Source: Marsupella aquatica (Eukaryota; Plantae; Marchantiophyta). From it: a DNA stretch of 64,000 nucleotides. The position numbers were made by a program, and so were the translations under genes. The notes beneath the pieces are model-generated. The model did not search any database and was not told the DNA's origin. It saw only the letters and a list, made by a program, of their open reading frames with translations. Below are positions 1-64,000 of this stretch, one piece after another. The DNA lies in assembly GCA_973895155.1 (NCBI GenBank), contig OZ316894.1:19320805-19384804 (forward strand). Reading direction: 5' to 3'. How positions within the stretch are numbered: position 1 is the first letter of the stretch; every line of letters starts with the position of its first letter.

Positions 1-736
1 AATTTCCAGTAAATGAGTAAAGGGTTTCAGCACAGAGAACCAATGCACTCACTCATCATCCTCCAACAGCCTGGTCAAGCTACCTATCCTACACTCTGTG
101 CAAGAAAACCACGACGCCAAGCTCAAGTCAGTAACCGTAACCAGAAGTGCTTTCATGACGGAATTCCAAGGAACAGGAAGAAGCCCTGGGCGGTAATAAT
201 ACAAGAAGGCCGACCAAGCTGAATTTTATTCACAAACCCAAAACAATATACTACCATCCAAGGACTTGAGCTAATCTCTCGGGATCATGTAGACCTACCT
301 ACCTACCTAGAGTACCTTCCTATAAACATAGTTTACCGCAAGCTCTGACTTATTATATTGCTACTGGTCAATTTGTTCAGCTGTTTGATGCATGTCAAAA
401 AATATGCCGCAGCTGGTGGACCAAAGATTTAAGTCGAGAACCGCAGCTGGTGGACCGACAATTGAGTCAAGGCTACCTATCCTACGCAGCTACCCACATA
501 TCTCGACGATCCTTACAAGAGGCTTCGATAGAAGAGAAGAGCCCCGTTCCTCGCTTTAGGCCAGCAAGCAGCTAACCGCACTCCTGCATCTCTTGGATCA
601 CCATAGTTACTTCCAACTGAGCTTAGTAGATGGCAATTAACCCCTTTATGCCGAGATACATACCTCGACATACGCCAATAGTAAGCAGGGAACTACATTC
701 ACATAGCTCTTGTCCCCGAGTCCGGGTTTCTAGGAT

Positions 737-1171
737 CTAATCCTTCCCAACAATTTTGTGTAGGGTCGAACTGATCTTTTCTCCGATCGAAGTGCCCTTG
801 GAGGGTGGCTTTTTATCAACATCTTCGTGGGTCACCTCGACTGGAGACTCCTTAGTGGTGGGAGCACTCTTGCCCCCCTCAGGTCCAGTTTCTTTCACAG
901 TAGTCCCCACAGTTGAGACCGGGGGGGTCTCTTCAGCCGGCGGGACGATGTCATGGTCGCTCTTCAATTCCTCAGCAAATGCTTCAGGTACCTCAGACTT
1001 GACGACGCCGTCGTCCGTCGCGGGACCCGTCGTTTCCTTGGTTTCCACATGATGCAGATGCGGGGGGTTTTCCTTGAGCTCGTCTAACACGGCCTCTTTC
1101 GTCTCCTCTGGTGACTCCGCCGCTGGAGCCTCGCTCGCGTCCTGGAATTTCTCCGGCCTGCACCTCACCAT
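737..1171 (-). CDS. Small acidic, hydrophilic (LEA/dehydrin-like, probably disordered) protein, 144 aa
   Basis: Single ATG-started ORF rich in E/P/T/K. The C-terminus KGTSIGEKISSTLHKIVG resembles a dehydrin K-segment-like amphipathic helix, and the internal VLDELKENPPHLHHVETKE resembles a WH2/beta-thymosin motif. No firm family assignment. Confidence 0.7.
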   Translation of the reverse strand: MVRCRPEKFQDASEAPAAESPEETKEAVLDELKENPPHLHHVETKETTGPATDDGVVKSEVPEAFAEELKSDHDIVPPAEETPPVSTVGTTVKETGPEGGKSAPTTKESPVEVTHEDVDKKPPSKGTSIGEKISSTLHKIVGKD

Positions 1172-2526
1172 GGATCTTCAAATCAGAGGTAAAACCCAGG
1201 ATCTTTAAATCAAATGTGAAGTACATGATCATCAGACCGACAGGTACATTGCCGCGCTCTGGAGCTCAGAAATTCAGACAGGACTCTGCTCTTTCACATA
1301 TAATTATGGGTTTTCCTTACTAATCAGTAGGCAGGATAGTTCATACAAAGCGGACAGGGTCCCAACAATCATCAGATCTTAAGAAACAGATTCCACTCGC
1401 AAAATAGTCATAAGCAGTTCCTCCTCAGCCCAAGAAGAAAAAGTTCGCATTGTGGCGCATTGAGGCAGAAAGTTACAGCTCCGGAGAGCGAACTCCCAAA
1501 CAAATTGAGGAGACAGTACCAAATCTCTGAACCAACTATAGCTGCTTCTCATAACTAGAGCCCTTCACTTGATTTTATTAGATTGCAGCCAACTATTCGA
1601 CGCTACAGAAAGCTTCACTGGACATGTGGAAGTAGCTTAGCGTTGACGACGTTCACTTACTCTTCAATTTTCAGTTCGCCCAACTTCTCGTCCAAGCTTT
1701 CCTGCGACAAAGAACAACCCCAAGCCAAAGGTAGGATCGTTGGTTAGCTCAGAGACTCCCAACAGTCACTACGATCCAATGAATCCAAATCCCATCAAAC
1801 ACGAACAGACAGTAGCGAACACAAGTCCACAACGCCACAACAGTGCCGGCTAATTTGAGAGTGAAGAAAATTTATCATGAATTGCACATCATCGATAATG
1901 TGCCCTCTCAGTCACTCCTCCTCTCACTGGGGAGAATTGAACACCCATGATAGTGGTGGACCGGGAATCATCCGGATCCCAATCAGGGCCTCAATTGAAA
2001 TTAAGATCGACCCAAACCCACACAAAACGGCAACAACACCAAATTCGACCAACTCAACGACCCAATCCGGAAACAAACTGGAGCTGAACGGCCGAACCTT
2101 CGTAACAGGGACCTCCTCCGATGCCATGATTGTCGATGAATTCAACCTGAAACACCCAAACAAGCTAGATCGGCAGATCTCGAATCACCGCTGCAGCGAT
2201 CGATGCAACGAGCTGGGGCCTCGATTCACACAAAGTCAGAACGATGCCACAGCCGATAGAGCAGAGCTGAGCTGCGCTGCCGCCGAGCTGCCGCCGATGG
2301 AAGGCTGGACGGATCGAAGCTGCGCGAGGCTGGTGATGACGAGTCGAGCATGCACAGCCGTGGCGGAGATGGAGCAGCAGGTCGATCGAGTAGGCAGCAG
2401 ACACGTCGAGAGGATTCCAGCCGCGTCCAGTCAGATGAATCAAATGCGTTTGCGTGTATGCGTCACGAGTGTTGACGCACTTATAGCGATCAAAGCGACT
2501 GAAACGAGAGCATTTCTTCAGCGAAA

Positions 2527-2640
2527 GCAAAGCAGAGCAGAACAGAGCAGAGCAGAGCAGACCGAACCGAACAGAGCTCCGAACCGAACAGAGCCGGACC
2601 GAACAGAGCTGAGCCGAACAGAGCTGAGCCGAACCGAGCA
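2527..2640. repeat. Compound pentanucleotide microsatellite (GCAGA)n/(CCGAA)n/(GAGCT)n
   Basis: gcagagcagaacagagcagagcagagcagaccgaaccgaacagagctccgaaccgaac... is read directly. It lies upstream of the 737-1171 gene. Confidence 0.85.
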
Positions 2641-5600
2641 CCGCCCCCACTGCGGCACCCGCCCCCTGCACGCCCCCCTCCTGCTCGGAGCCAGAGGGGT
2701 AGTAGGCTGTGCGTTCCGCTGTGCTGCGAGCCGTTCGAATCTGTCCGCGTGTCGTTGGATAAAGACCACCACGATGGCAGTCTTGTCGCAGGAGTTGATT
2801 CTGTCCCTAGTGTACTTTGCACGTAACATGTAACTTGTTGTTTCTCTTGCTGAGGTAACGTGTAACCTAACATTTTTCTGGGGGCTTTAGTTCAATGGGG
2901 TGTCTCAAAGCTCATAATCTGATGTACCTGAATTTCATAGTAACGAGTTACCCCCCACACAAAATCGGGCTTGGCAATGAAATATTTGACTATTCGCAGA
3001 ATTTATCTCACTTTTGATTGTTTTTCGCCATATTATTCTGTCATCTGATAGGGAAGCCCGAGGGAATACCAAATTCCATAGTCCATTACTTTCGCCACAA
3101 AGATTATAGGTATCCAAGTGCCATTAGTTAGTGTAAAGGCTCGTGCATAAAGAGCTTTTACATAACCATGTGACAAAGTTTTGAATCCTTTGTGGCTCAA
3201 AAGTTATGACAACTTTATGGACATGATCCATAAATTTGAAGCTTTGAGGCTCCCTAATGTCCTTTCATTAGTTCATAAACTTGGTTTGGTGCTACCTTGT
3301 TCAGGAGCCTATTTAGGTTATTTGTCTTATTCAAACTTTTGATATGTATTTTAAATTTTACTTACCTTGGACAAGTTGCATATTTTGTGTTAGTGTGTAC
3401 TTTGAAGGTGTTTCCCCCCTCTCTTAATGTTTATACTTTTCTTTTTTCAGAACTCCTCTCTAGGTCAACATTTATTTCTCAACATTTATTTCTCAATCTT
3501 GCCAACCCATTGTCAGAATAGATCATTTCTAGATCCTTATAATTAAGTCTATTAAAATACACTGAGGATACCTGAACCCTAACCTATTTCTTCCCAAGAG
3601 TGTAACTAAGCCAAGGAGTGTGAGAAACAAACACTTCAAGATAATGCCAAACCCCTGCCAGGCTTTTAACTTCTATTCAAAATGTTACTTCCTAACTATG
3701 TGGTTTTGAGTGACTTACATATGACTAACTAACAGTCACTATGAGAGAAACAGTCATGAAAATTCCACCACTTAATATTTGAAAGAAATTTATAAATCTT
3801 GTAGAAGCTAAATAGTTGTGTACTAGAAAAATAACATGTGGGGATAAAAGTGTGGCCGACACTTTGTAAGGCCATAACACTAAGGAGAGGGCACAAGTCA
3901 AACTTACTACTTTATTTATGCTTTAAGGTGTTCATAAAAAAAATTCCAACTCTAAAAAGAATGATTAGTCTTAAAATTATAATCTTTTTGAGCTAGAAAC
4001 GCTACAAGCAAAGCTACTTAACTTTCTTTTGGGAGACCCTAACAACTTTAGTTAGCTTAAAGAAAATTCTTTTGCTGATTTGTCTAGAACGATACAATAG
4101 TTCTAGAAATTTTTAATACCATTTGGGGAAGGTTGCTCAAAGTTAGACCAACCTTAGTGTCCCTTCATCAATTGCACAATATTTAACTTTCAAGGAAGTG
4201 TTATACGTGGGGGTTGAGAAGCTAGGGTCGGTTTGGGATGTTTATTTTTGGCTTGGAAAAGGATACTTTAAAGTTCAATGTTTCATGTGAACTAAGGTAT
4301 CATGTTGTAAAGAGCAACATGGGGTGTAAGGGTGTACATTAATTGAAGAGATGTTACCTTGGAAGGGGGGTTATGAACCTCAACCATGGGTGGACTGTGT
4401 CAATGACATTTAAAAAAAACCATCAGTTGAGTTCTCCAGGTTAGAAGTCATATGATTTTCTCTCAATCTACTTATGTAGATAATTTGAGCCCCTTTGAAA
4501 AAGAAAAAAAAACCAAGCAAACAGTAAGGTTTTGATACTCCCATTGAGGATCTAAATCCCATTTGGGCACACTTGGGATGATGTAGACGGGGATGTAGAT
4601 TTCATTGTAGCTTTAAACTTGGTGGTCATGTAAATCTTTGGCAAGGCAAGTGCCATTTAACCCACCAATGCACCTCTAAAGTGTTACTCTCTCATTATAA
4701 AGTTCAGAGGAGATTCAGGAATGGGCTTGAGCTCCACCAAGGTGATGAGTGCATAACCTTTTATTGGCAAGTGCTCCACCTTTTATGTTGAGACCTTGCT
4801 CCCCACATGACAGGCATGAGGAGTACAATAGTGAGGGAGGGAATACAGGAGGGAATGAGGCCTTTATAAGGGCAGGTGTGGTTTGATTGTATTTGACACA
4901 ACCATTTTTGGCAGCTACAGTTAGAAATGATCTAAATGAGAAATCTCTTCTAATTTTGCTACATGGTGATCATTGCCAAATTTAAATAAAACTCTGAATA
5001 GTTGGAATGCACTTATCAGAGTTCCATTTTTTAACCCAGAGAGGCATGACTTTGTGGCACCTCACTTGAGTAGAGACTGATAGGTCTTGGGTTCAATTAT
5101 TGTGGTTAACTCTTCCCTTTCTGTGGGATTTCACAGATTTCCCCTTTAAAAAAAATTTTAAAAAAATAAATATTCTCAAGGAAAGTTACATTTTGTTATC
5201 TTAAGCACACTAAAATGGTAAAAACGCCAGTGAGAACTGTAACTCTTTTTTGGGCTGTGGCAGGTGGCAAAGGGGACAGACGTGCTATTGTGCTAAGCTA
5301 AACTACATTCGAACTGAAAGACTGCACATATGTATATACTAATGAAGTGGCAATATGGCATTGTGGGCCATCAGGCTCTAAAAAAAGAGGGCTTTAGCTC
5401 AAGTGTTGAGGAACATTTATTGCCCATAATCCCACCCATAATTGTGCCCTACTGTAGGTGTTAATACGTTAAAAGCTTAAAAGATTTTATAATTGTTATT
5501 ATTTATAGTAAAATCAGAGAAATAAACTCAATAAATAAATAAAATAATTCTGCAATCATGTGTATAACATTCGTCTCCATAAAGCATCCAAAAGTACAGG

Positions 5601-7439
5601 GAGAAAAATCATGAAGGGCATTAATAAACTCAAGATACTCTGGTCTCATCATCCCAAGGAAGATATTGTTCCTTTCCTTAACTATCGTTAATGGCTTGAA
5701 AGAGCTAGAAAATAGGTTCTTGGAATTGGGCTGAAGATTCACCTTCATGAAAGGTTCAAGATTCTTCTGAGTCTATTAATATTTTATAGTTCAGAACGTT
5801 TTGGATTGCACTTTTAAACGCAGATCCCCTCTCATAAGATTCTTTAGCTCTTACAGATAATGAAATAGAAGGAACTCTTTGTATAGCTCTCTCGTGACTA
5901 GCCTGACTGCCCAATTTGAAAAGGTAAATAGAAATGAGGACATTGAAGTCCTTTGCCCATTCCCCTATTTGCGAGTTAGATTGGGCCATTTTCAAAGGCT
6001 CACCCTAGCCCCAATTCTCATTGTCCACCCTTACCCCAACTTCCCTTATGCCCAACGAGTCATGGTCTTAAAGTTCACTCTAGATAGTAGTCTTTTGACA
6101 GTAGGATTTCCTTGTAATAGTAGGTTCTTCTTGCAATTGCATATAAAAAGTAGCAGCTAGATACGCAAAAGGAACAATATTCAGTAATATAACAAAATAA
6201 TTGAGTTTATCAAGATATGAAAAATACACCAACCTGTGAGCACATGCCTACACCATTACCAAGTTTAATGGTATGTAACCAATAGGTGGGAGAACATCAA
6301 TCTTATTTATAAAGCTTCAACTACAAGCTAGAGTTGGGGCTTAGGCTTCTAGAGTGAAGCCTCTAGACCCTAACTTGATGGCTCATCATGTAGGTGGATG
6401 GGAAAATTCATGACTATATGATATATGTTAAATGATAATCATGTATTTTTTTGGTCATAATTTATATTTATATTACAAAATGAGCTCTATGGTCTCACCA
6501 TAACATGTATCTATGTTAGCGAAAGAGGAATATGAATAGAAAAGAGTATGATATGTTATGAATGATTATTAAAATAATGATAACCTTCAAAAAATGTGAA
6601 CAAGGAATATATTTTGGTGACATTTTTATTGTACTCCTTGTTATTCACGTTCAAAGAACGAGTAGCTGGGGCTAGTCTACTTAAATTGAAATCAACATAA
6701 AAACAAAAACTTCTACATGCAGTCTAAAGCACCATAAGAGCGAGCAGAAAAGGGTATGGTCTAGACTAATTTCCTAGAATAAAATGTGATCAGTACAATG
6801 TGGAGTTTTAATGGCTTCCTACCAGAAGACATTCACGTGAAAGAACTGAAATTGAGAAGTGAAATAGATTTAGATTAGATAAAAACCCAGATGACCAAGA
6901 AAAAGATGAGATGATGCACGAGACAAAAGTTAATATGATCAAAGTAAAATATGTCAAAAATCCAGTCAAAACTCTATTTAGAGTGGACATATTTTCCTTT
7001 CTCTTCCTCTTTTTTTTAAGGGTTACACTTGCTTTTCTTTTTCCTTGTTTGGTGTATATCCTTTTTGGACCTCTTTTTCTTCCCTTTCATTGTACTTTTT
7101 TTTCCCTGATTTATAAATGGTGGTGGACGTTTTAGATGTTTGGTTGTTTAAAGCACTCATCAGGTATATCATGGTCAATCCTGATGTCAATTGATTCTAC
7201 TTAGGAGCCCTATGCCTGTGCAGCGCACACGGCGCATAGAGGGCCAGCCCATAGGGAGTTGGACTGGGGCATTTATAGGGCAGAGGGAAGCACATATGTG
7301 TCCGGGTGCACATTTCCTCCATCAATGGTCAAGGGAAACAGTCAATCAAATCCAACGGTTGTGTATCTTTAATTTCCCGCCCATGAGCTTTTTTGTATTG
7401 GAACAAACGACAAACAAAGATGGAATCCCTTATTATAGT

Positions 7440-7700
7440 TGTAGATTTATGCTAAAGGGCCCCACATAGTGTCCATGTTGTTGAGTGCCCCAAGAACAGT
7501 AGCCAAGCATCTATGCTTTCCATTGCCACCCTCTTTAATTTTGCAAATTCGCTTTCTATCCTACTTTGTGGTCCTTCTTTGAGTGTTGTGGGTGTTGAGA
7601 TGAGATATTCTTCTCCTCAAGTAGATGGACTTGCCCTACACCAGCCTATCCCAGAAAATATTTATGGGCGAAGATCTGGTTCCATGGGATCTCATCTACA
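7440..7700 (+). repeat. Dispersed repeat, inverted copy of ~14700-15000 (decayed TE remnant)
   Basis: Blocks aagggcccc/acata-tgtcca-tgttgagtgccccaagaa, aagcatctatgctttcc, ttttgcaaattc and tactttgtggtcc are shared with the reverse complement of 14700-15000. Confidence 0.6.
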
Positions 7701-9596
7701 AGCCAAGGTTGGTCCCATATAAGGCTCCACCAAGTCCCGTGATTGACAAGTGCGTCATGGCACATGGCACCTTAAGTGAGGAGGGGTGGAAGAGCCACCC
7801 ACACTGCCTACTATAGTTAATGTTACTACAAACGGAAACAGTATGACACTTTAAATAGTGTGAGAATATGTGTAGAAGAATATAAATAAAGCTCAAATAA
7901 CACTATTTATGGAACATACTAACATAACACAAAAATCAGTGAGTCCTATGAAAACACACAATATAATTTTTTATGAATGAATGAGTAATGGGAATCTAAT
8001 GGTTAAATAGTTAGGCTCTCTTGACTTAATGTACATTGTGTCTATGCTATTGTCCAAAAATCAACCAATTCCATACCATTTTCAACTCAGATTTTTCACA
8101 ACCAAAAACAACATTCATGGTTTCATGCAACTTACCATTTTTGGTATCAATAGCCACACCACAAATAATGAGCTGAATTCCATGAATGGTGTTAGTTGTA
8201 ACTCTGACTAAATCACTTGCAATTGTTAGCAAGACTATTTCAAGAGGGATTCAAAATTTCCAGAGCTACACAACTGCTATTTAATTAAAAAAAAATTTTA
8301 ATTTTTTTTTAAATTTTTATTAGTAACTGTTATTAGTAACACTAACTACAACAAATACTGTAGCTAGAAGTCAAGATGCCTTATGGTCTCCCAAAAACAA
8401 TGAGATCGTGTGAATAAAATGTATTAAAGCTCTACATGGCTTAAATCTGTGCAAGGGCATTTTGAGATTTGTGCTCTTCTTGTGGGTTAATAAAAAATGT
8501 AATATCTCAATTTGCATGAAATTTGGATTTGTCATGTGGAGAAAGAAGACAAAGCCCAAGAAATGGTAGGAGTGAAAGATCCTTCATAGTCGCAAGTGTG
8601 TAAACTCCTTGTTACCATGGGCACTGTGTGGGCTCGAAGACCCCCCAAAATGAGGGCTTTAAGCAAAAACTACCCCCTTGATTGGGTCATTGGCCTGAAG
8701 GATTGTGTCCCCTTGGGCACCTTTTGTTCTTTAACAGTTACTTTGAAATATATATACTTACAACTTACCATCATTCCTCAATTTTCTTCAGCTTTATTTT
8801 ATTGGTGATCACACTTATCTATAGCTTGAAATAAACACCTATGGTACAGGTTTTTTTTATGGCACAAAAGCGTTTCATCTACACTAGATTTGTATAGGAT
8901 CCTAAACCTACACAAACTCCAACCCTCTTCACACATAGTTTAAGGACTAACTACTTAGCTAGAGGGTTATCATATGTAGTGCCAATAACACAATGCCCTG
9001 GATGCATTGCACAGAAATGTGGAGGTGAGGCAAAGCAGAGCAGGCCCAAAGCAGGTGAGAGAAGGAACTGTTTCTCTCCAATCATGTTGTGGATACTGAA
9101 GGCTTGTTATTTTGGCTGGGTGGCTGTTCTTGTCACTCAGTCTGGTCTATGCTGTTGTTAGTCAAGTGATTTGAGGGGGGGGGGGGGAGCGGGAGGAGTA
9201 CAAACCATATATAAGAGCATCTCCACCGGGACCCGCAAACAGCCCCACAACCTCCATACGCTGCAAGTAGTGGCTATTCTTGCCTGCGAGCCTCACCACC
9301 ACCACCCCGCAACCTCTATTTAGGTTTCAGGCTCCCCTAAAATTGGTCACCTTAACCACAACATTTGGTAGCATTCGCGGTCGGGGGCCAAAACCCCCAT
9401 TTTGAGCGCCAGGCGCGGGGCCAAGCGAATTGACGATGCAGACTGTTGCACGCATCGCCATCCTAGGTTGGGTGGGAAAGAATTCCCGCTTGACCATTTT
9501 TGCACAGTCAACTGACAATTGTCGTGCGAGCCAGAAAATCCTCGTGCAAAAGCACTGTTGCACGATCCTCGTGCCCATCTTGATCAACACAGAATC

Positions 9597-10718
9597 ATGG
9601 CGACCACTCGAGGGAAAAATTATATGGAAAGTGAGTTGAAGCAACTATGCTATAGTGTGCCTCATGTTTTGCAAGATCCTGTCATTGGAACTGGCCAGAG
9701 AGCTGAGAAATTTTGGGATTGAGTAGCAGAGCATTACCATAGGAACAAGGGTTGGGAGTTTGATTGAGAACAAGGGGAAGAAATCACTCGAAGGCAAGTG
9801 GTCTGACATCAAGCATGATGTTCAAAATTTTTTGAGAACAAGGGGAAGAAATCACTCAAAGGCAATTGACTGTCTGACATCAAGCATGATGTTCAAAAAT
9901 TTATAGGAGCATACCAGCAAGTTGATAGTAGACAAGTTTTGTGAATGAATGTTGAAGTCACATTCAAATTTGCCAAGGAGCTATACAAGGAGCTAGAATC
10001 ATCCTATTTAAGAAAAAGATTTTTGCTTCTGATTGATGCTACTACATTCTAAAGGATTGCCCGGGGTTTATGAGTCTAGAGAACAACATACCGAAATGGA
10101 AGAGCAAGTCACAACCGTCGAGACAAAAATTCACCCTACAATGACAGCCCCGTTGCAAAGGTGGTTGAACTTGATTCAGACAATTCTCTAGGCAAAAATG
10201 GAGATGACATGAGTCCAATCAAGGTTCAAGCAGAAAAAGGCCAATAGGAAATCAAGCTGCAAAGGAAGAGCTTAAGAGGAGGAAGAGCCATGATGATGCA
10301 TTTAAAATGTCAGCATTGGCTCAAAAAGAAATGGTAGTTGCCAACACTATCAGGTCTCTTGCATACCAAAAACAATTCAGCTTTGGCTATGCTTTGGCTG
10401 CCTACAGAGCACATGAGTCCACAAATGCACAAGCTATGGGAGTCCGATTGGAAATAGGCTGAATCTATTAAATTGATTCAAAGGTTGTCACAGCAAAATG
10501 CATCACTTGTATAAACTATTGGGCCATCCTCCATACCTGCCAACAATTTGAGTGTTCCACCTCCAATTTTAGTGGATTCATCTTTGCCTGAATCACTAGT
10601 TCCAACTCCACTGCCCACCGAGGATCCCCGCAAGGATCCTTCAAATGATCTTGAAGTTGCATGGCTTGCATAGGAAGTAGATCCATTTGCAGGTCCAAAA
10701 GGTGCAACAATTTTGTAA
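9597..10718 (+). pseudogene. Harbinger ORF1 (Myb/SANT-like DNA-binding protein), disrupted
   Basis: MATTRGKNYMESELKQLCYSVPHVLQDPVIGTGQRAEKFWD*VAEHY...SLEGKWSDIKHDVQKF is typical of PIF ORF1. It has stops, frameshifts and an internal ~68-bp duplication (9764-9900). Confidence 0.8.
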
Positions 10719-11142
10719 TGCGGATCATCCGTTACTAAAATAAAAAGCTTGTTGTTTGTAATTTAGCAAAGTGTACAATGAGTTTCAATATGTTAATTTA
10801 GTCATTTGCACTTGCGGTCCAATTCAATCAGGGTTGCACCATTCAGACCTACAGTCCAATCGGGAATCCAATTCAATGAACTGTGCACATTCACACAATA
10901 AAAAAAGCCAGAGAATTGACAGTACTTCCATTTGATTCATAATTTTCCGTTTCAAAAATGGCCAGACCAAGTAGTCCATGGCAGTCATAGTTACAAGCTC
11001 ACAGAATGAGCAAAATGTGCAAGTGGAACTAAAAAAAACCTAAGCCTCACTACACTGTGCCAAAAATTCAGTTTCAAGCTGAAATAGAAACCTGGAATTG
11101 CTCCATGACAAGGATGCTATTGATCATTATTAATGAAATGCA

Positions 11143-11512
11143 ATCCTAGTACCAGTCCCAGTCCCCAGCCATCTCATCATGAATCAGGCTCCTCCACATT
11201 CCTGCCCTTCAACTTTGTCTGCTCCAATGCAATAGAGCCTGAAGAGCCCTCCTTTGGAGCCTTTGTGGGCATCTCCACAATAGCTGACCTCTCGACCCGA
11301 TCCTCCATAGCCTTGCCCTTCACAAGCTCCACCTCCACCTCTTTGCCGTGTGCATCAAGTTCATTCCTGGCCCTCAACATCAACAGGGCTAGGTGCCTAT
11401 ATCGAACCTCCATTCTGTCATCATTAGAGTCCCACAATGTGGACTATTTGCTCTTCTACTTCTCCACAACAACGTGCTATTTACCCTTTCTTGACTTCTT
11501 GGTGGGAGGCAT
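11143..11512 (-). pseudogene. Putative third ORF inside the Harbinger element, disrupted
   Basis: ATG at 11512 gives MPPTKKSRKGK*HVVVEKVEEQ, then a frameshift into WDSNDDRMEVRYRHLALLMLRARNELDAHGKEVEVELVKGKAMEDRVERS. Composition is coding-like and charged. Confidence 0.4.
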
Positions 11513-11882
11513 GATGCAAACAAGAAACCGACCTGTGGTGAGGGACCTGTGGCGAGGGAGCGAATCCAGACACTGACAATCGAGCGGGCGATCAAGAGCT
11601 CGGGTGAAGGAAGTGCGAGCTTCAATTCCTCACTCCACACTGAAATTGAAATTGTCCGAAAGCCCAAAAAACCCAAATGGGGTGCCCACAAAGAAAGCAC
11701 AAACTGGAATGAATGAATAAATGAGCCTGAGGTGCAACAACTCTACCATGCACGAACAAACGGAAAAGCTGTGGGAACTGGGCTATACAAAGTGTGTGAA
11801 GGGAATTGTACAAAGTGTGCAAGTATTTTGTACAAATTGCACAAAATAAATGTGAAAGACACTTATATAACTCACCTGAACG

Positions 11883-13216
11883 TCAATTTGCACAACCGGC
11901 CCCCTTTGAATTCCATAAATGGTCCACAAGGTCATTCCTTAGCTGGAGATAGGACCCTTTGTAATGAATTTGCTTGGTAGCTTCCAAGAATTGCAACCAT
12001 GGCATCAAATCTCTTCTCACTGCTCTATGGTGGACGAATGACCAAGTATGGAGTGAGTTTAGGGTTTGATCAAATCTCTTCTCTCTCATCCTCCAGTATT
12101 ATGTTGTGCAAGATCACACAGGCCATTAAAATGTTTGTGAGGTTAGCCACAAACCAAGACCGTGCAGGCCTTTTTACAATTTCAAATTTGGCTTGCAAAA
12201 CTCCCAAAGCCCTCTCCACATCTTTCCTAGCAACTTCCTGGCATTTAGCAAAACTATATATGCCTCAATTTTTCAGACTGCGGTACATGCACAGTGGAAA
12301 TAAACATAGACCACTCAGGGTATATACCATCGACCAACAAGTAGGCTTGATTGTATTGTACTCCATTGACTTGAAATGGGACCTTGGCAGATTCATTTGC
12401 CAACTACTCATTCATAATGGAGACTTATCTAGAACAGTGATGTCATTATTTCCTCCAGCTAGGCCAAAAAAAGCATGCCAAATCCACAACTCCTGATCAG
12501 CAATTGCCTCTAAAACGAGGGACTTTGCTTTGTCCTTGTCTTGGCATTGACCCTGCCAAGCTACATGGCAGTTTTTCCACTCCCAATGCATGCAGTCCAA
12601 GGACCCAAACATCCCGAAAAACCTTCTTTGTTTGTTTATTCCAAGATTTCTTTTCCAATCCTCCCCTGTTGGCTTTCTCAAATAAATTGGTTCATAAATT
12701 GTCTGATAGCTGTCACAAACTTGTATAGAGACTCAAGTGCTGTTGTTTCAGCAATCCTACAATATTCATCTATTGCATCCGTCCCCATACCATATGCAAG
12801 TTGTCTGAGAGCTGCAGTGATTTTCTGATGAGGAGAAAGACCAGGTTGTCCCGTTGCATCAAATTAAATAATTGTCATGTGCTCAAACAGCTGAGAGAAT
12901 TTTATTGAATAACCTAGAACTCATACAATACCTCCTTCTGAATTTCAGTTCATCATATATGTAGGATTCTTAGCAAAGTAGTCATTCCATAGATACTATG
13001 CACCTTTGCCTCTCCTCCTGTCCACATTTGGAGCTTTGCTTGGCCTAGACCCTCCATGCTTTCTCTTTCTTGATGCCCCTTGTACAATGGATTGGATTGA
13101 CAATTGTCCACTGACAAAAATCTGCCCCCCCAGAAATTGTGCTCCTCTTCCCACACTTCTTTGTCTTCCTCTATCAATTTGAACAAGTTGTCCCTCCATA
13201 TTTTTGTGGTAGCCAT
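11883..13216 (-). pseudogene. Harbinger/PIF DDE transposase, disrupted
   Basis: Motifs GMFGSLDCMHWEWKNC, LWIWHAFFGLAGGNNDITVLDKSPL, VDGIYPEW, RKDVERA.GVLQAKF and QLRNDLVDHLW are split over several frames. Confidence 0.93.
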
Positions 13217-14479
13217 GACAATGAACAAGTGCACAAGAGCTCAACACATGCGAGTAGGAGCTACAATCAATCATATCAAGAACCGGTGTGTCTGTGAGAG
13301 AAACGCAATCCTGATATTTCCTGGTGTGTTGTTTATTTGGCACGATGTTGCTTACAAAATGGGGGCTTATTTTTGGGGGATGCGGGTGGAGATTGCCTTA
13401 AATGGACTTGGCCCTAAATTCTTGGGACCTGCAAACAGCCTGCCAAATTTTGCCGATAGCGGCGGTGTTATGCCAAACCGGTGGAGATGCTCTAAGAGAA
13501 TGGAATTGGAACTCCTCTCCATACATGTCCAAAACTCACAATTATCTTGAAGAGCAATCGAATAGCGATTGATGCCAATCAAACACAATCCTGCCCGATG
13601 CAATCCATGTTATGTACACACAACCTAGACAGCCACACCATAGCTGCTACAGCTTGTGCTCGAAAGGCTCAACATCAAAAGATGAGATCTTTAAGCCAAG
13701 ACAAAAGGATAACTATCCGGCCCTCACAAACATACACTACCCTTAAAACATTTAGATAACACACATGAATATGAAAGTCTCAACCCTACATAGTCTGATA
13801 TCCTATACTACCACTTATAATGATGTGAGAAGAGAGAGAATTTGCAAAAATAATGAAGACGGACACAATGGCAATAAGTCTGCCAGTCCAAAAAGTGCTA
13901 GTAAAGGCAAATTAATGTTGGCAAGGCCTCACAAACGGTAGGCTCCCATGCCCCAAAATGAAATGCCCATAGTGAATTGGAAAGAAGTAACTATGTGGAT
14001 GACTATGTGGGGAAACCTCTCACATGGAAACTTATCGAAGAAAACTTCTAAAATGAACTCTAGATCACGAGGCAAAATGGCAGGCAAACACCCCTCCAGA
14101 CTCCGACGAGGAGCATGCTGCTACTCCCCTCAACTGAGCACAGTATTGCTCTCAGGTTTGATACCTCAGCCTAGCAGCAGTGGCTTCAAGTTTGAAAAGG
14201 TACCTTGCATCCTCCCTCTCCAGCTGAACATTGATAGCATCCACATTGTTCTGGACTGCATCCTCCAGGCTTCAAAGGTGCTGGTACTTAGACTCAGCTG
14301 GAAAGCCAGAGAACAACACACAGACTCTTAATCAAGTGACCCAAGAGGTTGCCTGGTCTCTCATCTTCATCTCCATCATTCATCATAGCTTTAGAGGCCA
14401 TCCACAAAAATATAATTGTATGTAATACAGTGCAATCAAAACTAAGCTAAAAGCTAAGACAAAGGCCTAGTGTAATCTA

Positions 14480-14575
14480 TAGTGAAACCTCTAGACCATG
14501 ACTATGGGGAACTAGTGAAGCCCCTAGACCATGACTATGGGGAACTAGTGAAGCCCCTAGACCATGACTATGGGG
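14480..14575. repeat. 33-bp tandem repeat x3 (tagtgaagcccctagaccatgactatggggaac)
   Basis: Units start at 14480, 14513 and 14546. The same core (gtgaagcctctagacc) also occurs near 6350 and, inverted, at 56290-56450. Confidence 0.9.
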
Positions 14576-14699
14576 GCATCACTACCGTTAAGCTAAGACT
14601 GAAAACAGACGCTACATGGTACTCACCATCTATTTACTAACAAAACTTGGGCATATTAGAAATATAGGCCTGCTCCAACGTTCGAAAAGAAGTACATGG

Positions 14700-15000
14700 G
14701 ATACCCACAAAAGTTTCAAAATGGAGGAGAGGGACCTTTTGGAAGCATAGATGCTTAAATATCTAATGTTTTTGGGGCAATTCCATTTACCGAGACAAAG
14801 AATATCTCATCTTCATCTCATAACTATGACCCAGCCGCAACATATGAAAGATGGACCACAAAGTACGATTGACAGATGGGGAATTTGCAAAAGCAAGAAA
14901 GAGGTACACGAAGGAAAGCATAGATGCTTTCATTGCTTTGCCAATCTTCTTGGGGCACTCAACAGTGTGGACATTATGTGGGCCCTTGGGCATATTTTAG
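14700..15000 (-). repeat. Dispersed repeat, inverted relative of 7440-7700
   Basis: Shares sequence blocks with 7440-7700 in the opposite orientation; no intact ORF. Confidence 0.6.
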
Positions 15001-16522
15001 TTGGACTGACATTGGCACCGACCATTGGATGTACGTGATCAGATCCATGACAGCCAAAACGGTATATAAGGTTGCTCCACCTTTAAACAACCTTCTCCAG
15101 ATGGTACTAAAAAGGTTTTTAAGACTATCCTATGTAGATAAATTAGTAGCAAAATTTTCTTTAGGATAACTAAAGATACAAGCATCCCCCAAAAGAAAGT
15201 AAAGTAGCTGGTCCCCTAATGTTTCTGGCTCAGCAAGATTATGCTATTAAAAAGGATTTTGAATCGTTCCTTTTTAGAATCGGGATGAATTTGTTGTTAA
15301 TCACCTTAGAGCAAAAATAAATTAGTTTTGGACGACGCGCGTGGTACCTGTGCAGCCCTCTCCTCCCTCCTCATGGGCTTACACAGACTTTGTCCCATTT
15401 TTCAAGTCCTCTCCCCATGTCATTTTCCTAGAAGAAAAGTGTTTAGCTTCTAAAATTTAGTGTGAATCCCTGTAAAAAAGTGGTGGGCATTTCACGGCTT
15501 CTCACAGAATGACTTTAGTTAATGACAAATAAGTCACTAAAAACTATAAACTTAGCCCAAACAAAACTGTGAGGAGTAGTTAAAGGGCAAAGGTTGAGAT
15601 CACCCTCAAGTTTTTCTTCCTCACACTCCCCGGAAGAGATCTTGAGCCGAGATCTCTCTCCTTTATGACAAAATGCCATTTTAATATTGATTGAATATAA
15701 GACTAAAATCAACACATGAAGGATTGGAAAGTAAATATAAAGCTAGGGGGATCTAGGAGGAGTAAATTAGGCAAACTGAAACAAAAATATGTAACAAAAA
15801 TATGTAGCAAAAAATCCCACTAAGACAAAGTAACCTGACAAGCCTCCTGAACCCGACTCCCGACTCCCGAACACAAGGTAACACTAAAATAACCGGTTTC
15901 AAATGATGGCTTTTGGAAAATTAGCAATAGTTTTCAAGTACTAGAAAATGTCTAGAGGTTATCCCAAAAGTGTGTCTATTAGAGTAAATTAATTTGTTCA
16001 GAGCTCTAGGCGTAGGATCTTATCCTAAAATTCTTACATTGTTAATAAGTCAAAATAGGCATGCATTAGGATGAACATGCTATATATCCTGCAGCATCTA
16101 ACCCACCCCTTTATGCTGTCACCCCATTGAGTTTTTATGGCCCTATTAGTAAATTTGTTTTTTACAGGGATCTTGAACTTTTCATAAGTATTCTGGATCA
16201 TCAAGGGCAGACAGCATTCTTTCTACTGTAGCTCTTTCAAATGATATTTAAGGGAGCGAATAAACTTTTCCGGGAGGCTGTTTTTGGGGTCACTCTTCAG
16301 CTTGTGCTCCATTCCATCAGTCATTCCCAAAATTAAGATATATTAGCCGTTTAATCTCCAAAATCTAGCGAGGGAAACATTTGGGTTGTTAGTTACTTCG
16401 GCAACCCTCAACTTTCTGATTGGGAGTGGATGGCCATTAATGATTGTTTAGAGCTTCCTAGAATTTTACACATTCACCCCTCTTTGTCCCTAGCTCCTTG
16501 TGGCAAACGGGGTAGGCAGACT

Positions 16523-16680
16523 ACACTTCCTCTATGCTGTACCCTTTGTAAGAAAAGGTCATGGTGGTAAGGAGAGGAATCGAAGTTAACTCTAAAGCCA
16601 GATGACACTTCCTCTATGCTGTACCCTTTGTAAGAAAAGGTCATGGTGGCAAGGAGAGGAATCGAAGTTAACTCTGAAGC
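16523..16680. repeat. 82-bp tandem duplication
   Basis: acacttcctctatgctgtaccctttgtaagaaaaggtcatggtgg... occurs at 16523 and 16605. Confidence 0.9.
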
Positions 16681-19600
16681 TGCCCCACATCTCACTCCAA
16701 CTCAACCATGGTTAGGGATAGTTGTTCGAATTGTCAATAACATTGACAGGCTAGGAATTGAACCTAAGACTTTCCATATATATCGTGTGTGGTTCATTTC
16801 TAACAATATTTGTTTACAGAAGTACCTTTTCTCAACAGATATGATGAAACCGTTGATTTCTCGCTTGGTTTGTTTCAGTTCGTGCTCCGAAATGGGGATG
16901 GGTGCTCACGAGAGATGCTCAATTCTTGTAACTCTTGTAACCATTATTCTAGCTACAAATTAATTAATGACAGTCGAAATACCAGAAAGGATACTTGATG
17001 CCAGACAGTACAGACAATTGTGAGTCAAACTTGCTTAGTTCCTCGACGCCAGACAGTGCAGATAATTATGAGTCTTCCTTAGTTTCTCGTGAAGTTCAGT
17101 AATGATCTGTTGCTCACCTCGACAAAAAACAGTGCTCTTTGAAACTCTGAAACCGTCCTAAAAAATTAGTTGCTCAAGCTCGCTCTCAAGGCCTTCTGCA
17201 TCACAGCTTGAGAAACGCAGATGACGCAAATCGACTAACCGAACCCAATCTGATGTTCTTGAGTTTGCTCTCTACTGCAAGCGGCAGATAGATCCTCGAG
17301 GTTCTGTCTTCATCCGGGATGCTTCCTTTGGCTTCTTTAGTTTGCGATGCTCCGTTCAAGGCGAGATTGCCAAAAGCCTTAAGTCAGATTAAAAATTGTC
17401 CAGGCCCAGTCGTCTAGACAGTCATTGACTAAGTTTGTTTGTTTGTTTATGCCCATGTGCCTGGCTTCGACAACGCATGAATTGAACGCATGAATTGAAT
17501 GAACCATGAACGTCTGCTGGAATGGAATGAAGGTCTGGCTGTCAATACGAAGTGTCATCCCTTCGTATCGATCGACATTCGACAGGCCTGCCAGCCTTCC
17601 TATTAACGACTTCCCCTACCTCAAGGCCTGCATTTATAACATCCAGAATTTTAGACAGGCCTTCGTTTTGGAGGTCATGGAATTTCCAAGTAATTCATAG
17701 ATTTATGGTAAGTAACATGGTTATGCAGGCTGTCGTACATGTTTCTTCTGTCAGACTAAGGAAGTTCAATTTTTATCTTGAATCATTGTACGTATATTTC
17801 CGGATCTCATTGACTGAGTGAATGGATGAGTATCTGATCGAATTCATTTTACAAGGGACAGAAGGTAAATTGTACATGTCCAACCAAAATCAACCAAACG
17901 TTTTGACAGAGAATGCATCTGAAGAATTTGACTGACGTACTGAACAGAAAGCTACAATATACAGTGTCGTTCTCTTGAAGGATTTGTTACAATATACAAT
18001 GTCGTTCTCTTGAAGGATTTGTACGTGGTTGCTCCCAAGGCCGTTTCAAATCCCTGCAGAGGCTAACTTCCTTCAGCACTACAAGGATTGGACATGATAT
18101 CACCCACGACCATCACGAATCATGTGTACGAAACCTTTTCGGCAAAAACCCAACCAAAACCGTGTCCATGCTTTAAGAGCAGCAATGACTTGCGCACTAA
18201 CGTACTTGTCATCATACATATGTACCTGGAGGGAGTTCGCAATGCGCTGCGTTGGGCCTGGGCCTGCATCTCGAGCTCCGACAACGTTGTACGCCAAGAA
18301 GTGCAACTACGGAAAAGCTTGTAAAGGGCGGTGCGGTCTTTTGCCTCTGCGCGTCAGGAAGTGCACCTACGGGGAAATGGATCCCGGCCAGAGGGGAAGG
18401 GAGGTGGGGGTGGGGGGGGGGGTGTTGGTTATTGTTAGGAGAGTCGGAGCTACGGAAAAAGAAGTTAGTAGTAGGCCTGGCGAATCCACCGAAGTACAGC
18501 TGGGTCACATGGCAACAGCGCTGGACATTCTGGGCCATGGTACTGCATGTACGCCTTCCCCTTCTAGCCCTTAAAATCTCGGGAACTCAGATCCATGTTC
18601 GTGGGGGATGTCCTGATATTATCCCGAGGAAATCCGTCCTGAAATGACCACTAAGACCGCGACAGAATTCCAGATTGATACAAGTGAGGTAAGTTTGTAA
18701 CTGATTTTAGTTTTTGCTTGCCCCATGGTTTAGTTCTCGATCTCCTTAATTTCATTTCATGCTCTACAAAGTGTGTGGAGACCGGATATGTTGGGTCCTG
18801 ATTAGATAGAGCGTCCGTTGATTTTGCCTTCGTATGGATGAAGACCGATCGACATTCCACAAAGTACAGATACAGAATAACATGAACGAATGAACGAAAA
18901 TTCGAGTTCACGTGACTACAACAGGGAGCTAGGGACAGAAATTTATATACAAGCAATGGACCTTGGCATGTCCAAGAGACAGAAGTAATGCAAAGTATAT
19001 ATAGGTCGACACAACAATTCAGGGAGTATCCACCTACCAATCCTGTCGTGTCTTTGGAGGACACAAGAGACAGTAAATTCTAAAGGATGGAGGGAGGTCC
19101 GACTGCTGGCCGGTCTATTCATTCCAAAGGTTTTTTCCTCCTCTTTTGTAGATCAAAACCCTGTCGCCGAATTTTCAATGACGTGCGGATCAAAACAATC
19201 GTAAGTTTTCGCTGAAGGACATTCAAGAGTCTCATGAAAAAGGTTTTTGCGCCTATTCCTCTTGGAGTACGCTTCGAAAGTTTCCCCATCATCACCTGAA
19301 GCCCGCTAAATTACGCTTGTCACTAGCTTATACACAGGACCATCAACCCGATCACTCAGATCGTAAATGTGAAGTTGACTGCACTTCGAGGATAAAAGGC
19401 TACTCTACCTAGCTAGAATATGGCGATTTGAAATGTGCAAATTACGTTCTCGATTTCACGTTTGTAGCCAAAGTTGGTGAATGACGGTTAATAACCTGTC
19501 CGTCGTCGAATTGAAATGCTCGCATCTGGAATTTCATTAGGTACCACTTAAAATTATGGCAATTTAATCGGTCCTTAGATTTGAGTTCGTTCTCGACTGC

Positions 19601-21439
19601 AATTCCAGCTCTAGATTTCATTCGTTCGTTTCATGCAAACCACGACTCTAGCCGAACAGTCAATAGTGTGATTCTGATTTGATTTTTAATGCTCAAACGG
19701 TTTGACATTTATGTGTGAATTTCAATCAAATGCTCTGCGGGAGTAGTGCGCGCGGACTCCTAGGGGGCAGTACAGGATTGAAATTGTAGTACTGGCTCCT
19801 AGCTACCAACTGTAGAATCATGTGCGGATGAAAGTGTTGTATTCTTCATATATGATACCTGACACACCGACGTGACAGGAGAAGAACGCAATTACGAGAT
19901 TCGCGCCGCGCAATCTTGCGCTTGATCATCGGTGCTTTACATGTAGTTACTTCTTGCATTGATTTGTTCGTGCATTTGGTTCGCATGATTTTCTGCCTAA
20001 TCTCGCCTAAATTGAGGTTTGTTCACAATTGCGCCGATGTTCACAATTGTACTGCCACCGGGACTCTCTGATCAACAGAGCCACGACATGCAATGATGCA
20101 ACATATAGCAAAGTAGTTCGATACAAGTATTTTTGGACGTACATTCAAAGCATTGTAACTGTTCACTCTTGCCAGAGAATTGAATGTCTTGCCATAGAAT
20201 TGAAGAGAGTTGGAGAAGGCGCAATGAATTAATGTTCAGGTAGCTGCAGTCATTCATGTGCACAAGAGCAGTTCGTACCGCCAAACTGGTAGGACCAACG
20301 CTTGTAAAGAGCTGCCAATTAAGGCAATATCTTTTACCTTCACACTAGCTGACGTACTAGCGTCAGCTTACTGCAGAAGGGTGCATGCAGAAGACGGGAG
20401 AGTCACAAGTCATTACCATTATTTTTCGGCAATACCTCAGCTTTTAGTGTGTACCTAGTGCTACATGAACAGCTTATGGGCTAACTTGACAACGATGAGC
20501 CCTCAAGCTTCCCTGGAGAATTTGTCTGCTCTTGGGTGGAATTGGTATAGTTATGTACTCAGCAACACCTAAAGCTTGCTATGCATACACTCTGGAACCA
20601 TGAAAGCAATGTATTTTCAACTTTGTCCAAGTTATTTGACTCCAGATCAGGTCACTTATCTACTGGCATGTCTTGTTTTCCCAGTTTAGCAAGAAGTAAA
20701 CCAATAAACTCAATTTATCAATTCCAAGGAATAAACTCAATTTATCAAGAATGGATGTGTATGGATGATTGATAGGCTGCGGAGCAATGCAGGGTTTGAC
20801 ACGCGCGGCATTGAACTTTGCCAAGTTGACGTACAGCTCCACTCACATTTCAATATTTCATCGTCTTGGGTTAGCTGTTTGTAACTCACCAATCGTTGAG
20901 GGCACACCATACATCGATACTGTCGCCGAACTCTTTGGATTCATTGTGCAGCTCAATTCTGTCATATGACGTTTCTCGCTGTATACATGGAGAGTGTCAT
21001 TATTCTTCCGTAACTTCATTTCTCGATAGATATTACCGTTGGACTAGATTCATTACCTGAAGAAATCTTTACACCTTCTCTGTATGATCCCGTAAATCCA
21101 TGTATATATGCTTGACACAGTGCCTGAATATTCTGCTTCTTAATTTGCTCGATCCCTTCTTGTTGTACCAGAGAATATCGGAATAAATTTCTCGATCCCT
21201 TCGTGGGCTTTATGATCTAGCAGGCATGAAAGGAACGCCGCAGTTCAGGGACAGTTCATCACAGAGGTGAACTGAGGTGTAAGTGGAAGGAGACTAACTA
21301 ACTGGAAGGAGACTGACCAGACAAGTACTAAGCTTAGGCTGGATTGACTTGCTGCAACCACATATACCATAAGGCAGCTTCATCTTTCCGTTGAGTTTCG
21401 AATTGGGTGGATAACGCGGGTGGGTGGTGGGCTGGTGTG

Positions 21440-21799
21440 GAGGGCGATGGGGCACTAATCTTAGTCTCGATCTTAGTGCATTGTCCAACCTTACAGATCG
21501 TCGTCTATTGGATATGTTTTGCAATGGTCCAAGTCGGCAACTTGACGGGACTTAGTATTCTGGACCTCTCATCCAACTTATTGAAAAGCTTTCCTGAAGG
21601 TTAGCTGCAATTCATCGGGACTCTTCCAGCTGGATCTGTCATGGAACAACCTTATTGTCACGGAACACCTTAACTTTGTGGATTTCTGTCCTCCGATCGA
21701 TTGTCACGGAACACTTTAACTTTGTGTATTTTCCAACTCTATTGATCTGAAAGATGAGTGAAAGATATGGTTCCGTTGATTTGTGTCAAAATAGGCTTG
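21440..21799 (+). pseudogene. Plant-type LRR (receptor-like) gene fragment, 5' part, disrupted
   Basis: LRR motifs in shifting frames: LSALSNLTD..LLDMFCN, VGNLTGLSILDLSSNLLKSFPEG, FQLDLSWNNL and SVDLCQNRL. Confidence 0.75.
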
Positions 21800-21820
21800 T
21801 TATAAAACATCTTTACGGAT
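21786..21820 (+). repeat. Left terminal direct repeat (35 bp) of the HUH element
   Basis: Identical to 27316-27350 except at one base (21809 a vs 27339 t). Confidence 0.95.
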
Positions 21821-21984
21821 GATATAGCCGGCTCATCCTGGAACAAAAAATGTTAATTTGTCCTATGCAGGAGATTAAAAAGTCGGGGCAGAGTGAAAGG
21901 GATAAAAAAGTTTCCTATGCCACGGGCAAGGGGATGGGTATCCAAGGGGAGGAGTATCCAATGCAGTGGGGGCAACTGGAAGGG

Positions 21985-22645
21985 CTCGCTGGCGCAGGGC
22001 AATTCAGTCTACGAGAAGGGGCTGGCGCGCCAGGGCGAAGGGCGAAAGGCAGGGCGCAGGGATGGGCTGGCGCAGGGCAAAGGGCTGGCGAAGGGCGAAG
22101 GGCTGGGGAACGCAGGGCGAGGCTCACATTGTGCAACGATCAACTCTCGATGTCTGATGGCGGCTGCGGCGGGTGTTGAGGCTGGACTCGAGCTGCTGTG
22201 GCATGGACTCGAGCTGCTGTGGCATGGACTCGAGCTGCTGTGGCATGGACTCGAGCTTTCATGGCTGGTGGCTGCTGGACTCGAGCTGCTGTGGCTGGTT
22301 GGAGATGGACTCGAGCTGGGCTTGGGAGCTTGCTGGACTCGATCGATGACTTCATGCTGCTACACCCACTCTTGATGCTGCTCGTCTGATTCGTGATCGT
22401 TGCTGCTGATATCAATGTCACTGATCGATTGCTGCTGTCATTGAGCTACTGATGCTGCTGCTGTTGCTATCGATCGCTGTTGATGCTCTCGTCACTGCTG
22501 ACATTGAGCTAATGATGCTGCTGATCGATTGCTGATGCTGCTGATCAATTGAGGCTGGACTCGATGTCTGATGTCTGCTCGCTCACTGCTGCTCGCTCTC
22601 TCTCTCTGACTGCTGCTCGCTCTCTCTCACTCACTGCTGCTCGAT
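21985..22645. repeat. Subterminal low-complexity arrays inside the HUH element (gctggcgcagggc units; 21-bp ggactcgagctgctgtggcat; ~24-bp cactgctgctcgctctctct)
   Basis: 21-bp units start at 22184, 22205, 22226 and 22247, with degenerate copies after them. The other arrays are directly visible. Confidence 0.85.
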
Positions 22646-23989
22646 CTCTCTCGCTCACTGGAGTCGTTTACTGCTGGAGTCATTTATCGCAGAGTAGTGT
22701 AGTGGTTCGCGCTGATGCTAGAGCAGTGAGCGAGCAAGCAGCAATGTTCTTCTCCTTCGATTCTCCCAAGCAGCAATAGCTGTGAGCTGAGAGCAGCTCT
22801 ACAGTCTATGAACACAGTCCACAGTGGACAGTCCCCTCTCGCGATGCTGCCTTGCCTAACTAGCAAAAAGAAGTTTACCTCAAGCTCGGACCCAGCAAGA
22901 GAAATGCCCCTTGCGGCTCTCTCGTCCGTCGGCTTCGTGCAGCTCTAGGGAGCGCTTCATATGTGTTTACGGAAAGACAGACGCACGGTTCACAGGCAGA
23001 GGCATTTGAAAACGAAGAGAGACACGGGAAGGAGGTTAAGACAAATCAGTGATTTCACTAACTCTGGACATTCTTTTGTCCAATTTTTTATCATGAAATT
23101 TCCAACAACAATTATTCTTTTCCCTATAACTTGAGTTCTAGAGTACATTGTATGTTGTGCATAGATTTATTAGGAGTAGCTTGTTAAGCTTCATATATCT
23201 TGATCAAAAAATTTCAAATATGATATTGATAAGTCTCATATTTATCTACAATTTAGTTGATTTAAATTTCCAAAAAGTTGTTATGAAATTTCCAAATCGT
23301 TAATAATATTCCAGAATTAGTGAAACTATTGATACAAGTTGAGCGAGCTCGTTCGGCTCACGTGAGCGAAGTCGCGTTATTGATGTTCCGCTTTTCATGA
23401 CGAAGCCTGGTGATAGTGGAAGGAGGAGATGGCGACGGCCTAGTAGTCCCCTGTGCTCCCCTTCTCTCTCGTCTAGCAAGAGGGATTTAGATTTGTTTTC
23501 ATTTACTCAGGAGTCCTCCATCATCCGTTGTGAGTCTCTGTAAGGTGAAGGACCTTTCCATTTGGGGCCGAGGTTCCATAGTTGGTTAGTAGTTTGGCAG
23601 GAGTTGATAACTGAGCTACGTTCATTTTTAACCCCCTTGCAGCTCTCGTTTCGCTTGGTGGCTGAGACTGAGCAATCGCTGTCTAATGGTTCATTGTGAC
23701 GAGTCTTTCCATGTATCTTGGAGGCTTCCAAGTATTTTGGAGTTTGAAAAATGTATTTTGGAGTTTGAAAAATGAACGTTGTGTAATCTGTTTTCCAGAC
23801 CAAATGTTTTGGGCCGGTGACCTTAGCATTTAGTTTGGGGGGAGACTACACTTGTTTCACTGCTACTTAAGCAGAGCCCTTGCCTTAGTTTATTCACTTC
23901 TTCAGTGAGTTTGCTCTTGCCTCTCAGTGCTCCGCTCTGTCACTGCTTCCCATTGTTCTCAAGTCTCAGTGCTCAGCTCCTTCAGTGCA

Positions 23990-24660
23990 TTTTCGTTCAG
24001 TGCTCCAAGAAGGTTTGGTTCAGTGTTGGTTTTCATTCAGTGCTCCAGTGGGGTTTTGTGCAGTGCTGTGCTCTAGTGGGGTTTTGTTCAATGCTGTGCT
24101 CCAGTGAGGTTTCGTTCAATGCTGTGCTCCGGAAGGGTGTGGTTCAGTGCTGTGCTCCAGAAGGGTGTCATTCAGTGTTGTGTTCTCAGTGCATTTGTTC
24201 AGTGCTGTGCTCCGGAAGGATGTCGTTCAGTGCTGTGTTCTTGGTGCACTCGTTCAATGCTGTGCTCCAAAAGGGTTTCATTCAGTGCTGTTCTCGATGA
24301 GCTCGTTCAGTGTTGTGCTCCCGGTGCGCTCGTTCAGTGTTGTGCTCCCGGTGCACTCGTTCAGTGTTGTGCTCCCGTTCAGTGTTGTGTTCTTGGTGCG
24401 ATCGTTCAGTGTTGTGTTCTAGGTGGGCTTGTTCAGTTCTGTGCTCCAGGGGCGCTCGTTTAGTGCTGTACTCTTGTGGGCTATCCTAGTGCTTGGCCCT
24501 CAACTCTTAGTGAGTGTTTGCTTATCATTCTAACAAGTGCTATGCTAACAACTTGTGTTTTGTTTTGCTGTGATCTTGTGCTAACCTGTGTTGTGCTAAC
24601 CAGTGCTCTGTTTTGCTGTGATCTTGTGCTTACCAGTGTGTTGCTAACCAGTGTTTTGTT
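23990..24660. repeat. 27-29-bp tandem array (gttcagtg[c/t]tgtg[c/t]tc...) followed by tgtgctaaccagtg-type repeats
   Basis: For example tcgttcagtgttgtgctcccg recurs at 24303, 24330 and 24357. The array lies directly upstream of the element's ORFs. Confidence 0.9.
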
Positions 24661-24695
24661 CATTGTGACCAAGTTTGGCACAGTTTACAGCTCTA

Positions 24696-25055
24696 ATGTC
24701 CTCTGTCGAGTCACAGCTCCCAGAGGATGACTCTGATATTTCGCCTTACACAACATTGGATGTTGGTAATTTTATTTTAGAGAACATTGAGGCAACAACC
24801 TCTCATTGTGTTAGGGACGTCCAATTCTGCTGGGTAGTTTGTCGCCAAGGAGAAGAGAAACTTCTGGCAGGTCCATTTAAGATACTAGAACGTACAGAGC
24901 AGACAGGGAAGGACGAAGTTATTGTTGAGTCCAAGGGGAAAGTGTATTTTATTGTGAAAGCTGACGATATTTATCTTGTGTTTTTGTTTGAGTATCGTGA
25001 CTGTATTTGTGCATCTTCTCGTGAACTGTGTGCCCATCTTACATGGCTTCTTTGA
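24696..25055 (+). CDS. Uncharacterised 119-aa ORF of the HUH element, overlapping the Rep start
   Basis: Open ORF MSSVESQLPEDDSDISPY...CICASSRELCAHLTWLL, preceded by a tttacag acceptor-like site. It overlaps the Rep ATG (25043) by 13 nt in another frame. Confidence 0.55.
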   Translation: MSSVESQLPEDDSDISPYTTLDVGNFILENIEATTSHCVRDVQFCWVVCRQGEEKLLAGPFKILERTEQTGKDEVIVESKGKVYFIVKADDIYLVFLFEYRDCICASSRELCAHLTWLL

Positions 25056-26359
25056 AGCGTAAAGCTCGTGTTGTGCAAGAGAAGGATGTCTCTTTGATGG
25101 ACAGTGTCATGGAACTGAGCATTACAGTAGGGTACCTTGGTGTAGATGTTCATGCTGAAGAACTGAACCTTATGAATGGATTGATAAGAGACCATTGCAT
25201 ATCTGGTCTTGTAGCATTAGAGAGAGGAGAACTAGAAAGTCATTTGCATATGCAAATGGTTGTGAGGGCCAGAACAAAGTCTGCTAGATCATTTGGTGTG
25301 CTTGTACGAAAATATATAGGCTGGCAGGGGATGAAGAATATGAATCCTGTAGGGAAAGTGATGTGTAAAAATCTTACCAATAGGCAATTACACACTTTTA
25401 AAGGAATGATTGGTTACTGTTTGAAAGATATGGGCATGGCTCATTTTCAGCATGCAATGTTTAATATCTCTGATGAAGATGTGATTGCAGGGAAACAACT
25501 TCATTCAATCTATGGACATGCAGATTTAAAATCTAGAGTGACATTGACTAACAAGAATGTTGTAGAGAGAATGTATGTTTGGTACAAATATAAAACTGAG
25601 AGACCTTTGCATGCTACTTTTGTTTCTACATTGACTGAAATGGTAAAATCTGGTATTTTTATACCGGCTTCTAGTTGGATAATACCATTGAATGGACAGG
25701 GCATGGAAAAATCACGAATGACATGTCTCTGGAAATGTATTGTTGATCCTTGTAATGTAACTAAATGTGAGATTGGATAAGTTTTTGACAGGAAACCTAG
25801 GACTGGCAGTTGGGGAAGATATCATAGTGATTCAGAACTTGGAGAGGATCCAGAATTGACCCCTAGGAGTACAGAGACAGAGCTCTCTCCCCAAAGGAGC
25901 TCTTTGAAGAAGTTGAAAGTGAAGACAGAATGTGATAGAAGGGTTCGTTTTGATGACATTTTCACAGAGTCTATCATTCCTGACAGGGGAGTTACATATG
26001 GTGATCCCCTTGGTGAGTATGTGCCTTTGAAAGATAGACAAAGGATTCCAAAGCATGATTATCTTGAAACTATTAATTTGTTAGAGGAGAAGAATGTTGC
26101 AGGAATGAGAAAGGGGAAAGAGAAGATGGAAGATGTGGAGATGGAAGATGTGGCAGAGGTGGTATTGTTATCCTCTGATGATGAGGAAGTAATTCCTGCC
26201 CCTGTTTTTGAGGACAGGGGCCAGTCCAGTGAGAGGAAAAAAGGAAAAATTACCTTATTAAGAAAATCACTTTTCAGAGTGAAGACTGAGCCCAGATCTC
26301 CTAGGACACATTGCAGGGGAGATGGGTTTGCTATGGAGCCCTTTCAAAATAATTGGTAA
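25043..26359 (+). pseudogene. Replitron-type HUH endonuclease/transposase, 438 codons with one in-frame premature stop
   Basis: Motif I-like LSITV; HUH motif ERGELESHLHMQ (HLHMQ at 25241-25255); catalytic YxxK GYCLKD (YCLKD at 25415-25429). TAA at 25778-25780 is followed in frame by VFDRKPRTGSWGRYHSDSELGEDPE and the 25856-26359 ORF. No Walker A/helicase motifs. Confidence 0.88.
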
Positions 26360-26482
26360 GCTTTTTCAATTCTCATTCAAGTTTCATTTGTGTGCTTGGA
26401 GTGGATGTGAGCATTGGGATGGGGGATTGGGTGTAGTGATAGTGGGTAGGTTAGGGGGGGTTCTTTGCTTGGAAGGCTGCAC

Positions 26483-26779
26483 CTCGGGGGTCTCACTATA
26501 TGGGGACCTCCCCATCACCTGCGATGTTTACAAGCCTCGGACCTCCTAAAATGTAAGAATTTTTTTTAATTTTTTAACCCCTATAAAGTTGGAATATTCC
26601 AAGAATATTCCAAAAATTGGATTAAAAAGACCTTAATGTTCTTATAAGTCTCAAAATTGAATTAAAAAGACCCTATTGTTCTTCTACAAAAATTCTTAAG
26701 TCTTCCCTTAGAACCAATAAAATGACCCTATCCTTCGTCGCACGTGATATGCCATTTTTGTGAAAGTGAAACCCCCGAG
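26483..26779. mobile_element. 297-bp MITE with 8-bp TSD nested in the HUH element
   Basis: TIRs ctcgggggtctcact and agtgaaacccccgag (14/15). Perfect TSD GGCTGCAC at 26475-26482 and 26780-26787. Inner inverted motif atcacctgcga / tcgcacgtgat. Confidence 0.85.
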
Positions 26780-27315
26780 GGCTGCACCTGCAGTTTGGGG
26801 TTCAATTCCCCATCAGAGATTTGTTCATTACACTAAAATAGTAGAATATCATATTGGTGGATTATTGATATAGGGTCCATTTTTTTATCACGTTGGAGAA
26901 GACGCTAGCTATTTCCCAATGTTTGAGAATACACTCGGCTACTTTCATTTCCATATTGGTGATTATTGATATAGGGTCCATTTTTTATCACGTTGGAGAA
27001 GACACTCCTTGAGAAGACACTTGCTATTTTCATTTCCCAATATTTGAGAATACACTCGGCTACTTTCATTTCCCAAGGAAACAGGGTGATATCCAAAATG
27101 ATTTTAAGGGGGTGCCATGGAACACTCATTTTCCTTAAAGGGGTAGTTTTAAAATTGGCAGCCTTGGTTTTATTAAAAATTATAAGGGCCTAAAATAATT
27201 CAAAGAACACTTCCATTTGATACTGTTAAGTACATTATCAATTACATTAATGCAAAAAAAAATTACAATCAAAAACATGAAACGACGCTTCACCATATAG
27301 CAGCATCAAAAAAAA

Positions 27316-27350
27316 TCAAAATAGGCTTGTTATAAAACTTCTTTACGGAT
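27316..27350 (+). repeat. Right terminal direct repeat (35 bp) of the HUH element
   Basis: Matches 21786-21820 with one mismatch. Confidence 0.95.
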
Positions 27351-27353
27351 ATG

Positions 27354-27490
27354 CTGAAGCAATCCAGAGAGTACACTTATTGTGCTTGCCTTGACTAATT
27401 TGGCACACAACACTCTTGATTGGGACATACCTATTGATGGTACCAACTATTCCTGTCTTTCATTGCTTGATAACCTAGTAATTAGTTTTG
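27354..27490 (+). pseudogene. LRR gene fragment, 3' continuation
   Basis: AEAI(P)ES then LTNLAHNTLDWDIPIDGTNYSCLSLLDNLVISF, continuing as AFNS after the MITE at 28060. Confidence 0.6.
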
Positions 27491-28050
27491 AAGGTATATG
27501 TTTAATGGACCCGCTCTCGACTGTTTCTTATCTAATCAATCCCCTATGTCAGACTGCCCCAATGGACCCCCCTTGACAAGTCCTTCCCGATAGTTATTGG
27601 GAAGAGCACTATAGGGAGATTTTACCAGGGTGAACTCTAATTTTCTCTCATATGAGCCTGTAGTCAAGCCAGTGGTATGTCGAAGTTGTGTCGAGATAAG
27701 AGTCGGTCCACAGTCCACGCGTGATAAGATTGAATGACACCGGACGCAGTCGTGGGTACTTTTGTGTTTGAAGACATAACTAGTATGATCTTTAAACATT
27801 TAGGGATTAGTCTCCAGCCGGGTCTCCATTTGTCTGAAGTTTAGAGGTAATAAAACTGGGCTGCTATCTCCATAATGTTCAGGTAGACTGTAATTTTAAT
27901 ACACGGCATGTCATGAACCACAAACTATCAAAGGGGGTTGATTGGGTAACAAACAGACTTTGGGGGGTCGATTGGGGCAGATCTGTACATAGGAGGTCCA
28001 TGACTAAAGTAGGAAACTGTTGAGAGGGGGTTTGATTAAGCATATACCTC
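27491..28050. mobile_element. Mutator-like (MULE) MITE, 560 bp
   Basis: ~90-bp imperfect TIRs (aaggtatatgtttaat...ctgccccaatggacccc and ggggtcgattggggcag...attaagcatatacctc). Perfect 9-bp TSD TTAGTTTTG at 27482-27490 and 28051-28059. Confidence 0.9.
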
Positions 28051-30229
28051 TTAGTTTTGCATTCAACAGCCCAAATGTAATCATGTGGCCAAAATGTTGT
28101 GGAAAACTTATTTTTCCCTTGAAAGGCTATTTTCGAAATTGGTCACAAGCACATGTTTTTACTGGATGGCAGTAATATAAGTACTGACTCTCAGAAAATA
28201 TTCTGGCTGGGAAAAACTCTGCAGCTCCAAAAAGTACATTTAATTAAGTTTTCATGGCCAACGACTGCAAATCAGGTTCCTACTATGGGAAGTTGAGTGC
28301 CGGACCCATTTCCTCAAATAGTATATTTTTGGGTTTCAAAGTAACCGCTTTTTGGAACACACAAAAAGCTTGGCGAGAACCTGGGCTTACACTAAACTAA
28401 ACCTAAACCCTAAACATGTTTTTCATGCCAGAAGGTGGTAACTTACTTATTTATTTCTGATACACCTCAATTCCAGGAGTACTAAGTCTTGTGTATACCT
28501 GTGTGTTGCAGCTTTTGGTCCAGGGCAGACCAAGGGGCAGACAAAGGTAGTGGCAAATGAATGCTGCTCAGCTGCTGCTCCGGCTGTTTTGAGATGGCGC
28601 TTGCATTTCACATCTACCTGCTGTCACACATCTTGATACTTTCTTGATATTCAACTTAGCTTAGCTTCTCTCAACTTCTTGTGCATAGTTGAGCAGGTCC
28701 TTAATTAAAGTCAAAATTGGGAAGGTTTTGGGTTCCATGAATATTTATTGGAAGTGGGGGTGGGACACTCACTACCACTCCAAGTGGCTGGAAACATGTT
28801 CCACAGCAGACCCTGGTTCCCACTAATGAGTTCACATAGTCAATGCCATTATTTGGGGTCTGGCTTTCAATGACATTCCGTGCCAAGCTTGTTGGTTACA
28901 AAATAAGCCCTTCACAGAGACCTCGCAAGGATGGCAAAAGAAAAGAAGTGGTTCAGTGTACATGAACCTGTTTGTCTTAGACCTAACTCAGCAACAACAA
29001 ATTGGATGGACTTTGTCAAAACTATGTCAGACCCAATTAAGGCTATGCCACATATTAACTAACCATCAAGACTGGCAAAACGTTTTAAGAGGTGGCTTTG
29101 AACACGGTTAAGGAGAATTTAGGATTTCTGTTGAACTTTTTATTTCCTCTTCTTCCTAGTGACAAGAATGTATAACCCATAGAGTTCTGTGACCTAGCTT
29201 AACAATAAAGTTATCATCTTTTTTGCAAACATCCAAGAAGGAGCCCTAAATGCAAGCTAAGTCAAAAGTAAGGTCAAGGTCAACACAAAACCCTAACTAA
29301 GAAGACTAAAATGTGAAGTGTGATAAAGTTACCGCGGCTCCCTTTGTAGTTCAAGATCAAGATGTGGAATGAAAAGTGTGATACATTTCTTGTACTTCTT
29401 TTGCAATTCCAAGAATGAGATTTGGAAGGTAGGTGAGATAAATTTCTCCAGAAAGCAGATGGAATGCAGAGAGAAAAGGACAGGCTTTCCCCACTTTCTT
29501 GGAGAAGCCTGAGAATTATTTGGGCAATATCATTTTATGTTAGCAATGATTTTATACAATAACACTATTATTCAATTGGTATCAATCAGTGCTTCAAAAT
29601 GAGTACAAACATGACTAGCGTTGGATTTTTATTGACTGAGTTATCCTTCTTAGTTTTGCAAAAAATAAGATATGACTTGTTACCAATCTTTGTAATGGGA
29701 AAAACCTGTAGTTTTGTATTACTTTGGATTCCCCCTCCTATATATTTGGGTACTCTAGGTCAACCCCCAAGTTTAGATCCTTTAGCTACAAATTTTGAGC
29801 ACAAACTTTTATCTGAATTATAACCTTCTAGGTGAAGACAACATAAGACCAGTATTAAATTGGGCTTCATAGAAGTGCAGAAATGAATGATGGAATGCTA
29901 AGAGGGATAAATTTATTGCACTTATTGTGGGAGTTCAAAAAGACTAGATGGAATGCCAAGAGAAATAAATCTCCCTTTCTTGCTTGCGCACCAGGAAGTG
30001 ACACAAATGCAAACTGGTAAATTATTGGTCTCCCCCTTGGTTTGGATCCTGTCTAAAGGCATCTGGATAAAATGACCTGATAATTAACTTAGTTTTGGGG
30101 GCTTATTAGTACTTTAGGCAAGTTCGAGATAGGATCCAGCAGGGCCCTAACCACCATACCCCTTCAAGCCCCATTTTTGGGTCCCCGGCCTTTAGAAAAG
30201 GGTCCCTCTATTGGATCTCCTGGGGATCT

Positions 30230-30495
30230 TGTCTCCCAGTTTTGTTCTTTGGCAGTCAGGCCCCTTCATTGGGTCTTTTCCCAGTTTTGTTCTTTGGCAG
30301 TCAGGCCCCTTTATGGGTCTTCTGCCAGTTTTGTAATTCTGCAGTCAGGCCCCTTTATTGGGTCTTCTCCCAGTTTTGTTATTTGGCAGTCAAGCCCCTT
30401 TATTGGTCTTTTCCCAGTTTTGTTATTCGGCAGTCAGGTCCCTTTATTGGGTCTTCTCCCAGTTTTGTTCTTTGGCAGTCAAGCCCCTTCATTAG
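30230..30495. repeat. ~42-45-bp tandem repeat (cccagttttgttctttggcagtcaggcccctttattgggtctt) x~6
   Basis: Directly visible. The cccctttattgggt / tttggcagt motifs recur at 51480-51830 and 55790-55860. Confidence 0.85.
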
Positions 30496-31607
30496 AGAAT
30501 CTCAAACTTGTTGTTTCCCATTTTTTCTCAGTCAGCTATTCTAATAAATCTACACCCACATTGTAGACTGAAACCCAACTTTCAGGCCAACTTAATCCGT
30601 GGGGTTTCAGGTTTGAGATGGGTTTCAGTACGCTCCCACAAGTCAATTAGTTGCTGATGCATTCTGCACAAAGCAACTTTTGGTGTAGACGCCTGTGTGC
30701 TAACACCCAAGTTACTGATAATCATGTATTGTCATGTATTGTGAGAACCTCATATTTTTGATCCGTGACACCGCCCCCCTTCCCCCGGCCTCCCGCCCCC
30801 CCCCCCTCCTACACACATGAAACCTCCTGGAATGAGGAGGCTTGAAATGCACTATTGGGTCTCCTCCGTTTGGACCCTGTATACCAATTTTGGTTTTTGG
30901 CACTCTAATATATCCTCTGGATGGAATGGGAATCTACGAAAGAGCTTTCCCACGCGACACCCCTTCCTCATTGGTGGCTGTTTAGTTGAAGTGGTCGGCC
31001 TTTTTGATTCGAAGGAAATGGAGCTTGAAGAAAAAGGGGTCACCAACTGGAGCTAGCAAAAAAAAGGGGTGACCCCACTCTTCGTTGCGTTGTTTGCACA
31101 AAGAGAACTTGTGCTGTGAGTCCCGTTCTCGACAGCCAATTATATTCATACTCATCGAAGGGGAATTGTAGGGCCTGCCATCTGTGATGGATAGTCAGTC
31201 GAAATTGGTTGAAAGTCGACAGTCAAACGATGGAGGTCGGCAGTGGGGGACGGGAATGCTATATAAGGCTGTGAATCCAGAGAGCTCAGCTCACATCAAG
31301 GATTTCTGCGCTGAGGTGGGGATCCTGGCAGTGCCTTATTCATCCAGAAAGTTGTGGCCCATCGAGAACTGCTCCGTTGAATTGTTCGTTTGAAAATTTG
31401 AAAACATTGGAATCGGGATTTTGGTGGTAAAGTCGGCTCAACCCAATTCCTTCACCAGAGAGTCATTCGGCGGAGAGGGACAATTCTTAAGGCGGGGTGT
31501 TTTGGACAAGGCAACGAAGAAGTGGGGACGTCGAGCTTTGGCAAGCGACACCCGGATTAAGCAGAGTGTCCAAGTTTCCACAGAGAGACGGAGTGGGAGC
31601 AGGAAGC

Positions 31608-36381
<4,774 letters not shown>

Positions 36382-39300
36382 TAAGGGAGCCTATTGATCA
36401 ACGGAGATTTTGCCCAGATGAAATTGCAATGAGGGAAGTACGAGCCTGCCAATTGCCCAGTGACAAGCCACTGACCTGATGCTAATCAACATCAGATTCA
36501 CGGCTCAGTACCTTGACTAGAAAGTGGAAGATCAGTGGTCTATTGCCAAGAAGCTCTGTGGAGTAGCTAGATCAGGTTGCGATTCCGATTTGGGCAGTTC
36601 CACGAACACTCTTCTCATGTGATTACAACTTCCATTGTTGTCAAAATAAGAACTCTTTACCTCCCTTCAACTTAAAGTTGTCTAGCGATTTGCGCACTGA
36701 TCTATAATAAAAGGCCATGAATTCTCAATATGCGAGGCTCGACAAAAGCCGCAATTGATCATTGGCTTGAGGAAGAGACAATCTTCTAATTTCGGGATTC
36801 CGGATGTACACTTCCACTATGATCTTGTGGATACCAAAATTCAAAGTTGTCAATTGTGGCTTTTGTCACTCTAAAGAACTTCGAGACTAATACTAATCTC
36901 ATAACTCCATTTGCAACCTTCCAACTTTGGTTCCAAGCCGCCTGTGCATACTGGTGAGGACAAAAATGAACAAGCCATGTCTTTTTAACTCAGCTCCAAG
37001 CATCTGTAAAGTGGAACATATCACATTGATTGCGGCACTAGGTCTGGCAGAAATTGGTTTTGTCAGGAGCCAGAGTCCCTGCCCATGTTGGTCCAATGCC
37101 TGGGATAGGTTGACAAGGTTCTGCTGGAATGATTCAGCAAAGTACAGCACAGTACTGACAAGCTGATTTAATCAATGGGCAAAGTTAGAAGGAAGGCATG
37201 ACGTCATCGTTACATCTTGAGGCACTGTTGCCTTTTCTAAAACAACAATAATAAAGGGGGAATGCATGATGCCCTGTATTTCTTCAACGGTAAAAATGTG
37301 AATCTCTTACCTTCTCAGAAGGCTTACCCTAAATGTAGCAACAATGGGCATTTAAAGTGGTTGGCCAGGTGACAGCATTGACAAACTTGTTGGCTGTTGA
37401 GTGCATTGCTGTGTTTAGTCTACAAAATAATGTCATGTGAAAATCGCTACAAGAAGTCTGTGAATGATGTGTTTGGTGTGCAAATATCATATGCAACCTC
37501 TACATTAGAGCATACGCACACCCCACCCTCCATCAGGGTCTAGCCAGTTATCTACAGCGTCTCTTGGAGCATGGACATTTTTCTAGTTGCACTGGTTACT
37601 GGTATCCTTATATTTTTTCCAGGACAGGTCACTGGAGGAAATGCAGACTAGAAAATCAGGCATTTTGTCGATCAGCAAAAAGGTTTTCTCATCCTTGCCA
37701 AACTCCATTGTAGCATTGCCACACGCTCGAATTGAAGAAGAATTTTCCCTTTCCCTCCGTACTCTGCGCAATACACATCGCAACCACCCTGTGCTTTGTG
37801 ACAGGAGCATGCCCAAATGGCAGCCACTGGTGCATGACAATTTTTTGTCTGGGAGAGCTCAACAATCCCGGCCTGCATTGTAGTCTCTCAACAAGGGCCC
37901 CAGGTAAACTGGCGCGGCTGCTCTAAGTGGCAGAAAAGATTCAACAGACAGTCTACAAAAGTGAAATGCGCCATTATGCTAGACTGCTCCTGATCGATGA
38001 TGAACTTGGCAGTCCCCACCTTATAAGCACCTGCAGTCTGGTCCTTTGACAGAGTGATCTGGATGTCCTAGTGCAAAGGACTTCATCAATCTAGTCCTTG
38101 ACAATGTCATGTGTACTTAATGTTACCAGAATGATGCCTTCTTGTAGCCAGCACGTTATTAAGAGGACAGACGGACAGAATGATAGCATGTGAACATTGA
38201 AACGAATCCTGATGAATCTCATGTTGAAAGGGACACAATGACTGGTCCAACCTCTACACATTGCACCAGACTATTTAATGTTGGTAATTTTGGCCAATTT
38301 GTTATCTTATACTTTCGCAAGCTACATAAGCAGTGGCAGCAAAGGAGGAGAAGGGTGCCTCATGAGCATATTCAGATAGTTTTGTAAGATATCAACGACA
38401 TTCCACAGCCATTTATCAGCTATCGCTTGCAGTGGGCACTAATATGCCTCATTGGAAGCTTTGCACAAAGCTAGAAACAATAGGGTGTAATATATTACAC
38501 AGAAAGAGCCTTTGTTGAGACTGGAACCTGGGGCCTTTGTTTAGGGTTTAGGTAAACCCTAAATACAAGAGCAATCCAAAGAAAACAAACTCAAAAGAAG
38601 CAAGTGTAAGCCTGAAAAAGGGGGGGGGGGGGGGAACCTAGAAGATGTGTATGTTCAAGTTGGGCATTTAGTCTCTACTTTAGATGTTGATAACTACTGT
38701 AGTACCTAGGGTTGTGTAATATTTGACCCGTATAGGTTTTTCCAACCACTTTCTTCCTGGGTTTTCTCTTGGGCCTCTCTTGTACTTTTTTCCCTTTTGA
38801 GTAAGCTGTATTTACAAATTTTCGAAAATAAAACTTTAAAAATTCTGGCACCAAAATTGTCCAATACCGCTCTATAAGAGGGTTGCTTGCCAAATCTAGT
38901 GGTTCAGACTAAATCAAGGAAAACTGAACGGTTAGCATATATTTGTCAGTGAGTACTTAGTAGATATTTCTCCTGCAGAAGCCTTACCTGCTCCCAAAAA
39001 TGACTAAAAAATGCTGCGCCATTGCATGCTGATGTACCTTCTCCTACAACTGACTGCATTAGAGCTGCCACTCTGAAGGCAGGAATTCAATGCAGAAAAA
39101 GATTGACCTGGGTTCTGATCCAACTTAAGGGGCCTCCACTTTTTTGCTACCGTTTAGAAAAATTAATAGAAGCCCACCAGAGGGGGCGATAGTTTCTTCC
39201 ACTGATTTTTGTGAACAGGATTCATTATGTATTAGCAAAATCTGGTTTCCAAAACTGAAACTAACTCCCGAACTAACTATGTTTACATTTGGTCACATCA

Positions 39301-40275
39301 TTGTGGCCTACCGTTGCTGCCTGTCAAAGTAGATTAAATTTATGGCAACTGACAACTTTCCTTAAGACTTGTACACTGACATAATCTAACAATAGGCTTT
39401 TCCTTCTTCCCCCCCCCCCCCTATGTCCACGAGGGAGCCTTTTTATTTTCCTTAACATTCCAAATTCTAAACTTGACATGACAAATTGAAGTAAATGGGT
39501 GTAATCAAAACAGATTAAATTTTTGATTTGGGAGAAAAGTGAACGCAAGACAAATCAATGCCAGCGCGTGGGTACAAAAGCCACCCAGGAAGGAACACCA
39601 CCGGCAAGACCACTGGTTGCTGCCGGGAGAGCTGGCCCAACCAACCCAAAGGAATTCAAAACTAGTCAGGCCATAAGATTTTGAACAAGCACCTGATGGT
39701 GACCAGCTCAAGATCCTACTACTTAGTCCTCCTAAACTTCCCACTGCTATCCTAAGTTTGGGTGCTACCAAAATTCTGACATTGGTACTAATCAAAATTA
39801 ACAAATAAGAGTCCCAGTCCCAATCAGCTTTCTGGGACTAATATTCTTTGCAATTGCACGCTAGTGAAATGAGAGGAATAAACCTTGGTACCTGGGAACA
39901 CACAAATTCTGACTAAGAGATGACCCCAACCCAAAGTAACTTGGGCATACTAGAAGCTAAGAAAAGTTCCCTGGAAAGGAGATTTTATCAGCAAACACAG
40001 TCCCAGTCCAACATAATCAAAGTTTAGCAAATTAGCTACCTCTACTCTGAACCTAAACTTGACTTGCGCGCACTTCCTCTTTTTTCTTTCAATTAGTGGA
40101 CAGGCACACCCTACACTTTTTCTGCACCATAGCATTACTCCAATTACAATGCATGATTCTTTCTAACTGTAAATATGTTTCCTACTCTTAACCTAACCTT
40201 GACTTGCACTTTAGAGTAAACCTTCCTGTCTAACCTTGTGTTCATTCTTGCTCATTCTCCACTTACCATTACAGC

Positions 40276-40549
40276 CAGTGATTTTTTTGTCACTTGGCAA
40301 ATATTTGCCAAAATCTTTCTGCCTGCTGGACTGGCGAATTATTTAAAGAAAATTTGGGGGAAGCATATTCCACCAAATTTGCAGATCTGACAGCTTTCCT
40401 TTAAATCAGGGAAGAACTCAGGGCAATCCATAATTTGACGAATATTGTCTGAGTAAATATTGGGTGGGTCTCTCCTATTTTTCCTCCCAGACCCTCGAGG
40501 CAATCGCCAGGTTCTATCCCTCACACAAACCCCCAGAAAAACATCACTG
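40276..40549. mobile_element. hAT-type MITE, 274 bp
   Basis: TIRs cagtgattttttt and aaaaacatcactg (12/13). 8-bp TSD attacagc (40268-40275) / cttacagc (40550-40557), 7/8 identical. Confidence 0.7.
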
Positions 40550-40614
40550 CTTACAGCTGTAAATAGTAAGGCTCTCACTTCAAGTCACGTTCCCCTTTCC
40601 CCAATAAGTTTACT

Positions 40615-40990
40615 TCCTATTTACTACTACTCTACAAGAACTCCCTACCTGTAATAATGCAAAAGGGAGTAAAGCCTCGAGGTGCTACCCTATGTAGTTC
40701 TCTACACGAACTCCCTGTCCCTCCCTCTAGGCCTGTAATGCACATGGCAAGTTAAGCCTCCAGACATGCCCTATTTACTCCTATCCACGACCTTACCTGT
40801 AATCCACACGGTGTGTAAAGCCTCCGGACAGTGCCCTGTTTACTCCTACTCTACCAGAACTCCCTCCCTGTAATACACAAGGCGAGTAAAGCCGTGCCCT
40901 GTTTACTTCTACTCTACAAGAACTCCCCCCTGTAATACACACAAGAGAAACGCAATACTGCTATATTTACTACACTGTACCTGTAACACG
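40615..40990. repeat. Degenerate ~60-75-bp tandem repeat (tttactcctactctacaagaactccc...cctgtaat...gtaaagcc)
   Basis: Recurrent motifs over about 5-6 units. Confidence 0.7.
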
Positions 40991-43900
40991 CACTCCCGAT
41001 GGTGCGGAGCCCAACCTTGTGGCGACACAACTGACTCAGGTGCCTGGTCACCCGGCAATGTATGGTGATTGACTGGTAATATAGAGTTGTGGGTCTGAGT
41101 AACTACACATCCAAATATGACATATATGGTGTATGATATCACTCCGTATCATGCTAAATTTTGTTATTTTCTTTAAATTAATGAGTGCACACTATATATT
41201 ATCACATTTTGATATGTGATTAAGGGGCCGAGTCACTTCAGAAAATTAGTGTATAGTGATTGACTGGTAGTACAGAGTCTACAAATCTTACAGAAAGTAA
41301 TAAGGAAGATAAGCTACTACAGTGTAACAGTACTGTAATGCAGCGAACGACATGGCCTCGGTTTCAGCACAGCACTGTTTATTTCCGGCTCTGCGCTACG
41401 AACCTATCTTGTCGTTAGCATACAGGCATGTGGGTGCCACCCTCACTATACTACTATCCTATATTGCGTCTGTTGTGGGCCCTTTTTTTTTCTTTCTTAA
41501 TAGTCTACTGTAGCTACCATATATAATCGGCATAGACTATTCAGGCCTAATGTCTACAGTGAAGGGTATAAACTCTGGGGTGGAAACGGAAAACAGGGAT
41601 AGGGGATGAGTCTTTGCAAATTGAGCAATGGGTTTGAAAATACTCGCCTCTATTTAGGCACTCCGGGATTCTTCACACACCTAGGGCATTCTACCTCTAG
41701 GCCTCACTTTGGCTTTGAAGCTGCTGCTTTTTATTGGCGTTTTGTCAACTGATTCTTGCTTTGCTTCTATGTATTGGTAGGGTGGGAATTAGGGGATGCA
41801 TTTAGGTCTTAGTGGAGACATTGGTTTTGATGCCCTTGATGCTTCCACTTAAATATAAAAAAATGCCAAAAGAATTCACAATCTGAAGTTGTCACTACAC
41901 TTAGGTAATATGTTCAGATTTGTCACTGAAAATTAATTCAAGAATACTACAGTAGCCTCAGTGCCGATTCTTTGAACATCAATAGTAGAGTACATTCAAG
42001 GCCCTTGTGCCATTGTCAAAGACTTCCTCTGTTCACAGTTCCCTCTTCTTCAGTTACACCTTGAATTCAGGTTAACCTGTCTAAAGGCTTCATAGTAGAC
42101 AGTAGGCACTAAGAAGTAGATTTTGACCACAATTATAGAGAGATAACGGTAGTTCCCCATAATGTATCCTATAAACAATAATAACTCCAAAGGCACCCTA
42201 GGCTGCATAAAGAATCTTGTCGTTAGGGAGCAGGCATGTGGCTGCCACAGTGCCACTCTTAGTATCCAAAGTTGCGTCTATTGTGGGCTGTTTTTTTCGC
42301 TTTCCACTGGTGGTACTGTTGTACAGTAACCTGTAAGTGGAAAAGAAAACTGACAAAAAGGACAGAACGATGATGGAAAAGGAAGACGATAGAAAATACA
42401 GGTGGACGAAAAGAGTGTGGTGACAAAAAGACGGCGGTGAAGTACGTTATTGTGACAGTTACGACGTGAGCACACGGCGATCAAGGGGGTTGGATTTGGG
42501 ACCTAGTTAGGGCATTTGACAACGTACAATTAACCATTTAAACTACTCTTACTAGCATTTCACCTATGAGTTCACCATAGTTCTCATTGTTTATATTATG
42601 TAGTCACTCGTTCAATATTTTTGTGCATTGTGTAAGAGAGATATACAGTATTTGTATAAAAAATGTACTTGTGCAAAAAAAAATGTACGGAAAATGTCAC
42701 TCTAAAAGATGTCCTGGAAGGAGTCATGAAGGACAACAAGCATTGCAAAAACAATGTAAACTTCGGAACCCTATGTCCATGCATTGCCTAATTATTATTG
42801 TGATTGTGTTATGCTTGTGGTTGGGTTGTCACTGCCGGTGTGTTGTTTCGTTTGGGCCGTCACAGGGGTCATGTGATTTCTGCAGGAATGTTGTCATTCC
42901 AGCCATGTCATCTTATGCAGGCAAGTTATGGTTGTCACTTGGGTGCATGGCCGTTAGTATGTAATGTCATCATTTTAGCCAAAGTTGTTGTTGTGAAAGT
43001 GATGTTGTTGAGGAGGACAAGTGCGTGGAGGGCTGGGGAACACAAGACAGGTAAAAATATGCAGGCATTGTGTGGGGTCTGGGTGGGGCTCGGCCATGGA
43101 ACATGGATGGAGAACATTTCTACTTTTTTTTTTGTCTCCCTCTGTATTTCCCTATCCCCCATGCCCTCCATCTCTTTCCTGACAGTCTCCTCCCTAGCCC
43201 TTCCACTCCCTACGCCCCTCCACCTCTACCTTTTCTTCCCTCCAACACCATTAAAAAATAGAAAAAAAAACTTTGGGAAGCAAAGAGAAATTAAAACCTC
43301 CAAAAAATTAAAATTCTCTTCTCAATAGCCAGAGGCCAAAAACCTTTCTCATGTCAATCCATTTCCCTTTCTTTTTGGTTGAAAGAAGGCTGCGCATAGC
43401 TCCGTCAGTACCACACAAGGGGACGAAAGCACCCAAGCCACACAAGAACAACAAAAGTTGCGGACCAAGCTGGGGAACAAGCCCCACATACTAAAATGAT
43501 ACAACTACAGTAGTTGCTACCCTGAAACCTAGTCCTCAATAAGTCCTGGTGTTGTCCAGGGTTATGTGAAGACTGTAGTCTACTCTTACTCAGATTTCTG
43601 TCTAGTGCTAAGGGAATTCAGGTTGCTGAAAAAACCTTCACAAAGACTACTGTGTAAAGTGCTTGTGCTTTTTGATGCCATGTCCTGTCCCTGGTCGTAA
43701 TATCCATTCCATCTCACCATTGGACTCTGTGTTTTTATCCTAATATATTTTTATTAGGCTTTGTGTTTGTTTTTCTTCATCATAATAATGTCTTTAGTTT
43801 CTTTCACTATTTTTACCACCAAGCTGGCAGTTCACCTCCCAAAGTTGCTACTCAGTCATGACTCTGGAACCCACTGTAACATTAATCATACTTTAGCCAC

Positions 43901-45286
43901 AACCGGATGACAAAAGAGACTGGGGTTAACGCATGATAATGTGGCAGTTACTTTGTGTCACATGATGGTCAACTGTGAATGATTTGAGACGTGTATTTGA
44001 GACCTGATTAGGTCGGTATCCAACTATGGTCAACCAGACCATGTCCATGGTCAAAGTCCTACTTTTTTAATTAAAGAAAGGTGACAATTGACCAAATTTA
44101 AAAACAACCCGGGATGCTCAACGCCTCAAACTCTTGGCCCATTTAATAACTGAATAAAATTATATTTTCTCCCTGGCGTTTTTCCCTACTGCTCTTCGCA
44201 TTGGCAAATGTCAAGGTCCCATCACTATACCTTAATTGGTTCAGTCAAATGTAAATGTTTAAGACTTTAAGGGCACCCACTAACCTGTGGGGCATTGAGT
44301 CAATCATATGTCAACGCACGAGAGGCGATATACGTGCAAGAGACCCTGCCACCATGTACTGGATGGGGCACCCTCAAATAAGACTATTTCTTTACAAGAG
44401 GAATCCCAAGAGATTGAAGATTAGTGAGGAGACGGATCAGATTCAAAGTTGGCTGGCCAGCACAACACCTCACCCCCGCCGCCCCCCCCCCCCCCCTGCC
44501 CCTTTGCATACACACCCTCTTCATAAGATCAGGGTACTGGGAGGAAAAGGGGGCGAATGGAAAAATGAGTCTGTGCCCTCGCCCTTAAACCCGCTGCCAT
44601 CCCGGCCCCTGGCCCCAAGAGAGCAGGTAAGGGTTGCCAACTTCAAAATTCCTGGGTGCTACCCCTTCAGAACTCAGCAGTCTGGGATTGCTCTGGGAGC
44701 CATCCCAAGACTTAATGCCTCTCTTATTTTTCTCTTTGTATTTTCGTTACTTTTATGCAGAAGTTGCAGAGTCCAGATTTGAATAGAGGCATTATGAAAC
44801 TTCATTACAAATTAAAAGGCCTTCAAGTGTATATGAGCCCTGCTACAAGGGCATCACAGGCAATAGTAGCCCCTCAAAACTTGAGATATAGCCCTCATTT
44901 TTCTAGATTCAACCTCTCTATAAACTCTGCCACATTAGGCAAAAATTTCTTAGGTTTCTTAGCTCCCATTTGCCAGGCCTTCCCCCTAGTCACAGCCCCA
45001 TTAGCCATATCTAAAGGTCATCCTCAAATCTACAGAGATATCTGACAGTCATACTTTAATTTATCTAGGAATAGACCTTGCATCCTCTTCACACATGGTG
45101 AGCTTAGCCAGACGGCCTCAAAATAAATTAAAAAGTTTAAAATGTTATGGCCAACCATGCCCTCTTACCAGGCCCTTACTCTATAGGGGTTGCAGGTTGT
45201 GTCATAATTTTAATTAAGATTTTTCTAAAAGTTCATCGCTGGATGATTGGAGCACTGATACACCTAAGACTCTACTTTATATTTAT

Positions 45287-45292
<6 letters not shown>

Positions 45293-45321
<29 letters not shown>
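45293..45321. repeat. (TA)n microsatellite
   Basis: Directly visible. Confidence 0.95.
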
Positions 45322-45324
<3 letters not shown>

Positions 45325-45584
45325 ATTATAGACTATTTTCGATTCCTTGTTAATATCGGGCATGGAGAAAAGCTGTTTAGATTCATTCTGCTGGCATTCT
45401 CAAACGGCGGTGAATGTAATGGAAAACAGCCAAACAAAAGACCCACTCGTACCCACTGGCCGCGATGCAGCTGTACAGTAGTAGTAGCACTGCTGTAGCC
45501 TTCCCCCTTTCTCCCCAATGGATTGGCGATGGCGGTGTTTCTACCCATGCATCCAAAACGTGCTCCCCGATTTGGCACGCTTCC

Positions 45585-45627
45585 GTCCAGTCCAGTCCAG
45601 TCCAGTCCAGTCCAGTCCAGTCCAGTC
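45585..45627. repeat. (GTCCA)n microsatellite
   Basis: Directly visible, about 8.5 units. Confidence 0.95.
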
Positions 45628-45811
45628 GATCCAGACCAGTCCCCAGCCCATTGATGGCACAACTCGGAGCAATCCGTTGAATCTGATGGCAATCGCGGAT
45701 CGCTTCCTGCCTGGCTCCTGCCTGCATGCCTGCCTGGCCCTGTGAGTACAGCTTGCCATGGAGGAGGGGCCCGGTCCTCCATGGAGCAGCCACTTCCAGA
45801 ATTCCAGCAGT

Positions 45812-46173
45812 ATGGCGTTTTCTTAGTGGCCAAAATTCGTTAGATTTCATTTTTTTAGAAGGGAAGATTTATTTGATGGATGGTATTTGATGGATCACTA
45901 AGGAGTACCTGTAGTAATACATCGTCACATACTGTATAGGCGTTTTCTTAGTGGCCCAAATTCGTTAGATTTCATTTTTTTAAAGGATAGATTTATTTGA
46001 TGGATGTTATTTAATGGAGCACTAAGGATGTACCTGTAGTAATACATCGTCACATACTGTATTGGCGTTTTGTTAGTGGCCAGAATTTGTTAGATTTCAT
46101 TCCTTTTGGAAGTCAAGATTTATATGATGAACCTCTAATGTGAAAAAATGTTATTTGATGGATCACTAAGGAG
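45812..46173. repeat. 125-bp tandem repeat x~3
   Basis: ggcgtttt(c/g)ttagtggcc...ttagatttcat starts at 45814, 45939 and 46064. Confidence 0.85.
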
Positions 46174-46534
46174 TAGAGTGATCGGGTAAGTTAATAGACC
46201 TTAAATCAACTTACCCTCCACAGAACTATAGTGTTGGTTGGGAAGCAAACTTTGGCTTGGAGTGCATGAAGAAAGTATCTCCTTTTGAAGGTCTTATCCA
46301 CTATCCTTAGGTTCCTCTGGCCAATTTTACACCTAATCACCGTCCCCATAAGCCTGATCTAATAGTCCTTAAAATAGTCAAGCTTATATCTAGGGATACT
46401 GGAAGATCAGCAATTATTCTGAGAAAAATAGCAACTGAGATAGAATTCGGGAGAGATAGCTAGATTCCACCTCTATTATAAGTCTTTCCACTTTTCCCCA
46501 GAAAGTATTAGGTTTGATGACTTAGCCAGAGACT

Positions 46535-46924
46535 CTATAAGTCAGAATCTAATGGTCATCCTGAAATTCAAGGGGATGTGATGGCCAGAAATAAATCTAA
46601 GAAAATTAGATAAGGAGAGAAAATTATCCAGATTCCATCTTTATTTATAAGTATTCCCCACTTTCTATAAGTCAGAATCTAATGGTCATCCTGAAATTCA
46701 AGGGGATGTGATGGCCAGAAATAAATCTAAGAAAATTAGATAAGGAGAGAAAATTATCCAGATTCCATCTTTATTTATAAGTATTCCCCACTTTCTATAA
46801 GTCAGAATCTAATGGTCATCCTGAAATTCAAGGGGACGTGATGGCCAGAAATAAATCTAAGAAAATTAGATAAGGAGAGAAAATTATCCAGATTCCATCT
46901 TTATTTATAAGTATTCCCCACTTT
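46535..46924. repeat. 130-bp near-perfect tandem repeat x3
   Basis: gtcagaatctaatggtcatcctgaaattc... starts at 46541, 46671 and 46801. Confidence 0.95.
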
Positions 46925-48895
46925 TGGCCAAATACTCCTATCTGATGACCAGAAATCAAATTTTAAAAAATAGAGAAGGAGCACAAATTCACTAAGTTCC
47001 ATCTCAGCCAAATTTGTCATGTTTTCTATTTTCCCATAAGCCACTTTCCCACCAAGCCAGGAACTCCATAACGCCAAAATGTAACGGTCATCCTCAAGTG
47101 TAGGTAAAGGTGAAGGGTAAAACATCAAGAATAATCAGATACAGTGCATTCCCAGCATCTTCTCCAGTCAACGTATCTCTTAGTCACACTGGCGAAGATT
47201 AATTATAAAAAAAAACACTCTAAACTTACCCTATAGTGATATTTATCAACTTTGGAACAGTCCATTCCGCGTTTCCCGTAACCCGGTCCCGAAATCCATC
47301 AGACCCAGACCGAGGTGCTCTAGCAGCCGTTAGATAGCGTTGTGGTCGTATCAATAAATAAATCTGGAATGGACTCGGCCCGGCCCCGGCTCTACCTGGC
47401 GGCTATGGTGTAGACTACTGTACAGATCTACAGGCACGTAACAAAAGGTACGTAGTAGTAGTGTAGTAGTGATAGTGCAGTACACCAGTAGTACGCTCGT
47501 TGTTTCCGTTAACAACGCTCCTGCAATTTTTCGTCGTGGTCTCGAAGGAAACGTTGCCTTGAAACTACCGTTGGGGTCTTGGGGGCGGGGGGAGGAGGGA
47601 GGAGACCAATAATTATGGGCGGATCGGCATGGTGGTGTAGGCCAGCCACACGGTCACGTCCATGTAAGCGCAGTATTCAGTGAAGCTCTGGATGGGGTGG
47701 GAATTTTGGAAGGAATGGGATGGAATGGGAGCGAGGAAATCGTCAAGAGGAGTTGTTACGGAGTTCCTTGGTGATGAAGTACCACGTGTAGGAGCCGGTG
47801 AGAGAGATTGGGAAAATTGGGGCCATTCGAGCTCGGTCTTTACCGGAGTACAGTGGTAGTTTCCGATCGATTGGGTGACTTGGTTTGGGAAAGCGTAGGG
47901 ATGGGGGATCTAGCTGGCTGGCTAGCTAGCTCCTGCGCGTACAGTAGGGTCTTGTGAGTTTTGACTGGTTGTGACCCGACGGATCCTGAGTGAGCATTGA
48001 AGGTTTTGTTGTCTGTGGGGCATGACTGTTGGACGCTGGGCCGCATATATAGCTTCAAACCGTGCCAGTGTTGCATCATTCTCTCCTCAGTCAAGCGTGC
48101 TCGCTCGCTTGTTAGCCTTCTCTACCTCTCTCCTTCTCGCTCAGTAATCAGTGCTCATACAGCTCAAGAGGATTTATCGAAGCTTTCTGTAACTGCTGAG
48201 CTTGGTGTCATTGCGGCTAATAGTTCGGAACAAATTTCTGCGAATTGCTGCTGTATCACGCACATTGTGAGAATTTCATCCTCTGAAGTCCCTTCCTGCC
48301 GTAGACTCGATAGAGCTCTTCCGAACCGTGTGCTAGTGTTCTAGATGTCTTGAAGGTCTTCGGATTCTATGGTTGCTGTGTCTGTCACGGAGAAATTTCT
48401 GTGGGTGCTGTGTTTGTCACGGAGAAAATCTAGTGTTGTGGAAGAGAGGAAGAGGCGAAGTATTAGATCACGGAGCTTCAATTCGTCTCGTCGCATCGTT
48501 GAGAGCTTCATTTCTGCAATGCAGTAGTGGCGCAGCAGAACCACAGCGCGGTCACTTCTCCCCGCTTGCGTGGTCTGTCTATCGAGTAACGTGCATTGCT
48601 CTGTACACATTTCATCTTAGCGTCTGTATTTACCTACTGTTCTGCCATTGCAGGTGTGACTGTAAAGACCAAGCTCCGCTTTTCCAAATCGACGCCTCGT
48701 GTCAGCTACTTATCAGGTGAGAGCCGAAAATACTTCGTCCTGGATGCATTTGTCGCTATGCTTTGTGTCATTCCCGCAGAGTGGAGTAGAGAGTCTATCG
48801 GAAGGATTTTGCCTCCTCAACACTGTTTCAGGATTTGTAACTGCGCCTTCCAGAGTCGCTCACTCTCTTGTTTCTATTGATGTGCAGGATTTAAG

Positions 48896-49276
48896 ATGGC
48901 TCAGTCTGCAGCTATGCTCGTTACCTTCTTTCTTCTCGGTTTGATTTCGTTCCAGGCTGCTGCCCAAGCGCCTACTCCTGCGCCAACCGCAGGTGGCCCA
49001 GTCCCACCTACACCTCCAGTGGCTGCTCCCCCTCCCGCTCCTACTCCAGTCGCACCTCCGGTTGCAGTTCCCTCTGTTGTTCCCACTTCTACCCCCGTCG
49101 CCACACCAAGCGGCACTCCCGCAGGAGCTCCAGGAGCTCCAGTCGTTACCACTCCAGCAGTGGCTTCGCCTGTGGAAGCCCCAGGACCCAGCCAGCCAGG
49201 CAGTGGAGTTGGATCTCGACAGGCATGGAGCGGAGCTGCTGTTGCCTCGGTCATCGTTGCCGTTATGGTATTATGA
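48896..49276 (+). CDS. Classical arabinogalactan protein (signal peptide, P/A/S/T-rich core, GPI-anchor signal), 126 aa
   Basis: N-terminal hydrophobic signal ending AAA|Q, then QAPTPAPT with AP/TP/SP/VP dipeptides. C-terminal small residues are followed by the hydrophobic tail AAVASVIVAVMVL. An acceptor gtgcag lies just upstream (5'-UTR intron) and a TATA-like atatata is near 48045. Confidence 0.92.
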   Translation: MAQSAAMLVTFFLLGLISFQAAAQAPTPAPTAGGPVPPTPPVAAPPPAPTPVAPPVAVPSVVPTSTPVATPSGTPAGAPGAPVVTTPAVASPVEAPGPSQPGSGVGSRQAWSGAAVASVIVAVMVL

Positions 49277-50999
49277 TGAGACAATTAGAAGAATGGACCT
49301 GCTTCGGATAAAACTTATTCAGCAGCGCATAGATTGGGGGAGCGTAATGGTGGCGATGGTGATGACACGTACATCTGATTGATTATTCACCCCGTGGACT
49401 CTTGGGTGCTTTGGCCTTGGATGAGAGACCTCTCTTGACATCTTCATAATAGTTTTGTGATTTGCAGCAGACATGCAGTGTCTTACTCTTTTTCGGCACG
49501 GGTTCGAAATTGTTCTTGGTTCTCTCGGTCTCGTCACATGCGGACGACCGGTGCGACGAATGTGAAGAAATTGTGCTTCCCCAATTTGGGTCCCGGGCAA
49601 ATGCAACTCACACTGCGGAGATGACCGCCACTATACTACATGTGCACGCCTCAATGATTCTGGAAGCGCACACAGTCACGAATATAGATAGATTAGAATT
49701 CTAAAACTGATTTTTTCCTGTCGCCGGCAAATTTAAGTTAGCGAAAACCATTGATCTCAAAGACTGAACCTAGCTGCAGGCAGCAAGCTATTGAGGTTCT
49801 GTGCTGAATAACTCCATAATAAAGTCTCTTAGGCTTCTTTCTGCGATTATGATTATACCTATGGTCAAATTCGAATGGTTCTCGCTTTTGTTCGTGTTTC
49901 CACCGCCAATGCTTGCTAGAAGGTAGAGTCACCTCATTTGAACTCCTTTACTATCGACTCAATCATGGAGCGTTATGTATGCTTTGGTACTTCCACCTTG
50001 CTGTGCCTCATTTCAAGCTAGCCCCATTTCAAGCTAGATCTGGTTTTCTTTTTCCAACTGTCAAGCACTATCCGTTTCCTTTTTGAGATGATTTGTACTT
50101 AAAAGCTATCTGCTTGCTTTCTGGCTTTGCTTTCTGGTTCGTTTGTGAACTTTACAACTTCTGACACTCCAATTCGTCGAAGATCATGCGGAAAGCATTC
50201 GGCGGTCCGTATGAATTCATGAACTTAGACTGCAATTCGGACATTGGTGAAATAGTCGGTGTGCCCCGTCTCTTTTTGCACAGGGTGGATATTGTGGGGT
50301 ATGATCTGTCACGCTTTATGAATGTGTCCCACCTGCGTTGCCCATCCGAAAACGACAGGAAATTCTTGGGTCCAGGCTTTGCGTCAGGCCGGACCAGCCA
50401 TGGCCAGCCTGGACTTTGTACAGCTTTCCAACAGTTCACCGTGTGGCCCTTTTCGCAGAAATACTTTAGTATTCCTATGGAAATGAACGTGACTTTGATT
50501 CTTTGAACTCGAATGGTGTTTTTAGATCTATCCCGTCGCACGTCGGTGTGGCAAAAGGCCCAGCATTTCACGTAAGGAGACCCGACGACCATTCGCGAAT
50601 TCACGTCTAATTTGTGGGATGTGCAAGCGGCTTTCGAGTGCGCTGACGATGAATGGAAATGTACGCTGAAGATGGATGGAAATGATAGCCGGCCCGTGAA
50701 TTACGTTGAAAGAGAAGCTTCTTTAACTACGTGACCCCTTGCAAAGAGAAAGGTCTCTGCTATAAATTCCTAATTGGTCCAAATACTCAACACTTGTCGT
50801 AGTGAGCTCTTTCGGATTGCTGAAATCGCGGCACAAAGAATGGACGACACATTGTAATACAACTACACAGGCCTAAACTCTTATACACGACACAGATTTC
50901 CAATCTCCATATCCCACACGATTCTTCTCAAAATGGAGACAATCTTTCTCACCTGGATCTGATCGATTCGTAGCATGATTGATCAATGGCGAGCAACAT

Positions 51000-51830
51000 T
51001 TACTAAGGTTTTCAGTAGCCCTTTACTGAGGTGTTCGTGTTCAGTTTGAGCTCTGGGGCTCTAGTCCAGTGATACGGCTTCTGCCTCTTGGTGACTCTCC
51101 TGTGCTCTCTACTCCTAAGGTTTTCAGTAGCCCTTTACTGAGTTTTGCAGTAAGCCTCCTATGCTACCCATCGAGAGCTTTACCAGGGTTGTTTTCAGTT
51201 TAGTGCTATGGGGCTTTAGTTCCTTTGCCTGCCTCCTGTGCTTTTTACTCTCAGAGTTCAGTAGGTTTTTAGTTGTGTTGGCTTTAGTTCCTTTTGCCTC
51301 CTATGCTACGAAATCACTCTCAGAGTTCAGTAGGTTTTTAGTTGTGTTGGCTTTAGTTCCTTTTGCCTCCTATGCTACGAAATCCAAAGCTTTACCACTC
51401 TTTTCAGTTCAGCGTTTACTAGGGCTGTAGTTCAGCTTTCAGGGTATTCAGTTTAGTGCTGTGGGGCTTTTGGGTTGTTTGCTGCCCTTTATTTTGGGTG
51501 GCCTACATTTCGGATACTGTTTGGGCGGATTGGGGACTTTGGCTCTTGGTTTTCTTGGGTTGCTCCCCTTTATTGGGTAGCCAACCTTTCGGACCCTGTT
51601 TGGCTGGTGGAGTACTTTGGCTCTTGGGGTTTCCGTGGGTATTTTCCTTGTTTGCTCCCCTTATTTGGTGGCCTGCCTTTGGGATCTTGTTTGTTTGTTT
51701 GTTTAGTTTTTCCTTATTGCTCCCCTTTATTGGGTGACCTGCCTTCGCGATCCTCTTTGTGTGCTCTCCTTTATTGGGTGGCCCGCATGTGGGATCCTGT
51801 TTGGCCGTTTTTGTTATTTGGCAGTTCGAT
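51000..51830. repeat. Composite repeat block (duplicated 30-70-bp units plus cccctttattgggt array), probable non-autonomous TE
   Basis: Duplications ctaaggttttcagtagccctttactgag and actctcagagttcagtaggtttttagttg...; motif family shared with 30230-30495. Confidence 0.7.
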
Positions 51831-52273
51831 CTATAACCACGAGTGAAGTTATGCATTTTGACGGAGTTCTGCAATTTTTACGTGATCCCCGGGAATAGAA
51901 ATATCTCAGCTCTACATTCGTAACGTCCAAAAATCCAAAATGGTCCAAACAATCATACTGTCGTAATGCTGGGATTGCGGCTTGAAACAATGGATGAGAA
52001 GAAACAATGGACACTTTCAGAGGTCTGTATTGTACAGTGCTCAGATTTCCAAATCTCCATATCCCAAGCGTCACGAAATGGAGACAATCTTTCTCGACTG
52101 GATTTTAAAGTAGGTTTTCCTCAACTTCACGACGAATGATCAATGATCAATGACGAGTGACGTTCTACATTTCCACTAGAGGGAATGACTACAAGCTCCA
52201 CTTCTGTCTTGCAATGAACCTCTTCAGTGTGAACTAAGCTGACAAAGGAAAAAGTCCAATAGTCTGAAAATAA

Positions 52274-52353
52274 TTGACCCAGGCTCGCCCATCTGAAAAT
52301 CATTGACCCAGGCTCGCCCATCTGAAAATCATTGACCCAGGCTCGCCCATCTG
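52274..52353. repeat. 29-bp tandem repeat x3 (ttgacccaggctcgcccatctgaaaatca)
   Basis: Units at 52274, 52303 and 52332. Confidence 0.9.
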
Positions 52354-53013
52354 TAATCAAACTAAGTCAGCTTGGAAACTGCCTGAAAGCACCACTGTCC
52401 ATCATCAGACGTGTAGAATTTTCCTGAAATTGTAAAGGCTACCGTACAAACTTCAATAAGTCCCAATAGTTAGAACACAGTTCATCAAGGCTCTCTCCCG
52501 TCTATTATCAGCTTGGAACTCCAAAGCACCATTGTCGAACATCAGACCTGGAGGATTTCCTGCAATTGTGGAGGAGGCTAGCATAGCAGAGTAGGGGAGT
52601 GGCAGGAATGTGAAAAAAGGAGTTTTGAAGACTTCTGCCTTTAGGGCCAATGATGGTCTAACGACACGTATCGAAAGCGTTCATTAGTTAAATTCCGTCT
52701 TTGTTTTGCTTCAGAGGCGATTCGACGAAATTCCGTATGAAGAGCGAATAGATTGTTTCCATATTGCTTTCTCAAAACTTACAGAACAAAATCTGGAGAT
52801 ACTTCTCTTTCGCTTAAGAATCCTAGAGTGATATCCTTAAATATGGTGATGTTCTCATATTATGTACACAAACCGGTCGCATCAACTGGACCAGATCTAA
52901 TTTGCTAACCTATACTGCAGGCTAACGAACTGGACTGAGGTCTCCTGGAAAGAGTCCAAATTGCGACCCTCTACTTCACGCTACTGAGAGGAATGAGATC
53001 GCAACCCCATACT

Positions 53014-54339
53014 TCAACCTAAGGAACTATACTGAGATCTCCTGGAAAGACGCTTCAGGCTCCTCTTCCTCGAGATTCTGCACTCTGTTGAAGAGTTCTT
53101 AACAATTGGATGCCCAATTTTCGAAGTCGCCGACATCATCGAGCTATTCACTGAACACAATATACGGTCCTTCGTCAAACCAGTTCTCTTTCTTCTCCTA
53201 TTAGAAGAACACAGCCGATTCCTCAATTGCTTTACAGCTTCGCTGTCTTGTTCGATTTGATTTGCGGCAACACAGCTTTGACGTCTTTCACTCCTGGCCT
53301 TACTTGGAGGTTTTCCTTCGCTTGTTGCTGGCTTTAGGGGGAGCAATTGCAACAGCGTTAGAAGCAAGACGTGGCAAAGGAAGGCGACAAGCTCCAACTT
53401 GACCGAAGGGAATAGGGTAGTATGGTGAGACGGGGACTCCGACGGCAGGGAGTCGCTTGGTAGCGCTGCAGGCTCCATCACACCAGACTTAGAACCATTT
53501 CCTTTCAGACCTCTGTAATGAGCAAGTTCCTCTCTCAGTGCAGCATTCTGCGCCGAGGTAAAGGCTACTGTTTGGTGAAGCATACTCATCTGGCTTTCCA
53601 TGGCACGGCATTTAGATTCCAGTTCCTTAACGTATGACTTCTTCCGTTGTCGTGACTGCACGGCTGACTCCCGATTCCTCATCAGTCTGCTTTGACGTTT
53701 AGAATCTTCATCAATTTCATCGGGGGTCCTGTCACTCATTCTTTTCGACTGTTCGGCGAAATTGTCACAGCTTCTACCGAAAGCCCCGACGTCAGAGCTG
53801 TCACAACCTGCATCGGGGCTCGCTGCGCCATGGTCTGAGCAGCTGGTCACAACCGGACTATGGAGCCGAGAAGATCCGTTCCTCACCTCGTCTCCAGAAT
53901 TCGAAGATGGTCTATCCTCCTCAACCTTATTGCATGACACCGGACTGGAAACTCCTCCATCAGGGAATTCCCGACTGGACTTCGGCTCATCCAAAACACA
54001 AAGATTGCTTGCAGGCGAAGAAATCTCGCTTGACAAGCCAGGCAGGCTGACAGTCTCCTCACCGATGAAGCTATTATCCAACTCGTGAAGGTCGATCTGG
54101 TCCAAAACTGGATCCGCCGGCAGTGCTGACCACCATGTTTCTGAGTTGGGGACCTCCCCCAGTCCCGTGATGTCTCCAAAATAGCTATCTACCAGCGATC
54201 CTTCATCCTCCAATTGCACCTGTCCATCACCAACCCCTACCGCCTCTGGCTCTTGCAACAGGTGGTTCAACATGTCCTCCCACGTTGATGGGATCGGCGC
54301 AGACACATCCCACGCCGGCACAGGATTCAAGTCCTCCAT
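53014..54339 (-). CDS. bZIP60: bZIP60-like membrane-tethered UPR transcription factor (unspliced form 441 aa)
   Basis: bZIP basic region KRQSRLMRNRESAVQSRQRKKSYVKELE plus leucine zipper, acidic N-terminus, and a hydrophobic segment LVAFLCHVLLLTLLQLL after the IRE1-type motif. First ATG (MEDLNP) at 54339. Confidence 0.9.
   Translation of the reverse strand: MEDLNPVPAWDVSAPIPSTWEDMLNHLLQEPEAVGVGDGQVQLEDEGSLVDSYFGDITGLGEVPNSETWWSALPADPVLDQIDLHELDNSFIGEETVSLPGLSSEISSPASNLCVLDEPKSSREFPDGGVSSPVSCNKVEEDRPSSNSGDEVRNGSSRLHSPVVTSCSDHGAASPDAGCDSSDVGAFGRSCDNFAEQSKRMSDRTPDEIDEDSKRQSRLMRNRESAVQSRQRKKSYVKELESKCRAMESQMSMLHQTVAFTSAQNAALREELAHYRGLKGNGSKSGVMEPAALPSDSLPSESPSHHTTLFPSVKLELVAFLCHVLLLTLLQLLPLKPATSEGKPPSKARSERRQSCVAANQIEQDSEAVKQLRNRLCSSNRRRKRTGLTKDRILCSVNSSMMSATSKIGHPIVKNSSTECRISRKRSLKRLSRRSQYSSLG
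53435..53477 (-). promoter_or_regulatory. Twin stem-loop IRE1 cleavage signal; 23-nt unconventional intron 53446-53468
   Basis: mRNA: uggagc-CUG^CAGC-gcuacca and gacucc-CUG^CCGUC-ggaguc. The two cut sites are 23 nt apart. Confidence 0.88.
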
Positions 54340-56283
54340 AGCGCAGCAGCTACCGTGCAATACGCATTCTCAGGTAGACGCACAGGACCGCCTCACGCCG
54401 CGCAAACGACCACCGAACCACAACCTTGTCCTCTGAACGATCGCTTCCCACAGATCCAAGAGATCCAAAAGAAAATCACCGATCAAATCACACAAAAAGC
54501 TCTGCCGTCGCCCAAAGTGTGCCGTGGCGTGGAGTATTGCAAAGCTCCGAAAACCAAACCCTCAATCGAGAAACAATAGCAGAAATCTACACGACCGCAT
54601 CAACAAACGGCCTTCACTTATCCGATGAGACAGCACGCATAAACAAAACACAAACAAAAGCAGAGCAGTCCGACCACGCGGTTTCTGGCTTGGCGCTCGA
54701 TCAATCTACTGCAGCTTCCTTCGTAGTGACACCTTCGATTCGATTCGATTCCGTTTTGATCCAGGGCTCGGCGCAGCAGCCAACGCCAGTGGGGCAAGAG
54801 GACCCAAGTACCCAACGGAGTCCTGCGCAAGCAAGCTCGAGAGGATTGCTGCGACACGACCAACCTGGCCGGAAAGAACCTCGGTGACGGGCGATGGCGG
54901 TGGTTGCAAAGGCGAGAGGAGAGGAGGATACAAGGAGACGAGGGGAGGGGATAGCAGCAGACTTTGTTCACCGTGGAGTGGTTTCACGGTTTGGATCTAG
55001 CCTGAATGCTTAAAATGCCTAATAGATTAGGTCACCAAACCACTCCCCTAACTACAGTAAATGCAATAGATTGGGCCACCAAACCACACCACTAACTAAA
55101 TGTGCTAGCCTGATTACCCAGTAGGGGGCCTCAAAGCACAATAGGGGGCCTCAAAGCATGGTAGTAATGAGTTACAAGATGGCCCTAAAGATTTAGTTAT
55201 GGGAATGGCCATAAAAGTTGCAGGGGCCAAAATTGGCTTCCATAAGAAAGTGTTGTGACTGTTAACCAAAACCCTTAACTTTAACTCTGAGACTTTCAAT
55301 TTGCCTCATCACAACATACAATTATCACAAGATCACGTCATCCAGGGACAGAAGCTACATGCCAGACACTTTGTATTCTTAGATGTTATTGTGATCACTT
55401 GTGGAGGTAATAGCATTGGGCTTGTCCGACAGAGACAGGCCAAGAGCACTTACTCTGAGCGGGAGTACCCATAACTTGTCCCTTATGGCACATGCGAATG
55501 TATATCCCCTCACCTCCCCCACTCAACCAATGGCCCGTAAAGTCTGGTCACAAGGTGTTTTATGGGCACAAGTGGTGTATGGTAACTTTTCCTTACTGCC
55601 CTGCTTTGAGACTCCCTAATGAAACCTTTTCTTGAAAGTAAAAACTTTTGTGATTTTTCTCTTTGGATTTTATGGGGCCTTAATTGTCCACTATGCCTTC
55701 CTTCTTTTAATAGGGGATTAAGAGGTACCATAAATCCTGGAAAGTGTAAATCACTTGGGCTCCTTGGCTCTTGCCTTGGCTCGTTGGTTCCCTCCCCTTG
55801 ATTGGGTATTTGGCCTTAGGATCATGTCTCCAGTGGGTGACTTTTGTTTTTTGGCAGTTTGTTGTATAAAAGAGAGAAAATAATTTAGGATATAAAACCA
55901 AACAAGACATGGTCTTCCAGAAGAGAGATTGTATCCAGAATCCAATATATATATACCATGATGGGTGAAAAATTCCATGGTTAACTTCTTCCAAGTTTTC
56001 AACCAATTGCATGCAAAAGAAATTGCCGTATGGCCCTTTAATTTTTTCCATCCATTTCATAAGTTTACTTTTCTTGTATGTTCCTACTTATGGGAATTGT
56101 GAGAATGAGCCTCTCAAACTTGGGCTACTGCCGTCATTTGCGGGGCATTATATCTCAGAATGCCTTCTAGCAAGAACATTACCCTATTTGTAAATGGAGA
56201 TGAGGAGAACAAAATAGCTTGCAAAGAAAGTATTCATCTTTGCCCCCATCCGTATTTTTTGTCTAAGTACTCACTTTCATTCA

Positions 56284-56452
56284 TGTCCTCAGTTAGAGTC
56301 ATGGTCTAGAGGTTTACTCTAGACAATAGACCACACTGTCAGTTATGTCTGTCCTGAGTTAGAGTCATGGTCTAGAGGCTTCACTCTAGACAATAGGCCC
56401 ATGTCCTGAGTTAGAGTCATGGTCTAGAGGCTTCACTCTAGACAATAGGCCC
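56284..56452. repeat. Tandem repeat x3 (tcctgagttagagtcatggtctagaggcttcactctagacaatagg)
   Basis: Directly visible; inverted relative of the 14480-14575 family. Confidence 0.85.
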
Positions 56453-59400
56453 ACAGAGTAGCTTTTGCTTGCGCTTTATTAGTTACAGATCATGCTACCA
56501 AAGAACAAAAACCCCAAATAAGGAGACATGATCCTAGAGGCCAAGGACCCAATACAGGGGTGAACACAAGGGGAAAACCCCAGGAAACCTAAAGAGCCAA
56601 AAAGCCCAAGAGTCCCCTACTACAGTAATAAATTAAAGCCCTATCAAGCAACAAACCAAAAAGCCTGGTATAGCTCTGGAGCAAACCGCATAGCAAGCTG
56701 CATAGGAGGGTCACAAGGACAACTTGTCTAGAAGCCCTAGAACCAACAGCCTTGGCTGCTCAAGAAAAGTGAATGCCTAACTCCTCTCTAGAACAATCGA
56801 CACAGGCTGTTTAAAGAAGGCAGTGAGGACAGAATCCGCGGGGGAGGGGGGGTTAAGCTATACACAAAAAGACTGCACATGCCTACACCAAATGGTCAAA
56901 GAAAATTGATCCTAATTAGAGTACTGGAGGCACCAACATGAGGGACATCATGTACAGTGCCAGCGATAATTCTCTCCTAGCACTGTACATGTAGGTAAGA
57001 CCAGACATGAAACTTGTTTCTGGTGCTTGTGTGGATCACTGAGCATATGTCACCCTTAGTTTTGCCAAGGACTCAACACGCACACTGGAGGGCCAGGTGA
57101 ATGTATTAAAATGGAGCTCAACAAGGGCCGTAGTGAGTGTAGCAAATTCTTCAAACAAATAGGCTTCTCAGTTGAGCTCCCTGTTCTTACACTACGGCAT
57201 ACTAACTTTTGATAGTTAGGGGAAGGAGAGAATATATTCTCACTACTTAGTATGATAGTTTGGGGAAGGAGAGAATATCTACTCACTACCGGACAACTAG
57301 AAAAAAATCATGCGGATACCCTGGGTCCTTGCTTTTTGTGGGTTCAAGTCATAGTATTTAAAACAGATCAATAATCAAATGTTTTGAGTGATTAGGAAAA
57401 TGAGGCTGGAAACGCACAAGTTTTGCTTGCAAATAGCAGAATGTGAAGCAAAAGTGAAGCTCTGAAGAAAGTCTACTCTCGCCCCACAAATGTTACATCC
57501 CCACAAATGTTACACCTGTAGCAACATTACTCTTGGTTGCGATTGATAGTAAAGATATGGGTATAATGGGTGCTGGGAAAGAGCCACCCAACGACAGATG
57601 GGTGAGGAGTGGGGACAACAGGTAGCCATCGGACTGGGGGGATATGACAACAGGGGTAAAAGATATAGCAAGTTCATCATTGAACATGTTTTTTTTTGTC
57701 TTGTAGTGATGTGTAATTCAGTTAAGTAGGTACATGTAAAATATATGCACATAAAATCACATTATGACAAAGAAAGTACAAAGGTACTAAAGAGTTGAGT
57801 TATGCACATACAGTGATACAGTACAGATTTTCACTTGCTTTTAGGTTATGACATTCAACTCCATTAAAACCATAAATTTTGCAAAATAAACCATGAGGGG
57901 AACTTAGTACACCAGATGTGCACATTGTTCAAATTCATTTCTTACACTCTCATGAGGAAAAAGAGAATTCACTATGGAGTGATTGAAAAGGAAAGATTAA
58001 ACCTTGATGAGGGGAGCCAAATACATTCAAAATACTCTAAGTTCACTAGAATTAAGAAGGGTCCTAAAGTTAATTCAAAATTAAATTAATACAAATGATT
58101 TATCTTGTTAAGGCACATTAAAATCAAAATACTTGACATAAAATTTGAATGAGACAAAATATGAAAGGTGGATTCACCATATAGCATATAGCAGCCTCAA
58201 ATTGGGAATAGAAGGATACTGAGGACTCTGATTTAGTTTGGGATTTAATCTACCATTTGTATTGCCATTTAATAACCGAATGGACACCATTTCTACCTTT
58301 TCTTCACCTCCTGTTTCAATTCTCCTCGGTAAATCTAGGATCAAAATAGAAATTAAAGTGATTCTTAGCATACGGTATTGTACTGCCTATTGGTGAAGAT
58401 TCTTTAACCAGCGTTTGCTAACTTTATCAAATTGCTAAACATAAACGAGCTGGGCCAACACACTTGCTTAGTTTGAAAGCATTATTCTACTTTTCCTCAA
58501 TGACTGTGGAGTGCTTCACCTTCGTCCTCCTTTCCTCCTCGTCTCTTAGTGGAGGAAACATGTCATTTCTACGTATATACTGTTGTTCTTTTTATCTGAT
58601 TGGAAGTTCTGTCTTCCAATCACAGCTCAGGAAGGACGTCACCTCACTGAGGTAAAAATAGAGCTTTCACTCTTTCAGTGGTACACGTATTTAATTAGTG
58701 GGGAAACCCTTCCATACACGCTTCCTCCCTGGACCGTAGAAGGACGAACAGTATTGCCCATTTATTCAAGTCTATACTAGGGAGTCTCAAACTTGGGCTA
58801 TTTTCCAACTTTTTCCCGTGAGTCCTTCTAAGAAATCTATGTGAGCCACTTAGACCAAAATCTAACTTTTGGGTAACCTTAATACATAGGGTTTCAGGTT
58901 TGAGATGGGTTTCAACACATTCCCGCCAGTCAGCTGCGAGCCTACAATTTTAGAATGGTTGCTGACAATTATACAAGGGCGCAAATGATTCTTGAAGGGC
59001 ACCAACGCATATAGTGCAAAGCAACATTTGGTGCGGATGCAGTGCACTGACTGCCTGACTTACTAACAGTCACCTTGGGCGGGAACTGCATTTTCTTCTG
59101 TGACCCGGAAGCAACATTTTGGTCACGGGAACATTTCGGCCCCAAGCTTATATTTTGGAATTTTTGTTTGTTGTTGGGGTTCTTCGGCTTCACAAAAAAG
59201 GCACATCATTTGCAACAAAGCATAAAATTGTTTTTTATTGGCTCTAAAGAAAGACCTCAAGTGACTTTAATAGAGAAGATAGTGTTTTCAAAACCAATTT
59301 AGGGAAGATTCCAAGCCAATACTCTAAACACATAGAGACAAAACCAAAAATCAATTTTCAACATCACAGGTGATGGGGAGAGTCAATATAGTGAGACCCC

Positions 59401-60975
59401 TGAGTGTTTGCCCATCCCTCAAAGTATATTGAAAGGTAATATTTTGCAAATACACAGGCCTAGCCCAATCCTTGGGGGGTTAACTAAGTGTATATTTGGG
59501 GTACCACAAGCGATCATAGCCTAATATAAATAGATCTATTTTATAAAAAAATATTCTAAGAATATTCTCCATTTTTGAACCTTAGAAATATACTTAGCTT
59601 TCACTTGAAGCTCCCCTTGAAGCTTAGTACCTTACTTGACTTCATGTCACTCTGAATTTCAACCAGCTCTCAGTTCTACAAATCCCAATCCACCAATTCA
59701 GGTAGATTTTTCTGTAAATAGTTTATTCACTAAGATTGGCTTTGGACCTTAGCAATCTACTTATGTACTCAATAAATCTAGATTGTTAAATTGTATGACT
59801 TTCCTGATTTGGCAACTGGACTTCCCTGATTTTACTACCCCAGTCAGGGTTGCAACCTCTTTCCAATATAAACTTCACTATTTGAATGTTTGCTCCCTAG
59901 GCCCCCAACATTACTAATAACGGGTAGGACATGCAAAAAATCCAATTTGAGATTAATTTTATAATTGGCTTGTAAGTATCAAGGTTTGGTTTTATTCAGT
60001 GGACCCTTTATAACTAATGTTTACAAAAAAATTCATGAGTTAATATGCTTCAAGGGTTGGTGTAATATGGTGTGCGATGCGTCATGATAGAATTGGTCCA
60101 TGTGGCCACCCTTATTAATTGGAACAAGTGTATGCAGCTATATATGACATATGATAGGAGTTTTTCAAAATTAGAACTTTCATTGGGGTTTTCAATGTGC
60201 AAAGTCAAAGTTTGGGGTTATTAGGGTCCTGCACACAAAAATGTATATCCACCCAAAACCTCTCAAAACCCTCCTACCAATTTTGGAGCGGTCCCGCACA
60301 CACCCCAAACAATATCTTCCAGGAACCCTCCTCACACGATTGATTGTATTGAGCACTGTGCCCGGGCAATGTGACTTATAAGTTTGCAATACTCTCATGA
60401 AAGGTGTGCAATGAGAAAATGTATTATCTCCAAGGGGTAAATTAATTGTCAACAATTACATTTTTAAGACTATCAAGGGAAATTTTAATGTGCTCCAAAA
60501 ATAATAATGGGTACTTGGGAGTGTGGCATATGCACTTATACCCCTTTAGTTCACAAAGGCTGGGGGCCCAGGGTGTTTGCTCTCTTCCAGAACCATGGGC
60601 TAGCTTAAACCCACTCGAAGATTACAGCCAGGGTTACCATCTTGAGGGGATGGGTTCCTCTAGAGGGTTATCTTAGACCAATACTAGACTGAGTGGATGA
60701 GTAAGCTAGGTCCGACTTTAACTAAGAGCCTTTGCCATGTCATCACATGTGTGTTGTTAGAAAGCAGTAAATACTAACAATGTCAGCTACAGCAACTTTC
60801 CATGAGAAATCTACTCAACTGCAAAGTGTTAATGATGCCAACTTTATAAGTGCAAAAATGGGAGCAGACTAAGGGGCACTTTACAAGCGCTGCATCAACT
60901 TTCAATGAGAAATCTACTCAAACTACAGACTGTAAATGATGTCAACTTTATACGTGCAACTGGCTGAGAGACTAA

Positions 60976-61293
60976 GGGCCGTCTTGCATGTACAAGGTCT
61001 TTTGGTTTCCGGCCCTGAAATGAACCCGTGGCCTTTTTTTAATCAAGCGACAGTTCGGCAGTCTTGACGCCATCTTTGGTGGAGTTGCAATTTCCGGCCC
61101 TTGAGGTCCCCAACCTTCAAATCATAATAAAACAAAATGGTAGACATAACACGTCGTCTTCGACCCAGACTTCTGGACGTTTTTCCCGTGTATCTGCTCC
61201 CCACTCCTGGTAGATTTGGTTTGCACTTTTTCCGACATTTGTGGGCTAGTAAGGGCCACTTTTTTGAGGACTCTTGCACATGCAAGACAGCCC
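60976..61293. mobile_element. Tourist-like (PIF/Harbinger) MITE 1
   Basis: TIRs gggccgtcttgcatgtacaag and cttgcacatgcaagacagccc (19/21). TAA flanks at 60973-60975 and 61294-61296. Confidence 0.85.
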
Positions 61294-61296
61294 TAA

Positions 61297-61701
61297 GGGC
61301 CAATTTGCATGTACGCAGCCCTGAAGAATTTGGCCTCAAGCTGACTTATGCCAGCATATGGTAGGGCGAGAGCTCGATGCGCCTCCCGAGGCAGGCCTGA
61401 CAAAAGCGAGAGCTCCAGTGGGTTTCCAAGGTTTCGGGCCCTTGAGGTACTGATCTTTCAATTTCTAATAAAAGAAGGATAGGCACCTATCAAATGTTGT
61501 AAGGAAAATGTGGACCTGGAGCAACAACTCCCTGCATAGTGCTTTGTATAATATACAGTGTGTAATGACAAAGAGGGACCCAAAGACACTTACGAACATC
61601 ACACATACAGGGAAGCAGATTTCCAAATATGCTCAGATGCATTTTCTTGACAGGTTCATGAGGGCGGGATTCTTCAGGGCTGCATACATGTGAGTTGGCC
61701 C
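61297..61701. mobile_element. Tourist-like (PIF/Harbinger) MITE 2
   Basis: TIRs gggccaatttgcatgtacgcagccctgaagaat and attcttcagggctgcatacatgtgagttggccc (4 mismatches). TAA flanks at 61294-61296 and 61702-61704. Confidence 0.85.
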
Positions 61702-62174
61702 TAAGGGGCCCTTTACAAAGACCGATGGGACACTTGTAATACCATCTACCCATAGCAATCCACCAGACAACCAACTGAAGCCAAACCATGAGACAAAAAC
61801 ACAAAGCTAAGGAGAGATTTACATCAACATTTCACCTAAAAATAAGGAGGCAGTCTAAAAACAGACTGAGAGGACATGGTATACAAGCAAGACAAAAGCA
61901 TGGGACCGGCTCCAGTCCATCTAGGATCACTCATTTTGTAAAGTGTACCTTCAAGTACGTGTTCTCCTCTCGTTTTCTAAATTGAATTTTAGCCAAAGAC
62001 TATAAATATATGGTTGAGATTGAGAGGTGCAAAGGAAGAAATATAAGTTCCTGCTTCAATTGGTTCTCTACATTGCCCCTCCTTCAAAAATGTTGCAAGG
62101 GACTTGTAGCTGGGATCTCCTTGGCCCCTGGTTGTCTACTTTGTGGCCCTGATGTAATTCTCTCCCCTGGACCG

Positions 62175-62490
62175 GAGTCCACTATGTGTTCTTCCTCATT
62201 TCCATCATTGATGAGGTGAGGAGAGTCTAGTCCACTAAGTGCTCTTCCTCATTTCTTCCCTGCAATCAATGTATGTCACTATTGGGTTGCCTAAAATGAA
62301 TGTATATCAAGGTGATGTGAGTCTAGGCCACTATGTGTTCTTCCTCATTTCCATCACTGATGAGGTGAGGAGAGTCTAGTCCACCATGTGTTCTTCCTCA
62401 TTTCCATCACTGATGAGGCGAAGAGAGTCTAGTCCACTAAGTGCTCTTCCTCATTCCTCCCTGCAAATGAATGTATGTCACTATTGAGGT
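62175..62490. repeat. Degenerate ~50-bp tandem repeat (ccactatgtgttcttcctcatttccatcactgatgaggtgaggagagtctagt)
   Basis: About five directly visible units. Confidence 0.85.
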
Positions 62491-63338
62491 GACGAGAGGT
62501 TTTCTTCATTTCCTTTCGAGACAAAAAGAACAAGAGTAGACCATAATATAATATTTTAATTTTGTCTTCAACTTCCCCAACCGACTTTCCTGAATTTTTG
62601 GTGCTTGCCTTCTCATCGATGAAGCAAGGCTTCTACCTGGTGGAGTCGAGTTCAGCGCTGGCCCTCTTTGCTCTAGGCAATTTCAGTTCACAAAATTTGG
62701 GGAAGGAATGAAGGAAGAGTGCGAAGCTCGAGGGGAAAGCCGAGCCAGGAGGACTTTCTCAGGAGCAAACATTGACAACAATGACAATGCATGCAAAACA
62801 CTTGTATGGAGATGCGGCTGCCAGACGCACCAAAAAATTCACTTCGATGCTGTACAAAGTTCTTTATATTTCGACAGTGTGTCGTCGCATATTTACAAGG
62901 TTTGATACAGACGTATATCGTCGCACTGTCACTATGGCACAATCCTAAAGGACATAAACTGTCTGTTTGCTGGACAGCTGACAGCCTCAGATTAGACCTT
63001 CGACGGACTGAACCGTGATGGAATTTCATATGCAACCGGTGCATTCTGCAGTGAACTAGAATATGTACACGCTATGTCGTAGGATCGCATTATGATCCGA
63101 AAGAATGTTGAGCTTAACTTGCTATGTTGCATGAATGCAACCGGTGCAATGTGCAATTTAACTAAACGATGTACACATTATCGTATGATCTCATTAAGAT
63201 CTGAAAGAATGTTGAGCTTTAACTGCTATGTTGCTTGAAAGACTCAAAGGTAATAAATGGTGCAAAACTGTATGGAGACTTTGCGCGGATTTTAGGATTC
63301 TGTCTGAAGAGGACACACTTCCGCCTCGGATCCCCAAA

Positions 63339-63881
63339 TTAATCAACTGGTTCCGCAAGACGAGTTGCAATAGCTGAATGATACCACCCATCGTGCCAAG
63401 TTTCCGACGCCCTCATACTTTTCCTTAACGCTCTGGCCTTCTCTGGTGTGAAAGCCACCTTGGAGAAACTGGGTCGTTGTCTGTCGTTCGACGTCGTGGA
63501 ATCGACGAGGTTCGGTAGCGCGACAGCGGCGGTAGTTCTCGGGGGAGCCACGCCAGGGCTGCTACTGCTACTAATCCTCTCCTCTGCCGCCTCTGTCTTC
63601 GTCGATTGCTTGTTCAGAAGCTTCGACCATTGCTCGTCCGCCGAGACGTTGAAGAGAGGCGCCCACCAGAGTTCGCCCTGCTTTTCAATTCCGGTGTCGA
63701 GGAACCTCGAGACCTCCACCTTTGGTTTCGCAACGTTGCCCTCGCTCCCCCGAGTCTTGGTGGAGTGCCCGGCCTGAGAGACGACTCGTAATGTCCTGCT
63801 CATGCGTGGCTCTACGAACTTAGGGACAGTACTTGACAAGGATATGCTTCCAACGAAGGAACTCCTCAAAGAAGTCGCCAT
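63339..63881 (-). CDS. Conserved uncharacterised plant protein with chloroplast transit peptide, 180 aa
   Basis: Ser/Arg-rich N-terminus MATSLRSSFVGSISLSS and motifs LWWAPLF and FTPEKARALRKSMRASETWHDGWYHSAIATRLA, typical of a small conserved land-plant family. A ttttttttccag acceptor lies just before the ATG. Confidence 0.85.
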   Translation of the reverse strand: MATSLRSSFVGSISLSSTVPKFVEPRMSRTLRVVSQAGHSTKTRGSEGNVAKPKVEVSRFLDTGIEKQGELWWAPLFNVSADEQWSKLLNKQSTKTEAAEERISSSSSPGVAPPRTTAAVALPNLVDSTTSNDRQRPSFSKVAFTPEKARALRKSMRASETWHDGWYHSAIATRLAEPVD

Positions 63882-64000
63882 CCTGGAAAAAAAATCTCCA
63901 ACACTTTGCCCTCTCAAAAAAAAGCTCTTCCTGTTCCAATCGCCAAATGTAGGAGAAGCACTAATAGTTGCAGTCTTAAAAGCTGTGTTTGAGCAGAAGT

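What the first reader, a model, noticed from the sequence alone, without database searches (positions are those of the whole stretch)
21786..27350. Near-intact Replitron-like rolling-circle transposon: helicase-less HUH endonuclease between 35-bp direct repeats
Seen: ORF 25043-26359 carries the rolling-circle Rep motifs (LSITV, HLHMQ, YCLKD) and no helicase motif. The unit has terminal direct repeats rather than TIRs, and a single TAA splits an otherwise open 438-codon frame. Established: this architecture matches Replitrons, a recently described HUH transposon group of green algae and non-seed plants, and differs from Helitrons (Rep plus PIF1 helicase) and CRESS viruses (Rep plus SF3 helicase). 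Inference: one stop and one mismatch between the DRs point to a fairly recent insertion, so active relatives may exist in the genome.
Basis: partly seen in the sequence, partly recalled or inferred. Interest (0 to 1): 0.85.

Follow-up and report, generated by a model that had tools for sequence, protein, structure and literature searches.

The report
Liverwort Replitron with 35-base target duplication
A broken copy of a known kind of plant jumping gene (a Replitron) sits in what is likely a leafy-liverwort genome, and the 35-base repeat around it is a doubled piece of the landing site, not the element's own end, which likely means that both DNA strands were cut about 35 bases apart when it inserted.

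Summary
The sequence facts hold: a 438-codon frame (25043-26359) with one internal TAA, Rep motifs SITV / HMQ / GYCLK, no helicase, and a 35-bp direct repeat with one mismatch. The protein is a Replitron transposase (Pfam PF21859, 2e-16, above cut-off); the host is likely a leafy liverwort, a known Replitron lineage. Contigs from four public runs show that sister copies end just inside it. Two runs hold an empty site with a single copy of the 35-mer between the same flanks. So the repeat is a target-site duplication (TSD). The element is 21822-27315, bounded by a Replitron-type 7-bp repeat (ATATAGC) plus a short A-ending right extension. The copy is not near-intact: sister contigs read a sense codon at the stop, and a 297-bp MITE is nested in it. 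Craig 2023 saw TSDs only in Chlamydomonas Replitron-1 (2-8 bp according to a review) and called them possibly noncanonical. A 35-bp TSD in a land plant bears on that open mechanism, but it is one locus; two old moss-like sites show no TSD. Known family, unusual insertion signature.

The parts
21786..21820 (+). Left copy of a 35-bp target-site duplication (host sequence)
   Evidence: 34/35 identity to 27316-27350; one copy only in the empty-site contigs X3 record 21 and X4 record 29
21821..21821 (+). Single G between TSD and terminal repeat; unresolved (36th TSD base mutated in the right copy, target base, or terminal base of some copies)
   Evidence: Flank contigs end 31 letters past 21820 in X1 and X2 and 30 in X3 (table 7; table 8); with 31-letter words the shared sequence starts at 21822 or 21821
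21822..27315 (+). Replitron copy, 5494 bp (5189 bp without the nested MITE and one of its TSD copies)
   Evidence: Depth above the flanks in every bin across the unit in X1 (53.6 or more against about 19); ends; lengths
21822..21828 (+). Left short direct terminal repeat ATATAGC
   Evidence: Occurs only at 21822 and 27295 within 21701-27500; coincides with the start of the shared sequence
24040..24473 (+). Internal 27/28-bp tandem array upstream of the genes
24696..25055 (+). 119-aa upstream ORF whose end overlaps the start of the Rep frame by 13 nt; function and coding status unknown
   Evidence: no Pfam hit at E<=1, no PDB sequence hit at E<=10; a contig of depth 353 in X2 spans the overlap with 1 difference and no gap (record 12)
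25043..26359 (+). Replitron transposase gene: Y1 HUQ Rep domain (aa ~22-157), second helical domain (aa ~170-245), charged C-terminal tail
   Evidence: [quoted passage not shown]
25778..25780 (+). Premature TAA, at the end of domain 2, seen in this copy and not in sister contigs
   Evidence: Contigs read G at 25778 in all of the depth of X1, X2 and X4 and in 1149.5 of 1189.3 in X3; P0003 and P0006 continue in frame here
26483..26779 (+). Nested 297-bp very high-copy MITE; inverted ends CTCGGGGGTYTCACT; 8-bp TSD GGCTGCAC at 26475-26482 and 26780-26787
   Evidence: loose ends with unrelated flanks at 26483 and 26776-26779 and contigs that skip it (joint 26481-26789)
27295..27301 (+). Right short direct terminal repeat ATATAGC
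   Evidence: chance of the left 7-mer within 25 end positions about 0.002; a diverged copy leaves the window sequence right after this motif (X4 row 27287)
27302..27315 (+). Right-end extension AGCATC + A8 beyond the terminal repeat; other copies end after A6 or A7
   Evidence: Loose ends at 27313 and 27314; depth falls by half or more at 27314 in 4 of 4 runs
27316..27350 (+). Right copy of the 35-bp target-site duplication
21395..21820 (+). Target: decayed leucine-rich-repeat coding sequence; it continues for about 26 bp after the right TSD
   Evidence: Weak LRR_8 hit, E 0.038, below cut-off; LxxLxLxxNxL-like frames by eye; the empty-site continuation resembles 21669 and 21715

Best explanation
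This is a disabled 5.5-kb copy of a multicopy Replitron (helicase-less Y1 HUH transposon) in what is likely a leafy liverwort, bounded by a 7-bp direct repeat and flanked by a 35-bp duplication of its landing site, which likely arose because both target strands were broken about 35 nt apart during the element's own insertion and the gaps were filled in. Shown: protein family; element ends; the 35-mer is single at an empty site and absent from the ends of sister copies; private stop; nested MITE. Inferred from Replitron and HUH biology (Craig 2023): the transposase, probably as a multimer through domain 2, nicks single-stranded donor DNA exposed by replication or a host helicase at the ATATAGC repeats and transfers a copy of the strand to a new site (copy-and-paste). 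Inferred here: the opposite target strand is cut about 35 nt away, by a second subunit or a host nuclease, and host fill-in synthesis duplicates the 35 bp. The variable right end (A6-A8, and no extension in a diverged copy) would reflect imprecise termination past the right repeat, as in Chlamydomonas Replitron-1. After insertion the copy gained a stop and a MITE.
For: Family. TSD: in X1 the depth over the 35-mer (36.0) is exactly the two junction contigs of this locus (16.9 + 19.1), and in X2 124 = 97.6 + 26.4, so no other laid copy carries it. 5 of the 23 loose-end rows shown (51 in all) lie at 27313/27314 and none reads into the 35-mer. X3 record 21 and X4 record 29 lie on 27316-27376 with 25 and 18 letters before, whose consensus with the left-junction contig is the left flank at 0.97 agreement. 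Both element ends coincide with a 7-bp repeat of the size reported for Replitrons (5-11 bp), and Craig's consensus ends look alike by eye (cTet starts ATATGTCC and ends ATATGTACATCAAT). Replitron-1 itself makes variable-length TSDs and fuzzy right ends. Staggered breaks give tandem duplications by fill-in in mammalian cells (PMC8355091, abstract only).
Against: One locus only; no other copy of this family could be examined at both ends. Craig found no TSD or fuzzy end in any family outside C. reinhardtii, and the review gives 2-8 bp. At two independent old moss-like sites with both ends resolved (L001; L003/L006/L008, one site in three contigs) the best junction repeat did not exceed the null (16 to 30 of 40 random pairs scored as high). 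The empty site was read from table rows, not from the contig sequences; it differs by 2-3 letters and a gap in 60 and may be a paralogous LRR unit rather than the allele. The TSD does not end in RG as in Replitron-1, unless G21821 belongs to it. No clear right-end hairpin (-4.5 kcal/mol over 100 nt). The first six bases of the target recur 10 nt upstream in the element's end (TCAAAA, chance about 0.003, noticed after the fact), which also fits repair-driven capture.
Confidence: 0.6

Rival explanations
1. One-off capture: a full-length Replitron intermediate was patched into an unrelated staggered double-strand break, so the 35-bp duplication is real but is a repair scar and not the family's usual signature.
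For: No TSD at two moss-like sites or in Craig's other families; 6-bp microhomology between the element's end and the target; one unexplained base at the left junction.
Against: Both ends fall exactly on the family's termini, as expected of transposase-made ends; the one Replitron watched while active always or nearly always made TSDs.
Confidence: 0.27
2. Retroposition in trans: a transcript of the element was inserted by a LINE, giving an A-tail and a variable TSD.
For: A run of variable length (6-8) at the 3' end followed by a long TSD is the general look of target-primed reverse transcription (established knowledge).
Against: The 5' end is exactly the terminal repeat, 3.2 kb upstream of the Rep start, with no truncation; the A run is short and shared by sister copies; a diverged copy lacks it; no AATAAA in the last 76 nt (sequence); Craig notes mononucleotide runs and A-rich flanks at Replitron ends.
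Confidence: 0.07
3. One reading: the 35-bp repeats are the element's own terminal repeats.
For: They bracket the unit within 1 bp and Replitrons do have direct terminal repeats.
Against: Sister copies do not carry them, an empty site carries one, and they read as LRR-like host sequence; known Replitron repeats are 5-11 bp.
Confidence: 0.03
4. A 35-bp tandem duplication existed first and the element inserted at its junction without making a TSD.
For: The target is a decayed repeat-coding region with other local duplications (21637-21672).
Against: Needs insertion within 1 bp of the junction; the empty site shows one copy.
Confidence: 0.03

Closest known systems
Replitrons of leafy liverworts known from 1KP transcripts (e.g. 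WZYK_B_trilobata_1, NWQC_P_asplenioides_1; Craig 2023, Datasets S3 and S5)
   Same: By eye the same motif context throughout Rep and domain 2, and for WZYK_1 similarity that continues past the TAA into the C-terminal tail. Host lineage agrees (bZIP best hit Calypogeia fissa, 64% over the whole length).
   Different: Those are transcript-derived proteins; Dataset S1 lists no liverwort genomic family, so no ends or insertion signature were described. Similarity was not computed.
Replitron-1 / Replitron-N1 of Chlamydomonas reinhardtii (Craig 2023; Lopez-Cortegano 2023)
   Same: Y1 HUQ Rep plus second domain, no helicase, short direct terminal repeat, variable right end, target-site duplication.
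   Different: TSD 35 bp against 2-8 bp (review); repeat ATATAGC against TAAAGG; left end follows TG, not RG; 5.2 kb against 3.6 kb; no evident right-end palindrome; extra upstream ORF; this copy is dead.
Replitron-1_cTet, -1_mVir, -1_aNel, -3_pSch
   Same: Short direct repeat with the alignable right end running a few bases past it.
   Different: Craig saw no TSD in any of them.
CRESS-DNA virus Reps (circovirus) and Helitrons
   Same: HUH/Rep fold; best Foldseek hit Muscovy duck circovirus Rep domain 7kij (E 3.9e-3, probability 1.0, rmsd 4.3).
   Different: No SF3 or SF1B helicase, one catalytic Tyr, no capsid-like ORF detected.

Membership tests
Replitron | Y1 Rep with SUTU, conserved Glu, HUQ and GYxxK | tested here: met
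   SITV aa 26-29, E60, HMQ aa 69-71, GYCLK aa 124-128; PF21859 60.8 bits, cut-off 28.5; definition
Replitron | Conserved helical second domain after Rep | tested here: met
   PF21860 at aa 174-240, E 9.8e-5, 23.1 bits, below the cut-off of 27; homologues P0003, P0004, P0006 also score below it; helical but low-confidence in the model
Replitron | No fused helicase | tested here: met
   No helicase Pfam hit in the read-through protein or in 11 other of the 20 ATG ORFs of the element that were scanned; no Walker A in the frame
Replitron | Short direct repeats at or near the termini | tested here: met
   ATATAGC at 21822 and 27295; ends fixed independently by contigs
Replitron | Dispersed multicopy family | tested here: met
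   Several unrelated right flanks and raised depth across the unit; copy number not measurable from contig depth
Replitron | Copy-and-paste mobilisation by the Rep protein | not testable with these tools
   Needs de novo insertions or an assay
Replitron-1-type insertion signature | Variable TSD, RG target, fuzzy right end | tested here: inconclusive
   TSD present at this locus; right ends vary; target TG rather than RG; parental origin of the extension not traceable
Replitron-1-type ends | Hairpin near the right end | tested here: inconclusive
   Only weak folds, -4.5 and -8.2 kcal/mol over 100 nt, no shuffle control
Helitron | Y2 Rep fused to an SF1B helicase | tested here: not met
   GYCLKD has one Tyr; no helicase
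Endogenous CRESS-DNA virus | Rep with fused SF3 helicase | tested here: not met
   no relative found in viral contigs (0 of 85 candidate stretches)
LINE-mobilised retrocopy | Untemplated poly(A) tail with TSD | tested here: inconclusive
   A6-A8 run and TSD present, but the run is shared by sister copies and the 5' end is precise

The most novel reading that the evidence does not exclude
Long, variable target-site duplications of tens of bases are the normal footprint of this liverwort Replitron clade. HUH transposases without a helicase would then integrate through a staggered break of both target strands, the Chlamydomonas signature would be canonical rather than a local oddity, and no Fanzor helper would need to be invoked.
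Probability: 0.3. Interest if true: 0.75.

Novelty: new variant of a known kind. Interest (0 to 1): 0.5.

Why it matters
How Replitrons insert is an open question stated in the founding paper. HUH transposases act on single strands and should leave no TSD, yet the one active Replitron does, which Craig treated as possibly peculiar to Chlamydomonas and tentatively linked to Fanzor. A land-plant copy with a 35-bp TSD backed by an empty site, and with variable right ends, is a second lineage with that signature and a much longer stagger. It can be tested at once by listing the flanks of all copies in this genome. It also supplies ends for a liverwort family, a group represented only by transcripts in the founding paper. 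I found no later report: 'Replitron' occurs in 11 held papers (9 listed), and searches showed nothing on plant Replitron TSDs, judged from listings. Subscription journals and Dfam were not searched.

Tried and rejected
No whole genome is held, so the decisive genome-wide survey could not be run. No RNA holder was listed; this says nothing on expression. No circle or tandem junction appeared among the joints shown (none; 15 of 140 shown); contigs drop rare forms, so this is no evidence of absence. The exact left-end pattern found 0 matches in metagenome contigs. The search for longer homologues found 0 of 4912 candidates. A PDB sequence search with the alignment gave nothing meaningful. The first fold, on 6 sequences, failed (pLDDT 34); the second, on 30 rows mostly fragments, reached 67. 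VIA-align gave only middling scores (best Z 8.8 to a ferredoxin-like protein; papillomavirus E1 Z 8.2, rmsd 3.3, 112 aligned; circovirus Rep 7.2) and is not decisive alone. The representative-protein search and the Atlas gave no answer, so distant homologues and the upstream ORF remain untested there. Earlier findings of the scan: nothing on Replitrons. An excess of C-to-T-type change in this copy was considered (18 against 10 among the 39 in-element rows shown of about 900, counted by hand) and dropped as uninformative. A THAP9_C hit (E 0.008, below cut-off) on a Cys-rich repeat ORF was treated as chance. Of the 18 metagenome loci, only 4 (two sites) had both ends resolved and were tested for a TSD; the other 14 were not.
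Full report
Observation. The frame 25043-26359 has 438 codons with one internal TAA at 25778-25780, and the repeat 21786-21820 / 27316-27350 matches at 34 of 35 positions, far beyond chance. There are no terminal inverted repeats and no Walker A in the frame.

Protein. The first 245 residues match Pfam Replitron_HUH at 2.2e-16, above the curated cut-off, and Replitron_C at 9.8e-5, below it. Motifs SUTU, Glu, HUQ and GYxxK are those that define the group in Craig 2023 (PMC10288648; parts 1-5 of 7 of the main text read). Five unnamed homologues of 56-70% identity were found; two run on in frame across the position of the stop. A model built on 30 rows has a Rep-type strand and helix order with good confidence over aa 22-157. 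Its best Foldseek matches are circovirus Rep domains (E 3.9e-3), weak but in line with Craig's result. By eye, the closest named sequence is a Bazzania transcript protein in Craig's Dataset S5 (passages), similar also beyond the stop. A bZIP gene in the window is closest to Calypogeia fissa (64% over its whole length; Marchantia and Riccia 45-56% over part), so the host is likely a leafy liverwort, inside the known range (Dataset S3).

True ends. Contigs of four public runs from two studies were laid on the region. The unit is multicopy: in X1 every bin across it has depth 53.6 or more against about 19 in the flanks (depth is not a copy number). The single-copy left contig ends at 21851 in X1 and X2 and one base earlier in X3, which for 31-letter words puts the start of shared sequence at 21822 (or 21821), just after the left 35-mer. 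On the right, depth drops at 27314 in 4 of 4 runs (76 to 38, 291 to 133, 625 to 214, 236 to 91). Five of the 23 loose-end rows shown (of 51) lie at 27313/27314 and lead into unrelated flanks, and none leads into the 35-mer. In X1 and X2 the depth over the 35-mer equals the sum of this locus's two junction contigs. The ends so defined carry a 7-bp direct repeat, ATATAGC, at 21822 and 27295, the size class reported for Replitrons (5-11 bp; PMC10741241, passages). The right end runs 12-14 bp past it (AGCATC plus 6-8 A), as Craig describes for two families. One diverged copy leaves the window sequence directly after the repeat (X4 row 27287). Consensus ends in Dataset S4 look similar by eye for some families (36 of 36 header contexts seen).

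Empty site. X3 record 21 and X4 record 29 cover 27316-27376 with 2-3 differences and a one-base gap. The letters before them agree with the left flank (two contigs per run, agreement 0.97, against 0.74 for a row of two apparently unrelated flanks). They therefore hold left flank, one 35-mer and 26 bp of right flank. They continue into sequence like the LRR-type units at 21669 and 21715. X1 and X2 show no such record. This is read from tables, not from the contigs themselves, and the record may be an allele or a close paralogue; either way the 35-mer is single without the element. The repeat is thus a duplication of host sequence, in a decayed LRR gene.

State of the copy. Sister contigs read G at 25778 in all of the depth of three runs and 97% of the fourth, which keeps the T at about single-copy depth: the stop is real and not shared by the sister contigs seen. 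A 297-bp MITE with an 8-bp TSD is nested at 26483-26779. Laid contigs are mostly 90-99% alike, but some are near-identical (44 bp of right end without difference in X1 and X2), so young sisters exist. Whether any has a whole frame cannot be told from fragments.

Mechanism. Shown: family, ends, TSD, decay. Inferred from the family: single-strand nicking at the short repeats and copy-and-paste strand transfer by a multimeric Y1 enzyme that relies on host-made single strands. Inferred here: a second break about 35 nt away on the other target strand and fill-in synthesis. Fill-in at staggered breaks yields tandem duplications in mammalian cells (PMC8355091, abstract only). My odds: Replitron 0.97; repeat is a TSD 0.9; made in the element's own insertion pathway 0.6 overall. 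The main rival is one-off capture at an unrelated break (0.27).

Against generality. Craig saw TSDs and fuzzy ends only in C. reinhardtii (bioRxiv version, passages and first part of section 8; PMC9977147, passages). Eighteen metagenome loci with decayed relatives were fetched. They collapse to a few sites; at the two with both ends resolved no junction repeat beat the null. These copies are old (about 84% alike between sites) and belong to another family, so the test is weak but negative.

Novelty. The element is a member of a known group in a known lineage. What appears new is a 35-bp TSD on a land-plant Replitron, against 2-8 bp quoted for the group, plus resolved ends and a length (5.2 kb) above the 0.9-4 kb quoted (Dataset S1 has one incomplete consensus of 4.5 kb). 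The 2-8 bp figure rests on a review. Craig's Fig. 5 is an image and the SI PDF was cut after Fig. S1, so longer Chlamydomonas TSDs in Fig. S3 cannot be excluded; bioRxiv supplements were not available. Literature searches: (listings only unless named above). Whether this liverwort has Fanzor genes was not tested.

Verdict. Observation confirmed, interpretation partly supported; new variant of a known kind; interest 0.5, rising to about 0.75 if long TSDs prove family-wide (probability 0.3).

Noticed in passing
window 26483-26779 and about 59187-59404 (-): A very high-copy 297-bp MITE family with CTCGGGGG ends and an 8-bp TSD; a diverged second copy lies near 59.2-59.4 kb. Superfamily not determined.
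   Followed up: partly
window 24696-25055: 119-aa ORF overlapping the Rep start by 13 nt, covered by diverged and near-identical sister contigs; no Pfam or PDB hit. Could be a second gene or an upstream exon.
   Followed up: partly
window about 27377-28250: Another multicopy repeat begins about 26 bp after the right TSD, where the empty-site contigs leave the window; it has an internal inverted repeat (27492-27572 / 27962-28049).
   Followed up: partly
window 21870-21930: Depth near the left end is far higher than at the right end in X3 and X4 (10718 and 2137 at 21873), which may mean many non-autonomous derivatives or overlap with another repeat.
   Followed up: no
window 21286-21657: Runs X3 and X4 hold a second, roughly 90%-alike version of the left flank, possibly the haplotype or paralogue that carries the empty site.
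   Followed up: no
L001:1504-2903; L008:9648-11162: Decayed moss-like Replitrons of about 1.4-1.5 kb with TATG-containing motifs at both ends and a right end in ATCA, like the CATCA before the A run here.
   Followed up: partly
window 53014-54339 (-), 32857-33363 (+), 48881-49276 (+): Host genes: a bZIP factor, an alcohol dehydrogenase exon, and a short Pro/Ala-rich arabinogalactan-like ORF (the last by eye).
   Followed up: partly
window 3600-4090 and 15130-15630; 7458-7580 and 14847-14985: Several diverged inverted-repeat arms nested around 4-15 kb, possibly an old inverted duplication or decayed element.
   Followed up: no
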